Virus record (IMG/VR): IMGVR_UViG_2529293038_000017
Location: 23,342-87,341 of that record
DNA from: a virus
Taxonomy: Duplodnaviria > Heunggongvirae > Uroviricota > Caudoviricetes
Length of the DNA: 64,000 nucleotides
Direction: 5' to 3' (one strand)
Notes under the pieces: model-generated
The model's database searches: none
The model's input: only the letters and a program-made list of their open reading frames with translations
What the model was told of the DNA's origin: nothing
Program-made: the position numbers and the translations under genes
In this document: piece by piece, positions 1 to 64,000 of the stretch
How positions within the stretch are numbered: position 1 is the stretch's first letter
Layout of the letters: each line of letters starts with the position of its first letter

Positions 1-1668
1 CGGGGCCGGTTCTGGCTGAGTAATCTCACCGACTTCGGCCTGCAATGCATTGATCATGCTCTGCACCATTTTCTCGGTGCCAGCGCCCCCAGGAAACGCA
101 ATATTGGGGAAAGTTTTTTGAAACTGAGTTTTCAGCATTACGCGGAACTCGTCTGGTGAGCTGGTGGCCAGCTCCAGAGCTTTTTGTGCATATTTGCCAA
201 ACGGACCATTAGTAAGTGTCTTCGCCAGGAAGTCGAAAGAATCCTCGCGAGGCAATAACTTCAGGTCGTACTCACTCATTTGCTGATCAGAAAGCGGGGT
301 ATCGTAAGTAGCAATGCCGTAGCGTGCATATTCATAATACGGGTCACCTTCATCAGGGCGCGGCAGAATTGCTTTGTTACCTTCAGGTATTGCGCCAGGG
401 GCCGCCGGACGCATTTGCAGGGCATATCGATATGCACCTACAGAGACTTCTGGTTCAGGCGAAGAGCTACCGGTATCCTCCGCTGGTTCAGGTTCGACGT
501 TTTCCGGTTTATGTTCTTCTGGTTGGACCAGGTATTCCGATACATTACCCGCTTTATAGGCTTTAAACAGCTTGCCGATCGCATCTGCCATGTCCACACC
601 CTGTATGGATTTAGCCTTGATCATGTATACGCTGCCATCCGGATCGGTTAACTGGATATACCCTTCGCCGCCCCCAATGAATTGCTTCATTGATGCACCA
701 TTACTGAGCGTCACTTCCCCGTCCATATGCATACGATTTTTGATACTGGCAAGGCGATCCGTCAGCGCGCGAGAGTGCCCACCAGTCATCCCCGCTGGAG
801 CAATGGTATCGCGCCCACCAGTGCGATTGAGCTGATTAATCTCCGTCTGCAAACGCTCATTCTCTTCATAAAGAGAATCCGCTTCCGATGCAACAGCGTT
901 AATTTTCTGCTCCAGATCTGCCTTCTGCCCTTCTACCGCTGCCACCTGATCCGCGAGGTCGCTCATGGCATCCTCTTTCTGGTCACTGTCAGCCTGTAGT
1001 TGGGTTATTTCATCAACAAGGGCTTTTTTCTTCTTCTGCGCACGCTGGAATTTTGCCGAGTTTTTCTCTGCAAGGTTGGCAAGTTTCATGGTGACCTGCG
1101 CCAGCGTCATATCACGTCCACTCATCGGAGCAACGGTGTGAGTAACGTCTTTTTTATTCAGTAAGAACTGGAAAGCAACCAGCGTATCGCTATTGGTGAT
1201 CCGGTTTTCCGCTGTCGGGCTATGAAACAGAATGCTGATAGTCTGACCATCACTGAGCGGAATAATGGCTGGCAAGACCGGCAGCCCGTTAACGTTACGT
1301 GCCCGGCCAATTTCAGCGCCGCCGATCGCGCGCGCGCCGCTCTGGGCCACATCCCCCGTTTTATCACTCCCCGCAGAGATTCCGGTACCATTCAGCTTCT
1401 GGTTCAATGCCCGGACAAATGCCTGCATGGTCCGGTGTAACTGCAAACGAGTAGAACTAATCGCCTCCAGTAAATCCGTAGCACACCAGTGGATCGGCGT
1501 GTCATAGAAGAACGTAGCCTCGATTTCCTCCAGGGTGTTGGATTCCGTCATCAGATAGCGGTCCTCACCGGCCATTAATGCGCGATATTCATCATCAGTC
1601 ACTGGCGGGGGAAGCACGTCAAGCCCAGGCTTGATCGTCACCCCTTTATTGATATTGAACTGTTCCAT
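1..1668 (-). CDS. large coiled-coil protein, 5' part only (ATG at 1668, runs off window edge); DarA-like antirestriction/head protein suggested by position only
   Basis: Manual translation gives 556 open codons on minus strand to position 1; RBS AGGAAA 6 nt upstream of ATG. Absent from ORF track because edge-truncated. Product by synteny with P1 dar operon (recollection). Confidence 0.45.
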   Translation of the reverse strand, partial: MEQFNINKGVTIKPGLDVLPPPVTDDEYRALMAGEDRYLMTESNTLEEIEATFFYDTPIHWCATDLLEAISSTRLQLHRTMQAFVRALNQKLNGTGISAGSDKTGDVAQSGARAIGGAEIGRARNVNGLPVLPAIIPLSDGQTISILFHSPTAENRITNSDTLVAFQFLLNKKDVTHTVAPMSGRDMTLAQVTMKLANLAEKNSAKFQRAQKKKKALVDEITQLQADSDQKEDAMSDLADQVAAVEGQKADLEQKINAVASEADSLYEENERLQTEINQLNRTGGRDTIAPAGMTGGHSRALTDRLASIKNRMHMDGEVTLSNGASMKQFIGGGEGYIQLTDPDGSVYMIKAKSIQGVDMADAIGKLFKAYKAGNVSEYLVQPEEHKPENVEPEPAEDTGSSSPEPEVSVGAYRYALQMRPAAPGAIPEGNKAILPRPDEGDPYYEYARYGIATYDTPLSDQQMSEYDLKLLPREDSFDFLAKTLTNGPFGKYAQKALELATSSPDEFRVMLKTQFQKTFPNIAFPGGAGTEKMVQSMINALQAEVGEITQPEPAP

Positions 1669-1669
1669 G

Positions 1670-2272
1670 TTAATTTCCTGCTTTCAGTTGCTTAAGACGG
1701 CGTTTGAGTTCGCCATTTCGGGCCTTTTCGTTATTGAGTCGGCCTGTCTCCTTATCCAGCTTCGCTCGCAAATCAGTGATCTGCTGTTGATTGAAAGACA
1801 CCGAGTTCTGCGCTGATTTATAAGCGGCAACCACCTGAGCATTCCGCTGTTTTGCCTCTTGCAGGCGCTGAAAGTTGGATTTTACTGCCGGTTTCTTGTC
1901 TACCGGATTGGCAACACGTTTCGCTTTGGCGATCAGTGATTTCTGGAATTTTGCGGAGTTTTTGCGGGCCGCTTGCCCCATGACGGTACCAAGCGTCTTG
2001 ATATCCGGCGATTGAGCGTTAGGAATAGCTTTTCCATTCAGCCTCACAGACGATATATCGCCAGTATCGTTTACCTGTATGGCAAGAATTTGTCCGTCGT
2101 TAAGAACCAGCTTTGCGGTTTTAACTTTAACGCCATCTTTCGTTGTTGCGCGGTTGCTGGAGTCAACCTCAATTACCGTAACACCGGTTTTATTGATCGC
2201 CGCGATAAGGGATTTCAGCCCCTTTTCATTAACCTGGTCAAAATCGACCGTTGCATACTTATTTTTCGTCAT
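1670..2272 (-). CDS. coiled-coil protein, Hdf-like by position (about 200 aa)
   Basis: ORF 1670..2281; start moved to second ATG (MTKNKYA) with AGGA 8 nt upstream; Lys/Gln-rich coiled-coil C-terminus; coupled to upstream gene. Confidence 0.5.
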   Translation of the reverse strand: MTKNKYATVDFDQVNEKGLKSLIAAINKTGVTVIEVDSSNRATTKDGVKVKTAKLVLNDGQILAIQVNDTGDISSVRLNGKAIPNAQSPDIKTLGTVMGQAARKNSAKFQKSLIAKAKRVANPVDKKPAVKSNFQRLQEAKQRNAQVVAAYKSAQNSVSFNQQQITDLRAKLDKETGRLNNEKARNGELKRRLKQLKAGN

Positions 2273-2702
2273 CTGACACATCCTGTGCGAGATTTATTAC
2301 GTAACTTCTGCGGATTTGCTGAGTAACAGGGAAAATCCGATACAACGGGTTAATGAACGAGTCGCCATGCGTAACCATGACGTTGAAATGCCACAGTCGC
2401 TCTCCTTTACCCATATATTCAGTGGGTATGTACAACCATTCACTGTTTTCGCCCTGTTCAGCCGACGTCAAACAACGTTGTTCGCCTTCAATCACTGTCG
2501 TCGGCTTCTGAACATCGCGGATCCAATATCTGACCGTTGCGCCGCGCAAAAACGGGAATTTAGACCGGTATTTGAACGGCACCCGGATGAAACCCGGTTT
2601 AATTTCCACATCACCAAGTTCTAAATGCGTGATGTCCTTGCGTTTTAGCAAATAGCGATCGGCTAAGGCTAACGCAAGAACGCATACACCCCAGCCAATC
2701 AT
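2259..2702 (-). CDS. soluble 147-aa protein in lysis-gene cluster (LydB-like antiholin candidate)
   Basis: ORF in track; ATGA start/stop overlap with upstream holin-like gene; function from context only. Confidence 0.4.
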   Translation of the reverse strand: MIGWGVCVLALALADRYLLKRKDITHLELGDVEIKPGFIRVPFKYRSKFPFLRGATVRYWIRDVQKPTTVIEGEQRCLTSAEQGENSEWLYIPTEYMGKGERLWHFNVMVTHGDSFINPLYRIFPVTQQIRRSYVINLAQDVSDDEK

Positions 2703-3028
2703 TTCCCGCCTCCCTTTTTCACCAAACTTGTAAGAACATTCAGAATGCTATCGATATTCACTCGTTTCATCCCTGAAATCACCTCATGACCGTTATTGCT
2801 GGCTATCGTTACCATTAAGTACGTAATTGATAACTCCCAGCCCTCGTGTTGCCCCAATAGGTACGCCACCGCGCCAGCTGTCACTGCAACAAAGATCTCC
2901 GTAACCAATCCCAACAAATTGCCAGACTGGCGACCGTCTCGGACATCCATCAGGAACGTGCCTATCCCACCAATTACTGAAAGCAGGAGCGCAATAGCAA
3001 CTGGAGCTAATTCCTGTGTGTCAAGCAC
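2699..3028 (-). CDS. holin-like membrane protein (LydA-like)
   Basis: 109 aa with hydrophobic helices (AIALLLSVIGGIGTFL, IFVAVTAGAVAYLLG) and charged C-terminus KKGGGK. Confidence 0.5.
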   Translation of the reverse strand: MLDTQELAPVAIALLLSVIGGIGTFLMDVRDGRQSGNLLGLVTEIFVAVTAGAVAYLLGQHEGWELSITYLMVTIASNNGHEVISGMKRVNIDSILNVLTSLVKKGGGK

Positions 3029-3102
3029 AAGTTCCCTCCTACGTTGTCAGGAGGTAATGGTATGCAAAGTAACTTCTCAACCGGTTATGTTGCATAAGAG
3101 AC

Positions 3103-3366
3103 TTACCTATTCAACCGACTTTTGGAACCTTCAATAATAAGCCTGCTATTGGCGCTGAAAATAAGAACCATGCAGCTCTGAAGGCTTTCATTCATATCCT
3201 TATATTCCGCGAGATACATGCCAATAAAGCCAGCAAGTACGGCGGAAATACATTCGGCCAGCAATTTCTTGCATGAAGACTCGTAACGGTTTTCACATAG
3301 CCCACTCAAATACGAATACACCCCACCAAGAAGGGATAACATCACGATATGTACATAAAATGTCAT
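3103..3366 (-). CDS. small membrane protein (87 aa)
   Basis: ORF in track; two hydrophobic segments; first gene of the minus-strand lysis/dar operon. Confidence 0.4.
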   Translation of the reverse strand: MTFYVHIVMLSLLGGVYSYLSGLCENRYESSCKKLLAECISAVLAGFIGMYLAEYKDMNESLQSCMVLIFSANSRLIIEGSKSRLNR

Positions 3367-3493
3367 TTTTTACCTATACAACAGTAAGTTGAACAACATC
3401 TGAGAACGGTATGCACTTTGTGATTTCCACACACACTGGTTTTGTTAATTAAAACCTGTAGCTTGCAATAAATAACGATAGTGGGCAGAAAAT

Positions 3494-3670
3494 ATGCTAA
3501 TAGGCTATGTACGCATATAGACAAATGAACAAAACACAGCTATGCAGTGAAAAGCACTTGAAAGCGCAGGATGTGAGCTAATTTTTGCGAATAAGGCGAG
3601 CAGCAAAAAGGCTGGGCACCCTGGGTTAAAAAAGGTTCTGCGTATGCTTTCCAGAGGTGATACCCTAGTC
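3494..3670 (+). pseudogene. remnant of a second serine DNA invertase (Cin/Gin/Hin family) N-terminus with in-frame stops
   Basis: Reads MLIGYVRI*TNEQNTAMQ*KALESAGCELIFANKASSKKAGHPGLKKVLRMLSRGDTLV, aligning to the Cin N-terminus in this window (MQIGYIRVSTNDQNT...GDTLVVWKLDRLGRS); the catalytic Ser codon is TAG; homology ends at 3670. Confidence 0.65.
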
Positions 3671-3801
3671 TCGGGCTAGGGACAACATTTCGAGGACAGT
3701 TTTCATTAGCGGTCAGCAGGCGCTAGATACATCGAATTGATGTGCCGCGCGATAAATGTACCTATTCTATCAAGATAAATTACACCGACGCGGCATTAGA
3801 A

Positions 3802-4374
3802 TTACAGCTCAGATTGAGTTTGGCGCTTCTCTACAGGATGATAACGATAAATCGTCGATACACCGATATCGTAAATAATTGCCAACTGTTTCCTGCTGTA
3901 GCCATTTTCGATCAACCTCGCTATTTGCTCATGTTGTTCTTTTGTCAACTTCGGGCGACGTCCGCCAATGCGTCCCTGTTCGCGTGCAGCTGCCAGTCCG
4001 GCCAGTGTTCTCTCAACAATTAATTCACGTTCCATTTCTGCTAAAGCCCCCATGACGTGAAAAAAGAAACGCCCCATGGGTGTTGATGTGTCAATACTGT
4101 CTGTCAGACTACGGAAATTAACACCTTTTTCCCGCAACTCCTCTATAAGCGTGATAAGGTGTTTCATACTTCTGCCAAGCCTATCCAGCTTCCAGACAAC
4201 CAGCGTATCTCCTTCTGATAACGTTCTGAGCAGCTTTTTCAAGCCTGGTCTGGCTGACTTTGTTCCGCTTATTTTATCTTCAAAAATCAGTTCACATCCT
4301 GCGCAGTTCAGTGCATTTCTTTGTAAATCTGTGTTTTGGTCATTTGTTGACACACGAATGTAGCCAATTTGCAT
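3802..4374 (-). CDS. cin: Cin-type serine DNA invertase
   Basis: IGYIRVSTNDQ catalytic motif, LDRLGRS, C-terminal HTH; start set to ATG 4374 (AAGAGG 9 nt upstream) rather than track TTG at 4383; adjacent to invertible fibre segment. Confidence 0.9.
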   Translation of the reverse strand: MQIGYIRVSTNDQNTDLQRNALNCAGCELIFEDKISGTKSARPGLKKLLRTLSEGDTLVVWKLDRLGRSMKHLITLIEELREKGVNFRSLTDSIDTSTPMGRFFFHVMGALAEMERELIVERTLAGLAAAREQGRIGGRRPKLTKEQHEQIARLIENGYSRKQLAIIYDIGVSTIYRYHPVEKRQTQSEL

Positions 4375-4427
4375 GAAAAACAACCTCTTTGTTTAGTTAA
4401 AAATACATCGTTGGTATAGGTAGGGAT

Positions 4428-4453
4428 TAAGACTAAAACGTTGGTTTGGGAGA
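4428..4453. other. cix-like crossover site (left boundary of invertible segment)
   Basis: TAAGACTAAAACGTTGGTTTGGGAGAA; right half is reverse complement of left half of the site at 6010..6035; hix/gix-like AAACC-NN-GGTTT core. Confidence 0.5.
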
Positions 4454-4943
4454 AGGCTCTGCATTACCTGTTGGTGTCCCTGTTCCGTGGCCTTCAGCCA
4501 CTCCGCCAACAGGCTGGCTGAAATGCAACGGTGCGGCTTTTTCTGCTGAAGAATACCCGGAACTGGCAAAGGCTTACCCGACAAATAAATTGCCTGATTT
4601 ACGTGGTGAGTTCATTCGTGGCTGGGATGACGGGCGCGGGATTGATCCAGGTCGCTCTATTTTAAGCGAGCAAGGATATGCAACGGAGGATCATGCTCAC
4701 GGATTACCGTCAAAATCAACCGTAGCAACTGACAGCTCAATTAATTTCTACTTTGACGAGGCATGGGCTACTAGTGGTAATACGGGAGTTATCAGATGGG
4801 GGAACACAAGCGATGCAGGATTGCCAGCCCCTAATTATGGAACTTTTAAAACATATAAACAGTCCGTAGCTAATTTAGGTACTGCTGGCTTAGAAACCCG
4901 CCCTCGTAATATTGCATTTAATTATATTGTGAGGGCGGATTAA
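4446..4943 (+). CDS. silent alternative tail-fibre C-terminal cassette (Sv'-like); expressed only after inversion fuses it to the S constant part
   Basis: N-terminal ~65 aa (GEGSALPVGVPVPWPSATPPTGWLKCNGAAFS...DLRGEFIRGWDDGRG) and C-terminal ETRPRNIAFNYIVRA are shared with the S C-terminus on the opposite strand; middle differs. Confidence 0.6.
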   Translation: MGEGSALPVGVPVPWPSATPPTGWLKCNGAAFSAEEYPELAKAYPTNKLPDLRGEFIRGWDDGRGIDPGRSILSEQGYATEDHAHGLPSKSTVATDSSINFYFDEAWATSGNTGVIRWGNTSDAGLPAPNYGTFKTYKQSVANLGTAGLETRPRNIAFNYIVRAD

Positions 4944-4948
4944 TTATA

Positions 4949-5560
4949 TCAACTGGCTGTAGAAAGTTGTTTTTCAGGCCAGTTGAGATCTGGTGCCGTG
5001 GTTAAATCCATCGCGTTCAGCTCGTCTATATAATCTAGCACGGAGTTAAGCTGCGTGGTTTCTGCCTGCGTCAACTTCCGTCCAGCCCGTAATTTCAACT
5101 GAATCAGACTAATGGAATCCATCGCAGTATCAATCAATGACTGACGTTTTGTTTCTGCTGCCTCTACAGCTGCACTATGTTGAGCCTCAGTATCAACCAC
5201 CCATTTCTCTCCATCCCATTTGTCGTATGGTGTTAGCGGGGCGATAGTGGTTGTATTTTCCGGATAGTCACCCAACACCGTGATTTCTTCGGGATTCCCT
5301 GTGTCAATGCTATAGACAGTTTCGCCACGATGATCTGGCACATACTCCCATGAACTTAAATCCTCTGAACGGAGAATCGCATAACCTGCTTTATGTGAGC
5401 CTGGAGCATCCAAACAAGAATGTGCCGGAATACCAACGCCAACAGCAAGATATTCAGTTGATGCAGAAATATATTCCCGATTACCACCATCATAGTTATA
5501 AACGATAATGTTTCCTGCCTGTATGGCTATAAGTTCGCTATTTAATATCGCATTATCCAT
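4949..5560 (-). CDS. tail fibre assembly chaperone (U/Tfa-like)
   Basis: 203 aa; start overlaps S stop (TAATG); Tfa-type C-terminus (VLDYIDELNAMD); lies inside the invertible segment. Confidence 0.75.
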   Translation of the reverse strand: MDNAILNSELIAIQAGNIIVYNYDGGNREYISASTEYLAVGVGIPAHSCLDAPGSHKAGYAILRSEDLSSWEYVPDHRGETVYSIDTGNPEEITVLGDYPENTTTIAPLTPYDKWDGEKWVVDTEAQHSAAVEAAETKRQSLIDTAMDSISLIQLKLRAGRKLTQAETTQLNSVLDYIDELNAMDLTTAPDLNWPEKQLSTAS

Positions 5561-7239
5561 TATGCTGCTCTCACAATATAATTGAAGGCAATGTTACGTG
5601 GGCGGGTTTCATTCCCCCCAGATAACTCCGTTCTGTATTGACTGGTAAATTTACCATTAATCGCTCCTTCTTGGACGGCGTTATCTGTCGACAACAGGCT
5701 ATCCCCCCCTCTGTCATTTGGCACCAATACCGTGTTATCCCACGCGTCCCATGACCGAATATTATGATAATGACTTCCTGTTAACCACCCCTGTATGCTT
5801 AAGATGACCCTTCCCGCATCCACACCTCGCCCATCATCCCAACCACGGATAAACTCACCGCGTAAATCAGGTAATTTTAACGTTGGGTAAACCTTTGCCA
5901 GATTTGGGTACTTTTCAGAAGAAAATGCTGCTCCGTTACATTTCAGCCACCCCGTTGGTGGTGTGGCTGAGGGCCATGGAACAGGTACACCAACGGGCAG
6001 CGCCGAGCCTTCCCCTAAACCAAGGTAATTAAGAACGCTCTGAATACTGGGCTTACTAAGAATTGCACGTCCAACACTTGTCAGTGCAGTTAACGCGGCA
6101 CGATCAACCCCTGTGAAATAAGGGAGTTTATCTGCTGCGGTAGCTAGTGCCGCTAGAGCAGTGAGCGTAGCGTCTGCCGCTTGCTTTCCATTAGCCAAAT
6201 CATATGCAGCCTTGACAGCTTTCGGTGTAGCGGCCAGCACTTCAGACGTGCTGTTAGTGGCACTACTGAGCTGAGTGATGCCTTTCGCTGTCAATGAAGC
6301 TGTTGGCACACCAGTAATCTGATTCCAGGGATGTGTATGACTGGATGGTGCCTTTCCGGCTGCTAGATCGTATGCAGCTTTAACCGCTTTTGGCGTTGCA
6401 GCTAATGTTTCAGAAGTGCTGTTGGTGTCGCTACTGAGCTGAACTATCCCTTTTTGTGTCGTGGTTGCATCCTGGGCTGTATACTTCCCGTTAGCCAGGT
6501 CATATGCAGCCTTGACAGCTTTCGGTGTGGCGGCCAGCACTTCAGACGTGCTGTTAGTGGCACTACTGAGCTGAACTAATCCCTTTTGCGTTGTGCTTGC
6601 ATCCTGCGCCGTATACTTGCTTTTCGCCAGATCGTAGGCTTTTTTAACTGCCAGCGAACTCGCAGCAACATCACTTCTGGTACTGGTTACAGAGTCTGAA
6701 ATATCAATGCCGATCGTGCGGTTGATACGCTCGGATGTATCAATCATCTCTTGAGTAATGGTAGATACGCCAGCAGGGATATTCACCGTACAAACCAGCA
6801 GTTCCCCATCACCTAACTGATATGAATCGGTATAGGTTCTGGCAACAAATTCAGCTGCATGAATATGTGACGCGGTATTCACCTGATAGGTATCTTCTCC
6901 AAGAAGGTATCTTCCCTTCAGCACAATTGCATATTTCTTGCCTGCGTTAAGTGCAAGAGAGATATCCTTACGATGCTGAATAGTTACCTGGTAGAATTCA
7001 CCAATATCCACTGACGCCGCGCCAGCGGTTTTATCTCCATCCACTGAGGTGATTAACAGGTTCATCCCACCGCCAGGCTTAGGCAAGAAACCAGCATAAA
7101 ATCCCGGGTCAACAATTCCCCTGAATTTTCGGTTTAGAGCGGCTGACAGATATGGTTCGTGGTATTGCACATCAGCCACCAGAGCCAACGACTCGGGTGA
7201 TGGGTAAGTAACCGATGTAACAACTGTAACGTCATTCAT
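5560..7239 (-). CDS. tail fibre protein S (constant part plus currently expressed variable part)
   Basis: Repeated fibre motifs (KAVKAAYDLA..KYTAQDA.TTQKG.VQLSS.TNSTSE, 3-4 copies), C-terminal NETRPRNIAFNYIVRA; start set to ATG 7239 (AAGGA upstream, just after R stop) rather than 7326. Confidence 0.8.
   Translation of the reverse strand: MNDVTVVTSVTYPSPESLALVADVQYHEPYLSAALNRKFRGIVDPGFYAGFLPKPGGGMNLLITSVDGDKTAGAASVDIGEFYQVTIQHRKDISLALNAGKKYAIVLKGRYLLGEDTYQVNTASHIHAAEFVARTYTDSYQLGDGELLVCTVNIPAGVSTITQEMIDTSERINRTIGIDISDSVTSTRSDVAASSLAVKKAYDLAKSKYTAQDASTTQKGLVQLSSATNSTSEVLAATPKAVKAAYDLANGKYTAQDATTTQKGIVQLSSDTNSTSETLAATPKAVKAAYDLAAGKAPSSHTHPWNQITGVPTASLTAKGITQLSSATNSTSEVLAATPKAVKAAYDLANGKQAADATLTALAALATAADKLPYFTGVDRAALTALTSVGRAILSKPSIQSVLNYLGLGEGSALPVGVPVPWPSATPPTGWLKCNGAAFSSEKYPNLAKVYPTLKLPDLRGEFIRGWDDGRGVDAGRVILSIQGWLTGSHYHNIRSWDAWDNTVLVPNDRGGDSLLSTDNAVQEGAINGKFTSQYRTELSGGNETRPRNIAFNYIVRAA
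6010..6035. other. cix-like crossover site (right boundary, inside S)
   Basis: TTCCCCTAAACCAAGGTAATTAAGAA; inverted relative to 4428..4453; ~200 bp of ~80% identical inverted sequence flank both sites inward. Confidence 0.5.
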
Positions 7240-7250
7240 CAAGCATATCC

Positions 7251-7685
7251 TTATGCTGTAGTCGAGTTTATGGCCATAACTGCGGTATATGTTTTGCCCA
7301 CATACAGCGAGTCTTCCTGGACACAAATAATGGCGATTGGCTTATTCTCGTTATCCAGAACAACCAGAGTGTTGAATGGGTAGTTTTTCCCTTCCTGCAA
7401 CTGACTTTGATCAAGGTCCATTCGGACAGTAATTATCCCGCCTGAGTAGGTTGGGACGAGGTTGATGGTGCAAAATTGACTGGTCAGTTCTGCCAGATCG
7501 AAAGCCTTTGGCAGTTCTCCAATCTCATAAGTGCCATCTCCTTTCTTAGTAACCAGTGAACTGGTACCGAAAACGGCCTTGCTGATTAAAAATCGAGAGC
7601 CTTTGTTAATGGACGATTCAGCGCGCCGCTGATAGTAATAGTCCAACAACTGACTCTTATAGAGGTTTGTTGAGACGTCAGACAT
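7251..7685 (-). CDS. tail fibre/baseplate-associated protein (R-like, 144 aa)
   Basis: ORF immediately upstream of S in the same operon. Confidence 0.5.
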   Translation of the reverse strand: MSDVSTNLYKSQLLDYYYQRRAESSINKGSRFLISKAVFGTSSLVTKKGDGTYEIGELPKAFDLAELTSQFCTINLVPTYSGGIITVRMDLDQSQLQEGKNYPFNTLVVLDNENKPIAIICVQEDSLYVGKTYTAVMAINSTTA

Positions 7686-7763
7686 GATTTTCCCTAATCA
7701 ATGTTGTGAAGCCTCATTGTAAGATAAGTAACTTGTCACCCCGCCCTGCGGACGGGGTGATTG

Positions 7764-8603
7764 TCACGCATCGCTATCCAACAGCAAATCATCTGCGCGG
7801 GTGCGATCAAACGTAGGCGTTGCTTTCACAATAGTGCCGCCCGGCGTTGCAGTGATCGGGGCGTTAATCGACGTAACTTCAGTAAGCGAAGTTGTATCCG
7901 AAGTTTCAAACCAGCAGAATGCTTTTTCGGTATCAGAAATCTCATTCAAAGTGATCATGTCGGCCTGTTCATTTACAACAACCGACAAATAGAGCGTAAG
8001 CCCATCAAACACTATATGCAGTGGCAGTAGAGGCTTTACGAACTGATTAAACTTTCTGAGAATTTCTTCTGTAATTGCGGACTGATCTATCGTTCCAGTA
8101 ATACCCATTGTCCGGGCCAGGTCGTTTATGGGAATACTGATCATTCCTCTGGAAGTCAGAAACATCTCGCCGAATGTGCCGCCGGTGGTTTCCAGTGTGC
8201 TTTCTGGAATCAGGACCGTGCCATAGGGATGACGTTCAAAGTCCACCGGAGCATATATTGGATCCCATAAAACCGATATACCGTTAAATTCGCGATAAAT
8301 TGTCTGGTTTATAGGGCGTTCAGTACCCTTAAAATGGATCTCATCAAACCGCTGTTGTAACAACATCGGAACGGAAGATGAATTCGACGTTCTGATAGTA
8401 AAAAACTGGCCAAGTTCATTTGTCCTAGTCTCCAGATCCTCCTTGCTCATGGAGAAAATAGACTTCCGGTTGGTAATTCGCTCCAACCATGGGTCAACAA
8501 AGGTGTCCATCATTGACTGAACCAAATCAGCCAATGATTTATAAAGTAATGACTTTTGCTTAGCTGATGTAAGCCGGTTATTAAACCAGGAACGCTGCAT
8601 CAC
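7764..8603 (-). CDS. baseplate/tail structural protein (279 aa)
   Basis: ORF in tail operon; ATGA overlap with upstream gene. Confidence 0.45.
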   Translation of the reverse strand: MMQRSWFNNRLTSAKQKSLLYKSLADLVQSMMDTFVDPWLERITNRKSIFSMSKEDLETRTNELGQFFTIRTSNSSSVPMLLQQRFDEIHFKGTERPINQTIYREFNGISVLWDPIYAPVDFERHPYGTVLIPESTLETTGGTFGEMFLTSRGMISIPINDLARTMGITGTIDQSAITEEILRKFNQFVKPLLPLHIVFDGLTLYLSVVVNEQADMITLNEISDTEKAFCWFETSDTTSLTEVTSINAPITATPGGTIVKATPTFDRTRADDLLLDSDA

Positions 8604-10033
8604 TCCTCCTCATACGAAATATTAAAGGTGGAGTTTTCTGTATCCAGATAAACGAAATCGTAAAAGCCGTTGGACTCATTCCACTCGACAAATTCCAGAT
8701 AAAAGTCGCGGAAATAACCCAGCGTTTCGATAAATGCCCAAACGTCTTTTTTCTTGATTAGGATGTACTTGCCGACACGGTTCGGATCAAAGAAAGTTGA
8801 GTCACGCCCAAATTTTGTTTCCAGTGCCGACTTCAGCTCATCAGTCACGTTCTCAATGGTCAGGCTTGCCGATATCCGCCCAGTGATAGTGATCTTAAAG
8901 GGGAGTTTTCTGACCTCTTTATACGAGAATTTCTTGTTCAACTCATTCGGCACCTTCTTAAAGGCAGCCAGGATCACTTCTTCAAGCTCTGACTGGCTTT
9001 TGTTTGGATGCCATCCTGAAATAAATATCTTATTGATATTCCGAACATTATAAGCACCATCTAATTTCTCTTGCTGGCCTTCGCCCCATGCCTTTACCCA
9101 GGACAGTCCCGGGATGTTACGCACCAAAAAATACGTATAGTCCCCGCCCCATACGACCTGATCATCATAGGCAAGGTAATATTGTGCACGATTACGTGTG
9201 ATCTCCGTTGTTTCGGCATCGGTACCTGCGGTTATGGGTGTCGTTGTCTTAACTGAAATCAAATTAGCTAAATTAGCCGCAGAATCGACAGGCGTCAGGT
9301 TTTGGCCAGCAACCAGGGTTATATCTCCGTTGGTGCACCATACCTTAAGTGTAATGGTCGAGCCTTCTGGCGGTATTTGCCCAATTAGCCCATCACCGAA
9401 TCGAACCCCCAACTGCTCGGATGGCTTATAAAACTCAACGTAGACCTGGCTTTTACTACCGGCTAACCGGAACATAGTGCTGGAAGACCACTGCGTGGTC
9501 TTACCATCGGTCGTCACGAATACTTCCAGCTTATAGCAGACAGCAGTGAGAGCCTTTGATAACACGACTTCCAGAAATTCTTTGGCTGCCGTAACGGTAT
9601 ATGTCACCTCCTGGATTTCCAACTGTGCCACTTCTACCGTACCGGTGCCGTCAACCAACCTGCATACATCCATAGTCATGTAAGGGTACTGGTCGTCAGA
9701 TATTAAAGGCATATTTTTGGGGATTACCGCTGGGGCATCTTCACTTGTGGCGGTGATCTCAATCATCCCCGATGACGGTGTTGGCTTGGTACCAACGTAA
9801 CTATTCGTTTCTGCCGCTGCCAGGATAGAGGAACGCCGCGTCGCGGTCGATATAAAGCCTTCAGCCAGCGCCGCATCGGCATACTGAAAGCACCTGTAGA
9901 CAATCTGGGTAATAAACAATGTCAGCATCGAGACAAATTGAGAGCCGACAAACTTCGACCAGAATGAATCTTTCTCGACAAGCTCTTCAAACTCTGCACG
10001 AATACTGTCTTTAGTCGGTGTTGTTTTACTCAT
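8600..10033 (-). CDS. baseplate wedge protein (J/gp6-like, 477 aa)
   Basis: Size and position between gp25-like gene and fibre genes; overlapping start/stop. Confidence 0.45.
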   Translation of the reverse strand: MSKTTPTKDSIRAEFEELVEKDSFWSKFVGSQFVSMLTLFITQIVYRCFQYADAALAEGFISTATRRSSILAAAETNSYVGTKPTPSSGMIEITATSEDAPAVIPKNMPLISDDQYPYMTMDVCRLVDGTGTVEVAQLEIQEVTYTVTAAKEFLEVVLSKALTAVCYKLEVFVTTDGKTTQWSSSTMFRLAGSKSQVYVEFYKPSEQLGVRFGDGLIGQIPPEGSTITLKVWCTNGDITLVAGQNLTPVDSAANLANLISVKTTTPITAGTDAETTEITRNRAQYYLAYDDQVVWGGDYTYFLVRNIPGLSWVKAWGEGQQEKLDGAYNVRNINKIFISGWHPNKSQSELEEVILAAFKKVPNELNKKFSYKEVRKLPFKITITGRISASLTIENVTDELKSALETKFGRDSTFFDPNRVGKYILIKKKDVWAFIETLGYFRDFYLEFVEWNESNGFYDFVYLDTENSTFNISYEEE

Positions 10034-10389
10034 AGCACCACGTCCTGTGTGATAGTTATATCCCTGATACGAATGGATATTTTCAACTTATCAAAAGCAT
10101 CTCCCTCGGCTACTGACAAGCCAGAAATCGGTATGTCAGGTAAATCTACCGTCAGTTTTTGCAACAGCATTGCCTCAACCGCAATTTGAACATGCGACAA
10201 GTTGGTCGGTTCGTGTTTAAACTGCGGTAAAACATTGCCCCATGACGGATCTCCGTATACCTCACCCTGATAAGTGTTTAGCCACTCATATAAACGAGCG
10301 CCCCAGGCCTCCTCCTGGGACTCATACGTTTTTACGCCGGATAACTCCAGCGTCAGCAAAGGATCAATTTCGTTATTGTTGGCCATCAA
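10030..10389 (-). CDS. small baseplate protein (GPW/gp25-like, 119 aa)
   Basis: Size and position directly downstream of sit; overlapping stop/start. Confidence 0.4.
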   Translation of the reverse strand: MMANNNEIDPLLTLELSGVKTYESQEEAWGARLYEWLNTYQGEVYGDPSWGNVLPQFKHEPTNLSHVQIAVEAMLLQKLTVDLPDIPISGLSVAEGDAFDKLKISIRIRDITITQDVVL

Positions 10390-13376
10390 TCAACTCTCGC
10401 GTAGTCATTCATCAACGGATCATCAATTGACAGTGGTACCGTGCGCATAACGCCCGGCTGAGGCGTGCTGACCTTTACGACAGTTCCCTGGCCTTTCGCC
10501 GAGTCTTTGGTGTGCTCTTCAATCCTGGCAAGCAATGAGGTCATCTGCGCAAACAGCCGCTTCGTTTCACCATCAAGTGAAACGGTATTATCAGCCAACT
10601 GCATTGTCGGCTTGGCACCGGAACCGCCAAGGTCACTAATAACCTGCCCGTCTATCTGCATACGACCGGTTGGTTGCTGCAAATCGTTGGCGGCAGTCGT
10701 CACCTGGGACGTGGAGGCTGGTTCAGGCGCATTATTTTTCCGCATCCCCGGCGAGTTGCGGAGTTTATCGAATAGTCCATCAATCCCCATTTGTGCGCCG
10801 AGATGGTCAAAGTAACTTGAGTTGTTGGCCACCGGACGCGCCTCTTCAACTGGCATCGGAGTATCAACATACACATTGCCAGCTGCTGTTGCGGTCCCCT
10901 TCTCTCGTGCACGTTCTTCTAGCGTTCCCTGAACGACTTCCCGACGCATCCCCCGGCCATTCATGAATTTGTTGACCAGATCGTTAACGCCAACAGCATT
11001 GCCGATTTTGTCGACCAGACCGCCTTTCTCAAACGGGCTATCACCAGGGGTAAACGCCAGGCCAGTATACTGATCGATAACAGCGTTATCAGGCAGTGGT
11101 CCCCTCACTCCATATTGCGCCCCACCCTGTGCTCCTGCTCCAGGTGTATAGATTTCACCACCTAAATAGCGAGCACGATGAGTATTGACCTTGATCGCGT
11201 ACTCACGGTTTTCTTTCGATAAGTCACCGGTGCCTTTTTTCCACTTATTAATAGTGCCAAACCCAGCATTATATGCAGTGATGGCCTCGTTTAAGTCTCC
11301 ATTGGCTTGCTTAAGATACTTGCTCATGAGAAGAGCCGCAGCTTCTGCCGATTTCACAGGATCAAACGATTCACCTTCAGCTAAGCCAGTCTCTTCACGA
11401 GCAATCCCCGTGAACTGAAACATCCCCAGAGCACCGGTTTGGGATTTTGCATACGGATTACCACCAGATTCAGTTGCAGCAATCGCGTAAAGAGTGCCTT
11501 CTGGAAGACCGTATTTATTCTCTAGTTCGGCAAAATACGGAGCCAACTTATCGAGATTTGCCTTACCTTCAGCGCCAAGACTTCCGACTTTTACATCTAA
11601 GTTGCCATTGTTGTAAGTATCCGCAGCTTTCTGAATGTCATTCCTGGTGCCAGTGGTATTAAGCGACGATGATGACGAGCTATTTTGACCAATAGCTTTA
11701 TCAATTTTCTGCAACGCGCTATTGCCCGTTTCTACGGCATTTGCATTGATAATCTGATTGGCAGTTTGTTTAACTGTTTTATTGCTATCTTTCGCTGTGT
11801 CCAGTGCCGCATTTATCACGCGGGTAGCAATATTACTCTGTTTGGCATCGGATTCAGTTTTAGAATCAGACGTCTCCTGGTGGCTATTAACCGGAGCTTT
11901 TAACTCCGGAGTGATTTCTTTCGCATTAGCCTCGCCGATCGGATTGGGTATTTTTGATACAATCATTGCCGCAGGGGTATTTTTAACGGCATCAACCGCT
12001 GCATCTAATGCTTTACCAGGTAAATTTTTAACCCCATCCCAAATATTACCAGCCGCCTCTTTAATGTGTTTCCCTGGGTTCTTAATGAAATCAATTGCAC
12101 TATCAATTGCATCACTGAAAACCTGTTTCAGGTTATCAACAGTAAAGAAGTCTTTGATGGCATCCAGCTTTTCAAGCAGCTTATTAGATGTATCGCTAAA
12201 CCATGCTGAAACAGCATCACCAATCTTTGCTGTGTAATCTTCGAACTTGGTAGAAATGGTGTCGCCAAGGTTAGAAATATATGTTTCTAAGTTGGTAATC
12301 CCACTATCAATGGCCTGGGCAATACTTTCCGTCGAAAATGATTGCAACATATTGCCGATATCCTCAAATCCAAGTGATTTGAGAACCTCACCAATGGCGC
12401 TGCTAATACCAGATACCAGTCCCCCCATATCAAGAACATTGGCTAACGTATAAGCGGCTTTTTGCTGGAATGATGGCTCTTGTCCTGATTTAAGCCCAAA
12501 CGCTCGACGTTGCGCTTCTGTATCATTCCAACCGGTTACCGCATCATAAATACCTCCAGCCACTGTGCCGACTAAGGGAATTGCGCGTAACGCCCCTTTA
12601 CCAACTGCCTTTAATCCAAATTTACCTGCTGCCCGGGCAGCCAAATCTCCACCTTCATGGGCGATAGTCTTCTTGCCACCACCGCGTAGCATTCCTACAA
12701 GTTTCTTTGCCCCCAGAGCGCCAAAAGCGAGTGCTCCAGCTTTTTTCAGCATGCCACGCCCCATTAACAACGACGCGACGCCACCGGCCCCCTTCCCTAA
12801 CAGGCTAAATAGTTTGGACAGCAAGCCGCCCTTCTTTTTCCCGGTGTTTTTGGCTATCTGATCAAGGGCGCTGAGAATCTTGTCATTGCCCTCTTTAATT
12901 TCGCTGGTCTGCTCCTGAAGTTCCTGAACCGTCCGTTTTTGGGTGTTAACCTGAACGACATCGGCACTATTTTGCGATTTACGCCTAAAAAAACCTTTTC
13001 TACGGCTGTTATCGTCATTGCCACGAATCACATCGGCAATAGACTTTCTGGCGCCATTAAGCGATCCACCAACTTCTTTTGATATCCCGCCAAGCTCCTT
13101 CCCTGCTGCCCACAATGGACCAGCAACGGCATAACCTAACGCATCGACGGCACGAGTCTCTGAAGGGTTACCTATGCCTTCAGCTACTTTTGACAGTTTT
13201 TTTAATAAACCTGATTCAGCATTTAGACGCTCATCATCCTCTTTGCGCCTGGCCTTTTCAGCACGTTCAGCACGGGCATCTTCCGCTGCGGCCTTACTCC
13301 CTGACTTTCCAATAAAACGACCACGCGCATCGCGTTGGTTTTGGCTTTTTTGCGCACCGCCTTTTTGATCGAACAT
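10386..13376 (-). CDS. sit: Sit-like tape-measure/injection protein with lytic transglycosylase domain
   Basis: 996-aa ORF; SLT motifs (ATESGGNPYAKSQTGALGMFQF, AYNAGFG); Gly/Lys-rich N-region; no RBS before ATG 13376 and frame open upstream to the A6 run at 13445..13450. Confidence 0.8.
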   Translation of the reverse strand: MFDQKGGAQKSQNQRDARGRFIGKSGSKAAAEDARAERAEKARRKEDDERLNAESGLLKKLSKVAEGIGNPSETRAVDALGYAVAGPLWAAGKELGGISKEVGGSLNGARKSIADVIRGNDDNSRRKGFFRRKSQNSADVVQVNTQKRTVQELQEQTSEIKEGNDKILSALDQIAKNTGKKKGGLLSKLFSLLGKGAGGVASLLMGRGMLKKAGALAFGALGAKKLVGMLRGGGKKTIAHEGGDLAARAAGKFGLKAVGKGALRAIPLVGTVAGGIYDAVTGWNDTEAQRRAFGLKSGQEPSFQQKAAYTLANVLDMGGLVSGISSAIGEVLKSLGFEDIGNMLQSFSTESIAQAIDSGITNLETYISNLGDTISTKFEDYTAKIGDAVSAWFSDTSNKLLEKLDAIKDFFTVDNLKQVFSDAIDSAIDFIKNPGKHIKEAAGNIWDGVKNLPGKALDAAVDAVKNTPAAMIVSKIPNPIGEANAKEITPELKAPVNSHQETSDSKTESDAKQSNIATRVINAALDTAKDSNKTVKQTANQIINANAVETGNSALQKIDKAIGQNSSSSSSLNTTGTRNDIQKAADTYNNGNLDVKVGSLGAEGKANLDKLAPYFAELENKYGLPEGTLYAIAATESGGNPYAKSQTGALGMFQFTGIAREETGLAEGESFDPVKSAEAAALLMSKYLKQANGDLNEAITAYNAGFGTINKWKKGTGDLSKENREYAIKVNTHRARYLGGEIYTPGAGAQGGAQYGVRGPLPDNAVIDQYTGLAFTPGDSPFEKGGLVDKIGNAVGVNDLVNKFMNGRGMRREVVQGTLEERAREKGTATAAGNVYVDTPMPVEEARPVANNSSYFDHLGAQMGIDGLFDKLRNSPGMRKNNAPEPASTSQVTTAANDLQQPTGRMQIDGQVISDLGGSGAKPTMQLADNTVSLDGETKRLFAQMTSLLARIEEHTKDSAKGQGTVVKVSTPQPGVMRTVPLSIDDPLMNDYARVD

Positions 13377-13414
13377 TTCGCGAGCGTGTTCGGCTGCTTC
13401 GGTCCGTTGTGCCT

Positions 13415-14074
13415 TTATATCCTCTGATATAGCCTTCCTGCGTCTTTTTTACCCTTTGGTGTAGTTGATTTGGCCTGCTGTTCCTGTTGAGCAATGCCCT
13501 CCTGAACTACACGAGAAACGTCCCCTAAATTAAGCCGTTTCATTGCGTCAACAATAGGGTCTACTGATGGCGCATTGGCCACAAAGTCTGGCCGGGAATT
13601 TTCGATTGTTCGATTTAATGCCGACACACTGCGAGATACTGGGTCAACCGTTGCAACGCGTTCCCCTTTCAAATCACGAGCGAGTTTGACCGTTTCTAAC
13701 CGCTGTGCTTTAACATCCTCTGTTATTGCCTCTCTTCGTCTATTTGGGGGATTGTGCGCTGTTGGTGCAGCCTGCTGTTCACGGTTAGTGACTTTGTCCT
13801 CCCGTATACGAGAAACGTCCCCTAAATTAAGCCGTTTCATTGCGTCAACAATAGAGTCCACTGATGGCACATTGGTCACAAAGTCAGGACGTGAATTTTC
13901 GATTGTGCGATTTAATGCCGACACACTGCGAGAGACAGGATCAACAGTTGCAACTCGTTCCCCTTTCAAATCTTCAACAGCTTCCCGAATACCTGCAAGC
14001 TCTTCCAGCTCTTTCGCGCTGGCGGTTTCAACTGTCCTTATAACATCGTCAATATTGGCGTTTTTTCTTTCCAT
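13415..14074 (-). CDS. 219-codon frame in -1 register with sit; likely N-terminal segment of the Sit protein (frameshifted) or separate gene
   Basis: Ends 38 nt before sit ATG; contains two near-identical ~185-bp repeats (period ~297 bp); A6 run at the exact point where the sit frame opens. Confidence 0.55.
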   Translation of the reverse strand: MERKNANIDDVIRTVETASAKELEELAGIREAVEDLKGERVATVDPVSRSVSALNRTIENSRPDFVTNVPSVDSIVDAMKRLNLGDVSRIREDKVTNREQQAAPTAHNPPNRRREAITEDVKAQRLETVKLARDLKGERVATVDPVSRSVSALNRTIENSRPDFVANAPSVDPIVDAMKRLNLGDVSRVVQEGIAQQEQQAKSTTPKGKKDAGRLYQRI

Positions 14075-14155
14075 GATCTTATCGCCTACCGTTTCGGTTT
14101 AAGTTTTTCTTCCAGTTTCTCCAACAGGAAAAACGCATAGGATTCAGTAAGCCTT

Positions 14156-15037
14156 TCAGCGTCCTGAATCGGTATACCCCCATACAAAACCAGGTTGGAC
14201 ACTAAGGTCTGATAGCTTTTCAATCCCCACCTGTGGAATGAAGTCGGTAGCCCGAAAGGGCACCCACAGACGGGTATACGCACCCTCTGTGGACTCCTTT
14301 GTATCCTGGTTTGGGCATTTGTGCGGCGGGAGACGAAGACGCATTTCGCCTTTATCGATGTAGCACGGTAAACCATGTTCGAGCTTTTCATTAGCCAGCC
14401 GGATGTGTGCCGCCAGCTTCATAAATTCAGTATCAATGGCCATCCGTTTGATCGTTTCATAACGACGCTCAGCCTGCTCTTCACGAGTACCGCTAACATC
14501 GTTATAAAGTTCACACTGATAAGCGAATTCCCAAAAACGCAAATCAACGATCGCTTCTTTGAATTCCGCGTCGTCTTCAGGTGGCAATGCTGCTCGGCGC
14601 ATCTCCAGCATTTCCATTGCCCAACCATCAAGCGGCACGATACGCCATTGATAAGGCACGCCCTCTACAGACACCTCAATATCGTCAATGAACGGTTCCA
14701 CTTCCAGGACCTGGATATCTTCAGCCAGAGCATTCATATCGCAATCGTAATAATGCTCTTTACCGCAATGTTTACAGGTGTAGGTAAATGTCTCGATCGG
14801 TGTTTCGCGGGAGCCAGTAAATATCCACCATAACGCGGTAATCCGGTCCTGTGCCGTCCATTTCAGTGGATCATGTTTCGCAGCTTCAGCCAGCAAGGCT
14901 TTTAAATACGCTGTTGTCTGCTGTTCTTGTTCCTCCGGTGTTATCGAGTTGAAACGCATCGCATCAGCAATATTTGGCTGACGGAACTGGATTAATTCAG
15001 TTGGCCGCGATGGTAGCGGGAAAAGGGGTAAAAGCAT
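14156..15037 (-). CDS. Cys-rich protein of tail-gene operon (293 aa)
   Basis: Strong RBS AAGGAG; CKHCGKEH and other Cys/His clusters. Confidence 0.6.
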   Translation of the reverse strand: MLLPLFPLPSRPTELIQFRQPNIADAMRFNSITPEEQEQQTTAYLKALLAEAAKHDPLKWTAQDRITALWWIFTGSRETPIETFTYTCKHCGKEHYYDCDMNALAEDIQVLEVEPFIDDIEVSVEGVPYQWRIVPLDGWAMEMLEMRRAALPPEDDAEFKEAIVDLRFWEFAYQCELYNDVSGTREEQAERRYETIKRMAIDTEFMKLAAHIRLANEKLEHGLPCYIDKGEMRLRLPPHKCPNQDTKESTEGAYTRLWVPFRATDFIPQVGIEKLSDLSVQPGFVWGYTDSGR

Positions 15038-15051
15038 CCTTGCTCCTTAAT

Positions 15052-15663
15052 TTAAAGAGAAAAACTAAAGCCCAGAAGGGAAGCCAAAGAACTTGAGGAT
15101 TGGTTAAACGTGCTGTGCAATGCGAAGGTCATTGGGAATGACTTAAATTCCGTGACCTGATCCCGCGCATAGGTGACATCGCCGGTAGTAACCGGGAATA
15201 CCGTCATCTCATTTTCCAGTTTGGTTAAACCGGAAGACAGCAACCGATAAATACGCACATTGAGCAAATATTTAGACGGTATATTCCCAGTACCGTCCGG
15301 ATTGATCACCCGACTTTTTGCCGTCTTAAACCAGTCCAAAACGAGGCCATCAACGGTATCCCTGACCATCATTGTTATCTGCCCAGGCGAACGCTCCGTT
15401 GGTTGAAGGATATTCCCTCCGCCGATTTTAATCGTTTCATATTCGATGCTGTAATCGTGGTAGGTAATATCTTTGGCAAAGAAGTCTGCCCCCTCCAGTC
15501 CATCAACTTCGACAGAGAACTGCCATCCTTGCGCGAACAACATTTTGTTCATGATGATTGACGTCAGCTTACCAACTTCCCGCTCACCAACGCCGGAGCC
15601 AAATAATGTCGTCGTTAATGCCGAAGATACATAAGACTTTACTGAAGCAACATTAAGCCCCAT
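15052..15663 (-). CDS. tail tube-like structural protein (203 aa)
   Basis: RBS GAGGGAG 8 nt upstream; beta-rich composition, size typical of myovirus tube proteins. Confidence 0.4.
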   Translation of the reverse strand: MGLNVASVKSYVSSALTTTLFGSGVGEREVGKLTSIIMNKMLFAQGWQFSVEVDGLEGADFFAKDITYHDYSIEYETIKIGGGNILQPTERSPGQITMMVRDTVDGLVLDWFKTAKSRVINPDGTGNIPSKYLLNVRIYRLLSSGLTKLENEMTVFPVTTGDVTYARDQVTEFKSFPMTFALHSTFNQSSSSLASLLGFSFSL

Positions 15664-15673
15664 ATCAGCTCCC

Positions 15674-16264
<591 letters not shown>

Positions 16265-16298
16265 TTAACCGATTCTACGAGTAGTCATTTGTGACAGG

Positions 16299-16775
16299 TT
16301 ATTTTGCGCGCTTCAGGCAGCCATCTTCAGGTGCCGCGTTGAAAAGCTCTGCGGCCTTACGTAGCGTAAATGTTGCGATTTTTTTTCCGTCTACGTATGC
16401 ATCGAATGTTTTAACTTCCATATCAGGGGTATCTGACCAAAAACCATACCAGTAACTATCACCCACAGAGGAACCGATAGAACTGATAGGATATTCATCA
16501 TCACCAACTTTCAGCGTTATTTGTTCTTTTTTAGCATCAAATGACTCACCGCCAGGTTCTGTTTTCATGAGAGTGAGTAGTCGTGTTCCTACTTGATTGG
16601 GATCCGTATTATTAAATCCAACATCGCACTCAAATGTAAGCGTATAATTATCTTTGCTGGAAACAGCATAAGAGCGAACGCCATGAGTCTCGCTGGTGGA
16701 CCATTTGCTTACATTTGCCATTGATGAAAACGGAGTAAGCAAAGCAAGAATTAGAAAATATCGTTTGATGCGCAT
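16299..16775 (-). CDS. secreted protein with signal peptide (158 aa)
   Basis: N-terminus MRIKRYFLILALLTPFSSMA. Confidence 0.55.
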   Translation of the reverse strand: MRIKRYFLILALLTPFSSMANVSKWSTSETHGVRSYAVSSKDNYTLTFECDVGFNNTDPNQVGTRLLTLMKTEPGGESFDAKKEQITLKVGDDEYPISSIGSSVGDSYWYGFWSDTPDMEVKTFDAYVDGKKIATFTLRKAAELFNAAPEDGCLKRAK

Positions 16776-16826
16776 TAATTTATCTCCTTTGGATATTAAT
16801 ATTTTAATTAGTTAACCACCATATAT

Positions 16827-17474
16827 TCACCATTCATAGGGTAAATTAAGCGCTTTTAAACCTTGCTGGAAAGTATTAAGAGAGCCGTTTTTTTGTTGTT
16901 CCATTTTTTCGCGTGCAGCTTTCTCATACTGCTCCATCCGTTGGTTATACTCTTGCAATTCCTCCGGGGAGAGGTTTCCCATTGGGGAGTTTGTACCCGG
17001 CCCCCTGGCCCGTTCTTCAAGCGTACCCTGAACGTTTTGATGGCGCATTCCCGGGGCGTTTCTGATTGAATCAATGCCATTTCTTCCAACGTCTTCTTTA
17101 TTAACGGCATTGCTCGCCACCAGTACGCCCCAGCTAGGGATAGCAAAATCAGGAGCGGTTTCGCATGCCTTTACCATATAATCGAAAGAGCTTCGATTGA
17201 TCTCGTTTGCGTCGGGATTTAATAGGCGAGAATATTGATATTTAGCATTTTCGTTGGTTGCGACTTTATACAGTTCTTGCTGCACCATCGCTTCAGAAAG
17301 TTTAAGGCGTTTCATATCTGATAGTAACTTCTTGCGCATGGATTCGTCTTGACTGACAGCAAAACCGTAAACGTGCCCAAGGTATTTCGTATAATCGGTA
17401 CAAATCTCCTTTACGCTTGATGCTGCATTAACAGTCCCAGCCATAAATAATAACGGTAGTAATAGTTTTCTCAT
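16827..17474 (-). CDS. Sim-like secreted superinfection-exclusion candidate; carries a Sit-derived motif
   Basis: Start set to ATG 17474 (AGGTGAGG upstream) giving signal peptide MRKLLLPLLFMAGTVNA; segment NAPGMRHQNVQGTLEERAR matches Sit (GMRREVVQGTLEERAR, NSPGMRKNN) at protein and DNA level. Confidence 0.55.
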   Translation of the reverse strand: MRKLLLPLLFMAGTVNAASSVKEICTDYTKYLGHVYGFAVSQDESMRKKLLSDMKRLKLSEAMVQQELYKVATNENAKYQYSRLLNPDANEINRSSFDYMVKACETAPDFAIPSWGVLVASNAVNKEDVGRNGIDSIRNAPGMRHQNVQGTLEERARGPGTNSPMGNLSPEELQEYNQRMEQYEKAAREKMEQQKNGSLNTFQQGLKALNLPYEW

Positions 17475-17569
17475 TATAACCTCACCTGCCTTATAACTCA
17501 TTTAGGGTACATATTTTCGCCTTTAAAAAAAGAGGTTATTAGATCCAATTGTGTATTTATTAAGCATAT

Positions 17570-17586
17570 AATGCTCTAATAAATTT
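17570..17586 (+). promoter_or_regulatory. C1-repressor-type operator upstream of immI-like operon
   Basis: AATGCTCTAATAAATTT, 1 mismatch to recalled P1 operator consensus ATTGCTCTAATAAATTT. Confidence 0.65.
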
Positions 17587-17624
17587 GTATTTTTAAGTCG
17601 CGAATGCTATCTTTTCGCATCATA

Positions 17625-17653
17625 TTGACCTTTTAATCGTTCAGGCTTATAGT
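17625..17653 (+). promoter_or_regulatory. sigma70-like promoter (TTGACC-17-TATAGT)
   Basis: Hexamers with 17-bp spacer, upstream of c4-like/icd/ant region. Confidence 0.4.
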
Positions 17654-17749
17654 TCCGCCGTCGTAGCAAATTCTGCGACCGGGTTTAGCAGCCTGAATGA
17701 TTGTGCGGACAGCCGCAGATATCCGATATTGCGGTATTTTTGTGTCCGT

Positions 17750-17830
17750 AAAACCGCGTTACGCCCAAATTATGGTGGGGCGTGATGGGGAGGCTTCGGC
17801 CTGCTGGTTTCACAATCGCCAGTCTGCTAA
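17750..17830 (+). ncRNA. c4-like antisense RNA repressor region (approximate)
   Basis: Noncoding leader upstream of icd; CCTGCT and TCACAATC (17808..17825) complementary to AGCAGG and GATTGTGA (17875..17892) overlapping the icd RBS; GC hairpin AGGC-TTCG-GCCT. Confidence 0.4.
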
Positions 17831-17900
17831 CCCCGTCACGTCCTGCCACCTGTTTAGCAGCGGGTAGCAGGTTGTTAAACCTGATTGTGAGGCCGTAACT

Positions 17901-18122
17901 ATGGTTAATGCCAATCCTTGCGCACGCCAAGAATTCATCTGGCGTTTCTATTCCTGTAAAAAACACCACTATCACTTCGTTATCGCAGCAACTGAAGACG
18001 AAGCACGCTCTCAATTGCCTGATGGCCCCTGCATTTTTACTGCCCGTTTTTCAACTAACTCGCGCAATTCACTTAGTTACTGGAACCTCCCCTTCTCTGC
18101 CGACGTTCAGGGGGTTTTATGA
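17901..18122 (+). CDS. icd: Icd-like small protein (73 aa)
   Basis: ORF ends with ATGA overlap onto ant start; position downstream of c4-like leader. Confidence 0.55.
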   Translation: MVNANPCARQEFIWRFYSCKKHHYHFVIAATEDEARSQLPDGPCIFTARFSTNSRNSLSYWNLPFSADVQGVL

Positions 18123-19156
18123 AAAAACCTCTCGTCACCCGTAATGACATAGCCGAAGCGATCGCCCTGCATACTGCCTGTATGCCGACACGGGAGATCC
18201 CCGGCGCAATTGCCAACTATTTCATGATAACCAGACGTTTTTATACCCGAACAGATAAGGCTGTGATCAACAGGCTACTGATAGCCGAGATCAGGGATTA
18301 TTTGATTGAACAAGGACGTCTACGTTACGCAACAGTGGCAGCAGAAATGAGAAAGGAGGCACATATAATGACCGGTAATAATTTGAATGTTGAAAAACCA
18401 GCACCTGTTACGTCAGCTACGCCAGCACCAGCCGTGAATATTATCCCCAACACCGGAGACACAATCGACAGCCTGACACTGTTAAAGATGGTCAATGAAG
18501 CGCGTAAGTTATGTGGGGAACCAGAGGTTCGGAACAACAAATTCATCGAAAAAATACTCGATGAGCTTGATGGTGAGCACTACACAAAAAGTGTAGTGGA
18601 AAAAATGAACAAAACATCAATGCTTGTCATAACCATGACTTTCAAACAAGCCCTGCGAGTCGCCGCGCGCGAGTCAAAAGCGGTCCGCCGTTCGCTGATC
18701 GACAAACTGGAAGAATTACAGCAGGCAAACTCCCCTACCCCATCGATCCCCCAGACATTACCAGAAGCCCTACGCCTGGCTGCCGAGTTAGCAGAACAGA
18801 AAATGCAGTTGGAACAACAGCTGGTGGCCGCAGCCCCTAAAGTCGATTTTGCCGACCGGGTATCAGTGGCCAATGGAATCCTGATCGGGAACTTTGCAAA
18901 GGTCGTTGGACTTAAGCAAAACGCTCTTTTCTCATGGTTGCGCCAGAATGGCATTCTCATGGCTTTTGGAGCGCGCAAAAACGTACCGCGCCAACAGTAC
19001 ATCAACGCCGGGTATTTCACTGTGAAAGAAGTGGTGCTGGATGATGAAAATGGCTACCAGATACGGCTGACGCCCCAATTAACGGGTAAAGGCCAGCAGT
19101 GGTTAACTCGCAAGCTACTTGATGCTGGTTTGTTAAAACCAGTAGCAATAGGTTAA
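18119..19156 (+). CDS. ant: antirepressor Ant (long form)
   Basis: 345 aa; C-terminal domain shared with KilA ORF (LPEALRLAAELAEQK...GKGQQWL). Confidence 0.75.
   Translation: MKKPLVTRNDIAEAIALHTACMPTREIPGAIANYFMITRRFYTRTDKAVINRLLIAEIRDYLIEQGRLRYATVAAEMRKEAHIMTGNNLNVEKPAPVTSATPAPAVNIIPNTGDTIDSLTLLKMVNEARKLCGEPEVRNNKFIEKILDELDGEHYTKSVVEKMNKTSMLVITMTFKQALRVAARESKAVRRSLIDKLEELQQANSPTPSIPQTLPEALRLAAELAEQKMQLEQQLVAAAPKVDFADRVSVANGILIGNFAKVVGLKQNALFSWLRQNGILMAFGARKNVPRQQYINAGYFTVKEVVLDDENGYQIRLTPQLTGKGQQWLTRKLLDAGLLKPVAIG
18368..19156 (+). CDS. antirepressor short form from in-frame internal start (Ant2-like)
   Basis: Internal ATG at 18368 preceded by AGGAGG 8 nt upstream. Confidence 0.45.
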   Translation: MTGNNLNVEKPAPVTSATPAPAVNIIPNTGDTIDSLTLLKMVNEARKLCGEPEVRNNKFIEKILDELDGEHYTKSVVEKMNKTSMLVITMTFKQALRVAARESKAVRRSLIDKLEELQQANSPTPSIPQTLPEALRLAAELAEQKMQLEQQLVAAAPKVDFADRVSVANGILIGNFAKVVGLKQNALFSWLRQNGILMAFGARKNVPRQQYINAGYFTVKEVVLDDENGYQIRLTPQLTGKGQQWLTRKLLDAGLLKPVAIG

Positions 19157-19233
19157 CAAAAGAAAAAACCTGCCAGCAAACTGGCAGGTTTCTGAGCAGA
19201 TCGACCAACCCGATCTGGATCGAGTTAGAAAAA

Positions 19234-19250
19234 TTTGCTCTAATAAATTT
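19234..19250 (+). promoter_or_regulatory. C1-type operator upstream of kilA
   Basis: TTTGCTCTAATAAATTT, 1 mismatch to consensus. Confidence 0.65.
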
Positions 19251-19319
19251 CGTTTTCTAAGTGCAAAGAATCACCATTTCGAGCTGGTGATTGAAGGTTG
19301 ATGCAAATTTGGAGAAAAA

Positions 19320-20120
19320 ATGCAACAAACATTCAATGCGGATATGAATATATCAAACCTTCATCAAAATGTCGATCCTTCAACCACTCTGCCTGTTATT
19401 TGTGGTGTTGAAATTACGACCGACCGAGCTGGCCGTTACAACCTTAATGCTCTACACAGAGCGAGCGGACTCGGTGCCCATAAAGCGCCAGCTCAATGGC
19501 TAAGAACGCTGTCAGCTAAACAGCTCATCGAAGAGCTTGAAAAAGAAACTATGCAGAATTGCATAGTTTCGTTCGAAGGCCGTGGCGGCGGCACTTTTGC
19601 CCATGAATTGCTCGCAGTGGAGTACGCAGGCTGGATTTCTCCCGCGTTTCGGCTGAAGGTAAACCAGACATTTATCGACTATCGAGCCGGAAGATTACAA
19701 CCTGCTATTCCGAAGAGCCTCCCAGAAGCTCTCCGTTTGGCTGCTGACCTGGCAGAGCAAAAGCAACGGCTGGAGCAAAAAATGCTGATGGATGCACCTA
19801 AAGTCGAATTCGCCGAACGCGTTGCTACCGCCAGCGGGGTTCTAATCGGCAACTATGCCAAAGTGCTCGGCCTGGGCCAAAACTATCTCTTCACCTGGTT
19901 GCGTGATAACGGAATTCTGATCGCAACCGGTGAACGCAGGAACGTCCCCAAACAAGAATACATATCCCGTGGGTATTTCACCCTTAAAGAAACCGTGATC
20001 GATACAAGCAATGGAAGCAGGATTTCTTTCACGACTCGTATAACCGGCAAAGGTCAGCAGTGGCTGATGAAGCGATTGCTTGATGCTGGTGTGCTGGTAC
20101 CTGTCGCGGCAACGCGCTAA
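19320..20120 (+). CDS. kilA: KilA-N domain protein with Ant-type C-terminal domain
   Basis: 266 aa; N-terminal KilA-N-like region; C-terminal ~130 aa homologous to Ant C-terminus. Confidence 0.75.
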   Translation: MQQTFNADMNISNLHQNVDPSTTLPVICGVEITTDRAGRYNLNALHRASGLGAHKAPAQWLRTLSAKQLIEELEKETMQNCIVSFEGRGGGTFAHELLAVEYAGWISPAFRLKVNQTFIDYRAGRLQPAIPKSLPEALRLAADLAEQKQRLEQKMLMDAPKVEFAERVATASGVLIGNYAKVLGLGQNYLFTWLRDNGILIATGERRNVPKQEYISRGYFTLKETVIDTSNGSRISFTTRITGKGQQWLMKRLLDAGVLVPVAATR

Positions 20121-20149
20121 CAGACGTAGTAAGAACCACCAGCATTGTA

Positions 20150-20728
20150 ATGCTGGCTAAAGTCACTTTCCTGAGCTGTATAACGATGAGCGATTTTACT
20201 TTTTCTGGCTATGAATTGGCCTGCTTTGTAACACACTCCGGTCTATCCCGTAGCGCCGGGCATATCCTGTCGCAATGTGCAAATCTCGCGGCAACAACCA
20301 GTGAATACTTCATTCACAAGCCTCACCGCCTGATCGCGGCAGAAACTGGTTATAGCCAATCAACCGTCGTTCGTGCATTCCGTGAAGCTGTAAACAAAGG
20401 AATTCTGTCTGTAGAGATTGTTATCGGCGATCACCGTGAACGTCGCGCTAACCTGTACCGGTTTACACCATCCTTTTTGGCCTTCGCACAACAAGCCAAA
20501 AATGCGCTGATTGAAAGCAAATTAAAGATCTCTTCAGCGGCAACCAAGGTTAAAGCTGTTCTCGCTAAGACATTGGCTTTATTTAATTTTTTATCCACAC
20601 CCCCATGTCAAAATGATACCCCCTCCCCCTGTCAGGATGACGTGGCAATAAAGAATAAGAAGTCACAAGTTAAAAAACAAAAAGATCAGTTTCCGGCGGT
20701 GCCGGAACGACCAGACTCAAAAAATTGA
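20150..20728 (+). CDS. RepL-like lytic replication protein candidate (by position after kilA)
   Basis: 192-aa ORF; start uncertain; no motif confirmation. Confidence 0.35.
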   Translation: MLAKVTFLSCITMSDFTFSGYELACFVTHSGLSRSAGHILSQCANLAATTSEYFIHKPHRLIAAETGYSQSTVVRAFREAVNKGILSVEIVIGDHRERRANLYRFTPSFLAFAQQAKNALIESKLKISSAATKVKAVLAKTLALFNFLSTPPCQNDTPSPCQDDVAIKNKKSQVKKQKDQFPAVPERPDSKN

Positions 20729-20994
20729 CTTCATGGATCGCTGAGGCAAAAGCAAAGGCTGACAATCTGCGGTTATCCAAAAAACGCGCTCAAAAACATG
20801 AGTTCAAGCAGAAAGTAGAGGCGGCAGCGCGGAAATATGCTTACCTGAAGAACAAGCGTTCTCCTGATATTGGCGGGGTATCAAACTTCGATAATCTGCC
20901 GCATTGCATGACGGTAAACGAAGCTCTTAATGCGGTTTTAGCCAAAAATAAAGATAACGAACAATGGGGTATACCGGCAGGATTCAGAGGGTGA
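20725..20994 (+). CDS. hypothetical basic protein (89 aa)
   Basis: ORF with start overlapping upstream stop. Confidence 0.45.
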   Translation: MTSWIAEAKAKADNLRLSKKRAQKHEFKQKVEAAARKYAYLKNKRSPDIGGVSNFDNLPHCMTVNEALNAVLAKNKDNEQWGIPAGFRG

Positions 20995-21290
20995 TAGATT
21001 GCTCTAATCTGGAGTCACCTGGCGTTTTCAGTTTGAGGTCGGAGATGCAATCTGATTTTTTACAGTTAGCAATCGCTTTTGCAGGATATGTTTGTATTGG
21101 CTTCTGTGTATACATGATCAGCCGAAAAATGCTTGTCGATATCGACCGCAAAGAACAAGCAGAGAAGATCTTAGTATGGATTTTCTTTGGCGCGGTCTGG
21201 CCATTAGGGATCATGTTTGCTGCAACATTTCTTCTGATGTGGATATTCACCCTTCCAGGTGATTTCTATAGAAAAAAAGCCAGACATTGA
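20964..21290 (+). CDS. small membrane protein (108 aa)
   Basis: Two hydrophobic helices (LAIAFAGYVCIGFCVYMI, ILVWIFFGAVWPLGIMFAATFLLMWIF). Confidence 0.45.
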   Translation: MGYTGRIQRVIDCSNLESPGVFSLRSEMQSDFLQLAIAFAGYVCIGFCVYMISRKMLVDIDRKEQAEKILVWIFFGAVWPLGIMFAATFLLMWIFTLPGDFYRKKARH

Positions 21291-21413
21291 TACAATCGTT
21301 GCGGGTGCTTGAGGCTATCTGCTTCAGGCATTACCCGAAAAGCAGATAGAAGAAAGCCCCAGATAACATTACGCGTCCTGCAAGACGCTTAACATTAATC
21401 TGAGGCCATATCT

Positions 21414-21620
21414 ATGCTTAGCATACGTAGATTAGCCTCTTACCGACCAAAAGGTCAAGGAGAAGCAGGCTATGAAGCAGCAAAAAGCGATGTTAATCGC
21501 TCTGATCGTCATCTGTTTAACCGTCATTGTGACGGCACTGGTAACGAGGAAAGACCTCTGCGAGGTACGAATCCGAACCAGCCAGACGGAGGTCACTGTC
21601 TTCACAGCCTACGAATCTGA
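21414..21620 (+). CDS. mok: Mok-like overlapping reading frame of hok locus
   Basis: 68-codon frame starting 58 nt upstream of hok and overlapping it out of frame, as in hok/mok/sok loci. Confidence 0.5.
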   Translation: MLSIRRLASYRPKGQGEAGYEAAKSDVNRSDRHLFNRHCDGTGNEERPLRGTNPNQPDGGHCLHSLRI

Positions 21621-21627
21621 AAGGTAA
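21472..21627 (+). CDS. hok: Hok/Gef-family type I toxin (51 aa)
   Basis: MKQQKAMLIALIVICLTVIVTALVTRKDLCEVRIRTSQTEVTVFTAYESER matches the Hok pattern (C..LT...LTRK.LCE.R.R...EV..F.AYES); RBS AAGGAGAAG; below track cutoff. Confidence 0.8.
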   Translation: MKQQKAMLIALIVICLTVIVTALVTRKDLCEVRIRTSQTEVTVFTAYESER

Positions 21628-21702
21628 GAGACCTGGCGGGGAGAGATCTCCGCCACTCTTCGTGTGTCAGGTATCCTCAATGCACCCTTTCCTCTCCAAA
21701 TA

Positions 21703-21728
21703 AAAAAGCTCCCGAAGGAGCTTTAAAA
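21703..21728. terminator. bidirectional rho-independent terminator
   Basis: AAAAAAGCTCC-CGAA-GGAGCTTT between convergent operons, A-run and T-run flanks. Confidence 0.6.
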
Positions 21729-21743
21729 TACAAGGGATTACTA

Positions 21744-22253
21744 TTAATCCCACTCAATCCAGTTGTAGACGATACGAAGTGACGGGCGCACAGCGGCAGT
21801 CACATCTTCGGTACTAAAGTCGATTGCATCACTGTAGATTTTGCAGTCCAACATTTCAATTGTTGTAGCAGCTTTTGTCACAGCGTTAACCCCGGAAGAT
21901 TTGGATTCAGGGGTAGCAGCCATCGTGATATCAACATAGTCCTTCGCCGCAATGCGATCCTTGATGAACTGAAGAATATCGCCTTCGATAGTCTCCACGC
22001 ACTGGACCTGGATTTCCCCAGAGTTTCGAATTGGTCCGTGCTGGTTGAACTTCACACCATTCGGACCATAGTCCTCCACATCCTCGCGGGTCATTTCAGG
22101 AATTTGCGACGTGCGAACCAGTACGCTGATATCTTCATGGCCTGCAAAAGTGAGCTGGAATTCAGAAGATACCAGTCGTTCGCCTTTGGCCGCGTTGGCA
22201 GTATAGCGGCCCTTAATAAATTTACGGTTTCCCTTAGTGTTATTGTGCCCCAT
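21744..22253 (-). CDS. virion structural protein candidate (169 aa)
   Basis: ORF in late structural operon downstream of sheath-like gene. Confidence 0.45.
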   Translation of the reverse strand: MGHNNTKGNRKFIKGRYTANAAKGERLVSSEFQLTFAGHEDISVLVRTSQIPEMTREDVEDYGPNGVKFNQHGPIRNSGEIQVQCVETIEGDILQFIKDRIAAKDYVDITMAATPESKSSGVNAVTKAATTIEMLDCKIYSDAIDFSTEDVTAAVRPSLRIVYNWIEWD

Positions 22254-22264
22254 ATAAAATCCTT

Positions 22265-22846
22265 TTACTGGAACGCCCGAACAATATCGGAGCTGTTATA
22301 TATCGAAGAACCGGTCAACTGGAGGTTGACGGTGTTTTTCAGGAAATGCCCATTGCTGTCCCTGGGCGCATCGAGATCGAAACTTATGTCCTGGATAGCG
22401 ACATCAATGATGTTGATCCGGCGACCAATGTTTAGCGTCACACGCTCCGGGATTCGACCACCAATACTGGCATCTTTAAGTTCCGGGCTAATCATCGCTG
22501 ACAATGCGGCGATAGCGCCTGAAACCTCCATGAATGGGTCAAACAAAGCGATGAAAGTTACTGGCAGCGTGAAAGTCGGCGGTGTTCCCCCCTCCCAAAC
22601 CATTAAGCTGTTCCAACGGGCCACCGACGTTGTTTCAGTACCAACCTGCGCAAAACCACTGAAAGCACCAGCAACAGACCCCATGGACATACCGGTAAAC
22701 GGCGCTTCCCAATTCTGGGCCATGTTCATTGCCGCCCCCTGGCTGATATATCCGGTAACCTGGTACTGAGAGTTCGTTAAAGTAACTTTCAGAAATGGTG
22801 ATACACCGTCAGCCTGGCTGTAAACCCCATAAGGTATAGGTGCCAT
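22265..22846 (-). CDS. virion structural protein candidate (193 aa)
   Basis: ORF in same operon. Confidence 0.45.
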   Translation of the reverse strand: MAPIPYGVYSQADGVSPFLKVTLTNSQYQVTGYISQGAAMNMAQNWEAPFTGMSMGSVAGAFSGFAQVGTETTSVARWNSLMVWEGGTPPTFTLPVTFIALFDPFMEVSGAIAALSAMISPELKDASIGGRIPERVTLNIGRRINIIDVAIQDISFDLDAPRDSNGHFLKNTVNLQLTGSSIYNSSDIVRAFQ

Positions 22847-22881
22847 TCAAGTTAAAGGCCGGAGTTCTCCGGCCTCCTCCT

Positions 22882-23697
22882 TTAGCCAAGGCGCTTACGG
22901 CGCAGTTTCATTGACTTTTTGCGGGCAAGTTTTGCCGCGCCGGTCTGGGCTTTTCGACGCGCTTTTTTCAGCGCCGATTTTTGAGCCGCAGTCAGACGTT
23001 TTTTACGCAGGCGTTTACGGATGAGTTTGATCTCACCGTTACGAACAACCTTCTTAAATGCTTCAGTCAGCATTTCATCAGAAGTGCCAGCAACAACAAA
23101 CGCCGCTTCCAGTTCGTCGCGGTCGTCGCTATCTAAACCAGCGATAGAGGCACCAACATCAGCAGCAGCGTCGTCGTCTTCATCGTCAGCCAGTGCTTCG
23201 ATCAGGTCATCATCTACACCGCATGCTGCGAGGAAGTCAGCAACATTTGCCCATGCTTCGTTATAGGCATCGTCCTGTTCTTCTGTAACTTCGGAGTCGT
23301 CGTCATCAGAGATACCAGCGATAGCCTGAACGAAACCATCAAGGGAGTCGAAAGTCAGATCACCGCTATCAGCCCAGGAGAAAACGGCGTCGGCCGCATC
23401 ACTCAACGCATTCTGCATAGCACTTCGATTTGCAGCTTCCAGAATCATCTGGTGCGCCTGTTCGACGGTCCATTCTTTACCGTCTTTCCCTTCCAGGATT
23501 TGCTCTGGAGCCGGGGCAGATGGAACGTTATCGTTAGTCTGTGCCGCCGGTTCCGGATTATTATTAATAACCGGATCTGTTGGCGGTTCGGCGCTTGCTC
23601 GGGCAGACTCCATCAGCTGCACAGGATCAGAGTTCAAAGCGAAACGGGACAGTCCATTCCCCAAAAATGCCCCGGATTGAAAAAAGTTTTTGCTCAT
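22882..23697 (-). CDS. acidic protein with basic C-terminal tail (271 aa)
   Basis: Asp/Glu-rich core, KKRLTAAQKSALKKARRKAQ tail; between sheath-like and downstream structural genes. Confidence 0.45.
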   Translation of the reverse strand: MSKNFFQSGAFLGNGLSRFALNSDPVQLMESARASAEPPTDPVINNNPEPAAQTNDNVPSAPAPEQILEGKDGKEWTVEQAHQMILEAANRSAMQNALSDAADAVFSWADSGDLTFDSLDGFVQAIAGISDDDDSEVTEEQDDAYNEAWANVADFLAACGVDDDLIEALADDEDDDAAADVGASIAGLDSDDRDELEAAFVVAGTSDEMLTEAFKKVVRNGEIKLIRKRLRKKRLTAAQKSALKKARRKAQTGAAKLARKKSMKLRRKRLG

Positions 23698-23706
23698 TGT
23701 ATTCCC

Positions 23707-25296
23707 TTACTTAATAAGCAGCGGTACGCCCTGGATACGACGGGCTACGCCAGTCGGGCAGCAGGCCCAGACTACTTCCCATTTATCGAATTCCGCCTGC
23801 GTAACTTTCAGCACATACGGTTCTGTACCGTCAGCATCGGGATCACGAGGAGCCACCAGAGCGCCGGAGGCGACAAAGCGATCTAAAAGTTTGGTCATCC
23901 CTTTAGTCAGGCCAGCCGCAGTAATACCGTCCGGGCTATGCTTCATCTGTCGGGCTAACTGGACAAAGAAACGACTGATTGCATTCATCAGGGATGGGAC
24001 GTGCTGGAAGTGCAGATAGTTATCCTGCGTGCAGCAAGTTAAAGCATCGTCGATGATCATCTGGCCAGAGGTGCCAACAGATACTTTATTGAGACGGCCC
24101 TTGACCATTGCTTCTTCGTCCGGGGTATCTTCCGGATACAGCGGTTGAATTGACGCACGAGCAATGACGGCACGTTCTTCACCAGCCGGTGAGTAATGCC
24201 AACCGCCGACATCAGAGTTTTTCTTGACGCCACGAGCTTTCGCCGCATACGCCGCGCCAGACAGACCGAAGACCACACGGGATTGGGTCCATTTGTCTTT
24301 GCAGGAGAACGGGTAGTGATAGACAGAACAGCTTACATAATCGGTACCAAGTAAACCGGTACCCTCAACAGCTGTTAGTGCTTCTGCGTACCTTAATGTC
24401 GGTTTGACATCAAAGAAGCCATCAATCAGGCGATCTGCACAGATTTTACCTAATGCGGTGATAGCCGCATTGTCATAGCAGCCCAGGCCAAGAACAGCGG
24501 TGTACATGTACGGCGCATTATTCAGCACTTTAACCGCACGCAGGTAAGCAGCGGTTGAGATTTTCGACTGATCGCCATTGGTACCGCCAGTGAATGCCAC
24601 CGATTTTTTATTTGTTACTTTCGCTGTAGAAATCAGCTCTTCATTAACAACCGCACGCAGATATTTAGAACGGGCTTCCAGAGCCGTAGGCAGATAACAC
24701 AAGCGGCCCATGTCATCTTTCGCTTCTTCCGCCAAAGACACAGTGTGTGTCTCCAGGGTCGTTACCACACCGAGCGAAGTCGTCTGGGTCAGTTTTAAGA
24801 GGAAGCGTTCATTACCCGCGCTGTCCGCTGTTGCCGTTTCGATGGTTAACTCACGGGTAGGTGAAATACACGGATCACCATCATCAACGTAGATAGCAAA
24901 GGCTTCGCCGCTATCAAGTTCAATTTCAGAACCGTATGGCAACGCACTGTTAGCCGGTTCGCCTGATTCATCGAACATAATAATCGGGAACTTCGCATCA
25001 TCCGGAACAGCACGGACAACATAACCAGACGTTTGCTGAATAGCTTCGTACACATGGCGAATTGGTTCAAACTGTGAGCCGGAAGACGGCTTCAGCGGTT
25101 CGCCAAGAACATCTTCGTAATTGGACTCAGTAACCGCAAGAACAGTAAACGGCTTGCCACGCGCAAATACGCCAATACCAGCCCACAAGCTGCTATTTAA
25201 TGCAACACCGGTAGATAACGTCGCATCGGCATTGATCGGGCTAACCGCGACGCCGGATGCATTACCTAATGACTGTTGAATTGAATATTGAGACAT
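23707..25296 (-). CDS. tail sheath-like protein (529 aa)
   Basis: Size and position; assignment from P1 gene order recollection, not motif-verified. Confidence 0.45.
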   Translation of the reverse strand: MSQYSIQQSLGNASGVAVSPINADATLSTGVALNSSLWAGIGVFARGKPFTVLAVTESNYEDVLGEPLKPSSGSQFEPIRHVYEAIQQTSGYVVRAVPDDAKFPIIMFDESGEPANSALPYGSEIELDSGEAFAIYVDDGDPCISPTRELTIETATADSAGNERFLLKLTQTTSLGVVTTLETHTVSLAEEAKDDMGRLCYLPTALEARSKYLRAVVNEELISTAKVTNKKSVAFTGGTNGDQSKISTAAYLRAVKVLNNAPYMYTAVLGLGCYDNAAITALGKICADRLIDGFFDVKPTLRYAEALTAVEGTGLLGTDYVSCSVYHYPFSCKDKWTQSRVVFGLSGAAYAAKARGVKKNSDVGGWHYSPAGEERAVIARASIQPLYPEDTPDEEAMVKGRLNKVSVGTSGQMIIDDALTCCTQDNYLHFQHVPSLMNAISRFFVQLARQMKHSPDGITAAGLTKGMTKLLDRFVASGALVAPRDPDADGTEPYVLKVTQAEFDKWEVVWACCPTGVARRIQGVPLLIK

Positions 25297-25356
25297 AACT
25301 TTCCCTGTTATGCGCCCCGCGCGGGGGCGCTATGTTAAACGGAGAGCTTCCCCTGA

Positions 25357-27084
25357 TTACTCAGAGTCACCAGCATCAATCGTGTTACCGGTCAGGAAGT
25401 TAATTCCGCCATTTTTTGCCATAGTCAGAGTTACACGGGTGAAGTAGTCAGCACCGTTGCGTGGATGCATATCGTTGATAGCCGAACCCCACAGAGTGGT
25501 TCGGTTGACTAGTGCCGGGGTGGTCGGATGCTGGAATGGGACAGCCGGGACTGCATCACCAGTTACGAAGCCCGCTTTGCCCGGATTTTCATCACGGACG
25601 TAGCACAGCACATCCATTGGGCTGAACTGGATACCGTCGGCGGTCAGGTTCGTACAAATACCTTCTGGTACTTCGAACACTTTGACGTTGCCGAACAGAG
25701 TGCCAATGTAGTGGACGTATGGGGTCTGGATGTAATCTTCTGCTGGCAGGAAGAAATCCTTCGGCAATTGTTTGAAGAAAGATGCCGCATCAGCACCGGC
25801 ATACATCCCCATCGCACCAGAAGATTTAACACGCTCAATAATACCGCGATATACCGTCTGGAATTTGCCTCGAATGATGGTTGCCCACACATCAAAGGTC
25901 TGGTTAGCTGGTAGTGCAATATCAAAGGAGTCGGTCGCAAGAGTTCGCCAAATCATGATACGAAGACGAAGCATATCTTGCTCATGGGACAGGTATTCCT
26001 TCAGGGTGCGGAACTGTAGGGAGCCAAGATCCAGACCAAATTCACGCTGTGCTTCATACGCCGCCTGTACCGTGTGCTCAGCCGCGATGACGAACTGGTT
26101 TGGGAACAGGGTGTAACTCTTCATTTCGTGGTTGATAAGTGGGATCAGCTCAGGAGCTGCTTCTATATTGATCTCCGCCTCAATGGCGATCTCAGTGCCT
26201 TTATCCGGCGCTTTGGAGAACGACAGGGCAATCTGACCAACGTTGTAATTCAAAGAGCAAGTAACAGTGATTTGTTCGCCTGCTTTGTTATTGAATGTGT
26301 GAAGCAGAGTACCGGAGCCGTTATCAACAACAGACTTAATACGGTTAACGTAGATGTTTGTGCGACCTTTGCGAATCGGGACATTCTGACCTTCGACATC
26401 TTCCATCTTGAAGGTTGCAGTTTTGCTGGTGCCGTCGGAGCTTGCAACCAGCACATAGCGGCGGCGCAACTGGCTGTACACGCCAACGGATTGCATGTCC
26501 AGAACATCACCAATAGCATAGGAGCCAAAAGAAGAACCCGCTACGTTAAAGATTTCATAGATTTCGGACTTGTCACGCGTAACCGGAATGAATGTACACG
26601 CATCAGCGGTAGCTGCCCCCAACTGAACAGGCAGGATCATCGCCAAGAATAAAGGCAGACGCATAACCCCGTCAGAAACACTCATCATCTCTGCCGCGAC
26701 TGATTCCAGCATCGCTTTATTGGTGGCGTCCATGCTATTGCGGGTGGACTCAATCAGGCAGTTTTCCAGCGTCTGATGGCAGGAGGCCAGAATTTCCGGA
26801 CGTGGCATAGATTTATGTGTTGCGGCGTAGTCAGCCAGTGCACTTGCCCACGCTGTAGCGATTTGAGCGGTGGCATTATCAGAGATACCCGCAAAAATTG
26901 GGTCTTTACGTGCAGCTTCAAGGATAGATGCGGCACGCGCGGCATCATCTTTAATGAATTGGTTATCAGTACCGAACTGCGCAGTGCTTGCCCAGCCAAG
27001 CACAGCTTTAGAGCGTTTTGCGATATCTGCAATACGATTCTGGTATTCGCGTAAGTTACTCAATTTACTCTTCCTTAAACACAA
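25357..27084 (-). CDS. major capsid protein candidate with N-terminal helical (delta-like) region
   Basis: 575-codon frame next to parB; helical N-terminal ~130 aa then beta-rich body; track start is TTG; alternative TTG at 27063 after AAGGAAG. Confidence 0.45.
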   Translation of the reverse strand: MCLRKSKLSNLREYQNRIADIAKRSKAVLGWASTAQFGTDNQFIKDDAARAASILEAARKDPIFAGISDNATAQIATAWASALADYAATHKSMPRPEILASCHQTLENCLIESTRNSMDATNKAMLESVAAEMMSVSDGVMRLPLFLAMILPVQLGAATADACTFIPVTRDKSEIYEIFNVAGSSFGSYAIGDVLDMQSVGVYSQLRRRYVLVASSDGTSKTATFKMEDVEGQNVPIRKGRTNIYVNRIKSVVDNGSGTLLHTFNNKAGEQITVTCSLNYNVGQIALSFSKAPDKGTEIAIEAEINIEAAPELIPLINHEMKSYTLFPNQFVIAAEHTVQAAYEAQREFGLDLGSLQFRTLKEYLSHEQDMLRLRIMIWRTLATDSFDIALPANQTFDVWATIIRGKFQTVYRGIIERVKSSGAMGMYAGADAASFFKQLPKDFFLPAEDYIQTPYVHYIGTLFGNVKVFEVPEGICTNLTADGIQFSPMDVLCYVRDENPGKAGFVTGDAVPAVPFQHPTTPALVNRTTLWGSAINDMHPRNGADYFTRVTLTMAKNGGINFLTGNTIDAGDSE

Positions 27085-27199
27085 GGCACTTGTGTGAATC
27101 CCTTTTCGGAAGAGATTTTATTGAAAGTCACTTGTTGACTTTCTCGTGACAAGCAATTTTTTTATTTTTTTCGGGAGTAGGGGAGGAAGGTAAAATCCA

Positions 27200-27285
27200 A
27201 GGTGAAATCGTGGCGATTTCACCTTGAAATTTTAGAGTGATTTACTTTAAAAACAGTAGGTTAATAGTGAAATTTGAATGGCGAA
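27200..27285. promoter_or_regulatory. parS partition site
   Basis: Heptamer boxes ATTTCAC/GTGAAAT and hexamer TCGCCA/TGGCGA flanking an AT-rich centre (GTGAAATCGTGGCGATTTCAC ... AGTGAAATTTGAATGGCGA), just downstream of parB. Confidence 0.8.
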
Positions 27286-27288
27286 AGT

Positions 27289-28290
27289 TTAAGGCTTCGG
27301 CTTTTTATCGAGGCTCTTTCTAAGGATATGCCCAATCATCCTGTCGAGTTCTTCCTGTAGCTCTTTTGAAAGTCGATTAAACTCATAAGAAAATGCACGG
27401 CCTTTCACGCGCTTCCTTGCAAAGCGATCCTTGTCCTCAAATTTCCATAATTCAGTAACTACGGACTTATCTTTAGAACCTTTATCCGTGAGTAGTGAGG
27501 CTTCCTTTGTTATCAAGCGCAGGATTTTATTTTTAACTTCATCTTCGGCCATTTCTTCAATGGATAAGATGTCGTTTATTTCCGGGGATATGTTTTGAAT
27601 AAGCTGATCAAACTCTAAATTCTTGTTCCCCATTTCGTCGCCAACAGCACAAAGCGTTTTGTAGTCCGAAAAGGTTAATTCCGACTGCACAGGGAAAAGG
27701 GCGACTAATTCTTCCGGAGCACTCGCTGCCTGGAGAGCACGCGTGACTTTCGCCTGAGACAGCCCTTCCTTGGCTGCAATATCCTTCTGACTCATCCCAT
27801 CATTTTTCATTCGCATCAAACGCAGACCTATTTCTCGAATGCTGTGCTGCAATGCTGTCTGAACGTCTTTCGCTAAATTTTGCGCTTCCTGAACGCTGAT
27901 CTCCTGGTCCGTGACTAAAACCCGCAACCCTACGTTCTCTAAGATGGCAGAAGCTCGACGCCGGGAACCATCCAAAATTTCAATTTTCCCTGTAGCCCGT
28001 CTAACACCTATTGCAGGGTAAAATTGCTGATGCTTAATAGTGCTTCGGATACTTTTTAATGATTTTGGCGTAAGAGATGCCTGGTCACGCCCGTTGTTAT
28101 GCTGATCAACAAAGGTATCGCTTTCTACCTGGTTCGGAGGTATTACCTCTTCAATAAATGTGGCCTGGCGACCAGTTGATAACTTGAATACCTGCTCGAC
28201 TCGATCGCCAGAGGCTGAAGAACTATCAAATCCGCTTAATATTGAAGGATTAAGGGTTCGCCCAATTGTTGGTCTGTTTTTCTTTGACAT
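27289..28290 (-). CDS. parB: partition protein ParB
   Basis: 333 aa; recognised as P1-type ParB by sequence recall and position between parA and parS. Confidence 0.9.
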   Translation of the reverse strand: MSKKNRPTIGRTLNPSILSGFDSSSASGDRVEQVFKLSTGRQATFIEEVIPPNQVESDTFVDQHNNGRDQASLTPKSLKSIRSTIKHQQFYPAIGVRRATGKIEILDGSRRRASAILENVGLRVLVTDQEISVQEAQNLAKDVQTALQHSIREIGLRLMRMKNDGMSQKDIAAKEGLSQAKVTRALQAASAPEELVALFPVQSELTFSDYKTLCAVGDEMGNKNLEFDQLIQNISPEINDILSIEEMAEDEVKNKILRLITKEASLLTDKGSKDKSVVTELWKFEDKDRFARKRVKGRAFSYEFNRLSKELQEELDRMIGHILRKSLDKKPKP

Positions 28291-28306
28291 GGGGGTTTCT
28301 TACTCC

Positions 28307-29503
28307 TCAGTTAGATCTGATAAATTCAATACGGTCAAAAACTGCTTTAGCAAAATCTTCCGCGGCAATTCGCGCGTTCTTCAATGCATCAGCACTACCA
28401 ACATACGTTGCCGGGTTAGCTGAAATAACAGTGTCAAAAGACTCGCCGCAACGTTCAAAACCGTCAAGGCGAGGGAGGACGACATCGAGCATATCCCCAC
28501 CGAACACTTCTTTAGCCAAGCTATGGCAATACTTATGATCTGCCTTGTTACTCAACTTGGACATAAAACCAATGTTAGTCGCAAGCTGGCACTCGCAGCC
28601 TTCATCCGAAATGAGTTTCACCAACTCAGGAAGGCGGGCAACGTATTTAAGCGATGAGTGGAAATCGACAGTTGCTGGCGGCAGAGGTGTAAACAGTATA
28701 TTGGCCGAGGCCAAAGCATTTTTCAGGAAGGCGTCAAGGTGAGGACCACTATCAACGAGGATAAAGTCATAATCGCTCTTCAGCTTATCAATCACATTTT
28801 CTTTCAGGACAGCATGGATGTTCTGACCCGGTAGATGCTCATTGCACAGCTCTCTCCAATCGGATGCAATAAAGGCATCGTCAATCGACGCAGGCATAAC
28901 GTCAACCCCAGGTACAACAGAAGGAACAATAAACTCCTCTAACAGCTCTTCACGGCTTACATTCTGCAACATAGCCTGTGCAGATGTTGCGTTTACGATA
29001 CCAATAGAGTGTTTATGGCTTAAAAACATCGTTGCTGAAGATTGCGGATCAAGGTCAATAACCAGAATCCTTAAATCTTCCATCAGAAGATGAGGGTGGG
29101 CACGCATTGCATGCGCCAGAGAAACCGTCGATACAGTTTTTGACACACCGCCTTTAAGATTGGAGATGAAAATCACATACGCTTCGCTGTAGCGATCCCG
29201 GTATTTTGGCACTCCGCGATGTTCATATATGTCAATGATGTTCTGAATTGACATCGCATATTTCATTGAAGAGCCAGCAGGGCGTTTATCGAAAACATAG
29301 CCCTTTTCTTCCATTTCACTTACGGCATAGTCAACGTTCGCTCGAGTCAGTAGAGGCAATTTTGCCAGTGCCGCTTTCGCATAGACCTGGTAAAACTCGT
29401 TCGCGTGTAGCTCATCCTTTTGCAACTGTACTTGTTCAGTCAGAACATTGAGCATTCTGTTTGCTCTTTGAGCAACCTTGTGAAGCTGGCTGGAATCACT
29501 CAT
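28307..29503 (-). CDS. parA: partition ATPase ParA (type Ia, with N-terminal HTH extension)
   Basis: 398 aa; deviant Walker A NLKGGVSKT; recognised as P1-type ParA. Confidence 0.92.
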   Translation of the reverse strand: MSDSSQLHKVAQRANRMLNVLTEQVQLQKDELHANEFYQVYAKAALAKLPLLTRANVDYAVSEMEEKGYVFDKRPAGSSMKYAMSIQNIIDIYEHRGVPKYRDRYSEAYVIFISNLKGGVSKTVSTVSLAHAMRAHPHLLMEDLRILVIDLDPQSSATMFLSHKHSIGIVNATSAQAMLQNVSREELLEEFIVPSVVPGVDVMPASIDDAFIASDWRELCNEHLPGQNIHAVLKENVIDKLKSDYDFILVDSGPHLDAFLKNALASANILFTPLPPATVDFHSSLKYVARLPELVKLISDEGCECQLATNIGFMSKLSNKADHKYCHSLAKEVFGGDMLDVVLPRLDGFERCGESFDTVISANPATYVGSADALKNARIAAEDFAKAVFDRIEFIRSN

Positions 29504-29776
29504 CGAAAGTCATCCTTTATGCTGTATTTTTGAATTTAATTAAAAATGCTGCATAAAATAATAATGTATGCGTAGATGCTTGTACATAGCATTCTCTGCA
29601 TGTTTACTCCTTTGCCAAGTGTGTCACAACATGCTTTGGCATCCTCCACGTATAAAGGACGCGGATTTCTTCTATGTTCAGGTTGTAGCCTGAATCATTT
29701 TGGTGATTTCCTGCTTCAACGGGCAGCCAGGCTTCACTCTCTATCAACTGGTGAGAACGGCTTGCCCGGCAGCTTC

Positions 29777-30060
29777 GATGTGTGCTGGAGGGAGAATAAA
29801 AGTCTAAGATGTGCGATAGAGGGAAGTCGCATTGAATTATGTGCTGTGGAGGGATCGCTGGTATCAAATATGTGTGCTGGAGGGAAAGACAGAGAATTAC
29901 ATGTGCGCTGGAGGGAAAAACTGATGGACAGATGTGTGCTGGAGGGAAAGTCTGGGCAAACTGCGGGGCGTCCCCCTCCAGCGCACATCAAAAACAGGAA
30001 ATTGGACAAGCCTTCCCGGCAGCACACATTTTTTGAATGCAGCTGCCCTCCAGCACACAC
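29777..30060. repeat. incA copy-control iterons (nine 19-bp RepA sites; six direct, three inverted)
   Basis: GATGTGTGCTGGAGGGAAA-like repeats at ~29777, 29809, 29839, 29869, 29900, 29931 and inverted at ~29972, 30008, 30044. Confidence 0.9.
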
Positions 30061-30921
30061 TTATTCGGGGAGTTTCAGCTTTGGATTGCGAGAATGGACG
30101 ATTACAAAACTTTCCCGGCCTTTCTTCTCTATTGAACAGTCGAGATAGCCGATTGTTTTAAGCTGTTCTATCGCTTTCTTAATGATACGGTTTTGCTCGC
30201 CAACAGCTGACTGCAAAGCCAGGCGCTCACGGATTCGCGCGAACGATAGCGGCAACGGGTTCTGCGGAAGGCTTTCGATGAAAGTGTAAATGGCTTGTGC
30301 AGCTTCTTTCTTCGGAAGGGCACGCAAGGCGTGGTGTTGCAACAGAACGCGATAATCAAGCTGGAACAGCTCCCACAACTTCGAATCAGCCTCCAGCTCT
30401 ATCAGATCAAGGTCAGCATCAAAACGCCCGACCTTCAGCAGACCAGTCTGATAGCCGCCTTTAGCATCTTTTCCGCGCTTAAAAGCGATACCCTTGTTAC
30501 GCAAGCGTCCAAGTGATTCATGAATGGTTAAACGCAGTTTCGCATCCAGACGTTTTGAGGGGAAACCACAGGCTTTAGCGAATTCCTGAAACGATAACTG
30601 GATGGTGTTTGAGGACAAGCCGTATTTGCTGAACGCGTAGATGACACCGATCCACGTTTTGAAATCAGTATCCATATCGAGTCGAGGACCGGTGATTTTA
30701 ATATCATCGTAACCCTCGGCTTTAGCTATCTCCAGCTGGGAAAACGCTTTGGTGGCATCAATCTCTTTACTTTCTCCTTTGCTCTTTGATGGCTTCGGCA
30801 CGAATACCCCCAAGCGCATCAACGCTACAGGCTGCACAGTGTTGTTTGAATTAACTGTTAGTTCTTTTGCCTTACTTTCAATGTCTGCGTAAAGAATATC
30901 GGAGATAAATGATTGATTCAT
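30061..30921 (-). CDS. repA: plasmid replication initiator RepA (P1-type)
   Basis: 286 aa flanked by cognate iterons on both sides. Confidence 0.92.
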   Translation of the reverse strand: MNQSFISDILYADIESKAKELTVNSNNTVQPVALMRLGVFVPKPSKSKGESKEIDATKAFSQLEIAKAEGYDDIKITGPRLDMDTDFKTWIGVIYAFSKYGLSSNTIQLSFQEFAKACGFPSKRLDAKLRLTIHESLGRLRNKGIAFKRGKDAKGGYQTGLLKVGRFDADLDLIELEADSKLWELFQLDYRVLLQHHALRALPKKEAAQAIYTFIESLPQNPLPLSFARIRERLALQSAVGEQNRIIKKAIEQLKTIGYLDCSIEKKGRESFVIVHSRNPKLKLPE

Positions 30922-30977
30922 ATTACTTTTTCCGAATTGTGTGGATAGTTTTTATAAGTGGTGATAACTACCCAGGC

Positions 30978-31082
30978 TTTCCCGTCAGCACACATCCTAT
31001 ATCCCGCCAGCACACATTAGCAACCCGTCAGCACACATTTTTATCCCTCCAGCACACATCGTTTTCCCTCCAGCACACATCG
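30978..31082. repeat. oriR incC iterons (five 19-bp repeats at ~21-bp spacing)
   Basis: Five CCAGCACACAT(C/T)-containing repeats in the same orientation upstream of repA. Confidence 0.9.
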
Positions 31083-31129
31083 CGATACACTTCTAAGCCA
31101 GACGTGGCGCGGCCTGCAACGATCAGGGA

Positions 31130-31198
31130 TCTATATGGATCTAATTGGGATCTGTATGGACCTGATTATTGGATCTACCCAGTGGATAATGTGGATAA
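31130..31198. promoter_or_regulatory. oriR GATC cluster and tandem DnaA boxes
   Basis: Five GATC within ~60 bp; AGTGGATAA + TGTGGATAA (31181..31198). Confidence 0.8.
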
Positions 31199-31247
31199 GT
31201 GAAAAACCGGCCACTGAGGACCGATTTCTGTGAAGAGTTGAAGCGAA

Positions 31248-31649
31248 TTAGTTGTCGTTTTCCGTACCTACTTCTTCGATCAACAAACTACTTGTATAGA
31301 TGCGTAACGTATCACCTTTGTAGAGGAATTGATAACCAACACCTCCTATGGCAGGGAGGTCGGGGAACATTTCAGAAGCAACCCCAGAGCAAATCACGGC
31401 GATACAGTCATCCCGCTGTACATCCTTACGCTCTGTACTCAAAGTTTGCTCTTCCCCGATTGCCTTTGTCATCTCCTCATCTTCGTACGCAACAGGGATA
31501 TATTCAATCGCATCAGGCGTTTTGATACCCAGTTCTTCAGCAATCTCGAACGCCTGTTTAAATTGATCTGACCCAGGATATCCAACGGTAATACTCTCAA
31601 TTTCGAACAAAGAAGTAGCGTTGTTTATTTCTTGTTTAACCGCAAACAT
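31248..31649 (-). CDS. acidic hypothetical protein (133 aa)
   Basis: ORF in track adjacent to oriR. Confidence 0.5.
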   Translation of the reverse strand: MFAVKQEINNATSLFEIESITVGYPGSDQFKQAFEIAEELGIKTPDAIEYIPVAYEDEEMTKAIGEEQTLSTERKDVQRDDCIAVICSGVASEMFPDLPAIGGVGYQFLYKGDTLRIYTSSLLIEEVGTENDN

Positions 31650-31719
31650 GTTGTTTGTCCTTAGTGGCTTCCTGCCAAAGTAAAGTCATGAGTGTTGATA
31701 TTACGATTTCTACAGTTGA

Positions 31720-32079
31720 TTAAATCTGCTCGCTGAGCTTTTGCTTCAGCAGATAACCTTCCAGCGGCCAGATTTTCTCAATGGCGTTCTTACGGGCCAC
31801 CTTACGGCCAATCTCCGCGTCGAAATTTTCAGGGCTGGCACAGGCGCTTTCCCCGGTAACAATGAATCCATTGCACAGCACCAAGACACAGATGGTCAGG
31901 CTACGCGTAGAGGGATGAACAGACAGCACCTCACGAACGCCTTCGTGCGCAGCGCGAATGCCGTCAAAAGCTGTGAAATAATGCTCTTCGGCAATCACAC
32001 TCTCGATGTGATCAGGAGTCAGGCGTGGTGCTGTTTTGCCTTTGGCCAGAATCTCTTTTTCAATTTCCATATCGGACAT
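31720..32079 (-). CDS. hypothetical protein (119 aa)
   Basis: ORF in track. Confidence 0.5.
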   Translation of the reverse strand: MSDMEIEKEILAKGKTAPRLTPDHIESVIAEEHYFTAFDGIRAAHEGVREVLSVHPSTRSLTICVLVLCNGFIVTGESACASPENFDAEIGRKVARKNAIEKIWPLEGYLLKQKLSEQI

Positions 32080-32090
32080 AGTTTTTCCTT

Positions 32091-32423
32091 TTAGTTACCG
32101 CTGATAGCACGGTTGTAATCATTAACGTTGCGATTCTTCCTGTTAATCCCCTTCAGCATCGTTTCTGTATCGAGGATATACGCTGGCAGATCATCAAAAT
32201 ATTCACTGCTAAACTCTGGCATTCTGCACATAAATGCACTTTTGGGGGCAGGGTGGTTAACCTTTGTCGGCGTCGGCGTTAAATTCGCTGATCGACTCCC
32301 GGAGCAACCGCTGAGTGTCAGCAGGAATGCGCTGGCGAACATTACCCGCCGCAACCAGTTGTTTCTGAACTTCAGCTTTTCGTTCCATTTGCCTGTCAGC
32401 ATATTTGGCTTGTTCTGATTCAT
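32091..32423 (-). CDS. o-spanin-like outer-membrane lipoprotein (Rz1-like), overlapping i-spanin out of frame
   Basis: Lipobox LLTLSGCSG after basic/hydrophobic leader; Pro-rich; likely start at internal ATG 32342; 3' half lies within i-spanin gene. Confidence 0.55.
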   Translation of the reverse strand: MNQNKPNMLTGKWNEKLKFRNNWLRRVMFASAFLLTLSGCSGSRSANLTPTPTKVNHPAPKSAFMCRMPEFSSEYFDDLPAYILDTETMLKGINRKNRNVNDYNRAISGN

Positions 32424-32679
32424 TTTTCACTTCCTGGCTGTGAAAATGTTGCTCTGCTTTGTTCATCGTCTCAATGGTCTGGTTAAGATCCATTATTGAC
32501 TTATCACGTTCCTTAACAGCCTGATCAAGACTGCCAATTTTCTCCATGGCTTGCTTTAGCTGATGACGTTCCCATGCAAACCCAGCACCAACAAGTGCGC
32601 AAATCAGAACAAGAACACCAGTAGCAGCAAGTTTCTCCTTCAAAGACAAAGCTGTTTTTAACGTAGAAAAGAATGACAT
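32257..32679 (-). CDS. i-spanin-like protein (Rz-like; N-terminal TM helix plus coiled coil)
   Basis: Start set to ATG 32679 (AGGAGG upstream); TM LAATGVLVLICALVGAGFAW then coiled-coil. Confidence 0.55.
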   Translation of the reverse strand: MSFFSTLKTALSLKEKLAATGVLVLICALVGAGFAWERHQLKQAMEKIGSLDQAVKERDKSIMDLNQTIETMNKAEQHFHSQEVKNESEQAKYADRQMERKAEVQKQLVAAGNVRQRIPADTQRLLRESISEFNADADKG

Positions 32680-32718
32680 GTCTTCCTCCTGAAGAAAAAT
32701 TATCAATGAAGTCCTTTG

Positions 32719-33507
32719 TTACTGTGCCGCTTTGTTTAATTCATCAAGAACAGAATCAGGAACCAAAGCGGCAACTGCGCTGGCTGTGCTGACCTTATTT
32801 GCTGATGCTTCCGCAAGCGCGGTACCGATAGCATGGTTATAAGCAGTTATGGCTACGTTGGCGCTTTCATTCGCTCGTTCATACTGCTGTTGTAACGCAG
32901 TTGTGGGCGCTGTTGTCTGGTTGAAAACAACCCCAAACTGTTCAGTTGCTACTTTCAGAGATTCAATTTGCTCTTCTGTTAGTGCTGGTGGGGGAGTGGC
33001 AGTGCCGCCGCCTGAACCAGAGCCTGACGAGCTTCCTGAGCCAGTGTTAAGGGTCTGGTTAATCTCCCCCATAGCAGCGACTAAACTTGATGTATTAAGC
33101 GCGTTTACAGCGTCCTCAAGCGATTTAGTAATAGTCACATCACCAATGGCAATAGAGATCGGCAGTTCTGATACTTCTCGCTCATTAGCACGACAGTAAA
33201 CATCCCAACCAATATCGAGTTGAAGGAGCATTGACAGATCAGCATAACCAGCCAACAGGTCCGCGTGCTTAGTTGCCAGTTCTCCAATGTTCGTTAAGCC
33301 GGTTGTGGTTGTTCTGATCGTTGAAACATAGCTGGTAATAGTGTCGGGATAGACAATTGTATCCAGAATTAATCCGGTCAATTCTTCTGCAAGCAGTTTT
33401 GCTGTGTTAGCACTGTTTCGTGCCGATGTTATGGCACCAGGTGTTTTCATCCCACCGGCGGCGGCCAATTTTTTATATGCGGATAACTGGTAGTCTTTTT
33501 CCAGCAT
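32719..33507 (-). CDS. hypothetical protein with Gly/Ser-rich linker (263 aa)
   Basis: Start set to ATG 33507 (AGGAG 5 nt upstream) to avoid overlap with PAAR gene; GSGSSSGSGSGGG linker. Confidence 0.5.
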   Translation of the reverse strand: MLEKDYQLSAYKKLAAAGGMKTPGAITSARNSANTAKLLAEELTGLILDTIVYPDTITSYVSTIRTTTTGLTNIGELATKHADLLAGYADLSMLLQLDIGWDVYCRANEREVSELPISIAIGDVTITKSLEDAVNALNTSSLVAAMGEINQTLNTGSGSSSGSGSGGGTATPPPALTEEQIESLKVATEQFGVVFNQTTAPTTALQQQYERANESANVAITAYNHAIGTALAEASANKVSTASAVAALVPDSVLDELNKAAQ

Positions 33508-33515
33508 GATATCTC

Positions 33516-33800
33516 CTAACTTACCTGAACCAGGCCGTCTCCGGACGCTACGGTAGATCCGCATGAAACAGGGTCACCAACGCATACGATCCCTTTACCA
33601 TTGACGGTAAACCATGCCCTGGTTGATATAGCTTGCCCACCGTGCGTACTGTTTCCATCGGTATGCTGTGCATATTGCTTACCATCAACTAACACTTCGA
33701 CTCCGTTGACTTTAAGTAGTGGTTCACTCTCTACAGGAGGCCTGGATGGGAATCCTCCGTGCCCCGAACAAATGCTGTCTTTTGTTGCAATACTTGCCAC
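33516..33800 (-). CDS. PAAR-like spike-tip protein (94 aa)
   Basis: PAAR-type pattern: HGG, VNGK, VGDPVSCG, GDGLVQV. Confidence 0.6.
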   Translation of the reverse strand: MASIATKDSICSGHGGFPSRPPVESEPLLKVNGVEVLVDGKQYAQHTDGNSTHGGQAISTRAWFTVNGKGIVCVGDPVSCGSTVASGDGLVQVS

Positions 33801-33880
33801 GTCATCACCAATTATTTGCTCTGGTTTTCGTTATTTTAACTTAGGTTACTTGTGGTCTATATGGTGTTAACTATTGCATG

Positions 33881-33897
33881 ATTGCTCTAATAAATAT
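33881..33897 (+). promoter_or_regulatory. C1-type operator upstream of uhr-hrdC-dmt operon
   Basis: ATTGCTCTAATAAATAT, 1 mismatch. Confidence 0.65.
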
Positions 33898-33968
33898 TGT
33901 TTTTTATGTCGTGTTTTCGGTACCATTCAGCCATCGCCCTTCAATGGGTATTTGTTTGGAGTCGTCAG

Positions 33969-34253
33969 ATGCAGATGGAGCTAATAAGCCGCAAAGAGTT
34001 CGATAGCCGTGTAACCAGCGGTGAACTCGACAACTTGCAGGCTATCAAGGTGAAAGAAGGCTTTTGCCTCATTGGGAATCAGAGCGGAACAAATCGCGTT
34101 TTTATGCTTCGCCGTACGGATTTGAAGCCATTTGTCTGGAAGAACGAAATTGGTCCCAGCTCATACGCTCAAACTAGGGGGTGCCTCAACCTGGCCTTTT
34201 TCTACAAAAACGAGCTTTCTGTGGTTGATATTCAAGGGTTACAACATGTTTAA
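33969..34253 (+). CDS. hypothetical protein (94 aa), first gene of hrdC-dmt operon
   Basis: Start at ATG 33969 with GGAG upstream; stop overlaps hrdC start. Confidence 0.5.
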
Positions 34254-35151
34254 GCACTGGAAAAACATTACTATTTATAAACTTTCTCGTGAAGCGGATC
34301 TGACCGACTTAGAAGATAAAAAGAAAATGATCCTTTTCACGCCATGCGGTAGTCAGGATATGGCCAAGTTCGGTTTTGTATCTCCATTTGGTGATAATTC
34401 CGAAGTTATCGCTATGCATGGAAATGGTTTTATCCTTGTTGAAGCAAAGCGCGAAACAAAAATCCTTCCCCCGCCGGTTATCCAGCGAGCTATTCAAGAA
34501 AAAATTGAAAAACTCGAGCAAGAACAAGCGCGTAAACTGAAGAAAACAGAGAAGGACTCCCTGAAAGACGAAGTTCTGCATTCTCTTCTGCCACGGGCTT
34601 TTTCAAAGTTTTCTGTTATCCAGGCGATCTACGACGGTTCAACTAAACGTATCTATATCAATGCCAGCGCGCGGCAGGCAGAGGATATGCTCGCGCTTAT
34701 GCGTAAATCTCTGGGTTCTCTTCCTGTTGTTCCCCTAAGTGTTGAAAATCCCATTGAATTAACGCTGACCGACTGGGTACGTGATGGTAGTGCTCCACAG
34801 GGATTTCAAATGGGGGATGCGGCAGAACTTAAGGCAGTGCTTGAGGATGGCGGTATTGCCCGAGTGAAAAAGCAGGATTTGGGAAGCGATGAAATTTCCA
34901 CACACCTGGAAGCTGGCAAGCTCGTTACTAAGTTGGCACTCGACTGGCAGAACCGCATTAAATTTACACTGGACCATAACTTCAGCCTTACCAGCGTCAA
35001 ATTTGCGGATGAATTGCTTGAGCAGAACTCTGATATTGATAGTGAAGATGTTGCGCAGCGACTGGACGCAGATTTCTTCCTGTTGACCAGTGAAATTTCG
35101 TGCCTGGTTGATGCTCTGGTAAATGCCCTTGGTGGAGAGGCTAAGCAGTGA
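34246..35151 (+). CDS. hrdC: RdgC-like recombination-associated protein
   Basis: Start at ATG 34246; collinear similarity to E. coli RdgC ([88 protein letters not shown]). Confidence 0.9.
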
Positions 35152-37166
35152 AAGAGCTGTGCTATGGATCTGTTTGCAGTGGAATTGAAGCCGCGAGTAT
35201 TGCCTGGGAACCGTTGGGTATGCGTCCGGCGTGGTTTGCTGAAATCGAGCCTTTTCCATCTGCCGTTCTTGCGCACCGCTGGCCCCATGTCGCCAACCTT
35301 GGCGACATGACAAAACTTGCCAAAAAAGTCCTGGCTGGGGAAATCGAATCCCCTGATGTGCTCGTCGGGGGTACGCCTTGTCAGGCATTCAGTATCGCGG
35401 GCTTACGTGGTGGGCTTGATGATGAACGCGGCGCGCTAACTTTGAAGTATGTGGAGCTTGCAAATGCAATTGACGACAAACGGTCTGAGTCCTTCCTCAA
35501 ACCGACAGTTATCGTCTGGGAAAATGTCCCAGGAGTCCTGTCATCGGCAGATAACGCCTTCGGATGTTTCCTTGCCGGATTGGCTGGAGAAGATGCGCCA
35601 TTTGAACCAGGTGATCGACCTGAATCAGGAAAAAGTAACGCGTTCTGGCGGTGGGATGGCAAAACCGGTTGCCATGCTCCAAAGTGGCCGCAGTGTGGTT
35701 GTATTTATGGACCGCAGCGAAAGGTGGCCTGGAGAATCCTTGATGCCCAATACTTCGGAGTGGCACAACGACGCCGACGCGTGTTTGTTGTCGCAAGTGC
35801 TCGAACAGACCTCGATCCCGCAACGGTACTTTTTGAGTTCGAAGGCGTGCGCCGGAATATTGCGCCGAGCAGAGGCGAGGGGAAGGAAACTACCAGATAT
35901 ACTTCAAACATCGCTATCAGATCTTGCGATGATACAAACATAGTTGCCATGGCACATGGGCAAGGAGGGGCTGAGATAAAAACCGATAATTCGGCACCAA
36001 CTTTGACATGTAACCATGAAGCACCAATTGTATTGCTCGTCGACGGTAGAATGCGCCGTCTTATCCCTGTCGAATGTGAAAGGCTGCAAGGTTTTCCTGA
36101 TGGACATACATTGATCCCTACGGAAAAGCGTAAAAAAGTTTCTTCAGATGAACTGGCATACCTTCGCAAAAACTATCCTGATTTGAGCGAAGAAGAGGCC
36201 GCGATGCTTGCAGCTGACGGACCGCGTTACAAAGCGATCGGCAATAGTATGGCGATACCAGTAATGCGCTGGATTGGCGATCGGATTGCCAAGGCTGCAT
36301 GTCGGCAGAAGGAAGGGAGTGAAACAAAAGAGCGAAAAGTTAAACCAGCGGCAGAATTCGAACGGTCCATATTCAAATGGGCTGGTGGAAAATTTGGTGT
36401 TCTGGAACAAATCTTTCGCTATTTGCCAGAAGGGAAGCGCCTGATTGAGCCTTTCGTTGGTGGCGGAGCTGTCTTCATGAATGCCGGATACCAGGAAAAT
36501 CTGCTAAATGATGTGAATGCTGACCTGATTAACTTTTACAAGACTCTGCAACGCGAGGCGCATTCACTTATCACTCTGGCACATCGTTTCTTCCAGGACT
36601 ACAACACGCAGGAAGGATACCTGGCAGTACGGAATGCGTTTAACAAACAAGTCTATGATGATTTACATCGCGCAGCGGCGTTTTTGTTCCTGAACCGACA
36701 TTGTTTTAACGGATTGACGCGTTACAACCAAGCCGGTGAGTTCAATGTCGGTTATGGGAAGTATAAAACTCCGTATTTCCCATTGCAGGAGATGGAAGCC
36801 TTCCTTGGTGCGGAAGGGCGTTCTGAGTTTGTATGTGGTGATTTTGCTGCGGTGATTGAAGCTGCCGGAGAAGGAGATGTCATCTTTTGCGATCCGCCGT
36901 ATGAACCGCTCCCAAATACAGAGGGATTCACGAACTATTCCGGTCATGACTTTAAGTTTGAAGAGCAAAAACGCCTGGCGTCTCTGTTGACGGATGCTCA
37001 TCGCCGAGGTGCAAAGGTTCTCATTACTAACAGTGGCGCGCCAAACATCAGAGAACTTTATCAGGACAGTGGCTTCAGAGTGGAACCTCTTTTTGCCAGA
37101 CGTTCTGTGTCTTGTAAGGGGGACACTCGAGGTGTTGCTCATGACGTTATAGCAATATTGCTCTAA
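35148..37166 (+). CDS. dmt: bifunctional DNA methyltransferase: N-terminal C5-cytosine MTase fused to C-terminal Dam-like N6-adenine MTase
   Basis: [12 protein letters not shown] and ENVPG motifs in N-half; Dam motifs FKWAGGK...[10 protein letters not shown] and FCDPPYEP in C-half. Confidence 0.88.
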
Positions 37167-37184
37167 TAAATTTATTAGTGTAAT
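37157..37184. promoter_or_regulatory. bipartite C1-type operator (perfect consensus plus overlapping inverted copy)
   Basis: ATTGCTCTAATAAATTT (37157..37173) overlapping AAATTTATTAGTGTAAT (rc has 2 mismatches). Confidence 0.75.
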
Positions 37185-37345
37185 ATCGCCTCAATGAATC
37201 GTGATTTATAGAGCGATTTAGCTGTTAGCCGCGACAGGCGCGGCGGCAAGTATGGCGGGGTAGTGACTCCTTCCCCCTCATGACGCCGAGTTGCCAGGTT
37301 GACCATACGCCTAAGTGGCAACACCGAAGTGCGTTACGAGCTTCC

Positions 37346-37376
37346 AGTTTGCCCATCTTCGGGTGGGCGTTTTTTT
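37346..37376 (+). terminator. rho-independent terminator-like hairpin after dmt
   Basis: GCCCATC-TTCG-GGTGGGC followed by GTTTTTTT. Confidence 0.55.
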
Positions 37377-52474: not shown

Positions 52475-53172
52475 AGATTGCTTTAGTTCTTCGCTCTGGT
52501 GGTGACTATAACGCTTCCGATGTGCAGTGGCTGGTTAATCAACTGCCAAAAGACTATGAAATTATTTGCCTGACAGACCTGAAGTGTTTACATGTACCTG
52601 GCGTCAAAGTTATCCCATTGATCAACCAGTGGCAAAAGTGCCGTGGCTGGTGGGCGAAAATCGAGTTGTTCCGACCGGATATAACCGATGATCTGTTCTA
52701 TCTGGATTTGGACACGGTTATTGCCGGTGATATACGCCCAATCCTAGAGCATCCACCAACCAGCTTCACCATGCTTAGGGATTTTTACCATCCACAATAT
52801 CGTGGCAGCGGTGCCCTGTGGATACCAAATAGTGTTAAAGCGCATATCTGGAGTTCATTCTGGCAAGATCCGGAAGGTTGGATTTCTCGTTGTGTCACTA
52901 CTGAGTGCTGGGGTGACCAGGGGTTCTTACGAAAGGTTATGGGCGATGATACACCAGCATTTCAGGATCTGTATCCAGGATGGTTTGTAAGTTACAAGGC
53001 CGATGTTGTGGAACCTGGTTCAAAATATGCGAGCGCGCGTTACTCCAGGGGGAATGGGGCATTACCAAAAGACTGCCGAATAATCTTTTTCCACGGCAAA
53101 CCGCGACCTCGCGAAGTGTCAGAGGATTGGCTTCCCCTTATCAGCTCATTTTTTGAGCGAGAATCAGAATAA
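52471..53172 (+). CDS. putative nucleotide-sugar glycosyltransferase-like protein
   Basis: DxD-like YLDLDTVI after beta-alpha N-terminus; weak. Confidence 0.35.
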
Positions 53173-53173
53173 T

Positions 53174-53240
53174 ATTGCTCTAATAATTCCATATTTTTAA
53201 AACGTGATGTACACTCATCACGTTTTTTATTAGAGCAATC
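53174..53240. promoter_or_regulatory. two inverted C1-type operators flanking a perfect hairpin (terminator-like)
   Basis: ATTGCTCTAATAATTCC (53174..53190), hairpin AAAACGTGATG-TACACT-CATCACGTTTT (53199..53226), TTTTTTATTAGAGCAAT (53224..53240). Confidence 0.6.
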
Positions 53241-53473
53241 TACAAGGTGCACTATGTGGCCATTCCGACGGAAATATCACTACTGGCTGATCGCCTTTGT
53301 TACGCCGACCGGCGGTATCAGGCATGTCATCACCAGGTATCGCAACAAGAGACTCACCTTAGCCAGAATTTTACAGGCTGCCATAGGTGAGGGGCTGGAT
53401 ACAAATTGCGTAGTCCTTCCTCCTTCATACTTAGGAAAAATGACCGAAGCACAAGCTAATACGGAACTTTGAA

Positions 53474-54736
53474 ATGAGCACTTCAGCACAAAACCAATCA
53501 ATCGAAAATGTATCTATCCCTGACGTCCTGAATGCCGGTATCCCGGCCATTATCCAGAACATCCGGGCCGCGCAACGCCGCGTTAGTTGTGATGACCTCA
53601 CAGCGCGTTTTTTTGATAATGCGGTTCAGTCAGCGGAGATGCTTCACGCACAGCTTATTGATGTTTATAACGCAGAAGCTGATAGCCATAACTCCCTGGT
53701 AGATGCAGCTGAAAATATGCAGTTGGATCTCGGTCTGAAGGGTAAAGAAATTGAAGAGCTTCAGCTGGAAATTGAACATTTGAAACGCCAGCAACAGGAC
53801 GCGATCGACGATGCGACGCATGACGCCAACCAGCGTGCTGATAATGCCGAACGTATAAGCATTGAGCTGGAAACAAAACTCAATGAAATGACCGCGATGG
53901 TTGAACTGCGGAACTCACAGATTTCAACGCTAAAATCTCAATATAAAGAGATCATGAAACTTGATCCTTTTAACCTTGAGAAACGCTATAACAAAGCTAA
54001 AAGCGAGCGACAGGAACTGCGTAAGCAGGTCGCCGACCTTAACCAACAGCTCAAAAAAACTATTAAAGATGCAAGCGAGGCGCGCGTGGCATTTGCTAAT
54101 AAAAAAGCAGAGGTTACCGCGCTGGTTAATGAGAATGCCAAATTTGCGACGCTCAAGAAGGAAATGTATGGCATTACTGAGCGCCGTTTCCCTGCAAGCA
54201 AACTTCATCCGACGTTAGGGCAAATCTCCTTCTTCCCGCGCCTCCTGGCTTATGGGATCTCATCGCCTAAAGAGTTCAATAACGAGCGTCCTTATATCGT
54301 TTCTAAGCTGGACTTTGCTTATCAGTTCTGCTGCGACATGGGCTATGCCATTGATATCCGGATCAACGAATGGTTGATGCCAAACTTCCAGCCGTTGGCC
54401 ATTTTCCGCGAGTTCCAGCCGGAAGGTTGGGTAGAGTTCTTCCATGAATTGATCTGTAAAGAGATGGAAAGCCGCCGCCCGGAACTGGTCCGTCGAGTTG
54501 AGTGGGCGCAAGAGGTTATGTTGGCAGAGGCAGAGCTGCCGTTCGAACCGGAATTTATTGATGATCTGGCAGCTAAAGGGCTGCATACCCTGTTTGATGT
54601 GGTTACCCGCCGTCATGAGCAGTTGGTTGTCGAATTGGGTTTAGAGGAAACAGCGGCAAGAAGACTTCTCGATGTTTGCTATGCACGTAGCGATGCATGG
54701 GAAAAAGAGAACGGCGGCACTATTTACGTTCGCTGA
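53474..54736 (+). CDS. coiled-coil protein with conserved C-terminal globular domain (420 aa)
   Basis: Central heptad-rich region; gene directly downstream of operator pair. Confidence 0.55.
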   Translation: MSTSAQNQSIENVSIPDVLNAGIPAIIQNIRAAQRRVSCDDLTARFFDNAVQSAEMLHAQLIDVYNAEADSHNSLVDAAENMQLDLGLKGKEIEELQLEIEHLKRQQQDAIDDATHDANQRADNAERISIELETKLNEMTAMVELRNSQISTLKSQYKEIMKLDPFNLEKRYNKAKSERQELRKQVADLNQQLKKTIKDASEARVAFANKKAEVTALVNENAKFATLKKEMYGITERRFPASKLHPTLGQISFFPRLLAYGISSPKEFNNERPYIVSKLDFAYQFCCDMGYAIDIRINEWLMPNFQPLAIFREFQPEGWVEFFHELICKEMESRRPELVRRVEWAQEVMLAEAELPFEPEFIDDLAAKGLHTLFDVVTRRHEQLVVELGLEETAARRLLDVCYARSDAWEKENGGTIYVR

Positions 54737-54808
54737 CAGTTACAGTGTCACTTTTAATGCTGGTGGAGTGCGCCCACCAGCATTTTTTTCGTCCAATGAG
54801 GAGGGCAT

Positions 54809-55315
54809 TTGAGTATTTTCAATAAACACGCACACCAGGAACGTCCGTATATCGTCATAGTCGATATTGATGGAACAATATCAGAGGCAACTGAAGACAG
54901 ACTGCATTTGCTTCCGCCACCAGGTAAAGGTGCATTAACAAAGGACTGGAACGAGTTTAATCTCGCCTGTGACACCGATACTCCCATCACTCCAGTTATT
55001 GATATGGTGCGCCAGTTATTTAACGTTTACACGGTCTGGTTTGTAACCGGGCGCTGTGAGATCGCAAGGGATAAAACACGAGCTTGGCTGCGGAAGTACG
55101 TAACAAACGGGGCTGAGCCTTTGCTATCTATGCGTCCTGCCACCGATGACAGAAATGACGGCCCAGCAAAGATTGATCTCCTTAAGAAAATTGGTCTAAG
55201 TAAAATCGCGTTCGCGCTGGAAGATAAGATTGAAGTGGCGCGTGTTTTCAGGAGTCACGGCGTACTTACGTTAATGGTCAGGGAGTATGAAAACGCGCTT
55301 CTTCATCAGCAATAA
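54809..55315 (+). CDS. HAD-superfamily phosphatase-like protein
   Basis: Motif I IVIVDIDGTISE; TTG start in track after GAGGAGGG. Confidence 0.45.
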   Translation: MSIFNKHAHQERPYIVIVDIDGTISEATEDRLHLLPPPGKGALTKDWNEFNLACDTDTPITPVIDMVRQLFNVYTVWFVTGRCEIARDKTRAWLRKYVTNGAEPLLSMRPATDDRNDGPAKIDLLKKIGLSKIAFALEDKIEVARVFRSHGVLTLMVREYENALLHQQ

Positions 55316-55331
55316 TTGCTCTAATAAATCT
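55315..55331 (+). promoter_or_regulatory. C1-type operator
   Basis: ATTGCTCTAATAAATCT, 1 mismatch. Confidence 0.6.
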
Positions 55332-55413
55332 TGATTTTTAAAACAGAGAAAGTGAAAATAAAAACATGCCGCAAGGCGCGGCATGTATCCAATCAATCAC
55401 AGGAGCTGAAAAT

Positions 55414-55500
55414 ATGAACACGGCATTCAAAATCATTATGGCCGCGATCTATTTCTGGCTGTTCTCTATCACTTTTGGCGGCATCGTCGCGCATGGGTAA
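55414..55500 (+). CDS. 28-aa hydrophobic peptide (candidate small membrane protein/toxin-like)
   Basis: MNTAFKIIMAAIYFWLFSITFGGIVAHG; AGGAG 9 nt upstream; below track cutoff. Confidence 0.3.
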   Translation: MNTAFKIIMAAIYFWLFSITFGGIVAHG

Positions 55501-55509
55501 GGGGGATGC

Positions 55510-56235
55510 ATGAAAGGCGAAGTGAAAGAGCGCGGCATGATTTTCAACGATGAGATGGTCCGGTCCATCCTCGAAGGAAGGAAGACGCAGACGCGGCGGA
55601 TAATGAAAAATCAGCCTGCGGAAGTTGGTCCAGAAGCACCAGTGATGGTTAGAAAAATTGGTGCAGGTTTTCAGTGGTACGCGGCTGATGGTGAAAGCAG
55701 TGTTTTCAATTGCCCCTTTGGTATCGTCGGTGATCGAATTTGGGTTCGTGAAACATGGGCGATATTAGGCAATGAGGATGGTTGCAGTGTGGACTGGAAC
55801 GACAACCTTTGTCGTGGCGATGAGCAGAATGCAGCAAGGATTTATCGGGCCAGTTGTGAGCAAAAGCCTGGTGATTACGGTTTATGGTCGATACCCGATG
55901 ATGCCGACTGGAAACCTCACACTGTGAATGAAAAGTTTGATGGTGGGTGGCGTCCATCAATTCACATGCCGCGATGGGCATCACGCATCCTGTTGGAAAT
56001 TACCAACGTGCGCGTTGAGCGGTTGAACGATATCAGCGAATGCGATGCAAGGGATGAGGGCGTTCCGCCTGCTGGAAGTTTGCTTCCTGATCACCCGGGA
56101 ACATTCCTTACTCCCAAGGGGGATTTCGCAATGGCCAAGGTTGCGTTCCAGCGCCTGTGGGAATCCATCTACGGCGAAGAAAGCTGGAGTGCTAATCCCT
56201 GGGTTTGGGTAATCGAGTTTGAGCGTATTCAGTAG
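55510..56235 (+). CDS. protein with RKTQTRR / GDRIWVRETW motifs (ASCH-like?)
   Basis: 241 aa; family call is low-confidence recollection. Confidence 0.5.
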   Translation: MKGEVKERGMIFNDEMVRSILEGRKTQTRRIMKNQPAEVGPEAPVMVRKIGAGFQWYAADGESSVFNCPFGIVGDRIWVRETWAILGNEDGCSVDWNDNLCRGDEQNAARIYRASCEQKPGDYGLWSIPDDADWKPHTVNEKFDGGWRPSIHMPRWASRILLEITNVRVERLNDISECDARDEGVPPAGSLLPDHPGTFLTPKGDFAMAKVAFQRLWESIYGEESWSANPWVWVIEFERIQ

Positions 56236-56244
56236 GGCGAGCGT

Positions 56245-56466
56245 ATGCAATCAGTTATTTGTGAGGAAGTCGGCCTGAATAAAGCATCCCCAGCAGAGTT
56301 AAGAGCAAGTCTCGAAATGGCGCATAGCCTTGCTCAAATTGGTGTCAGGTTTGTACCAATTCCAGTTGAAACAGATGAAGAGTTTCACAGGTTAGCGGCA
56401 TCGGCAGCACAAAAGCTGGAAATCATGGCAGCGAAAGTAGAGAAAGCTGAAGGAGCGACAAAATGA
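56245..56466 (+). CDS. hypothetical protein (73 aa)
   Basis: ORF in operon. Confidence 0.4.
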   Translation: MQSVICEEVGLNKASPAELRASLEMAHSLAQIGVRFVPIPVETDEEFHRLAASAAQKLEIMAAKVEKAEGATK

Positions 56467-56678
56467 GCAAGCCAACCGACGAAGAAATAGTTCGGGTGTT
56501 GGAAGAACACGGGCGCTGTATGACTTACGTCGTGACCAACTGGCTTAGGGATAAATATCGCACACTCAAAACGGCATACGTTTTGCGTCGTCTAAAAAAA
56601 CTGGAGTTCGACGGGAAAGTAAAGCGCGTTAACAGTTCTTATATAAGACAAATTTGCTGGGAGGCATCCAGTGAGTAA
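56463..56678 (+). CDS. small basic protein, possible winged-helix regulator (71 aa)
   Basis: ORF overlapping stop/start. Confidence 0.4.
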   Translation: MSKPTDEEIVRVLEEHGRCMTYVVTNWLRDKYRTLKTAYVLRRLKKLEFDGKVKRVNSSYIRQICWEASSE

Positions 56679-57315
56679 CCGTTTTTACATGATGTGCTTG
56701 CGTGAAACTGTGGGTAATAACGCCTCATTCCATTGCCATAACGGCAATGGTTACAGTTCTGATATCGATCGCGCTCATGTTTACACGCTGGAAGAAGCCC
56801 AAAAAGCCTGGAATTGTGGGCGAGATATCGATCAGCCTGTTTGTGCCGATAGTGTGGATGCAATGGCTGTGTGGCACGTTGATTGCCAGTACATCCCTAC
56901 AGAAAGCCTGATTGAGTCAGATTGCACTGCGTATGTGGCCTACAAAAAAGGTAGCTGGAACGGCAACGATGTTTACTGGCTTCAACACGGTGGATTGCCA
57001 ACAGATGACTTCAGTAAAGCGACCATCTTTAGCGTCGCCAACAAAAACGAACCAGGAATAGTTTGGTTGCCATTTTCCATTGCTGATGCAGCAAAGCGCC
57101 GGACGTTCAATATCAATAACTTTAACCGCAGAACAATGGTTCAGGGCGCAGGTTTGGTCATGCCTGACTGGTTGAAAAAGCAGAACAGAAGAAAGAAGTC
57201 GCGAAGCGGGAAGGTGCGTTGGAATTGTCCGCATTGCGGAAAAATCACCTGGCAGTACAACCCATATGATTTTGAAGGCTGTAGTGATTACAACTGTGAA
57301 GGATGGCGAGAATGA
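56671..57315 (+). CDS. Cys-rich protein (214 aa)
   Basis: CPHCGK...C..YNCEGW and other Cys pairs. Confidence 0.45.
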   Translation: MSNRFYMMCLRETVGNNASFHCHNGNGYSSDIDRAHVYTLEEAQKAWNCGRDIDQPVCADSVDAMAVWHVDCQYIPTESLIESDCTAYVAYKKGSWNGNDVYWLQHGGLPTDDFSKATIFSVANKNEPGIVWLPFSIADAAKRRTFNINNFNRRTMVQGAGLVMPDWLKKQNRRKKSRSGKVRWNCPHCGKITWQYNPYDFEGCSDYNCEGWRE

Positions 57316-57995
57316 CAATTGACTATCAGGTACTGCGCGAGGCGGCGGAACAGGCAACGCAAGATGAATGGGTAGCATATATTTTGCCGGGCCAAAACGG
57401 CACTTATCCTGCGCATACGTCTGAGGGTAGGCATTGCGGATACTTTATTGACTGGCCTGGCATTGATGGACAGAGAAACGCTGGTGCCAATGCCCGTTAT
57501 ATCGCGGCTATCCCACCCAAAGTTGTGCTGGCTCTACTGGATGAAATTAAGCGCCTGGAGGACACAAATATTGATGCTATGTGTCGAATTGCAGAGCTTG
57601 AGACTAATCTCGCGGCGCTGGTGGCGGAGAATGTGGGGCTAAAGGCGATATGTGATGACCGTCGCAGGTTCATCATGAATGGGGTGCAGATGGGTTATAT
57701 CAAGGTGCCAGCAGCGGAAACAGATCCAGACCTTGAGACAATTCGCATTGCTATATCACCACAAAAGCCCATTCCAGCCACTGATGCTTTCCTGTCTGAA
57801 GTGCGGGCGCAGGGGGTGGATGCTGCTATAGAAGCTGCAAAAAATCTGGTGGTCCAAGAATATGAGTATAAGGATTTCAAAGCGGCGCAGAGTGATTGCT
57901 GTATGCACCCTGGTTCAGACCTGGTAGGGAAGGTTGAAATGACTGAGTGGTTAGTTGACTTTGCTGCCCAGCTTCGCAAAGGAGGCAGCCAGTGA
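57303..57995 (+). CDS. Ead/Ea22-like protein, paralogue A
   Basis: N-terminus DYQVLREAAEQATQDEW shared with next ORF. Confidence 0.5.
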   Translation: MARMTIDYQVLREAAEQATQDEWVAYILPGQNGTYPAHTSEGRHCGYFIDWPGIDGQRNAGANARYIAAIPPKVVLALLDEIKRLEDTNIDAMCRIAELETNLAALVAENVGLKAICDDRRRFIMNGVQMGYIKVPAAETDPDLETIRIAISPQKPIPATDAFLSEVRAQGVDAAIEAAKNLVVQEYEYKDFKAAQSDCCMHPGSDLVGKVEMTEWLVDFAAQLRKGGSQ

Positions 57996-58408
57996 GCAAA
58001 ATTGACCATCAGGCACTGCGTGAGGCGGCAGAGCAGGCAATGCATGACGACTGGGGATTTGACGCGGACCTTTTCCATGAGCTGGTAACACCATCGATTG
58101 TGCTGGAACTGCTGGATGAACGGGAAAGAAACCTGCAATACATCAAAAGCCGCGATCAGGAGAACGAGGATATTGCGCTAACGGTAGGGAAGCTGCGCGT
58201 TGAGCTTGAAGCAGAAAAACAGCGGGCAAAAGTTCTATTTATGGAAAATGCTCGGCTTAAGTCAGGCATAGCCGGTCTGATACACCTCGGTATTCGATAT
58301 GCAGATGTTGAGGTCATGAAAATTGCTGGAGATGCCCAGCTTTCTACCCCATGCACTGACAGCATCATAAACAGCATTGCAACAGGCATTCGCATCAAAG
58401 GAGAGTGA
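57992..58408 (+). CDS. Ead/Ea22-like protein, paralogue B
   Basis: N-terminus DHQALREAAEQAMHDDW. Confidence 0.5.
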   Translation: MSKIDHQALREAAEQAMHDDWGFDADLFHELVTPSIVLELLDERERNLQYIKSRDQENEDIALTVGKLRVELEAEKQRAKVLFMENARLKSGIAGLIHLGIRYADVEVMKIAGDAQLSTPCTDSIINSIATGIRIKGE

Positions 58409-58409
58409 T

Positions 58410-58925
58410 ATGGCGTTAACACACCACGAACTCTGTCAGATTGCGTACAAGTTCCTTAAGCGCAACGGGTTCAAGGTTTGCTTTCATGACCGCTTTGTTG
58501 CTGTAACCAGTACCGGAGAACAGCCAGATGCTATGGGATTCAGAAATTCAGCATCATGCCTGATAGAGGCGAAGTGTTCTCGTGCTGACTTGTTGGCAGA
58601 TAGAAAAAAGCGTTTCCGTAAAAATCCCTCACTTGGCATGGGCGACTGGCGATTCTTTATTAGTGAGCCGGAAATTATTTCAGTTGAGGATTTACCTCCC
58701 GGCTGGGGATTACTTCACGTTGTTAACGGAAGAGTACGGAAAGTACATGGGTGGCCCAAGGGTAATTGCTGTTGGGGTAATCCTGACGATAAGCCATTTA
58801 CTGGAAATAAGCAGGTTGAATGCGATTACATGTTATCTGCATTAAGGCGCATGGAGTTGAGAGGGCACCTTAATGAAATATATGACGGTGTAATTGTTAA
58901 TAAGAAAGAAGGAAACGCAGCATGA
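58410..58925 (+). CDS. PD-(D/E)xK nuclease-fold protein candidate
   Basis: Start at ATG 58410 (AAAGGAGAG upstream); GEQPDAMGF...CLIEAKCS. Confidence 0.4.
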   Translation: MALTHHELCQIAYKFLKRNGFKVCFHDRFVAVTSTGEQPDAMGFRNSASCLIEAKCSRADLLADRKKRFRKNPSLGMGDWRFFISEPEIISVEDLPPGWGLLHVVNGRVRKVHGWPKGNCCWGNPDDKPFTGNKQVECDYMLSALRRMELRGHLNEIYDGVIVNKKEGNAA

Positions 58926-59308
58926 TCACTATTACCAAAGAACGCCTGCTGACAATCCAGCAGTGGCGCGAAACATACGGACCTGGTAGCAACGTTGTAC
59001 TGCCAGCAGAAGAAGCGGAAGAACTGGCACGAATTGCTCTGGCATCGCTGGAAGCAAAACCAATAGGTGCATTCCACATTGCAGAACAGCAAGTTGACGG
59101 CACAAGTGACTACATCAAGGATGGGGAGTGGCCTATTGATAATGGAATTATTGAGGTCTACGCCGCTCCCCCCGTTCCAGTAGTACCGGAAGAAAAACCA
59201 ATGCCTAATCCTCTTAGCATGTACGCGGTTGATGCTGTTGCCGCTATTGCAGAGGTAAGAGGCTGGAATGCCTGCCGCGCGGCTATGCTTCATGGGAAAG
59301 GAAAGTGA
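58922..59308 (+). CDS. hypothetical protein, paralogous to N-region of 59741..61012
   Basis: Shares ALASLEA(K/E)P and VYAA(P/A)P..VVP with the DUF551-like protein. Confidence 0.45.
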   Translation: MITITKERLLTIQQWRETYGPGSNVVLPAEEAEELARIALASLEAKPIGAFHIAEQQVDGTSDYIKDGEWPIDNGIIEVYAAPPVPVVPEEKPMPNPLSMYAVDAVAAIAEVRGWNACRAAMLHGKGK

Positions 59309-59531
59309 TATGGCTAACTCATTACTTGAAACCTGCAACAACTGGCAGATTCAGAGGGCGGAGATTTTATCTCACAATCCAGATATGGCAATGACAATTG
59401 ATAATCTGGACACGCTAATTGAACGGACCGTGCGTTCTGCAATTGATATAGCACATCGAGTGGATTGGGATTTCAGAGAAGCGGAGCGGCTTGCTAAAGA
59501 GCAGGAGAAAGCAGCGGGTAAAGGAGACTGA
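59268..59531 (+). CDS. hypothetical protein (likely start at 59313, MANSLLE)
   Basis: ORF in operon. Confidence 0.4.
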   Translation: MPAARLCFMGKESDMANSLLETCNNWQIQRAEILSHNPDMAMTIDNLDTLIERTVRSAIDIAHRVDWDFREAERLAKEQEKAAGKGD

Positions 59532-59730
59532 TATGGATAAAAACACCACTGCTTACTGGAATCTGTCACTTGATACCGAATGCCCAAAATGCGGTCACAA
59601 TTTCGATCTGCTTTGTGATCCAGATTTCTGGGAATTTTCTGGAGCAAAACAGGCATGTGAAGAAATAAAAGGTTACGAAACATGCTGTCCAGAATGTAAC
59701 CATGAATTTAAAACAGATTTTGTGTATTGA
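59491..59730 (+). CDS. zinc-ribbon protein (likely start at 59533, MDKNTT)
   Basis: CPKCGH...CCPECNH. Confidence 0.45.
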   Translation: MLKSRRKQRVKETDMDKNTTAYWNLSLDTECPKCGHNFDLLCDPDFWEFSGAKQACEEIKGYETCCPECNHEFKTDFVY

Positions 59731-59740
59731 GGCATAACGA

Positions 59741-61012
59741 ATGACCACTTTTACTAAAGAACAATTAATAGAGATGATTAAGCGCAATATAACGGTTATG
59801 GATCGTTATCCTGATTTAGTAACTGCACAAATGGATCTGGAAGTATACAAAATTGCGCTGGCATCACTGGAAGCAGAACCAGTTGCTTATATTTTCAAAC
59901 ATCCGGCCGGGAAATTATTCTGGGCTTTAACGGATGAAAGCAATAAAGAGCAAGCGGACGTTATTCCTGTTTATGCTGCCGCGCCTGCGTCGGTTGTGCC
60001 GGATAATGCATCAGAGCCTCTTGCTTATGCTTACAAAGAGCTTACGCCTGAGATTATGCGCAACCATTTAGCTGTATTCGAGCGATATGGAATAGCCCCA
60101 AACGATAGCTCTACCACAATTCAGGCACTGCGAATCGCGCTGGATGGTATAGAGCGGAGCGACGCCATGCTTCAGTCCGGAAACTTTCGGGAAAACAAGA
60201 ATTCGTCAACCAATAATTTTCGGGAAATCGCGGAAACGTCAACCAACTATCCGGTAATTCCTAGTGAGGTGTTGTCCGCAATCCTGAAGGTTGCCAAGAT
60301 TCGTGCCGATTTCGATGATTTTGACGGTGACAGGCGAGGTATCGATGATTGTCTGGATGAGGCTGAGCAAGAGCTTATCGTTACCATTAACAAATATGCC
60401 AGTCAGTTGGCAGCAGAACCGATAGCGACTAATGACGTTCGAGAGCAAACAGCCGTTCCGCCAGTTCCGGTAATGCAGGCTGATGTCGCGCAGGCAATTG
60501 AAAAACTCAAACGGAAATTAGTGGAATGCAATCGCTATAACTACTGTGCAGATGCAGTTAAAGGCGTAGAGGATGCCTGCCGTGCTGTTAGCTATAGCCA
60601 AGCCGACAATCAGCCAGCATCTGGCAACCAGGCTGCCGAATCCAATCGCGATAATGAGTGGACTGGCAATCCTGATATTGATAACGCCATCATCATGCTC
60701 GACCGCATAGATACGCTGGAAAATTGCGATGATGACCGTATTGAGGCTGTTAAGGCTGTTTTGCGTAGACTGGCTGGCAACTATCCGGTAATTCCGGATG
60801 GTTGGATAAGCTGTAGTGAGCGAATGCCTGAGAACATTCCCGGAAGTTGTAAAGAGTATCTGGTGTTTGATGGGCTTAATAATAAAGTTCATCACGATTA
60901 CTGGGTTGTCCCTGATGGAGACAGTGCGCCAGTTGCGTCGTTCTGGAATCATTACGGGGCACATGTAACTCACTGGATGCCTCTACCAGAACCGCCGCAG
61001 GAGGCGAAATGA
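59741..61012 (+). CDS. protein with C-terminal DUF551-like domain (423 aa)
   Basis: C-terminus W..CSERMPE...HVTHWMPLPEPP. Confidence 0.5.
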   Translation: MTTFTKEQLIEMIKRNITVMDRYPDLVTAQMDLEVYKIALASLEAEPVAYIFKHPAGKLFWALTDESNKEQADVIPVYAAAPASVVPDNASEPLAYAYKELTPEIMRNHLAVFERYGIAPNDSSTTIQALRIALDGIERSDAMLQSGNFRENKNSSTNNFREIAETSTNYPVIPSEVLSAILKVAKIRADFDDFDGDRRGIDDCLDEAEQELIVTINKYASQLAAEPIATNDVREQTAVPPVPVMQADVAQAIEKLKRKLVECNRYNYCADAVKGVEDACRAVSYSQADNQPASGNQAAESNRDNEWTGNPDIDNAIIMLDRIDTLENCDDDRIEAVKAVLRRLAGNYPVIPDGWISCSERMPENIPGSCKEYLVFDGLNNKVHHDYWVVPDGDSAPVASFWNHYGAHVTHWMPLPEPPQEAK

Positions 61013-61269
61013 TGGATGTAAAAGAGAAGGTTTTGCAGGTGATGCGTTCCCGGGCTGCCCTGCAAGATAAAGCTCTCGTCGGGAAATATCCATTCAGGAT
61101 GGCAACCTGGAATCTGCGGTTGGCAATGGAGAAGGAATTTCCTGATGAAGAATGGCGTTCGGCAGATTTGCGCAAAATTCTTATGGAGATGGCTAAAGAT
61201 GGAACAGTATCCAAAGATACCCATGCCAGCCGGATTGGTCAGGCGGTATGGAGACTGGAGGTGAGGTAA
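61009..61269 (+). CDS. hypothetical protein (86 aa)
   Basis: ORF in operon. Confidence 0.45.
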   Translation: MMDVKEKVLQVMRSRAALQDKALVGKYPFRMATWNLRLAMEKEFPDEEWRSADLRKILMEMAKDGTVSKDTHASRIGQAVWRLEVR

Positions 61270-61345
61270 TAAGCTGGCCTGAAGCATTTGCGATTGTAGG
61301 CGTAGCTATGGCGATTGCCGCTATTTTTATCTTCTGGGGGTAACG

Positions 61346-61579
61346 ATGGGAAAATTAACTTTTGTAGTCGAATTTGAGGATGGCAAAGAGCCACCTGTTA
61401 GCGCCAATCTTGATGTTGCTGGTGGCAGGCTGGTTTCGGTTCTATTTGGTGATTACCGCGACGACTTCTTTCAGCCTGAAGAAGTTGATGTAGTGCGAGA
61501 AGCATTAAACGAGCTAAGTGTTGATAACGATGATGCTCATGCGGAAATCATCAAAAAAATGGAACTGCTAACTCACTAA
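61346..61579 (+). CDS. acidic hypothetical protein (77 aa)
   Basis: ORF in operon. Confidence 0.45.
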   Translation: MGKLTFVVEFEDGKEPPVSANLDVAGGRLVSVLFGDYRDDFFQPEEVDVVREALNELSVDNDDAHAEIIKKMELLTH

Positions 61580-61661
61580 ATTATCAATTATGGTGCTATC
61601 ACCTACGACACCGAGAGAAAATTTATAATGTCAAAAGTAAATGTTTTGATTTTTTCAGCAA

Positions 61662-62051
61662 TTGTTGGCTTTGGTTTTACTGCCGGAGTGCAGATTTATA
61701 TTACGTGGGAAAAAATCATCAACTACGCATGGAGTTGTTTTATTAAGTGAGGTAAGTATGTGGAGAGGTAATAATCATGGCAAAAGCCAGATGATACTTA
61801 CCGAATATAAGCTAGACCACAAAACCAATAAATCACGCTCAGTATATTTGCTCCGGCACAATAGCCGCGTAAGAAATACCGTGCTGGAACAAAATCTGAC
61901 AGTTGAAATGGATAATTGCGGGGGATTCAAGCCAACAATTTCGCTTGATGATTTTCCTCGTGGTTTAAGCGAAAGAGAAGCAATGCTGAAATTAGCAGAA
62001 TGGCTACAAAGATTAAGCATTGCTATTGAAGATAACTGGTCTGAACCTTAA
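61662..62051 (+). CDS. hypothetical protein (start possibly 61758)
   Basis: ORF in track. Confidence 0.4.
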   Translation: MLALVLLPECRFILRGKKSSTTHGVVLLSEVSMWRGNNHGKSQMILTEYKLDHKTNKSRSVYLLRHNSRVRNTVLEQNLTVEMDNCGGFKPTISLDDFPRGLSEREAMLKLAEWLQRLSIAIEDNWSEP

Positions 62052-62057
62052 ATTTAT

Positions 62058-62432
62058 ATGATGACACTAAAACATTTTCTTGACCGCCCATTATGGGCGG
62101 CAGCCGCAGGCTATGACTTTAATTATATGGATTGCATGTCTTATACTGCCAATGCATACGACCATTCGTTCATCCTGCTGTTTAATTCTTTAAGAATATT
62201 GCCGGAAACAGAAGTTGGAGAGCTTCATTTATGGCTATTGGGCTTTATCGCGGCTGTCGTTGGTATTGCTGTATGGCCTTTTATTTTCTGGCTGGTGGCT
62301 GTTGTAGTGTGGTTTAAGTGCAAGACATACCGGAAAAAGTATTTCTTAGGTGATGGAATGACTGATATTGCCAAAATGAACATTGAAGAATGGACTAAGG
62401 AATGTGAAAAGAAATGGCGCAAAAAGAAATGA
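62058..62432 (+). CDS. membrane protein (124 aa)
   Basis: Hydrophobic LLGFIAAVVGIAVWPFIFWLVAVVVWF. Confidence 0.45.
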   Translation: MMTLKHFLDRPLWAAAAGYDFNYMDCMSYTANAYDHSFILLFNSLRILPETEVGELHLWLLGFIAAVVGIAVWPFIFWLVAVVVWFKCKTYRKKYFLGDGMTDIAKMNIEEWTKECEKKWRKKK

Positions 62433-63064
62433 CCAGAATCACTGAAGAGCGCATATCAGAGATTATTTCCCGTATCGAAATGTATGGTCACGGTGCTGGA
62501 TATACGGCAGATGAAGTATTGGAAATAGCCCAGCAGATGCTGGCCTTGAGACAAAAAGAGCAACATGAAAGTAATACGTGTAGATTGAATTTTGAGCATT
62601 GGCTGGAACAGCAACGCGGAAAAATCGATGTGGACTGTGGTTGTGTGTCCACTGAAACATTCATGCACTGGCTGTGGGTAGCTTACGAGGCTGGCAACTA
62701 TCCGGATATTCCGGATAGTTCGGTGCCAGCGCCAGGAAAGGGCGTCACCGGTGAACGTATCCGCATTAAGCCGCATGTTTATCGCGAACTGGTTAACCGT
62801 CTCCACGATACAGCGATCAAGTGTGCTGGCACCCAGCAATTACGAGAAAGAATTAGCCGTGTTTTGGGCGACGTTATTACACCAGATCATCATAAACAAG
62901 CCGAGAAAAGTGACCTGGAAAGGTGTCACCTTGAGGCGGCATTAAACATTAAGCCGGGGCATACGCTTGGCATTATTGATGCACTATTGGTTCATAAGAT
63001 GGCCAGGGCTTTATTGCCGCTGGTGGCTGAAAAGCATGAGGTGGACCATGCCAACGAAAGCTGA
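62414..63064 (+). CDS. hypothetical protein (216 aa)
   Basis: ORF in operon. Confidence 0.45.
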   Translation: MAQKEMTRITEERISEIISRIEMYGHGAGYTADEVLEIAQQMLALRQKEQHESNTCRLNFEHWLEQQRGKIDVDCGCVSTETFMHWLWVAYEAGNYPDIPDSSVPAPGKGVTGERIRIKPHVYRELVNRLHDTAIKCAGTQQLRERISRVLGDVITPDHHKQAEKSDLERCHLEAALNIKPGHTLGIIDALLVHKMARALLPLVAEKHEVDHANES

Positions 63065-63332
63065 ATTACAGGTGCGCGTAGATGAGCTGAAAAAGAGAAC
63101 GCGAGCCTCAAAAAAAATGCTGTCGCGGGCGGAAAGGGAATTATCAGGCAAATTATTGCCAGAAGAACTGCCGCCAGCAGATATACCAGATCGAGTGTCC
63201 CAGTGGATGAAGTCTTTTGGTTTACCGTGGGAGGCTTTTTGGTGCTACGACCATCGCAGATGGTGTGATGAACTTGATAGCAATTTTCCCTACTTTGCGG
63301 AAGGGAACACCTGCCCTCAATGCAGGGGATAG
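63048..63332 (+). CDS. hypothetical protein with C-terminal CPQC (start set to 63048)
   Basis: Internal ATG with GAGGTGG upstream; track start 62967. Confidence 0.35.
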   Translation: MPTKAELQVRVDELKKRTRASKKMLSRAERELSGKLLPEELPPADIPDRVSQWMKSFGLPWEAFWCYDHRRWCDELDSNFPYFAEGNTCPQCRG

Positions 63333-63667
63333 CATTTGACGAAATCGATCACCCTATCCTGAACTTCAGATAGAAGGTCTTTTTCACGCGCCAGGACGTC
63401 AGGATATTGACGTTCTGGCCTTACCAGATGCCGGAGCTTCCCATTAAGCAGAATGGCCTCAGAAAACACTTTTACGCTGTGCTTTATCCCCTCTGTTTCA
63501 CTTTTCAGCGTCAAAATAAAGCGCAATTGCTTATTAGCCTGATTCGGATTCAATACACGAATTTGCAGTTCGTCTATGCTGTTTCGCAATGGGATTGATG
63601 CCACCACACTGGTGCAGTCTCTGATTGTCTGAATTGAACGGCTAACATTGAGAACGTTATTGTGCAT
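63317..63667 (-). CDS. hypothetical protein, lone reverse-strand gene (116 aa)
   Basis: Convergent with upstream operon, divergent from hot with only 32-bp spacer. Confidence 0.45.
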   Translation of the reverse strand: MHNNVLNVSRSIQTIRDCTSVVASIPLRNSIDELQIRVLNPNQANKQLRFILTLKSETEGIKHSVKVFSEAILLNGKLRHLVRPERQYPDVLAREKDLLSEVQDRVIDFVKCYPLH

Positions 63668-63699
63668 GTGCCTGATCCACTAACTCCTGGAGGTTTCTT

Positions 63700-63978
63700 G
63701 TGTCAGATCGAAATATAGCAGCTAAAAGCCAGGAAGAGCGAGACAAGGTGAACGTAGACCTTGCCGCCAGCGGCGTTGCTTACAGAGAACGGCTGAATAT
63801 ACCTGTGATTGCAGAGCAGGTGGCCCGTGAGCAACCGGAAAACCTGCGCGCCTATTTCATGGAACGGCTACGGCACTACCGGCAGTTAAGCCTCCAGTTG
63901 CCAAAAGGGGGCGATCCGGTGTATCAGAACGAGGATGCACCAAAAAATAACGGCAAGATGGGGGAGAAATGTGATTAG
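63700..63978 (+). CDS. hot: homologue of DNA polymerase III theta subunit (HolE-like)
   Basis: DKVNVDLAASGVAYRERLNIPVIAEQVAREQPENLRAYFMERL matches recalled E. coli theta; GTG start after GGAGG. Confidence 0.8.
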   Translation: MSDRNIAAKSQEERDKVNVDLAASGVAYRERLNIPVIAEQVAREQPENLRAYFMERLRHYRQLSLQLPKGGDPVYQNEDAPKNNGKMGEKCD

Positions 63979-64000
63979 CCCCAGCGTGGCGCGCCTACAA

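Follow-up and report, generated by a model that had tools for sequence, protein, structure and literature searches.

The locus described here raises two questions: whether a short hok-like reading frame carried by a P1-like phage-plasmid belongs to a complete toxin-antitoxin module, and what such a module would do for its carrier. Of the type I toxin-antitoxin families, hok/sok is the textbook case and the best studied, and inactivity is known for many hok loci on chromosomes. All positions refer to the window, the whole 64,000-nucleotide stretch of DNA that was analysed. We regard it as secure that the locus, on a P1-like (IncY) phage-plasmid, is a complete hok/mok/sok module and belongs to the hokW/hokC sequence type. 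That it works as hok/sok of plasmid R1 does, with stabilisation of the plasmid prophage as its net effect, we consider about 85% probable; transcription, processing, toxicity and the stabilising effect of this copy are predicted from homology and structure prediction.

The preliminary description of this DNA had recognised a 51-codon ORF of the Hok/Gef type preceded by a ribosome-binding site, and our analysis recovered the same coordinates and peptide, with AAGGAG as the binding site (Table 1). The peptide scores 73.1 bits against the Pfam HOK_GEF profile (PF01848; cut-off 22, E=1.3e-20), its residues 6-47 aligning on positions 1-42 of the 42 in the profile, and 107.8 bits against phrog_251 ('MokW-like host killing'). 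When aligned with R1 Hok, HokC, HokW and Rac Hok, residues M1, K2, C15, T17, T25, R26, L29, C30, E31, E40, V41, Y47 and E48 are invariant, and the ORF, which is intact in the window copy, displays the residues common to experimentally toxic members, namely two cysteines, the TR..LCE motif and the C-terminal YE.

The toxin gene had also been called invisible to the ORF track; this reflects merely the short length of the ORF, and PGAP annotates hokD in identical plasmids. Indeed, the locus is 100% identical to that of IncY plasmids such as NZ_CP069885, where the product is labelled 'type I toxin-antitoxin system toxin HokD', and is thus already known as a Hok toxin in RefSeq; hundreds of public plasmid records carry such an annotation. 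The peptide scores below the curated cut-offs of the NCBIfam Hok models (PRK09738 Hok subfamily, 46.5 bits versus 73; HokA, 36 versus 89), so the PGAP label does not stem from the NCBIfam HMM cut-offs. The E. coli chromosomal hokD (relF) peptide is very similar, with three substitutions near the C-terminus apart from S38/T42. However, the chromosomal HokD-type loci that were sampled (L020, L021 and L026) have no tac box upstream, whereas the window has the full mok/sok/tac/fbi set; the name 'hokD' therefore reflects peptide similarity only. In view of the sub-cut-off NCBIfam scores, we do not endorse specific orthology to HokD.

A 68-codon frame that overlaps hok had been proposed as an out-of-frame mok, and this assignment holds: the mok-to-hok offset of 58 nt equals that of the annotated mok and hok of phage Rac (MN652886), and the mok translation matches phrog_37205. 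The leader (21303..21477) matches Rfam RF01794 with 114.9 bits (gathering score 59, E=6.3e-27) over model positions 1-157 of 157, which adds to the Hok/Gef assignment. Despite its name ('sok'), RF01794 matches in the sense orientation of hok, as far as the hok AUG. What it describes is the hok mRNA leader, to part of which the real Sok is antisense. Other Rfam hits (CRISPR-DR46, ceN48, sbrA and a 21-bit minus-strand 'sok') all fell far short of their gathering scores and were set aside.

Every regulatory element defined for R1 hok/sok could be placed, that is, the hok promoter, tac, ucb, the mok Shine-Dalgarno (SD) sequence, dcb, the hok SD, the post-stop hairpin and fbi. Placement relied on alignment with R1/F-type loci, an Atlantibacter plasmid locus, K-12 hokC, 933W and Rac, together with motif location. 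The -10 element of the hok promoter aligns with TAGAAT, TATGAT and TATAAT of the 933W, R1-type and K-12 hokC loci, respectively, and the mok-hok mRNA would start at about 21303. The block that bears dcb is conserved across the hok family in the alignment, and tac, too, is conserved in the family. A GC-rich fold-back past hok had been placed at 21631..21652; the hairpin is real and lies about 3 nt further to the right. The homology to 933W ends precisely at the 3' end of fbi, and the hairpin that follows, acting on the plus strand, probably provides the 3' end of the mok-hok mRNA. The range originally given for the locus, 21380-21640, corresponds to its centre, while the full module begins with the hok promoter (21269) and reaches as far as fbi (21687) or the terminator hairpin (21724).

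Table 1. Features of the hok/mok/sok locus and its surroundings, in window coordinates.
Feature	Position	Strand	Basis and details
Segment without P1 counterpart, 693 bp	21009..21701		replaces P1 rlfA-rlfB-pmgF (1826 bp); blastn breakpoints
hok/mok mRNA promoter	21269..21296	+	promoter scan; -35 TAGAAA (21269-74), 16-nt spacer, extended -10 TG-TACAAT (21291-96)
Full-length mok-hok mRNA, minimum extent	21303..21687	+	start of RF01794 match; homology to 933W hokW, 21291..21687; fold
tac (translational activator element), GGGTGCTTGAGG	21303..21314	+	mRNA 5' end; pairs with fbi in the minimum free energy (MFE) fold
Predicted Sok antisense RNA, ~71 nt	21352..21422 (about 21422->21352)	-	coordinates transferred from annotated sokW of 933W
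ucb / anti-SD, AAGCCCC	21354..21360	+	pairs with mok SD (full-length form) and with tac (shortened form)
mok Shine-Dalgarno, GAGG	21402..21405	+	8 nt 5' of mok ATG (21414); from sequence
mok reading frame, 68 codons	21414..21620	+	out of frame with hok; stops 7 nt before hok stop
Putative Sok promoter	21429..21458	-	-35 TTGACC (21458->21453), 18-nt spacer, -10 TAATCT (21434->21429)
dcb, CCTC, in conserved block TAGCCTCTTACC (21433-44)	21436..21439	+	partner of mok SD in open form
hok Shine-Dalgarno, AAGGAG	21457..21462	+	9 nt 5' of ATG; overlaps Sok -35 on opposite strand
hok toxin gene, 51 aa, MKQQKAMLIALIVICLTVIVTALVTRKDLCEVRIRTSQTEVTVFTAYESER	21472..21627	+	Pfam and PHROG profiles
Post-stop GC-rich hairpin, core GGCGGGGAGAGATCTCCGCC (21635-54)	21634..21655	+	RNA fold
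fbi (fold-back inhibitory element), CCTCAATGCACCC	21675..21687	+	complementary to tac, one-base bulge
Hairpin AAAGCTCCcgaaGGAGCTTT, common to P1	21705..21724		minus-strand terminator scan; bplB operon terminator

In the model established for R1, a tac/fbi stem closes the full-length mRNA while ucb masks the mok SD; after trimming of the 3' end, tac can pair with ucb, and dcb with the mok SD, and the opened mRNA becomes accessible to ribosomes and to Sok, the resulting duplex being cleaved by RNase III (PMC9841398). Structure prediction for the complete transcript, which the preliminary description had suggested as a check, gave a fold of -154.6 kcal/mol (z=-7.5 versus shuffled sequences) in whose MFE form tac is paired with fbi and 21356-62, which overlaps ucb, with 21400-06, so that the mok SD region is sequestered. 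When the tac/ucb stem, which corresponds to consensus helix 1 of RF01794, is enforced in the shortened RNA, the fold lies 0.6-2.6 kcal/mol above the MFE. With the RNA ending at 21640, 21655 or 21660, although not at 21650, this fold includes pairing between the mok SD (21402-05) and 21436-39. In the unconstrained MFE of the 3'-shortened RNA, tac pairs instead with the sequence just downstream in another 5' hairpin, with no tac/ucb stem. This hairpin resembles the metastable hairpin reported in PMC9841398, and we do not count it against the switch model because the tac/ucb fold is nearly isoenergetic. The predicted closed and open pairings match the published R1 pathway (PMC9841398).

The tac-fbi pairing was also examined at the level of the family, in 79 hok loci drawn from one genome per species, to which phage and plasmid loci were added; in 64 loci a tac box could be recognised and the downstream sequence was long enough. 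Among these 64, the best complement of tac lies nearly always 45-58 nt past the stop codon, and the mean duplex energy is -19.7 kcal/mol, compared to -10.5 (sd 2.6) for shuffled downstream sequence and -9.1 for the next 55 nt. The duplex in the window (-20.6 kcal/mol, starting 47 nt after the hok stop) is typical for the family. The same loci show covariation, with two-sided compensatory changes at tac positions 4 and 7 (U-A/C-G at both) and at positions 11 and 12 (G-C/A-U). One could suppose that the hok ORF and the frame overlapping it arose by chance in a spacer between genes, a view in favour of which only their short length would speak; the Pfam and Rfam E values given above and hundreds of conserved homologs with covarying RNA refute this idea, to which we attach practically no probability.

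The preliminary description did not place Sok with confidence. By homology to the annotated sokW of 933W and sokC of K-12, we place the predicted antisense RNA at about 21422->21352 on the minus strand. The RefSeq sokC feature starts 49 nt before the hokC ATG and shares 9 nt with mokC; its 5' end thus corresponds here to 21422, 9 nt into mok, in agreement with the transfer from sokW. In the predicted Sok, a long hairpin lies between a short 5' tail and a U-rich tail; the RNA is complementary to ucb, the mok SD and the mok AUG, and folds with -36.4 kcal/mol (z=-6.2). The interval 21430..21480, where the 5' end of Sok was to be sought, therefore holds the putative promoter, and the transcript lies to its left, largely outside 21380..21640.

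The Sok promoter was not flagged by a generic promoter scan, which did find the hok promoter, because its -10 element, TAATCT, is weak by consensus. A reading in which there is no Sok promoter was rejected on the basis of alignment to R1 and of a motif test at family level. TTGACC-N18-TAATCT sits where R1 has TTGCGC-N17-TATCCT, and an antisense TTGNNN-N16-19-TANNNT motif occurs at this position in 45 of 55 distinct family leaders, compared to 4.2% of shuffles and none on the sense strand.

Among known systems, the closest are those of the Stx2 phage 933W (AF125520; hokW/mokW/sokW) and of Rac, with 86.5% and 90.8% nucleotide identity, respectively, over 21291..21687. The 933W record is annotated with mok, hok and sok, and that of Rac with mok and hok. 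Loci of this type, which are nearly identical in Rac-type and other lambdoid prophages, share with the window the promoter position, tac, ucb, Sok, hok SD, hairpin and fbi, and their Hok is 90% identical; the sequence after fbi and the terminator differ. A 1-nt deletion in 933W brings mokW into the frame of hokW; in the window, as in Rac and R1, mok and hok are in different frames. The carriers also differ, since 933W/Rac-type loci reside in integrated lambdoid prophages and the window locus in a P1-like plasmid prophage.

The R1 hok/sok (parB) and F flm loci, which are the experimentally defined prototype, have the same gene order with an overlapping, out-of-frame mok, and share with the window the Sok -35 element over the hok SD, the tac/fbi lock, the ucb/dcb switches and the post-stop hairpin. 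R1 Hok is, however, only 40% identical to the Hok of the window, the leader hairpins differ in length, and tac reads GGGTGC here versus GGCGC in R1, with a compensating fbi (GCACCC versus GCGCC). In K-12 hokC (gef)/mokC/sokC, Hok is 80% identical, tac is the same and the overlap between Sok and the mok start is 9 nt; unlike the window mok, mokC is in frame with hokC. IS186A lies 20 bp past the hokC stop codon and cuts off fbi (PMC3562002), whereas the corresponding site in the window is empty and intact.

The window derives from a P1-like phage-plasmid, with P1 gene order and 95-99% identity through most of its length. In blastn comparisons to NC_005856, P1 homology breaks at 21008 and resumes at 21702, and the 693-bp segment in between holds an 81-aa ORF (21045-21290, phrog_3772) and the hok/sok module. 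Relative to reference P1, this P1-like lineage thus shows a swapped cassette where the lytic replicon borders on the late operon. The left junction lies inside the P1 C1 operator Op55, just past repL, and the first 11 nt of the operator, ATTGCTCTAAT (20998-21008), are kept. The repL gene itself has lost 1 bp from an A7 run near 20671, so that RepL is cut short at 192 aa versus 281. The preliminary description knew of no hok locus in P1 itself, which is in line with our searches: six-frame tblastn and Hok-profile searches detected no Hok ORF in the complete P1 genome OP279344 or in reference positions 1-55800; the best match to Hok had E=0.09 versus 1e-31 for the window.

P1 has an addiction system of another kind, phd-doc (type II), whose presumed role, to kill or arrest any cell from which the plasmid prophage has been lost, would be shared by hok/sok. 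It combines a protein antitoxin with a toxin of the Fic family, has neither sequence nor mechanism in common with hok/sok, and lies elsewhere in P1. A search of the window did not find phd-doc; the slot expected for it holds a 73-aa ORF for a DUF1382 protein, and P1 homology stops at 56157, where a DUF1382/Ea22-like accessory region follows. A P1-type phd-doc may lie beyond the window end.

Beyond the window, the locus matches 662 plasmid and 88 phage records. The P1-like phage record MH422554 labels the hok ORF 'MokW'. Full-length matches, as sampled from many plasmids in several species, are 98.5-100% conserved. Literature searches retrieved no paper explicitly discussing hok/sok in P1-like phage-plasmids, and the mentions of hok found there concern other plasmids.

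Two allele variants were observed. In 162 PLSDB records, an IS186 of 1337 bp with a 10-bp duplication lies inside the post-stop hairpin and splits fbi from hok; it is 99.8% identical to K-12 IS186A, and its orientation and its position, to the nucleotide, are those of IS186A beside hokC. The site is empty in 226 PLSDB records and in the window copy; the split allele accounts for roughly four in ten of the hok-bearing relatives. The hokC insertion is thought to disrupt fbi (PMC3562002). In some P1-like plasmids (e.g. NZ_OY754380), only 21201..21437, which is the hok promoter, leader and Sok-coding region, is kept, and unrelated DNA follows.

The presence of IS186 between hok and fbi in 162 plasmids indicates that part of the lineage can do without the intact module, or possibly selects against it. 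Like several chromosomal hok loci of E. coli, the window module could be complete in structure but inert, a silent passenger that recombination carries along in a variable region of P1-like genomes. Its site is indeed prone to swaps, being occupied by rlfA-rlfB-pmgF in P1, by the leader-only remnant in NZ_OY754380 and by the IS186-split allele in the 162 records, and both the Sok and hok promoters depart from consensus. However, the ORF, mok start, tac, ucb, fbi and empty IS186 site are all intact, the conservation of the sampled full-length matches is high, and the tac-fbi duplex energy equals the family norm. We consider such inertness quite improbable because all elements that are damaged in inactive chromosomal copies are intact here.

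For the favoured reading, an active module of the R1 type, the following sequence of events is proposed. A weak constitutive promoter would produce a stable mok-hok mRNA of roughly 385-425 nt, in which pairing of tac at the 5' end with fbi at the 3' end, and masking of the mok ribosome site by ucb, would leave the message untranslated and unbound by Sok. Slow trimming of the 3' end would strip fbi, upon which tac would pair with ucb and expose the mok ribosome site and the Sok target. In plasmid-bearing cells, unstable Sok made from a stronger promoter would bind the open mRNA, and the duplex would be destroyed. In plasmid-free cells, Sok would decay first, mok and the coupled hok would be translated, and the 51-aa membrane peptide would kill the cell. 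The net outcome would be stabilisation of the plasmid prophage by post-segregational killing, which is the likely role of the module. The proposal made at the outset, in which hok/sok may join the par system as an accessory addiction module, is plausible.

The same RNA mechanism might instead serve mainly in defence or competition, with shut-off of host transcription as its trigger and abortive infection of phages, or exclusion of rival P1-like elements, as its outcome. R1 hok/sok reportedly gives abortive infection against T4. The closest relatives of the locus are found in integrated lambdoid and Stx prophages (933W, Rac and VT2-Sakai), which are not losable by missegregation; the PHROGs category of the family is 'moron, auxiliary metabolic gene and host takeover', and P1-type elements already possess par and, in P1, phd-doc for stability. 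The molecular anatomy is, however, identical to that expected for addiction, and the two roles are not mutually exclusive; moreover, the failure to find phd-doc in the window leaves room for hok/sok as the addiction function. We judge a mainly defensive role unlikely, while allowing it some weight because the nearest relatives sit in integrated prophages.

A broader interpretation, which we hold only tentatively and think rather doubtful when all of its corollaries on addiction, IS186 and C1 are taken jointly, is that the interval between Op55 and the bplB terminator is a recombination cassette site in P1-like phage-plasmids. The alternative cargoes observed in this interval are rlfA-rlfB-pmgF, hok/sok with the 81-aa ORF, the Sok/leader-only remnant and the IS186-split hok. 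If this interpretation were true, hok/sok may replace or back up phd-doc as addiction function, the site-specific insertion of IS186 in the post-stop hairpin would represent a recurrent natural rewiring or disarming of hok loci, and the retained half of the C1 operator could couple cassette expression to prophage repression.

The practical value of this analysis lies in annotation. Public records mark the toxin ORF only, sometimes as 'MokW' or 'hypothetical protein', and leave out mok, Sok and the RNA elements, all of which the present analysis locates at nucleotide resolution. The IS186 split and the cassette swap are relevant to the stability of phage-plasmids that spread resistance genes.

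The RF01794 match, which carries the Rfam name 'sok antitoxin', lies on the hok-sense strand (21303-21477, +) and has its 3' limit at the AUG of hok. RF01794 is a model of the hok mRNA leader, and taking the match as the gene for the antisense RNA Sok thus gives the wrong strand. Within this leader, the frame of mok relative to that of hok is set by a 1-nt indel at approximately 21455 (the T in AAAGGTCAAGG). Rac and R1 share with the window an out-of-frame arrangement of mok relative to hok, whereas mokW of 933W and mokC of K-12, as annotated, are in frame with hok and generate a Hok protein that is extended at its N-terminus.

We note that in some P1-like plasmids the locus is reduced to the hok promoter, the leader and the region that encodes Sok. 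In the example listed in the table, plasmid NZ_OY754380, the break falls between the -10 and -35 elements of the Sok promoter. Beyond the break lie 762 bp of unrelated sequence, which include a 198-aa ORF on the opposite strand; such a locus may represent either an orphan Sok or simply a remnant. A different arrangement was observed in plasmids AP022276 and NZ_CP111000, where R1-type hok genes are preceded by DNA that is unrelated to the family leader. The tac, ucb and mok elements are absent upstream of hok in these two plasmids, an fbi-like sequence (CTGAAGCGCC) is retained downstream, and the two look like rearranged hok loci.

The hairpin that directly follows the hok stop codon (window equivalent 21634-21655) carries a 1337-bp IS186 in 162 PLSDB records, in which hok and the 3' fold-back element fbi are split apart; the site is empty in the window and in 226 PLSDB records. 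The plasmid copy is 99.8% identical to IS186A of K-12 and is flanked by a target duplication of 10 bp (GGAGAGATCC). At hokC of K-12, the adjoining IS186A shares both the exact insertion nucleotide and the orientation of the plasmid element.

Near-identical enterobacterial hok loci were also present in genome_contigs under non-enterobacterial labels (loci L017, L027, L042, L088, L089 and L090), namely Veillonella, Acinetobacter, Xanthomonas, Ferruginibacter, Streptomyces and Oscillibacter. These are mainly short contigs or MAGs, and their hok genes probably reflect contamination with, or mis-binning of, E. coli, plasmid or vector DNA.

Coordinates of features in the window and in comparison loci
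Feature	Sequence	Position	Strand	Remark
repL	window	20150-20994		1-bp deletion within 20665-20680
81-aa ORF	window	21045-21290	+	phrog_3772, 181 bits
DUF1382 gene	window	56245-56466		in non-P1 stretch 56158-64000
Ea22-like gene	window	57303-57995		in non-P1 stretch 56158-64000
Leader-only locus	L006 (NZ_OY754380)	3411-3647		equivalent to window 21201-21437
IS186-filled hok site	L005 (NZ_CP148455)	5358-6695		compared with L011 (K-12) 1-432

P1 homology stops at 56157, just short of the place of phd-doc in P1, and no Phd or Doc homolog was found within the 64,000-nt window. The stretch beyond this point also holds a mosaic accessory region that is common to many P1-like plasmids. Further intervals without a megablast match of at least 400 bp to P1 (OP279344), at 3671-6492, 16293-17334, 27234-29773 and 38891-41945, are other variable regions of the P1-like element. 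In repL, an A7 run is reduced to A6 when compared to both P1 and NZ_CP069885, and this deletion truncates RepL to 192 aa (versus 281 aa), which reflects either a homopolymer sequencing error or a defective lytic replicon.

The 81-aa ORF, for which no match was found in Pfam or NCBIfam, accompanies the hok module within the swapped-in segment, and ends in a stop codon that overlaps with the hok promoter. On the left side, the exchange between P1 and non-P1 DNA has its breakpoint inside the C1 operator Op55 of P1 (ATTGCTCTAATTATAAC). Since the initial 11 nt of Op55 are kept in the window (ATTGCTCTAAT, 20998-21008), the 81-aa ORF and hok may still be closely preceded by a C1 operator in half or variant form.

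Follow-up and report, generated by a model that had tools for sequence, protein, structure and literature searches.

The overlapping ppfA and mlp genes of a P1-like phage-plasmid: a probable two-component spanin pair encoded away from the other lysis genes

Two genes that overlap out of frame in a P1-like phage-plasmid, ppfA and mlp, very probably encode a two-component spanin with an ‘overlapped’ architecture; PpfA being the candidate i-spanin and Mlp the candidate o-spanin. Within the window (by which we mean the whole 64,000-nucleotide stretch of DNA analysed) and the relatives compared with it, we observe the anatomy of the two genes, their membrane signals, selection in both reading frames, conservation of the pair and its identity with that of P1. 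The pair, and the dispersal of the lysis genes among which it would be counted, are already known and catalogued, since the P1 genes have been described both in a survey of phage spanins (Kongari 2018; PMC6139136) and in a study of P1 lysis (Bednarek 2022; PMC9025707).

Comparison at the level of DNA places the window in a P1-like (Punavirus) phage-plasmid. It aligns to P1 from coordinate 28156 onward, a start point that falls inside darA, and the segment carrying mlp-ppfA-upfB-upfC (31500..33800) is 95.9–99% identical to P1, P7, RCS47, SJ46 and other punaviruses; the spanin region itself recurs at 100% identity in many IncY E. coli phage-plasmids of ~97 kb. At the protein level, PpfA matches its P1 counterpart at 139/140 residues (the difference being I45M) and Mlp at 107/110 (S7N, V32A and M90K). 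By this similarity the overlapping genes can be identified as ppfA and mlp, which in the P1 reference record (NC_005856) are named for a ‘possible periplasmic function’ and as a ‘membrane lipoprotein precursor’, the latter relabelled ‘Rz-like spanin’. Profile comparison with PHROGs places both proteins in the P1 spanin family (PpfA/Mlp; phrog_89 and phrog_30284): PpfA matches phrog_89 with E = 1.2e-25, and Mlp matches phrog_30284 with E = 3e-76 and phrog_456 with E = 1.3e-05, all of them ‘Rz-like spanin’ families. Neither protein matches the Pfam Rz (Phage_lysis) or Rz1 families at E <= 0.1, and the score of PpfA against NCBIfam TIGR03495 (P2 LysB), at 19 bits (E = 0.0013), falls far under the curated cutoff of 92.75 bits. 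The spanin region finds a match in 737 plasmid records, in which PGAP either labels the genes ‘hypothetical protein’ or leaves mlp uncalled or truncated.

The first gene of the pair, ppfA (32257..32679, minus strand), runs from an ATG at 32679 to a stop at 32257 and encodes 140 amino acids; a Shine-Dalgarno sequence, AGGAGG (32685..32690, minus strand), stands 5 nt ahead of the ATG. The best 19-residue Kyte-Doolittle window of PpfA covers residues 17–35 (mean 2.35; codons at 32575..32631, minus strand), with basic residues K8, K14 and K16 on the N-terminal side of this predicted transmembrane (TM) helix, and the C-terminal part of the protein comprises 104 residues, 36% of them charged and none of them Cys. 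From these features we infer a type II topology, with a cytoplasmic N-terminus and a periplasmic C-terminal domain; PpfA thus has the single N-terminal TM domain and periplasmic C-terminal domain that define an i-spanin, as far as predicted topology goes. An AlphaFold2 model calculated from a 20-sequence alignment (mean pLDDT 71, pTM 0.25) embeds the hydrophobic segment in a long helix (residues 13–110), formed by the TM helix and periplasmic helix 1, followed by a break at residues 111–119 (AGNVRQRIP) and a second helix at residues 120–139. As modelled, the plan of the protein is therefore TMD-helix-linker-helix, as described for i-spanins (PMC6139136).

The second gene, mlp (32091..32423, minus strand), begins at an ATG at 32423, stops at 32091 and encodes a 110-amino acid precursor; its Shine-Dalgarno sequence, AGGAAG (32430..32435, minus strand), lies 6 nt ahead of the ATG, within the PpfA codons for Q-E-V. 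Residues 37–40 of Mlp form a lipobox, L-S-G-C (32304..32315, minus strand), ending in Cys40 and with Ser at position +2; the prediction is of a 39-residue signal peptide and a mature lipoprotein of 71 amino acids that starts at the Cys (CSGS...). Because the +2 residue is Ser and not Asp, Mlp is without an inner-membrane retention signal, and by its sequence it has the lipobox, the Cys and the lack of Asp at +2 expected of an o-spanin. A second Cys lies in the motif FMCRMP and is conserved in all clades. Of 528 two-component spanin systems, 507 have one or more periplasmic Cys in one subunit or the other (PMC6139136); here it is the extra Cys of Mlp, PpfA having none, and any covalent dimer could therefore form only through this single conserved residue. 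A six-frame scan of the 64 kb for ORFs that combine a signal with a lipobox passed only 4 loci, mlp among them, two of the four being judged likely spurious; Mlp emerges from the scan as the only small outer-membrane-type lipoprotein candidate. The remaining locus, a lipoprotein ORF at 41100..41927 (likely P1 plp), was considered as an alternative o-spanin and rejected, being 275 amino acids long and having Asp at +2.

An earlier note on this DNA had described an Rz-like protein with a TM helix and a lipobox-containing, Pro-rich Rz1-like ORF (32091..32423), encoded by out-of-frame genes overlapping by ~165 nt. The anatomy of the two genes is as it described, the shared segment measuring 167 nt (32257..32423, minus strand) with mlp in the +1 frame of ppfA: an overlapped arrangement, as distinct from embedded or separated adjacent genes. 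Its right-hand boundary, 32706, does not stand, however, as this is an upstream in-frame TTG taken from a mechanical ORF call, the ATG being at 32679. The hydropathy window, the phrog_89 match and the helix-linker-helix model uphold the Rz-like protein, and the LSGC lipobox with Cys40, the Ser at +2 and the phrog_30284 match uphold the Rz1-like one; ‘Pro-rich’, by comparison, is only moderately true of Mlp, whose 71-residue mature form has 6 Pro, 5 of which fall among its first 30 residues. The reading of the two as a spanin pair agrees with Table S1 of PMC6139136, with PMC9025707, with the PHROG families and with the selection in two frames set out below.

The length of the mlp ORF does not by itself lie beyond chance, since several ORFs of 96–117 amino acids overlie real genes, on the other strand or in another frame, in the same 3 kb. 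It could accordingly be supposed that the 110-codon mlp frame is a chance ORF over the 3′ end of ppfA, and that only ppfA is real; ORFs of ~100 amino acids over real genes are common in this stretch, the first 27 codons of Mlp are unconstrained as protein, and PGAP often leaves mlp ‘hypothetical’, truncated or uncalled. We place mlp above chance on account of the lipobox scan, the retention of the overlapping ORF in four clades and a codon-position test; this last being an ungapped comparison of the window with relatives whose PpfA is ~60% identical (L004, from Cronobacter; L005 and L007, from Salmonella; and L006, from Klebsiella). In the ppfA-only segment, where the DNA is ~60% identical to this clade, the third codon position of ppfA is the most variable (nucleotide identity 0.36–0.56), and residues 1–85 of PpfA have an amino-acid identity of 0.48–0.54. 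Over the first 81 nt of the overlap, encoding Mlp residues 1–27, position 3 of ppfA is still the variable one (0.37–0.52), with amino-acid identities of 0.67–0.70 for PpfA and 0.26–0.33 for Mlp, the latter amounting to no constraint at the protein level. Over the next 84 nt (32260..32343, minus strand) all three positions are at 0.82–0.93 nucleotide identity, and amino-acid identity is 0.68–0.79 for Mlp residues 28–55 and 0.79–0.86 for PpfA residues 113–140; this segment encodes the hydrophobic core, the lipobox and the first mature residues of Mlp together with helix 2 of PpfA. The flanking single-gene parts have a wobble identity of 0.36–0.64. Past the ppfA stop, in the mlp-only segment, the variable position becomes position 3 of mlp (0.49–0.64), and Mlp residues 56–110 are 0.78–0.82 identical at the amino-acid level, against ~60% for the ppfA-only DNA. 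Such a switch in wobble position, as read from these alignments, is characteristic of two real genes that share a doubly constrained overlap, and the codon-position test refutes the reading of mlp as a chance frame. Since, in addition, relatives whose PpfA is as little as ~31% identical still have the ORF, together with its lipobox and C-terminal motifs, and its Shine-Dalgarno sequence and ATG are conserved, we regard that reading as scarcely credible.

With mlp taken as a real gene, the same organisation can be followed into more distant relatives. In the ~60% clade the gene context is upfC-upfB-ppfA-...-repA-parA, and the +1 frame is open across the same span in each case, encoding a lipoprotein precursor with a lipobox of LSAC, LNAC or LNGC. 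The most distant full-length members (L009 and L010) encode a PpfA of 151 amino acids, 31% identical and in the same gene context, overlapped over 179 nt by an ORF of 109 amino acids with a lipobox of LSAC and 48% identity to Mlp. Three motifs of Mlp (FMC.MP.F, DDLP.YILD and INRKN.NVN.YNR) are kept in both the ~60% and the ~31% clades, and a fourth, shorter contig (L011) carries a +1-frame lipoprotein with a lipobox of LSSC, in which the motifs are diverged but recognisable. In all, the overlapped lipoprotein arrangement is conserved across four clades. When 1.84 billion representative proteins were searched exhaustively (HMMER) with a PpfA profile, only 37 matched, and the PpfA family is therefore confined to P1-like elements.

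Frameshifted alleles of the pair are common, with ~85 database sequences carrying them, which suggests that the pair is dispensable in some prophages. We considered whether a programmed frameshift might give rise to a PpfA-Mlp fusion and rejected this, as the 195-amino acid fusions found in the database join at many different single-base deletions.

Table S1 of PMC6139136 lists PpfA and Mlp of P1 and P7 as an overlapped (‘ovl’) i-/o-spanin pair in a ‘P1’ family of their own. There, P1 gp064 (PpfA) is the i-spanin, of 140 amino acids, with a 104-residue periplasmic domain and 0 periplasmic Cys, and gp063 (Mlp) is the o-spanin, of 110 amino acids, with a 39-residue signal, a 71-residue mature part and 1 periplasmic Cys. 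The table remarks of P1 Mlp ‘Too long signal sequence’, with a LipoP cleavage site at position 39, and of the P7 entry that the start codon may differ (PMC6139136). The annotated ATG of mlp is kept in three clades, as is its Shine-Dalgarno sequence, within invariant PpfA codons for Q-E; for the latter sequence the ~60% clade has AGGAGG and the ~31% clade AGGAAG. Two alternative in-frame starts lie downstream (32342..32356, minus strand), a TTG at 32354 (codon 24) and an ATG at 32342 (codon 28), neither of which is preceded by a Shine-Dalgarno sequence; initiation at either one would yield a short canonical signal peptide (MRRVMFASAFLLTLSG, cut before the C), of 16 residues for the start at codon 24. 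At codon 24 the P1 clade has TTG and the ~60% clade ATG; the PpfA residue encoded at the same site varies among V, H, D and Y, any of which preserves xTG in the +1 frame, and one sequence, with E, breaks it. The mature lipoprotein is the same whichever start is used. Since the first 27 residues of Mlp are unconstrained, it may be, more modestly, that the 39-residue signal peptide of the catalogue is not what matters.

Setting PpfA and Mlp beside characterised systems, the prototype ‘overlapped’ spanin, LysB/LysC of phage P2, has the same layout, the o-spanin gene beginning within that of the i-spanin, in the +1 frame, and continuing beyond it; like PpfA, the P2 i-spanin combines an N-terminal TM helix with a helical ectodomain. 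This likeness does not extend to sequence, there being no real family membership at the sub-cutoff TIGR03495 score given above. The P2 lysB and lysC genes sit in a lysis cassette beside the holin and endolysin genes, whereas the pair in the window lies ~29 kb from the holin genes. As for Rz/Rz1 of phage lambda, PpfA and Mlp would share with it the combination of an inner-membrane type II protein (two helical segments joined by a linker) and a small outer-membrane lipoprotein, and Rz1 (at C29) and Mlp each have one periplasmic Cys. The two systems differ in that Rz1 is fully embedded in Rz, within an S-R-Rz cassette, whereas the pair in the window is overlapped and outside any lysis cassette; in that Rz has two periplasmic Cys, forming intermolecular disulfides, and PpfA none; and in that Rz1 has 40 amino acids with 10 Pro, compared with 71 and 6 for mature Mlp.

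The earlier note had placed holin/antiholin-like genes ~29 kb from the pair, at 2.2–3.4 kb, had seen no endolysin in the window, and had concluded that the lysis functions are dispersed; the holin genes and the dispersal are confirmed, and so, as far as P1 proteins serve as queries, is the lack of an endolysin. Comparison with P1 proteins (tblastn), together with the ORFs, locates lydB at 2259..2702 (98.6% identity), lydA at 2699..3028 (100%) and a diverged lydC at 3103..3366 (67%), all on the minus strand; by this homology the genes at 2259..3366 are those of an antiholin and holins. An exact match to the late-promoter pattern at 3057..3075 corresponds to LPdar. P1 Lyz, LydD and LydE find no tblastn match in the window at E <= 1e-3. 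The only murein-active protein seen in the window is the virion transglycosylase Sit. In plasmid NZ_CP024817, which matches the window at 100% identity over 31100..32800 and at 98% over window positions 1..4651, the first base of the window corresponds to position 49153, and a ‘lysozyme’ gene is found at 40582..41139, ~8 kb before that base, as in P1. The endolysin is thus missing because the window ends too early, and is not absent from the phage. A place in a lysis cassette beside the holin and endolysin genes is typical of spanin genes, if not obligatory, and here lydA, lydB and lydC are 29 kb away. This is the known arrangement of P1, whose ppfA and mlp, partly overlapping, share an operon that is not linked to lyz-lydD-lydE or to lydA-lydB (PMC9025707). 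The text of that study swaps the i- and o- labels of PpfA and Mlp, and its passage on the two genes gives their assignment as spanins as coming from predicted features, citing Summer et al.

Upstream of the pair, in the same operon, are upfB (32719..33564, minus strand) and, as first gene, upfC (33516..33800, minus strand), encoding a PAAR-motif protein described in a note to the P1 record as T4 gp5.4-like. UpfC scores 26.4 bits against Pfam PAAR_motif (E = 8.5e-06), just under the 27-bit cutoff, and matches phrog_281 with E = 2e-30. The P1 record likewise has ppfA and mlp following upfC and upfB, beside repA/oriR, and the overlap, the ribosome-binding sites and the upfB and upfC neighbours are the same in P1, P7 and the window. 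Downstream of mlp, P1 and the window differ, P1 having upfA and the window two other ORFs, a Gp49/Sf6 gp66-family gene and an ORF of 133 amino acids; an arrangement also seen in the more distant clades.

For the transcription of this operon we used a late-promoter consensus, AARTKAYT-N5-YANNNT, derived from six annotated P1 late promoters, which recovers LPdar, LPs and LPsit within the window. A scan with this consensus found no match with one mismatch or fewer upstream of upfC-upfB-ppfA-mlp. A degenerate late-promoter-like element of the Lpa type, AAGTAACCT-AAGT-TAAAAT (33833..33851, minus strand), with 2 mismatches to the consensus, lies 54 nt before the upfC start, and the distant clades have closer matches in the same place, AAATGACTG-GATC-CATACT in L010 and TAATGACAA-GACT-TACAAT in L007; we take the element as a candidate late promoter for the operon, as a lead only. 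The P1 annotators give only predicted sigma-70 promoters here, and a generic scan for sigma-70 promoters and terminators did not rise above shuffled expectation, the sigma-70-like match on the operon strand being at 33839..33811. A C1 operator (33881..33897) lies ~45 bp upstream of the -35 hexamer of that match; it belongs to the divergent dmt promoter, and we make no claim for C1 control of the operon.

These features of the operon raise the question of whether PpfA and Mlp act in the envelope for some purpose other than lysis, being spanin-like only in their topology; for example in superinfection exclusion, in entry or ejection together with UpfC (PAAR) and UpfB, or as a membrane function expressed in the lysogen. 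The pair is co-transcribed with upfC, whose product is spike-tip-like, and upfB and not with a holin or endolysin gene, a context kept in all three clades seen; it lacks a clean late promoter, the annotated ones being of the predicted sigma-70 type; and it has no curated Rz/Rz1 or LysB family membership. In a genome-wide CRISPRi study, knock-down gave EOP values of 0.24 and 0.19 for mlp and of 1.3 and 1.2 for ppfA, both genes being scored as non-essential for plaquing (PMC10695390). Laboratory cultures that are shaken can lyse without spanins, however (PMC9025707), and the CRISPRi result is for that reason uninformative. Against a non-lysis role stand the joint conservation of a helix-linker-helix type II protein and an overlapping small outer-membrane lipoprotein, which is the exact signature of a spanin; the strong matches to the PHROG spanin profiles; and the finding, from the lipobox scan, that the window holds no other spanin candidate, when only 91/677 phages of Gram-negative hosts are without one in the Kongari survey (PMC6139136). 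We therefore think a purely non-lysis role unlikely. We give a similarly low probability to the broader proposal that the pair has not, or not only, a late lysis function, serving in another envelope process or being made before the late phase and lying dormant until Lyz acts; the proposal draws on the conserved upfC-upfB-ppfA-mlp operon with at best a degenerate late promoter, its position beside the plasmid replicon, the plaquing unaffected by knock-down and the common frameshifted alleles.

In arriving at our confidence in the spanin assignment we counted against it the lack of a clean Lpa late promoter, the placing of the operon beside plasmid replication and partition genes and not in a lysis cassette, the CRISPRi non-essentiality (PMC10695390) and the ~85 frameshifted alleles, as well as the lack of a Pfam Rz/Rz1 match, the sub-cutoff LysB score, the missing periplasmic Cys of PpfA and the unusually long 39-residue signal peptide of Mlp.

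If PpfA and Mlp do act as a spanin, then by analogy with lambda Rz/Rz1 (summarised in PMC6139136) their complex formation, membrane fusion and timing might be as follows. The N-terminal TM helix of PpfA would insert into the inner membrane (N-in, C-out), the helix-linker-helix domain of the protein, one of ~104 residues reaching into the periplasm, and Mlp would be exported, lipidated at Cys40 and cut by signal peptidase II, to be anchored in the outer membrane. The periplasmic domains of the two would then bind one another, forming bridges through the peptidoglycan mesh. Once the holin or holins (LydA, LydC or LydD) had fired and the SAR-endolysin Lyz had degraded the murein, the bridges would be freed and would collapse, fusing the inner and outer membranes and so removing the last barrier to phage release.

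With the dispersed lysis genes of P1 and the pair itself already in the literature and in the spanin database, the finding has little importance beyond correct annotation; a rule-based spanin call would close the gap in PGAP annotation. The frame-switching codon pattern and the conservation to ~31% identity add solid comparative support for a predicted spanin pair. Beyond the literature there are two small additions, the unconstrained first 27 codons of Mlp and the degenerate late-promoter-like element before upfC, and these start-codon and promoter observations bear on how, and when, the P1 spanin is made.

Across the 167-nt stretch shared out of frame by ppfA and mlp (32257..32423), about 85 sequences in public assemblies carry a single continuous reading frame, giving PpfA::Mlp fusions of 193-195 aa (database proteins P0002, P0031, P0038, P0044, P0046, P0055, P0066 and P0072). 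One single-base deletion within the overlap suffices to explain each of them; the most frequent junction, seen in 59 of the ~85, fits the loss of one A from the A5 run that sits immediately before the mlp ATG (GTGAAAAATG). The 195-aa length follows by construction from any -1 shift in this overlap. The fusions resemble null alleles or assembly artefacts more than products of programmed frameshifting.

Apart from Mlp, the window holds just one credible lipoprotein, a 275-aa ORF (41100..41927, plus strand) that is likely P1 plp; its signal, MKKTLISAAIILGSLCLTG|CD..., places Asp at +2, and retention in the inner membrane is therefore predicted.

Working upstream from ppfA, upfB (start region at window 33507..33564, minus strand) is annotated in P1 as a 281-aa ORF with a 49-nt overlap with upfC. 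The true start is probably Met20 (MLEKDYQ...), because the PHROG alignment begins at residue 20, the upfB of relatives is 258-262 aa long and starts after upfC, and ON470617 is annotated with the shorter form. In the P1 record the upfC-upfB-ppfA-mlp operon has no annotated late promoter. At 33833..33851 (minus strand), 54 nt ahead of upfC, there is a degenerate Lpa-type element resembling a late promoter, with closer matches at the same position in distant P1-like clades. Exact matches to the late-promoter consensus are found at LPdar (3057..3075), LPs (7716..7734) and LPsit (16272..16290), as well as at 20150..20168, 27115..27133, 47802..47820 and 49507..49525 (all minus strand) and 27053..27071 (plus strand); these last five are presumably the remaining known P1 late promoters.

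Amongst the holin genes, the lydC homologue (3103..3366, minus strand) shows just 67% identity to P1 LydC, with a product of 87 aa versus 93 aa in P1; for the neighbouring genes lydA and lydB the identities to P1 are 100% and 98.6%. The lydC homologue is a locally diverged holin paralogue.

In P1, upfA lies between mlp and oriR/repA. Here its place (31214..32086, minus strand) is taken by two other minus-strand ORFs. One, at 31720..32079, encodes a 119-aa member of the Gp49/Sf6 gp66 family (Pfam PF13876, E = 1e-33); the other is 133 aa long (31248..31649; phrog_1453). A Gp49-family gene likewise follows mlp in both the ~60% and ~31% clades (grouped by PpfA identity), and so the upfA of P1 may represent the derived state.

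What the first reader, a model, noticed from the sequence alone, without database searches (positions are those of the whole stretch)
33516..33800. PAAR-like spike-tip gene located in the lysis/replication-side operon, far from baseplate genes
The 94-aa ORF has the PAAR-type pattern (HGG, VNGK, VGDPVSCG). It lies next to an overlapping spanin pair and a Gly/Ser-linker protein, about 11 kb from the gpV/gp5-like spike gene at 44726..45358 and about 24 kb from the fibre/baseplate block.
Basis: partly seen in the sequence, partly recalled or inferred. Interest (0 to 1): 0.38.

Follow-up and report, generated by a model that had tools for sequence, protein, structure and literature searches.

The report
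Phage P1 spike-tip gene upfC

Summary
The ORF is real: 33516..33800, minus strand, GTG start, 94 aa. It differs at one residue from phage P1 UpfC, and the whole window is a P1-like phage-plasmid.

The PAAR reading holds:
- PHROG 281 matches at 2e-30. Pfam PAAR_motif scores 26.4 bits against a cut-off of 27, and 26 of 27 family members match it.
- A family profile hits T4 gp5.4 (2e-16) and two T6SS PAAR structures.
- An AlphaFold model (pLDDT 96.8) superposes on PDB 9VYI, UpfC in the P1 baseplate, at TM 0.97. It superposes on gp5.4 and T6SS PAARs at TM 0.86-0.88.
- The metal ligands expected from gp5.4 (three His, one Cys) are invariant: H14, H46, H53, C80.

The neighbours are as described: UpfB (the Gly/Ser protein, reported in 2026 as a "tripod" hanging on the tip), the overlapping spanin pair ppfA/mlp, and gene 5 (the spike) 10.9 kb away.

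All of this is published: a 2004 annotation note, HHpred plus a knockout in 2022, and cryo-EM in 2025-2026. The distance from gene 5 is a lineage trait. Distant P1-like relatives keep 7-24-6-5, hrdC, dmt, cargo, upfC, upfB, while a P2-like relative has the tip gene right after its spike gene.

The small additions are a tight upfC/upfB stop-SD-ATG junction and a weak candidate late promoter.

The parts
33516..33800 (-). upfC: 94-aa PAAR-type spike-tip protein (GTG start at 33800..33798, TAG stop at 33518..33516). Predicted metal-ligand codons: H14 33761..33759, H46 33665..33663, H53 33644..33642, C80 33563..33561.
   Evidence: 93/94 identical to P1 UpfC. PDB 9vyi_A matches at E 1.7e-60. PHROG 281 matches at 2e-30. 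The AF2 model superposes on 9VYI at TM 0.97. The ligand residues are invariant in 27 homologues.
33805..33809 (-). Shine-Dalgarno-like GGTGA, 4 nt upstream of the GTG start of upfC.
   Evidence: Read directly from the sequence. It is largely conserved in the 79 related loci that carry the ORF, with GGTGG or GGTAA in a few.
33833..33851 (-). Candidate weak P1-type late promoter: AAGTAACCT-N4-TAAAAT. It is not annotated in P1.
   Evidence: The site scores 12.6 bits on a PWM built from 7 annotated P1 late promoters; known late promoters in the window score 20-22. The -10 TAAAAT is invariant in related loci, but the -22 box is degenerate, and P1's own version scores below 9 bits. This is a lead only.
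33505..33518 (-). upfC/upfB junction. The upfC stop TAG (33518..33516) is embedded in the AGGAG Shine-Dalgarno (33517..33513) of an ATG at 33507..33505, which is the likely true start of upfB.
   Evidence: Read from the sequence. The junction CAGGTAAGTTAGGAGATATCATGCTG is identical in 78 of 79 related loci. PHROG 1559 and distant UpfB homologues align from residue 20 of the long ORF.
32719..33507 (-). upfB: 262 aa from the ATG at 33507 (281 aa if started at 33564 as in the P1 annotation). It has a Gly/Ser linker and is reported as a trimeric 'tripod' attached at the spike tip.
   Evidence: PHROG 1559 matches at 7e-138. There is no Pfam, NCBIfam or PDB sequence hit. The cryo-EM paper is PMC12810830. 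The gene directly follows upfC in P1-like loci, with one 122-aa gene between them in L090.
32257..32679 (-). ppfA: Rz-like inner-membrane spanin. The ATG at 32679 follows the P1 annotation; the mechanical ORF runs back to 32706.
   Evidence: PHROG 89 'Rz-like spanin' matches at 1.5e-25.
32091..32423 (-). mlp: Rz1-like outer-membrane lipoprotein spanin. It overlaps ppfA by 167 nt in another frame.
   Evidence: PHROG 30284 'Rz-like spanin' matches at 3e-76, and the translation has an LSGC lipobox.
44726..45358 (-). Gene 5: the trimeric central spike (OB fold plus beta-helix, no lysozyme domain) that UpfC caps.
   Evidence: PDB 9vzk_q 'Gp5' matches at E 7.6e-137. Pfam Phage_base_V scores 21 bits against a cut-off of 23.8. 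There is no HxH motif near the C-terminus.
45351..46367 (-). Gene 6: baseplate hub, immediately upstream of gene 5 in the LP26 late operon.
   Evidence: Matches P1 gene 6 by position and annotation. The hub assignment comes from PMC12810830.

Best explanation
The ORF is upfC of a P1-like phage-plasmid. Its product is a small PAAR-fold cone.

One copy sits on the blunt C-terminal end of the trimeric gp5 beta-helix and forms the sharp point of the tail spike. The apex is held together by a tetrahedral metal site made of H14, H46, H53 and C80, by analogy with the Fe site of T4 gp5.4.

When the sheath contracts, the tube-hub-spike-tip assembly is driven into the host envelope. The tip sharpens and stabilises the spike. 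In P1 it also carries UpfB, encoded by the next gene.

The stop codon of upfC is embedded in the upfB ribosome-binding site, so upfB translation is probably coupled to that of upfC.

The gene is dispensable for plaque formation on laboratory hosts. As with T4 gp5.4, it probably gives a fitness or host-envelope-dependent advantage.

Shown here or in the literature: the identity, the fold, the position in the virion, and dispensability. Inferred: the metal binding, the translational coupling, late expression, and a conditional advantage.
For: Identity:
- 93/94 identical to P1 UpfC.
- Synteny repA-upfA-mlp-ppfA-upfB-upfC | uhr-hrdC-dmt, as in NC_005856.

Family:
- PHROG 281 at 2e-30.
- PF05488 at E 8.5e-6 for this protein; 26 of 27 relatives match, best 2.4e-21.
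- The family profile hits T4 gp5.4 (5iv5, 4ku0) at 2e-16, VCA0105 (4jiv) at 1e-12 and c1882 (4jiw) at 2.5e-8.

Fold:
- AF2 pLDDT 96.8, all-beta.
- Foldseek gives 9VYI TM 0.97 at rmsd 0.7 A, 4KU0_D 0.86, 4JIV_D 0.88 and 4JIW_D 0.87.

Metal site:
- H14, H46, H53 and C80 are invariant in 27 homologues down to 40% identity. They align with the His/His/His/Cys of gp5.4.
- The gp5.4 site is three His plus one Cys binding Fe, and its H14A mutant fails to bind the spike (PMC12407873).

Partner:
- Gene 5 of the window matches PDB 9vzk Gp5 at 7.6e-137 and lacks the C-terminal HxH apex motif, which predicts a separate tip.

Virion location:
- Cryo-EM models show monomeric UpfC on trimeric gp5, with UpfB tripods at the tip (PMC12810830; bioRxiv 10.1101/2025.07.21.665459).

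Dispensability:
- The upfC deletion plaques normally (PMC9024508).
- CRISPRi scores it non-essential (PMC10695390).

Coupling:
- The TAG/AGGAG/ATG junction is conserved in 78 of 79 loci, and full-length upfC lies directly upstream of upfB in 78 of 80 loci.
Against: - The single-sequence Pfam score (26.4) falls just under the gathering cut-off (27).
- The literal P-A-A-R tetrapeptide is absent.
- The NCBIfam T6SS PAAR equivalog is far from met, 36 against 124 bits.
- UpfC was not detected by LC-MS/MS of P1 virions. The authors explained this by one copy per virion of a 10-kDa protein.
- No strong late promoter lies upstream. The best site scores 12.6 bits against 16-22 for the seven annotated P1 late promoters used for training, and P1's own version scores below 9.
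- No phenotype is known for its loss.
Confidence: 0.96

Rival explanations
1. UpfC is a moron or host-takeover PAAR protein, such as a T6SS-type adaptor used in the lysogen, rather than a virion part.
For: - PHROG 281 is filed under 'moron, auxiliary metabolic gene and host takeover'.
- JGI names homologues 'Zn-binding protein involved in type VI secretion'.
- The gene sits beside plasmid-maintenance and early genes rather than in a tail operon.
- It was not found by virion LC-MS/MS.
Against: - Cryo-EM places it on the gp5 spike.
- The NCBIfam T6SS PAAR equivalog scores 36 bits against a cut-off of 124.
- The protein is a bare 94-aa cone with no effector extension.
- Its closest solved relatives outside P1 are phage tips: T4 gp5.4 and the Klebsiella phage KP1 variant vB_Kpn_Lilla1 baseplate chain.
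- A P2-like relative encodes it between the spike and gp25 genes.
Confidence: 0.02
2. The gene is a decaying remnant. It is a true PAAR homologue, but no longer functional or expressed, which would explain its dispensability and isolated position.
For: - No plaque defect on deletion or knock-down.
- No convincing promoter.
- One of 80 related loci carries a frameshifted copy, L024.
Against: - 78 of 80 P1-like loci keep a full-length copy.
- Relatives at 40-60% identity keep the length (93-96 aa) and every metal ligand. UpfC is much better conserved than its neighbour UpfB, 54-61% against 26-30%.
- The protein is present in virions.
- T4 gp5.4 is likewise 'non-essential' yet strongly advantageous.
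Confidence: 0.02

Closest known systems
Bacteriophage P1 UpfC (P1_gp066, YP_006534; PDB 9VYI chain A)
   Same: 93/94 identical. Same length, same GTG start, same neighbours (upfB, ppfA, mlp downstream; the divergent uhr-hrdC-dmt operon upstream) and the same spike partner, gp5.
   Different: There is one substitution (S86 here, A86 in P1). The S86 form is the commoner allele among IMG/VR P1-like loci, 39 against 21. The window also has an extra Phage_gp49_66 gene between mlp and upfA that P1 lacks.
Bacteriophage T4 gp5.4 spike-tip protein (PDB 4KU0, 5IV5)
   Same: A monomeric PAAR-fold cone of about 95 residues on a trimeric gp5 beta-helix. The three-His-plus-one-Cys metal ligands align. Both are dispensable for plaque formation. 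TM 0.86, 28% identity.
   Different: T4 gene 5.4 lies close to gene 5 (the ORFans 5.1, 5.3 and 5.4 are near contiguous) and is read from a late promoter. Here the tip gene is 10.9 kb from gene 5. The T4 spike carries a lysozyme domain and P1 gp5 does not. No T4 counterpart of UpfB, which the cryo-EM paper calls novel, came up in the papers read here.
T6SS PAAR-repeat proteins VCA0105 (4JIV) and c1882 (4JIW)
   Same: Same conical fold (TM 0.87-0.88) and the same role as a cap on a VgrG/gp5-type beta-helix.
   Different: 14-22% identity. UpfC has no literal PAAR tetrapeptides. It fails the NCBIfam T6SS PAAR equivalog cut-off. It is a phage virion part, not a secretion-system component.
PAAR genes of P2-like tail modules (metagenomic relative P0067, locus L004)
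   Same: 94 aa, 43% identical, with the same invariant residues.
   Different: There the gene sits in the canonical place, directly between the Phage_base_V spike gene and the gpW/gp25 baseplate gene.

Membership tests
Orthologue of phage P1 UpfC | Near-identical sequence over the full length | tested here: met
   93/94 identical. PDB 9vyi_A 'UpfC' matches at E 1.7e-60 over residues 1-94.
Orthologue of phage P1 UpfC | Conserved gene neighbourhood (upfB-ppfA-mlp downstream, divergent uhr-hrdC-dmt upstream, oriR/repA beyond) | tested here: met
   Megablast gives 96.8-98.5% identity to P1, P7 and other P1-like phages in the listed rows. The P1 annotation table shows the same order.
PAAR-repeat superfamily (Pfam PF05488; spike-tip proteins) | Profile match at the curated threshold | tested here: inconclusive
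   This protein scores 26.4 bits against a gathering score of 27 (E 8.5e-6), matching only residues 51-91. 26 of 27 family members match at E<=0.01, best 2.4e-21. PHROG 281 'PAAR motif' matches at 2e-30 over residues 1-93.
PAAR-repeat superfamily (Pfam PF05488; spike-tip proteins) | Conical all-beta fold superposable on solved PAAR proteins | tested here: met
   The AF2 model has pLDDT 96.8. Foldseek TM is 0.86 (T4 gp5.4), 0.88 (VCA0105) and 0.87 (c1882), all at probability 1.00.
PAAR-repeat superfamily (Pfam PF05488; spike-tip proteins) | Apical tetrahedral metal site made of three His and one Cys | tested here: met
   At the sequence level, H14, H46, H53 and C80 are invariant in 27 homologues and align with the corresponding residues of gp5.4. 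The gp5.4 site is described in PMC12407873. Actual metal binding cannot be tested with these tools.
PAAR-repeat superfamily (Pfam PF05488; spike-tip proteins) | Three literal Pro-Ala-Ala-Arg motifs | tested here: not met
   The string PAAR does not occur in the 94 residues. This feature gave the family its name but is not required: gp5.4 is deposited in the PDB as a 'PAAR repeat protein' (4KU0) and is treated as a member. I did not check whether gp5.4 carries the literal tetrapeptide.
PAAR-repeat superfamily (Pfam PF05488; spike-tip proteins) | Binds as a monomer to the blunt end of a trimeric gp5/VgrG beta-helix | not testable with these tools
   No multimer prediction is available here. Published cryo-EM of P1 shows it (PMC12810830, PDB 9VYI). 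The partner gp5 is present in the window and lacks an HxH apex.
T6SS PAAR protein (NCBIfam NF033420, equivalog domain) | Score at or above the curated equivalog cut-off | tested here: not met
   36.3 bits against a cut-off of 124. It is not a T6SS component.

The most novel reading that the evidence does not exclude
upfC-upfB may be a conserved, translationally coupled 'tip decoration' cassette of P1-like phage-plasmids. It would be read from its own weak, unannotated late-type promoter (33833..33851). Its value would be conditional on the host envelope, as with T4 gp5.4 on deep-rough LPS hosts. The fast-diverging UpfB would be the host-facing part and the conserved PAAR cone its adaptor.
Probability: 0.3. 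Interest if true: 0.3.

Novelty: already known. Interest (0 to 1): 0.07.

Why it matters
It matters little as a discovery. The gene, its fold, its place in the virion and its dispensability are all in the literature and the PDB.

It is useful as a calibration case. A tool-less reader correctly recognised a PAAR tip from three short motifs.

It also serves as a reminder that in P1-like phage-plasmids virion genes are scattered. A structural gene next to spanins and the plasmid replicon is therefore not evidence of a new function.

Three side observations could help annotation and follow-up work on what the tip and tripod do:
- the likely over-extended upfB start;
- the conserved stop-SD-ATG junction;
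- slow UpfC divergence against fast UpfB divergence.

Tried and rejected
1. Late promoter. I built a PWM from the seven annotated P1 late promoters whose -22 box fits the palindrome and scanned the window.
- A 12.6-bit site lies 33 nt upstream of upfC.
- Eight sites at about that score or better occur in the window, against 1.7 expected by a Markov-1 simulation. Six of them are strong sites at 20-22 bits, five of which match annotated P1 late promoters in sequence.
- P1's own copy scores below 9 bits, and the -22 box varies among relatives.
- I keep this only as a lead, not as a finding.

2. Sigma-70 scan. One 9-of-12 match lies upstream of upfC, but the region has fewer matches than the shuffles (3 against 4.6), so it is uninformative.

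3. Terminator scan. Nothing convincing was found within the upfC to upfA run.

4. The P1 genome paper (tried as PMC523184, an id recalled from memory) is not held. Its view is taken only from the GenBank notes.

5. P1 RNA-seq paper PMC8201110. Its main text has no mention of upfC, upfB, ppfA or mlp. The supplements were not searched.

6. UpfB. It has no Pfam, NCBIfam or PDB sequence relatives. I did not model it.

7. I considered that the ORF might be a chance ORF, or that the PAAR motifs might be coincidental. Both are rejected by the identity and fold results.

Full report
**Observation**

The ORF listing gives a 94-codon ORF at 33516..33800 on the minus strand with a GTG start. Its translation is MASIATKDSICSGHGGFPSRPPVESEPLLKVNGVEVLVDGKQYAQHTDGNSTHGGQAISTRAWFTVNGKGIVCVGDPVSCGSTVASGDGLVQVS.
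- A GGTGA Shine-Dalgarno-like sequence lies 4 nt upstream of the start.
- Downstream on the same strand lie a 281-aa ORF with a GSGSSSGSGSGGG linker (32719..33564) and two overlapping ORFs (32257..32706 and 32091..32423). The two overlapping ORFs match Rz-like spanin PHROGs at 1.5e-25 and 3e-76, and the second has an LSGC lipobox.

**What the window is**

Megablast of 31000..36000 finds P1, P7 and other P1-like phages at 96.8-98.5% identity in the listed rows. The two ends of the window match the same group.

In the P1 reference record the gene order is repA, oriR, upfA, mlp, ppfA, upfB, upfC, followed by the divergent C1-controlled Pdmt promoter and uhr-hrdC-dmt. The window has the same order.
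- The 94-aa protein is 93/94 identical to P1 UpfC.
- The P1 record's own note already says that UpfC residues 10-93 are 31% identical to the product of T4 ORF 5.4.
- At least one relative, RCS47, is annotated 'UpfC (PAAR motif)'.

**Family and fold**

Sequence evidence:
- Pfam PAAR_motif scores 26.4 bits (E 8.5e-6), just under the gathering score of 27.
- PHROG 281 'PAAR motif' matches at 2e-30 over the whole protein.
- The large protein database holds 71 homologues, most of them exactly 94 aa and most carrying a precomputed PF05488 hit.
- In an alignment of 27 of them, down to 40% identity, the invariant residues include G13, H14, H46, H53, G55, D76, S79, C80 and G81.
- 26 of the 27 match PF05488, best 2.4e-21.
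- The family profile hits solved structures: UpfC 9VYI at 2e-49, T4 gp5.4 at 2e-16, V. cholerae VCA0105 at 1e-12 and E. coli c1882 at 2.5e-8.

Structural evidence:
- An AlphaFold2 model built on this alignment has mean pLDDT 96.8 and is all-beta.
- Foldseek against the PDB returns the cryo-EM structure of the P1 baseplate (9VYI) at TM 0.97 and rmsd 0.7 A.
- It also returns T4 gp5.4 bound to the gp5 beta-helix (TM 0.86), the baseplate of Klebsiella phage KP1 variant vB_Kpn_Lilla1 (0.93) and the two T6SS PAAR proteins (0.88 and 0.87). Nothing else meaningful follows.

Two checks go the other way. The NCBIfam T6SS PAAR equivalog is far from met, 36 against 124 bits. The literal PAAR tetrapeptide is absent. 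So this is a phage-type tip of the gp5.4 kind, not a T6SS component.

**Mechanism**

The T4 work describes gp5.4 as a monomer that caps the flat end of the trimeric gp5 beta-helix. It has a tetrahedral Fe site made of three His and one Cys at the apex, and an H14A mutant no longer binds the spike (PMC12407873). The four corresponding residues of UpfC (H14, H46, H53, C80) align with these and are invariant.

The spike partner is present in the window. The ORF at 44726..45358 matches PDB 9VZK 'Gp5' at 7.6e-137. It has a sub-threshold Phage_base_V OB-domain match. It lacks the C-terminal HxH motif that marks spikes with a built-in apex, as expected for a spike that needs a separate tip.

Published cryo-EM of P1 built monomeric UpfC onto trimeric gp5. 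It reports UpfB, the Gly/Ser protein next door, as three trimeric 'tripods' anchored at the tip (PMC12810830; see also bioRxiv 10.1101/2025.07.21.665459).

Two studies show that upfC is dispensable:
- A upfC deletion has no plaque defect, and UpfC was missed by LC-MS/MS. The authors attributed this to its size and single copy (PMC9024508).
- CRISPRi also scores upfC, upfB, ppfA and mlp as non-essential (PMC10695390).

T4 gp5.4 is likewise non-essential in the laboratory, but it is advantageous and is required on deep-rough LPS hosts. A similar conditional role for UpfC is an inference.

**The 'odd' location**

However, the block of tube, tube-linking, sheath and head genes ends only 6.4 kb away, on the same strand. 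P1 in any case spreads its late genes over many operons.

Relatives show what is ancestral:
- A P2-like metagenomic relative (43% identity) has the PAAR gene in the canonical slot, between the Phage_base_V spike gene and the gpW/gp25 gene.
- More distant P1-like phage-plasmids (UpfC 54-61% identical) have 7-24-6-5, then hrdC, then dmt or dam, then variable cargo, then upfC, upfB and a spanin. The virion, hrdC and dmt genes all lie on one strand, and only some cargo genes (ParM/StbB for example) are on the other.
- So the split of spike and tip by the hrdC/dmt block is a trait of the whole lineage. In P1 and this window the intervening block is larger and lies mostly on the opposite strand. It holds uhr-hrdC-dmt, tRNAs, an IS21-type element, an SPFH-domain gene, ban and dbn.

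The link between upfC and upfB is tight:
- 78 of 80 IMG/VR loci recovered with UpfB carry a full-length upfC directly upstream. Of the other two, one is cut by a contig end and one is frameshifted.
- The junction CAGGTAAGTTAGGAGATATCATGCTG is identical in 78 of 79 loci. In it the upfC stop TAG is embedded in an AGGAG Shine-Dalgarno sequence for an ATG at 33507.
- This ATG corresponds to residue 20 of the annotated 281-aa UpfB. PHROG 1559 and the distant UpfB homologues begin there.
- The annotated start is therefore probably 19 codons too long, and the two genes are probably translationally coupled.
- UpfB diverges much faster than UpfC, 26-30% against 54-61% identity in the same genomes.

**Expression**

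No promoter for upfC is annotated in P1.

A PWM built from seven annotated P1 late promoters (AAGTNACTT-N4-TANNAT) recovers six strong sites in the window at 20-22 bits. It also gives a 12.6-bit site at 33851..33833 (AAGTAACCT aagt TAAAAT), 33 nt upstream of the GTG.

The -10 element is invariant among relatives. The -22 box is degenerate and variable, and P1's own copy scores under 9 bits. I treat this as a lead only. The main text of the available P1 RNA-seq paper does not mention these genes.

**Verdict**

Novelty: already known. Interest: low.

Noticed in passing
window 33505..33564 (minus strand): The annotated start of upfB (ATG at 33564, giving 281 aa and a 49-nt overlap with upfC) is probably too far upstream. 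An ATG at 33507 is preceded by AGGAG, into which the upfC stop codon is embedded. PHROG 1559 and distant homologues align from that methionine.
   Followed up: yes
window 33833..33851 and 32699..32717 (minus strand): There are two weak matches to the P1 late-promoter pattern (-22 box plus -10). One scores 12.6 bits and lies upstream of upfC. The other scores 11.1 bits, lies just upstream of the ppfA ATG, and is also present in P1. Neither is annotated in P1 as a late promoter.
   Followed up: partly
window 31720..32079 (minus strand): A 119-aa gene of the Phage_gp49_66 family (Pfam 1.1e-33) sits between mlp and upfA. In the P1 reference record, mlp follows upfA directly, so this gene is an insertion relative to P1.
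   Followed up: no
window 39163..40964 (minus strand): An IS21-type pair lies in the region between dmt and ban: an IstB-like ATPase (7.7e-112) and an rve integrase/transposase of 340 aa.
   Followed up: no
window 35148..37166: The Dmt ORF is 672 aa here. In P1 the coordinates 66412..68676 give 754 aa, and a distant relative has 749 aa. The C-terminal part may be truncated or rearranged.
   Followed up: no
window 37842..37995 and 41955..42030: Three tRNA genes are present: Asn(GTT), Thr(TGT) and Met(CAT).
   Followed up: no
homologues P0005, P0007, P0009, P0011, P0015, P0028, P0038, P0042: Many UpfC homologues in NCBI are named 'alanine racemase'. This is evidently a propagated misannotation of a 94-aa PAAR protein.
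   Followed up: no
L007 7321..8001; L090 5826..6023 and 6440..6808: Distant P1-like relatives carry extra small genes attached to the PAAR gene. One is a 226-aa ORF ending where the PAAR gene starts, with no PHROG or Pfam hit. The others are a 65-aa ORF upstream and a 122-aa ORF between PAAR and UpfB, which were not searched. They may be further tip-associated proteins.
   Followed up: partly
L092, L007, L090 compared with the window: In the same genome pairs, UpfC is 54-61% identical while UpfB is only 26-30% identical. The tip adaptor is conserved and the protein hanging on it evolves fast.
   Followed up: partly
L024 2710..2989: One P1-like IMG/VR contig has upfC split into two frames. This is a frameshift, either a real pseudogene or a sequencing error.
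   Followed up: no

Follow-up and report, generated by a model that had tools for sequence, protein, structure and literature searches.

A conserved hairpin bracketed by C1 operators at the pmgQ/pmgR junction of a P1-like phage, a candidate terminator overlapping the next promoter

Results

Identity and gene layout of the locus

The DNA analyzed here is a 64,000-nucleotide stretch of a viral record (the window), and its sequence identifies it as a P1-like phage, the locus of interest being the junction of pmgQ and pmgR of phage P1. Identity to P1 DNA is 98.6% over 3.3 kb and 100% over positions 53120-53300, the 181 bp around the element, and the encoded proteins differ from those of P1 by one residue in PmgQ and by four in each of PmgS and Pap, while PmgR is 100% identical. 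The genes of the region, and the signals between and after them, are:

52471-53172, + strand: pmgQ, last gene of the C1-controlled pmgN-pmgQ operon (ORF list, P1 annotation)
53254-53472, + strand: pmgR, 72 aa, named shtA in P7 (ORF list, P1 and P7 annotation)
53474-54736, + strand: pmgS, 420 aa, named shtB in P7 (ORF list, P1 and P7 annotation)
54756-54789, + strand: terminator-like hairpin (54756-54784) plus a run of seven T between pmgS and pap (terminator scan, fold)
54809-55315, + strand: pap, 168 aa, HAD-family phosphatase of the polynucleotide kinase-phosphatase type (Pfam, P1 annotation)
55331-55359, + strand: P1pmgT promoter, -35 TTGATT at 55331-55336, 17-bp spacer, -10 GAAAAT at 55354-55359 (P1 record)

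The gap between pmgQ and pmgR is 81 bp. The corresponding P1 stretch has its annotated genes on the + strand, the one exception being lxr, some 4.6 kb farther right, and the c1 gene (93231-94082 of the P1 record) falls just past the right end of the window. The upstream operon has its own C1 operator, Op83, at 50457-50473. pmgR is essential for infectious virions, and its mutant leaves heads and tails unjoined (PMC9024508), while pmgS is non-essential by CRISPRi and by deletion, and is dispensable for plaques (PMC10695390).

The initial annotation had described the region to the right of the junction as a cassette of two genes, a coiled-coil protein and a HAD-like phosphatase, ending at an operator at 55315. 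There are three genes, since pmgR, between the junction operators and the 420-aa gene, had been overlooked, and the operator at 55315 (Op88) belongs to the next operon, where it precedes a conserved TTGATT-17-nAAAAT promoter. The phosphatase assignment was borne out by a match of Pap to the Pfam family PF25109 HAD_PNKP (E = 7.8e-12); PmgS matched no Pfam family above threshold, and its coiled coil derives from a note in the P1 record. Comparison with relatives shows that pap is a variable accessory gene, absent in L011 and L012 and preceded by extra genes in L003 and L005, and that, no matter which gene the unit finishes with, Op88 comes next in every relative, with the -35, -10 and spacing of P1pmgT conserved in five of them. 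A leader hairpin lies beyond that promoter at 55364-55386. The hairpin between pmgS and pap, with 11 pairs of which 6 are G-C and a fold energy of -18.1 kcal/mol, is the top match of the terminator scan; JK004 and L009 have one at the same position with different arm sequences, and L003 and L005 have none.

C1 operators at the junction

The C1 operator is a 17-bp asymmetric site with the consensus ATTGCTCTAATAAATTT, and 22 such sites have been counted in P1 (PMC8546580). Three concern us here, each a protein_bind feature in both the P1 record (AF234172) and the P7 record (AF503408):

53174-53190, + strand: Op86a (OpmgRa; Op(sht[a]) in P7), ATTGCTCTAATAATTCC, 3 mismatches to the P1 consensus
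53223-53239, - strand: Op86b (OpmgRb; Op(sht[b]) in P7), ATTGCTCTAATAAAAAA, 3 mismatches
55315-55331, + strand: Op88 (OpmgT; Op(hea) in P7), 1 mismatch

Comparison with the P1 operator map supports the proposal that these sites are of C1 type, as they coincide with OpmgRa, OpmgRb and OpmgT in DNA that is 100% identical to P1. The two junction sites do match the operator and are inverted, as had been noted, although the second lies at 53223-53239 rather than at 53224-53240. A search with the consensus found the core GCTCTAATAA intact in all three, and over the whole window detected nine matches with at most 3 mismatches, where 0.25 are expected and none of 100 shuffles reached nine. By these matches, Op86a, Op86b and Op88 are members of the C1-controlled operator class of P1, with C1 binding predicted.

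Op86a is present in all P1-type relatives, and the core of Op86b is conserved there, always 49 bp from Op86a. This start-to-start offset was found in the window and in JK004, L003, L009, L011 and L013; in L003 it is kept even though one nucleotide has been inserted on the left, because one has been lost on the right. The P1 record calls Op86a and Op86b each monovalent, and since the 49-bp spacing is identical in all P1-type relatives, as expected where distance is constrained, C1 may bind the pair cooperatively. In distant relatives whose operator sequence is different, inverted repeats likewise bracket a -10-like hexamer.

A hairpin preserved by compensatory change

Between the operators, and running into Op86b, lies a hairpin at 53199-53226 with a perfect 11-bp stem (53199-53209 paired with 53216-53226) and a 6-nt loop at 53210-53215, reading AAAACGTGATG-TACACT-CATCACGTTTT and starting 27 nt after the pmgQ stop codon. 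Its fold energy is -13.4 kcal/mol, with z-scores of -5.4 (+ strand) and -4.8 (- strand), and perfect hairpins whose stems reach 11 bp or more number seven in the window, compared to 0.1 per first-order shuffle. The perfect stem had been noticed in the initial annotation, which also described A-run and T-run flanks; these runs are the outer four stem pairs themselves, leaving a G+C-containing core of 7 bp in a stem that is A/U-rich (4 of 11 pairs are G-C). The T-run also forms the 3' half of Op86b. The hairpin is annotated in neither the P1 nor the P7 record, an absence that is uninformative because no terminator feature appears anywhere in the part of the P1 record examined, roughly 12 kb. The stretch contains no Rfam family, the only match being a sub-threshold one to GcvB at 55358-55441.

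To follow the hairpin through sequence change, seven distinct versions were assembled from relatives whose PmgS is 53-71% identical. In this set, 94.8% of alignment cells retain pairing, and at 4 of the 11 pairs both sides have changed in a compensatory way, values reached by only 2-7 of 500 shuffles. L013 retains a hairpin in a shifted register, and P1 and L011 carry it as a perfect palindrome, with equal fold energy on both strands. The apical TGrTGTAnnnTC is its most conserved part; within it, T1, A2 and T6 of the loop do not vary among the seven versions, giving a -10-like hexamer, TAnnnT. Judged by this pattern, which comes from only seven distinct sequences, the hairpin is a real, selected structure that is preserved by compensatory change.

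Pattern scans of viral contigs gave 44 matches, 6 of them real, and those of metagenomes gave 1 real and 1 probable chance match, while the pattern used for genome contigs, TCTAATAAN{38,46}ATTAGA, was too loose and returned 120 chance matches in unrelated genomes. The P1-like copies, taken as the best 80 found with a PmgS alignment and all near-identical, were used only for polymorphism; their single-base hairpin variants include three A.C, two transversion mismatches and four G.U, a mixture that speaks against the model preferred below. Plasmid copies number roughly 690.

Position of the pmgR promoter

Two placements of the promoter were compared:

53175-53203, + strand: PpmgR as predicted in the P1 record, -35 TTGCTC at 53175-53180, -10 TAAAAC at 53198-53203
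53187-53215, + strand: alternative candidate pmgR promoter, weak -35 TTCCAT at 53187-53192, 17-bp spacer, -10 TACACT at 53210-53215 (the hairpin loop), predicted start near G53222

In relatives, the promoter scan calls TTGATT-16-TATTAT (L003) and TTTACT-16-TATCAT (JK004), both with 9 of 12 matches and both with the loop as -10. In the window itself, neither promoter was called; the P1 hexamers TACACT and TTCCAT are both weak, and TTCCAT-17-TACACT scores below threshold.

If the deposited annotation is right, the -35 lies inside Op86a, transcripts would start near 53210 in the loop, Op86b would sit at about +14 to +30, and the hairpin would be either the upstream terminator or an accident. This arrangement has the authority of the P1 record, its TAAAAC is common to P1 and L011, and the same TTGCTC-17-TA(A/T)(A/G)(A/T)(C/G) arrangement, preceded by a T-run, also follows the operators at 17570, 19234, 33881 and 55315. 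However, the annotated -10 is without its final T in every lineage, and relatives read TGAAGC, TGCGGC or TAAAGG there, so that even the TA is lost in JK004 and L009 (TGAAGC) and in L013 (TGCGGC). At Op88, moreover, conservation extends to TTGATT-17-nAAAAT but not to the equivalent hexamer, and the scan does not call the annotated PpmgR. We therefore regard it as unlikely, if still the most serious competitor, and suggest that the annotated -10, which lies 12 bp to the left of the loop hexamer, is probably misplaced by that distance. With either placement, a promoter would lie between the operators, as in ordinary repression, and the earlier view that it is unusual for a terminator to be flanked by repressor sites is not supported.

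Other candidates near the junction were dropped. The -22 box of the P1 late (Lpa-dependent) promoter LPhot, AAGTTACTT, is absent from the junction; a leader-attenuator, as proposed for P1 ref, needs a start upstream of 53199, where no conserved -10 or -35 could be read; and the leftward promoter ATGATA-18-TAAAAT that the scan gives for JK004 and L011 does not occur in P1.

Direction of termination

The feature considered as the end of the upstream transcript is:

53199-53228, + strand: hairpin with T-run at 53223-53228, proposed rightward intrinsic terminator of the pmgN-pmgQ transcript (fold, covariation)

The initial annotation had suggested that this hairpin could stop transcription in both directions, a suggestion that the relatives do not uphold. 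The fold of the + strand RNA is -13.4 to -16.5 kcal/mol in all nine relatives, while that of the - strand weakens to as little as -5.8 kcal/mol in several. Non-Watson-Crick cells, read on the + strand, comprise 13 G.U and 1 A.C, so only the + strand RNA structure has been kept, and bidirectional termination is unsupported. Nor are the flanks equivalent in the two directions, because the 7-bp core is followed by TTTTTTAT on the + strand and only by TTTTAAAA on the - strand. The neighbouring genes all lie on the + strand, and we found neither a hairpin with U-tracts on both strands nor the converging transcription that a bidirectional terminator would serve.

These observations bear on a model in which there is no promoter at the junction, pmgR and pmgS are transcribed by read-through from PpmgN, and the passage of polymerase is set by C1, perhaps looped, sitting to either side of a bidirectional terminator. 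The palindromic hairpin of P1 and L011, the overlap of Op86b with the T-run, the invariant 49-bp spacing and the silence of the promoter scan in the window would all be expected from such a model. It is improbable, however, because the - strand structure and tail are not conserved, no nearby leftward gene needs termination, and the -10-like loop is conserved, with promoters called in relatives. In a lysogen, control of read-through would also be redundant, since Op83 already places the upstream operon under C1 repression.

The sequence after the stem varies among lineages. Most have TTTTTT or CTTTTT directly after it; L003, L005 and L253 have no U-run and keep a hairpin of -16 kcal/mol, which for lack of that run does not qualify as a canonical terminator. 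A consensus terminator scan of both strands of the window did not report the hairpin at 53199-53226, and our search of the full-text literature for a start-site or terminator map of P1 found none. A hairpin that persists where the U-run is wholly absent could instead be an RNA stability or processing element, such as a protective 3' stem-loop of the pmgQ message or an RNase III site. The U-run right after the stem in most lineages speaks against this, although it is weak evidence either way, as in P1 the run doubles as an operator half, and we consider such a role quite improbable. Least probable of all is that the inverted repeat works as double-stranded DNA, either as a dimeric-regulator site centred on the -10 or as a cruciform, for although the apical sequence is the best-conserved stretch and distant relatives have protein-binding inverted repeats (operators) at the equivalent position, half-site sequences vary freely with pairing kept, L013 keeps a hairpin while shifting register, imperfect pairs appear as G.T on a single strand, a bias not to be expected of a DNA palindrome, and the late-promoter box is not matched. 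Most likely, the hairpin halts transcription one way only, rightward out of the upstream genes, and overlaps the promoter that follows.

Discussion

A compact junction with overlapping signals

We think it somewhat probable that the pmgQ-pmgR gap is a compact junction at which the rightward terminator of pmgN-pmgQ overlaps a C1-controlled pmgR promoter, flanked by Op86a and Op86b. Its 81 bp would then stack four signals. The hairpin and U-run, in RNA from the pmgN-pmgQ operon, would end that RNA, in the rightward direction only. The pmgR promoter would most likely use the hairpin loop TACACT as its -10, and because its transcripts would start near 53222 and leave out the left arm, they would escape the terminator. 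Op86a would lie at about -48 to -32, overlapping the -35, and Op86b at about +2 to +18, across both the start site and the U-run. With both operators occupied in a lysogen, C1, aided by Lxc, would shut the pmgR promoter, and it could also block polymerase entering from the left; because Op86b covers the hairpin T-run, C1 bound there could reinforce termination. After induction, pmgN to pmgQ, pmgR-pmgS(-pap), and pmgT onwards would be expected to fire as separate early units.

A more specific form of this proposal is offered tentatively. One 28-nt hairpin may have a triple role, as the upstream terminator, with its loop as the -10 of the next promoter and its U-run as half of a C1 operator, and the inverted C1 sites, at exactly 49 bp, may form one cooperative unit that silences the promoter and roadblocks polymerase at the terminator. 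The layout would then be one that is kept, with changing sequence, across P1-like phage-plasmids, and the operator-bracketed -10 one that persists even with a different repressor specificity, as in L008 and L264.

The junction adds little to existing knowledge. GenBank entries for P1 and P7 have listed its operators, promoter prediction and genes for twenty years, and the arrangement is an ordinary one for P1. What may be new is a previously unannotated hairpin that appears to be under selection as a rightward RNA structure, the probable 12-bp displacement of the annotated PpmgR -10, and the fixed 49-bp spacing of Op86a and Op86b. Few P1 genes are, like pmgR, essential and still lacking an assigned role (PMC9024508), and P1 engineering relies on gene-essentiality maps that are affected by polarity (PMC10695390), so a correct map of transcript starts and stops here would be of some practical use, for example in planning deletions or insertions within pmgN-pmgQ and pmgS-pap, two stretches that are non-essential.

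Comparison with known systems

The nearest counterparts are the P1 operators Op86a/Op86b with PpmgR, and Op88, and the P7 operators Op(sht[a]), Op(sht[b]) and Op(hea), which have the same positions, sequence and flanking genes (pmgQ, pmgR, pmgS and pap). The element itself does not differ from these records; our description departs from them in adding the hairpin and in placing the proposed -10 to the right of the annotated one.

Within P1, the bivalent operators, such as Oc1ab (formerly Op99a,b), likewise place two inverted C1 sites on one promoter, and one is also present in the window at 37157-37184. Their 17-mers overlap at an offset of 11 bp, whereas the junction sites, separated by 49 bp, enclose a promoter and hairpin. 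At P4cre/Oc1e and P1pmgT/Op88, the operator ends where the -35 begins, and the pmgR promoter of L003 (operator, then TTGATT-16-TATTAT) is arranged exactly so. Those two promoters have a single operator, in contrast to the pmgR junction, where a second, inverted operator lies over the proposed start site.

Dual-operator repression with DNA looping is known from lac O1/O3 and gal OE/OI, and C1-mediated looping at the P1 c1 region was reportedly described by Heinzel and colleagues in 1994; our full-text literature search on Op86/Op88 and C1 looping found nothing relevant, and the experimental standing of Op86 is taken from the GenBank notes. These systems share with the junction two repressor sites at a fixed distance around a promoter, but a centre-to-centre distance of 49 bp is very short for a loop, and C1 binds its asymmetric sites as a monomer.

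An intrinsic (Rho-independent) terminator overlapping the next promoter is a general arrangement in bacteria and phages. The junction hairpin resembles such terminators in having a stem-loop and U-run directly after a stop codon and arms that covary, and it differs from them in its A/U-rich stem, its -10-like loop, and a U-run that is also a repressor half-site and has been lost in one lineage.

Identity of the element with P1

The 81-bp gap between pmgQ and pmgR holds two inverted C1-type operators with a hairpin between them, and the operators, genes and promoter prediction of this region are already known. Identity to P1 is 98.6% over 3.3 kb around the element and 100% over the 181 bases across it (to P7, 99.4% over 96% of the 3.3 kb), and the element is the P1 Op86/PpmgR region itself, not merely related to it. 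Compared with the P1 operator map, all three sites of the initial annotation match annotated operators, OpmgRa, OpmgRb and OpmgT (Op(sht[a]), Op(sht[b]) and Op(hea) in the P7 record), although the second had been placed one base off. P1 carries 22 C1 operators with a 17-bp asymmetric consensus, and Lxc is a co-repressor (PMC8546580). With up to 3 mismatches allowed, this consensus has 9 matches in the window against 0.25 expected; the annotated operator Op83/Oppp, also present, escapes that search because it has 4 mismatches.

Features of the element and its surroundings
50457-50473, minus strand: annotated P1 operator Op83/Oppp, CATGCACTAATTAATTT
53174-53190, plus strand: C1 operator OpmgRa (former Op86a), ATTGCTCTAATAATTCC; sequence and P1 record
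53175-53180 (-35), 53198-53203 (-10): PpmgR, predicted sigma-70 promoter; P1 record
53199-53226: hairpin, perfect 11-bp stem and 6-nt loop, AAAACGTGATG / TACACT / CATCACGTTTT
53223-53228: six-T run; sequence
53223-53239, minus strand: C1 operator OpmgRb (former Op86b), ATTGCTCTAATAAAAAA; sequence and P1 record
53254-53472: pmgR, 72 aa; ORF and P1 annotation
53474-54736: pmgS, 420 aa; ORF and P1 annotation
54756-54784, then T7: terminator-like site between pmgS and pap, the region's best (-18.1 kcal/mol)
54809-55315: pap, 168 aa; ORF and P1 annotation
55315-55331: C1 operator OpmgT (former Op88), ATTGCTCTAATAAATCT, followed by two predicted promoters; sequence and P1 record

Conservation of the hairpin

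The perfect 11-bp stem noticed initially was confirmed, folding at -13.4 kcal/mol on either strand (z about -5). The window has 7 perfect hairpins of this size (stem of at least 11 bp), whereas shuffles give 0.1; given these values and the operator count, operators and hairpin are real and not chance. The hairpin is unannotated in the P1 and P7 records, which means little because no terminator feature was seen in the ∼12 kb of the P1 record examined. An Rfam search found no family. Another five perfect hairpins, each with a stem of 11 bp or longer, lie at 19166-19191, 19545-19570, 27198-27226, 44700-44726 and 62696-62720; the first of them precedes the operator at 19234 by 43 bp, forming another hairpin-then-operator junction.

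Relatives were found through homologues of PmgS (71-53% identical, and one more at 27%) in contigs from Cronobacter, Salmonella and metagenomes, with a few more from pattern scans. The order of elements 5' of the pmgR homologue is constant in all P1-type relatives: a plus-strand operator, ∼19-20 A/T-rich bases and an 11-bp inverted repeat with a 6-nt loop, then usually TTTTTT, followed by the inverted operator and a ribosome-binding site. When the 7 distinct hairpin versions were aligned, 94.8% of cells were paired in the given register and 4 pairs had changes on both sides; of 500 column shuffles, just 2-7 reached the observed covariation measures. The four unpaired cells are all from one locus, L013, which folds in a shifted register instead (-16.5 kcal/mol). 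Because pairing is kept through double-sided changes and this register shift, the hairpin is under selection for its structure rather than for any one sequence.

Direction of the proposed terminator

Termination in both directions, as initially proposed, is not supported, since the plus-strand RNA fold is kept at -13.4 to -16.5 kcal/mol in all nine relatives while the minus-strand fold drops to -5.8 to -11 kcal/mol in six of them, non-Watson-Crick cells are G.U in 13 cases and A.C in 1, the tails past the 7-bp core in the window are unequal (TTTTTTAT rightward, TTTTAAAA leftward), and the annotated neighbors are all on the plus strand. The perfect two-way symmetry of the P1 hairpin is thus incidental, and the hairpin's role as a conserved rightward RNA structure would be a new but minor point. 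The stem has just four G-C pairs, and a consensus terminator scan of the window does not list it. The L003/L005/L253 lineage keeps the hairpin without the U-run, and single-contig variants among P1-like sequences show both G.U and A.C changes.

Placement of the pmgR promoter

The annotated PpmgR remains a live alternative, since its TTGCTC-17-TAnnn(C/G) pattern also stands after four more of the window's operators, but its -10, TAAAAC, lacks the final T and is not kept in relatives, which read TGAAGC, TGCGGC or TAAAGG. We infer instead a promoter at 53187-53215 starting near G53222, because the hairpin loop (TACACT, TATCAT or TATTAT) is invariant at positions 1, 2 and 6, and a promoter scan called the loop as -10 in L003 (TTGATT-16-TATTAT) and JK004 (TTTACT-16-TATCAT), though not in P1 or L011, where the -35 is weak. 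This placement also draws on two far more distant relatives, in which another inverted repeat (..ATACTAATT..) at the equivalent place flanks a -10-like hexamer on both sides (in L008 the call is TTTACA-17-GATATT; a Citrobacter plasmid has TATCAT), and on operator-abutting layouts: at P4cre of the P1 record the operator ends where the -35 begins, as it does at Op88, with TTGATT-17-nAAAAT conserved across relatives. Op86a would then lie at about -48 to -32 and Op86b at about +2 to +18, and the annotated -10 probably needs a 12-bp correction, again new but minor. The inverted 12-15-mers around the hexamer in the distant relatives, AAGATACTAATTTAT / ACCATACTAATT (L008 3704-3750; L264, Citrobacter freundii plasmid NZ_CP056338, 1730-1774), probably serve as operators for a diverged C1-like repressor whose specificity is different.

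The plus-strand operators at 17570, 19234, 33881, 53174 and 55315 share a continuation of two bases then TTTT(T), and the hexamers exactly 17 bp past their TTGCTC are TAAGTC, TAAGTG, TATGTC or (twice) TAAAAC. This conserved sequence is either an odd C1-controlled -10 without the final T, or a repressor or co-repressor contact beyond the 17 bp.

Genes and the third operator

The supposed two-gene cassette has three genes, pmgR, pmgS and pap. The pmgR product is 100% identical to that of P1, where pmgR belongs to a group of five genes newly recognised as essential and where its deletion leaves heads and tails unjoined (PMC9024508); pmgS was scored non-essential (PMC10695390), and PmgS matched no Pfam family above threshold. 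Pap matches HAD_PNKP, the phosphatase domain of polynucleotide kinase-phosphatase (E 7.8e-12), bearing out the predicted HAD-like phosphatase. A pmgS homologue in MH160767.1 / NC_050153.1 (phage vB_EcoM-Ro157c2YLVW) is named 'L: RNA-directed RNA polymerase L', a label evidently transferred in error. The cargo from pmgS to the next operator is variable: pap alone in P1, an extra 101-aa gene and pap in L003, an Rv2179c-like exonuclease, the 101-aa gene and pap in L005, and nothing in L011/L012.

The operator at 55315-55331 had been read as the cassette's end. In relatives, an Op88-type site lies directly 3' of whichever gene is last, pap (JK004, L003, L005, L009) or pmgS (L011, L012, L013, all without pap), and always ahead of a conserved promoter. 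Op88 opens the next operon rather than closing the pmgR-pmgS-pap unit.

Just past the conserved TTGATT-17-GAAAAT promoter, where the transcript of the pmgT operon is predicted to begin, lies a hairpin (55364-55386) with counterparts downstream of the Op88-type operator in L002, L003, L009, L011 and L013. Its arms differ in each lineage with pairing kept, so that it resembles a 5' leader stem-loop that covaries; a scan listed it as a minus-strand terminator, but relatives have not kept the T-run of that strand. Between Op88 and pmgT lies a small hydrophobic ORF of 28 aa, MNTAFKIIMAAIYFWLFSITFGGIVAHG (55414-55500, plus strand; AGGAG ribosome-binding site), at a position without a CDS in the P1 record (AF234172); in JK004, L009 and L011 a similar ORF starts after the same conserved CAATCAATCA..GGAGC motif.

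Proposed mechanism and comparison with other systems

The gap forms a compact junction where two C1-controlled early operons meet. In a lysogen, C1 on Op83, Op86a/b and Op88 would silence all three units. With C1 inactivated, the hairpin and U-run would stop transcripts coming from PpmgN, and the pmgR promoter would fire from within the hairpin. Its transcripts would lack the left arm, could not form the hairpin, and would continue to the terminator-like site behind pmgS, some of them reading on into pap. Because Op86b overlaps the U-run and the Op86a/Op86b offset is 49 bp in every lineage, one with compensating +1/-1 indels, a C1 roadblock or a cooperative C1 pair at Op86a/b is possible. The fixed spacing is a further new but minor point, and the full triple overlap of terminator, promoter and operator with cooperative C1 binding is a tentative reading, somewhat more apt to be wrong than right.

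C1-mediated looping occurs at the c1 locus. In the bivalent operators of P1 the two 17-mers overlap, and in that respect the Op86a/Op86b pair differs from them; its likeness is to dual-operator repression in general.

Follow-up and report, generated by a model that had tools for sequence, protein, structure and literature searches.

Lambdoid accessory genes and short repeat boxes in the pap-hot region of a P1-like phage-plasmid

Gene content and control of the locus

Eight variable regions of P1-like phage-plasmids have been listed, and the pap-hot region is one of them (PMC9603915). In the present study, we analysed a window of 64,000 nt (the whole stretch of DNA under study), the flanks of which are 97-98% identical to IncY P1-like plasmids. 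As judged by sequence comparison, the gene block described here is the occupant of the pap-hot region and lies directly downstream of a C1 operator (Table 1). This operator is the counterpart of P1 OpmgT/Op88 and of P7 Op(hea), and it is annotated at the same position in P1 and P7. The five ORFs on which the original prediction was built were all found on the + strand, at the coordinates given there. Comparison with the corresponding P1 interval, which that prediction had proposed, showed that pap to hot in the P1 reference holds pmgT-U-V/upfMNO alone (about 2.3 kb), without the cassette.

Table 1. Coordinates of genes, operator and repeat boxes in the window
Feature	Position	Strand	Remarks
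P1 C1-repressor operator ATTGCTCTAATAAATCT	55315..55331	+	1 mismatch to consensus; immediately 3' of the pap stop
orf63 homologue of lambda exo-xis (DUF1382)	56245..56466	+	upstream of the Ead genes
214-aa gene (phrog_2457; P7 upf87.6)	56671..57315	+	overlaps Ead1 start by 13 nt
Ead/Ea22-family gene 1 (Ead1), 230 aa	57303..57995	+	conserved N-terminal box, own C-terminal domain; ends ...RKGGSQ
Ead N-terminal DNA box, copy 1 (repeat D1)	57317..57372	+	84% identical to copy 2; breakpoints cluster here
Ead/Ea22-family gene 2 (Ead2), 138 aa	57992..58408	+	GTG start overlaps Ead1 stop; ends ...IRIKGE
Ead N-terminal DNA box, copy 2	58000..58055	+	84% identical to copy 1
Gene-boundary box AAAGGAGAGTGATATGG (repeat D3; Shine-Dalgarno, stop, start)	58394..58417	+	more copies at 59294-59317 and 59517-59540
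171-aa PD-(D/E)xK-fold protein, MmcB-like/Hjc clade	58410..58925	+	putative catalytic residues E37, D40, E53, K55
Eaa N-terminal module without DUF551, 128 aa	58922..59308	+	ends at conserved CRAAML(H/Q) box and SD-encoding tail GKGK
IALASLEA DNA box, copy 1 (repeat D6)	59032..59062	+	recombination joint; 90% identical to copy 2
73-aa gene (phrog_10585)	59310..59531	+	variably present; flanked by two copies of the 24-nt SD-stop-start box
65-aa four-cysteine zinc-ribbon protein (CPKC...CPEC)	59533..59730	+	weak zinc-ribbon Pfam and NCBIfam matches; phrog_4173, 9e-28
423-aa multi-module EaA protein	59741..61012	+	Eaa module 1-95, mosaic helical middle, C-terminal DUF551 354-420
IALASLEA DNA box, copy 2	59851..59881	+	90% identical to copy 1
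NYPVIP box, exact 18 nt (repeat D15)	60244..60261	+	second copy at 60778-60795
216-aa gene with third, distant Eaa N-terminal helix pair	62414..63064	+	BLASTP E=0.019 to ORF 58922 residues 1-41

A tightly packed + strand gene string spans about 55.4-61.3 kb and probably extends on to about 63.3 kb. Every gene junction has a Shine-Dalgarno (SD) sequence together with an overlap or a 1-nt gap, and in simple pattern scans there was no convincing + strand terminator before 61308 and no excess of promoter-like sites within the string. The reading as a single operon rests on the operator match, the tight spacing and these scans, and the C1 operator is presumed to be the control point for the entire string. 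The genes would be transcribed from the promoter that this operator overlaps, so that no expression of the block would be expected from the plasmid prophage, with early induction once C1 is inactivated or a cell is infected; translation would be coupled from gene to gene through the stop/start overlaps, or through the 1-nt gaps preceded by AAGGAG.

The content of the string is that of a lambdoid exo-xis or early-left accessory set. In order, it comprises the orf63 homologue, two Ea22-family genes, an MmcB/Hjc-like nuclease-fold gene, an Eaa N-module, two tiny genes and an EaA/DUF551 gene. The orf63 homologue shares 75% identity with lambda orf63 (59 aa, E=7e-32) and carries a DUF1382 annotation in a related plasmid. 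The 214-aa gene marks the start of the block common to lambdoid and Stx prophages: positions 56660-58041 matched an Stx2c phage at 87.6% (blastn), and in another prophage the phrog_2457 gene likewise precedes an Ead gene. Lambdoid-type accessory genes in a P1-like backbone had been predicted, and the orf63 and Ea22 matches to lambda and the IncY flanks bear this out.

Ead, nuclease-fold and Eaa genes

The prediction of an Ead/Ea22-like pair with a common N-terminus held. The motifs are present (IDYQVLREAAEQATQDEW / IDHQALREAAEQAMHDDW), and both proteins exceed the gathering cut-off of 27 bits for PF13935 (Ead_Ea22), Ead1 with 75.8 bits (6.6e-21) and Ead2 with 84.5 bits (1.4e-23); BLASTP aligned them with E=7e-8 and 25% identity over 181 columns. 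Ead1 matched phrog_368 (2e-66), and its N-terminus is identical to that of lambda Ea22 at 12 of 18 positions. In its N-terminal 78 aa, Ead2 has 88% identity to residues 1-78 of lambda Ea22 (E=2e-48), but the C-terminal part differs. A search of PDB sequences with the C-terminal domains of both proteins gave no match. The all-against-all alignment of 16 ORFs, also proposed beforehand, yielded significant matches, and the clear pairs were the Ead pair and ORFs 58922-59308 and 59741-61012 only (1e-6 each).

The PD-(D/E)xK-like ORF that had been placed between the two pairs is supported by predicted fold and by motif. The model of the protein (AF2 pLDDT 84.4, pTM 0.79) found the MmcB-like/DUF1052 structure 3dnx as its best Foldseek match in the PDB (E=4e-6, probability 1.0); the remaining matches were nucleases, BFVD matches were named MmcB-like, and the profile matched 3dnx with 8.4e-5. 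The four putative catalytic residues are invariant across relatives 34-47% identical. No Pfam model was significant with the window protein, and its relatives reached E~1e-4 at best against PF06319 or Hjc, below gathering. Like MmcB-like/DUF1052 proteins (PF06319; 3dnx) and archaeal Hjc resolvases of the PD-(D/E)xK superfamily, the protein has an alpha-beta-beta-beta-alpha-beta core, and its motif D40...E53-x-K55, followed by S-R-x-D-F/L-x-x-D, aligns with 'DVMG...IECKSSRADFQAD' of 3dnx. Unlike them, it carries an additional beta-hairpin and helix region towards the C-terminus (residues 100-158), and it falls into a separate, large family borne by phages (3286 cluster representatives; PHROGs 9263/631, without function).

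The second pair had been described as DUF551-like, which proved correct in part. The N-terminal module of about 95 aa is common to both (BLASTP E=2e-7, 32% over 95 aa), with the predicted motifs ALASLEA.P and VYAA.P..VVP present as IALASLEAKP / IALASLEAEP and VYAAPPVPVVP / VYAAAPASVVP, but DUF551 is found only in ORF 59741-61012. There it occupies the C-terminal end as predicted (PF04448, 51.9 bits against a cut-off of 22, 1.4e-13), with the motif HWMPLPEPP. ORF 58922-59308 matches, at 93-98% identity, the initial ~125 aa of DUF551/Eaa proteins of 200-220 aa that run on into DUF551, and on this sequence evidence it is the N-part of such proteins, cut off before the domain. It may be a non-functional remnant, and truncated copies like it are labelled partial pseudogenes by PGAP; the equal-length 128-aa form makes up a cluster of 212 sequences, the contigs of which are ~92 kb long. 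The closest full-length relative of ORF 59741-61012 is just 87% identical, and this ORF is made up of mosaic pieces smaller than a gene. The C-terminal 67 aa of the ORF span the full DUF551 model, as in other Eaa/DUF551 proteins (e.g. CPS-53 YfdS and the Ea22_V2 C-terminal domain), and the N-terminal module is common to thousands of E. coli prophage 'Eaa/EaA' proteins. Unlike these, the 423-aa form has two NYPVIP boxes that enclose a mosaic helical middle of ~260 aa, and the neighbouring 128-aa gene is the N-module alone.

Repeat boxes and the origin of the gene pairs

The repeat boxes within the window are 84-100% identical, and homology breakpoints to other phages accumulate at them. P7 upf88.3 diverges inside copy 1 of the Ead box. 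Genes of P7 and of an Stx2c phage pass from 58922-type to 59741-type sequence within the IALASLEA box, which is exactly a crossover product. The gene-boundary box encodes '+GE'-type C-terminal tails, and an indel between two of its copies accounts for the 73-aa gene; in a prophage without this gene, the junction falls inside the box. The NYPVIP copies, 534 nt apart (178 codons, in frame), flank the middle modules of the 423-aa protein, and breakpoints lie near them at 60260 and 60775-60830. Overall, 91 of the 174 distinct homology breakpoints are no more than 10 nt away from the boxes, which cover 14% of the interval, these breakpoints being not phylogenetically independent and BLAST HSP ends being an imperfect proxy for crossovers. 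No record covering at least 80% of the 3.7-kb block was found in three collections, and pieces of it were present in 3169 of the 5426 complete E. coli genomes, chiefly on chromosomes.

The original prediction had suggested local duplication or mosaic acquisition. The second part is supported; the first is unsupported, because high-identity DNA is limited to 31-56-nt boxes that coincide with recombination breakpoints. Tandem duplication inside the P1-like element followed by divergence would account for same-family genes lying adjacent in the same orientation, and for short DNA stretches that are still 84-90% identical. However, DNA outside the boxes is unalignable, the paired proteins are only 25-32% identical, and each member has its own relatives, 95-99% identical, in other phages; Ead2 matches lambda Ea22 and ORF 58922-59308 matches chromosomal Eaa proteins, at the identities given above. 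Lambdoid prophages also hold tandem Ead genes of varying types, and the single copies of P7 have crossover-product sequences. We therefore regard duplication as very improbable, and the 'paralogue pairs', on present sequence comparisons, are not products of recent in-place duplication. Old family members were instead brought together by homologous recombination, which took place at short stretches of conserved DNA, with the Ead N-terminal, IALASLEA, NYPVIP and SD-stop-start gene-boundary boxes as the joints. To the whole reading, a lambdoid early-left accessory set in a C1-controlled P1-like string, assembled by recombination at short boxes, we assign a probability of about 0.7. The block is a new combination of known parts, that is, real but ordinary phage mosaicism.

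Possible functions and relation to known systems

That the Ead/Ea22, nuclease and Eaa/DUF551 genes form one functional system (e.g. of defence, anti-defence or toxin type), with the coiled-coil and DUF551 proteins serving to regulate or target the nuclease, is improbable. The genes are translationally coupled, and their order recurs in P7, in Shigella phage POCJ13 and in most of 80 IMG/VR loci, which were chosen with a nuclease at least 98% identical. At 80 loci with a distant nuclease (39-75% identity), however, Ead_Ea22 stood upstream in 4/71 and DUF551 downstream in 4/78, and the neighbours were methylases, helicases, SSB, NinB, NinG and YbcO; RusA, NinG or NinB adjoin nuclease relatives in Providencia and Lonsdalea prophages. 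Lambda has Ea22 without the nuclease, and PADLOC returned no significant matches. The nuclease gene is an independent DNA-metabolism module, since its distant relatives adjoin other genes (RusA, NinG, NinB, SSB, methylase) and not Ead or DUF551 genes. By analogy with these relatives, the substrates of the nuclease would be DNA structures of the phage or the host during early replication or recombination, and its action would not depend on the neighbouring genes.

It is also unlikely that the block is largely decaying cargo, with ORF 58922-59308 and perhaps the tiny ORFs as functionless recombination remnants. The loss of DUF551 from this ORF would fit, as would comparable fragments and frameshifted nuclease genes that are PGAP-flagged as pseudogenes in chromosomal prophages. 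All window ORFs are intact, however, with SD sequences and start/stop coupling kept, and the recurrence of the 128-aa form and the invariant nuclease residues also speak against decay. For the preferred reading of a recombined accessory set, the role of the Ea22-type proteins would be to bias the choice between lysis and lysogeny, an effect reported for Ea22 of lambda and of Stx phages. This pro-lysogenic activity has been shown only for Ea22 of lambda, Phi24B, 933W and P27, all under pL (PMC7093339, PMC10834534); the P1 decision circuit differs, and the function may therefore not transfer.

By sequence and gene order, the block is collinear with the exo-xis (early-left) region of lambdoid phages, and the order of two or three Ead genes, nuclease, Eaa/DUF551, xis and int is also seen in Stx-like prophages and downstream of N-kil-recT. 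Compared with lambda/Stx exo-xis (orf60a-orf63-orf61-ea22-ea8.5), the window shares the upstream orf63 homologue, and its genes would likewise form part of an early operon that the prophage master repressor controls directly; homologues of lambda ea8.5, orf60a and orf61 were not found in the block. In Ea22 the N-terminal segment is conserved and the C-terminal domain variable, with a central region between them (PMC10834534), and the window Ead proteins are built alike, with PF13935 covering the centre. Ead2 ends like lambda ea22 in a KGE tail within the same terminal DNA box. In contrast to lambda and Stx phages, the block is part of a P1-like plasmid prophage and is placed under C1, not under CI/pL beside xis-int, it has two Ea22-family genes in tandem, and the Ead C-terminal domains differ from the solved lambda CTD. 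A further close counterpart is the Op(hea) operon of P7 (upf88.3-upf89.0-upf89.5), together with variable region 8 (pmgT...humD) of P1-like phage-plasmids, with the same pap-hot locus and C1 operator, Ead and Eaa modules in common and a nuclease gene 97% identical. The C-terminal part of the 216-aa gene is the C-terminus of P7 upf89.5, and window positions 62568-63026 are 95.6% identical to P7 6009-6467. In P7, a single Ead gene and the nuclease gene are accompanied by one fused Eaa gene, the sequence of which is the crossover product of window ORFs 58922, 59741 and 62414; the window contains a second Ead gene and three additional small genes, and its Eaa arrangement is split.

Paired Ead/Ea22 and Eaa genes and the boxes between them

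In the present analysis, all five ORFs of the original prediction were recovered at the positions it had given, with the quoted motifs in their translations. An all-against-all alignment of 16 ORFs returned the Ead pair and the Eaa N-terminus pair as the only clear pairs. As had been proposed, Ead1 and Ead2 are related to each other (E=7e-8), and both exceed the 27-bit gathering cut-off of PF13935 (Ead_Ea22), with 75.8 and 84.5 bits, respectively; the central region of both ORFs lies within the Pfam match. Ead2 shares 88% of residues 1-78 with lambda Ea22 (E=2e-48) and diverges beyond, and the Ead1 N-terminus has 12/18 residues identical to Ea22 (E=4e-5). Ea22 proteins have a conserved N-terminal segment, a central coiled coil and a tetrameric assembly, and their genes are mosaics in which the common N-terminal/coiled-coil part is followed by unrelated C-terminal domains, DUF551 in one variant (PMC10834534). 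A pro-lysogenic role in phage development has been reported for Ea22 (PMC7093339).

Features of the variable block and its surroundings
Feature	Position in the window	Description
pap-like ORF	54809-55315	
C1 operator	55315-55331	1 mismatch to consensus; directly after the end of the pap-like ORF at 55315
lambda orf63 homologue	56245-56466	73 aa
Ead1	57303-57995	230 aa
Ead N-terminal box	57317-57372 / 58000-58055	56 nt, 84%
LLDE box	57523-57545 / 58098-58120	23 nt, 87%
Ead2	57992-58408	138 aa
SD-stop-start boundary box	58394-58417, 59294-59317, 59517-59540	24 nt, 71-83%
nuclease-fold gene	58410-58925	171 aa
128-aa ORF	58922-59308	Eaa N-terminal module
IALASLEA box	59032-59062 / 59851-59881	31 nt, 90%
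73-aa gene	59310-59531	
423-aa EaA ORF	59741-61012	
NYPVIP box	60244-60261 / 60778-60795	18 nt, exact
216-aa ORF	62414-63064	
theta/hot-like ORF	63700-63978	

The second pair had been described as DUF551-like. What the 128-aa and 423-aa ORFs have in common is an N-terminal module of the first ~95 residues (E=2e-7), and both match PHROGs 60, 5117, 660 and 3323, but DUF551 itself (PF04448) is present only in the 423-aa ORF (residues 354-420, 51.9 bits vs a gathering score of 22, model positions 1-68 of 68). The Pfam search gave no match, DUF551 included, for the 128-aa ORF, which matches the N-terminal ~125 residues of 'DUF551/Eaa' proteins of 200-220 aa at 93-98% identity; in the alignment it ends at a conserved CRAAML(Q/H) box, short of the DUF551 domain of these relatives. 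The best full-length match of the 423-aa protein reaches 87% identity. Its AlphaFold model is poor (mean pLDDT 43, pTM 0.23), and the best-modelled parts are residues 1-45 (pLDDT ~66-81) and 51-80 (~57-61). In the same all-against-all alignment, the 216-aa ORF faintly resembles the Eaa N-terminal helices (E=0.019), of which it has a third copy. An NCBIfam search of ten ORFs returned no family, with the exception of a weak zinc-ribbon match. In two E. coli chromosomal prophages (L011 and L012), the PGAP/RefSeq annotation gives a frameshift for the nuclease gene and lists several Eaa modules as pseudogenes ('partial DUF551'); modular truncations such as the 128-aa ORF are thus routinely scored as pseudogenes, and real short genes may be under-counted.

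Local duplication and mosaic acquisition had both been offered as the origin of these pairs. Mosaic acquisition was upheld. Recent tandem duplication was rejected, because the paired genes could not be aligned at the DNA level outside short boxes and because homology breakpoints gather at these boxes. The box set consists of repeats detected inside the window before the breakpoint analysis. The P7 gene upf89.5 and a gene of an Stx2c phage are identical to the 128-aa ORF before the IALASLEA box and to the 423-aa ORF past it, and the C-terminal part of upf89.5 is 95.6% identical to window 62568-63026, within the 216-aa ORF; the P7 gene is hence put together from parts of three different genes of the window. 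Furthermore, the 73-aa gene is absent from one chromosomal prophage, with the junction inside the boundary box. The breakpoint sample comprised 92 loci, 12 of them fetched as database hits or encoding contigs and 80 taken from IMG/VR. Since a wider set of 13 'boxes' was partly set after viewing the breakpoints, the stricter test used only the window repeats defined beforehand: 91 of the 174 distinct homology breakpoints lie within 10 nt of repeat copies that account for 14% of the interval (binomial p ~1e-31, a value to be read with the breakpoint events not being phylogenetically independent and HSP ends only approximating crossovers). On these DNA comparisons, the pairs are to be regarded as products of recombinational assembly at conserved linkers and not of recent duplication in place.

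An imperfect tandem 33-nt repeat (60182-60246, 78% identity) encodes NFRENKNSSTN / NFREIAETSTN within the 423-aa protein; it lies just 5' of the first NYPVIP box, within a low-complexity linker at a recombination hotspot.

The C-terminal tails may also be explained by the boxes. Dydecka et al reported that all Ea22 proteins end in a basic residue followed by Gly-Glu ('+GE') and called the significance of this ending unknown (PMC7093339). Ead2 ends in IKGE, which is of the '+GE' type, and Ead1 in KGGSQ, which is not. The IKGE tail is encoded by ATCAAAGGAGAGTGA, at once an AAGGAG Shine-Dalgarno sequence and the stop, 2 nt before the ATG of the nuclease gene; where the tail is KGG(N/S)Q or GKG(K/E/D) instead, its codons give AAGGAGG or AAAGGA in the same way. 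Among the fetched loci, a coupled downstream start was present for all 29 distinct '+GE' ORFs and all 27 'GGxQ' ORFs vs 38% of other ORFs, a crude control that includes non-genes. In lambda the same box is found without a coupled gene downstream, which is consistent with a relic. We infer that the codons of the '+GE' motif of Ea22 would serve as the Shine-Dalgarno sequence for a coupled gene downstream.

The nuclease-fold gene and its neighbourhoods

The PD-(D/E)xK call for the gene between the pairs was borne out by the predicted fold and the motif; the ORF gave no Pfam, NCBIfam or significant PADLOC match. Its family is very large, with 317 close matches and 3286 cluster representatives at E<=0.001, and alignments reaching down to 34% identity show no change at E37, D40, E53, K55, D60, D64, K67 or R70. 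The AlphaFold (AF2) model built from 31 homologues is confident (pLDDT 84.4, pTM 0.79) and has an alpha-beta-beta-beta-alpha-beta core (H5-18, E23-26, E41-45, E48-54, H58-64, E80-85), in which D40 and E53-A-K55, together with E37, form the catalytic signature D ... (D/E)-x-K on the adjacent second and third core strands. The top Foldseek match in the PDB was 3dnx (SPO1766; E=4e-6, probability 1.0), and the other PDB matches listed were all PD-(D/E)xK enzymes (Hjc, HincII, AF1548, Bax1, R2 endonuclease and arenavirus cap-snatching nucleases). 3dnx is the DUF1052/PF06319 structure in the PD-(D/E)XK catalogue (PMC3424549), and the current Pfam name of this family is MmcB-like.

Used singly as PDB queries, the sequences of Ead1, the nuclease and the 423-aa protein gave no significant match, and 3dnx was reached by profiles only: a broader sequence profile matched it at 8.4e-5 with the catalytic motif aligned. 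Among 35 distant relatives 14 matched Pfam Hjc and nine MmcB-like, in both cases weakly (best MmcB-like E=2.9e-4), and several BFVD matches were proteins annotated 'MmcB-like'. Formal membership of PF06319 was not supported for the 171-aa protein, as the window protein gave no match and its relatives fell below the family threshold; the suggested MmcB-like relationship follows from the fold match and the profile match to 3dnx. The gene, which is very common in prophages and has no Pfam family (PHROGs 9263/631), can thus be recognised as a probable MmcB/Hjc-like PD-(D/E)xK-fold nuclease. In RefSeq, the P7 homologue upf89.0 (NC_050152, 4689-5204 of locus L001) is named 'minor tail protein'; fold and motif contradict this name, apparently a misannotation that might spread.

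An obligate three-gene Ead-nuclease-DUF551 system was considered. The order Ead-nuclease-Eaa is common at loci with a nuclease of 98% identity or more, but at 80 loci with a nuclease 39-75% identical, the Pfam census found Ead_Ea22 upstream in 4/71 and DUF551 downstream in 4/78, and lambda has ea22 without the nuclease gene and still keeps the terminal DNA box. Neighbours at these 80 loci include cytosine methylases, SNF2/ResIII helicases, SSB, NinB, NinG, YbcO and dATP/dGTP pyrophosphohydrolase, and in Providencia and Lonsdalea prophages the nuclease gene lies in the nin region, adjoining RusA or NinG and NinB. The motif-based classification of neighbours was crude, missing IALVSLEA-type variants, and was used qualitatively; ORF reading and Pfam censuses were used instead. 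PADLOC matches were insignificant (E >= 0.0014) and gave no support for a known defence system. On the distant neighbourhoods and the lambda ea22 without a nuclease, the obligate system was rejected and the nuclease is taken as an independent early DNA-metabolism module, for which a putative role on branched or recombination intermediates is most plausible.

The variable locus and its lambdoid gene pool

The block belongs to a dense run of small genes on the + strand (55.4-63.3 kb), between the pap-like and theta/hot-like ORFs. That lambdoid-type accessory genes sit in a P1-like backbone was confirmed by flanks 97-98% identical to IncY P1-like plasmids and collinear with IncY plasmids, P7 and P1. 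Gene junctions are overlaps or 1-nt gaps with an AAGGAG-like sequence just upstream, and in simple scans promoters were not in excess and no strong terminator appeared on the + strand ahead of 61308. Together with the position of the C1 operator, the junction spacing and these scans suggest that the block would form a single C1-repressed, translationally coupled early transcript.

The 17-nt C1 operator consensus (<=3 mismatches) has 9 matches in the window (17570, 19234, 33881, 37157/37168, 49550, 53174/53223 and 55315) vs 0.25 expected by chance, and those at 37157/37168 and 53174/53223 are paired and oppositely oriented; the nine matches confirm that the window has immunity circuitry of the P1 type. 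A GC-rich, perfect 10-bp hairpin (55364-55386, ACATGCCGCG...CGCGGCATGT type) lies downstream of the C1 operator/promoter and ahead of the first genes; a T-run follows it on the - strand only, and it may be a leftward terminator or a 5' leader structure; a possible 28-aa membrane peptide ORF starts after it, at 55415.

The orf63 homologue is 75% identical to the lambda exo-xis gene orf63 (DUF1382), showing that the lambdoid exo-xis block reaches upstream of 57303-61012; ORF 56463-56678 was rejected as a lambda orf61 homologue on comparison. Chromosomal lambdoid prophages have the same order, with two to three tandem Ead genes, the nuclease and Eaa/DUF551 between N-kil-recT and xis/int. Of 5426 complete E. 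coli genomes, 3169 contain pieces of the 3.7-kb interval, mostly on the chromosome, and roughly 750 plasmids contain such pieces as well; 80% coverage of the interval was not reached by any record of the phage, plasmid and E. coli collections. In the E. coli APEC17 chromosome (L012; NZ_CP178203, 3576631-3587980), the lambdoid replication genes for P and a DnaT-like O protein accompany an Ead-nuclease-Eaa block that runs into DNA 99% identical to window 60159-64000, with hot, humD and phd-doc of P1 type; the element has the appearance of a hybrid between lambdoid and P1 DNA or of a P1-like fragment that has integrated.

Taken jointly, the boxes could be more than remnants and form a maintained 'linker' system, '+GE' a footprint of the ribosome-binding site and the 171-aa protein a member of an unnamed MmcB/Hjc-like nuclease family, a reading that we hold unlikely, at roughly one in five. 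If it were true, lambdoid and P1-like phages would swap Ea22/Eaa C-terminal effector modules at high frequency in a recombination-driven diversification cassette, the boundary boxes would also determine whether a protein ends in '+GE', 'GGxQ' or 'GKGx', and a large phage nuclease family would play a part of its own in early DNA transactions of phages. All components fall into families or superfamilies described before, the variability of the locus is known, and Ea22/Eaa genes have already been reported to be mosaic below the gene level; the particular gene combination appears new, given the 423-aa protein's best full-length match. The value is therefore mainly documentary: at a locus already known to vary, P1-like phage-plasmids take genes from the lambdoid exo-xis pool, and the exchange takes place at sub-gene resolution via short conserved boxes. 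As a by-product, a simple explanation is offered for the Ea22 '+GE' motif; neither this nor the recognition of the nuclease alters the present understanding of phage biology.

The locus is one of eight variable regions of P1-like phage-plasmids (PMC9603915), namely 'region 8'. At the position equivalent to the window C1 operator, P1 has OpmgT/Op88 with overlapping promoters and P7 has Op(hea). The corresponding pap-hot interval of P1 is ~2.3 kb (pmgT-U-V, upfM-N-O) and holds none of the genes described here, whereas P7 carries at the same locus a single Ead gene, the nuclease and a single Eaa-type gene.
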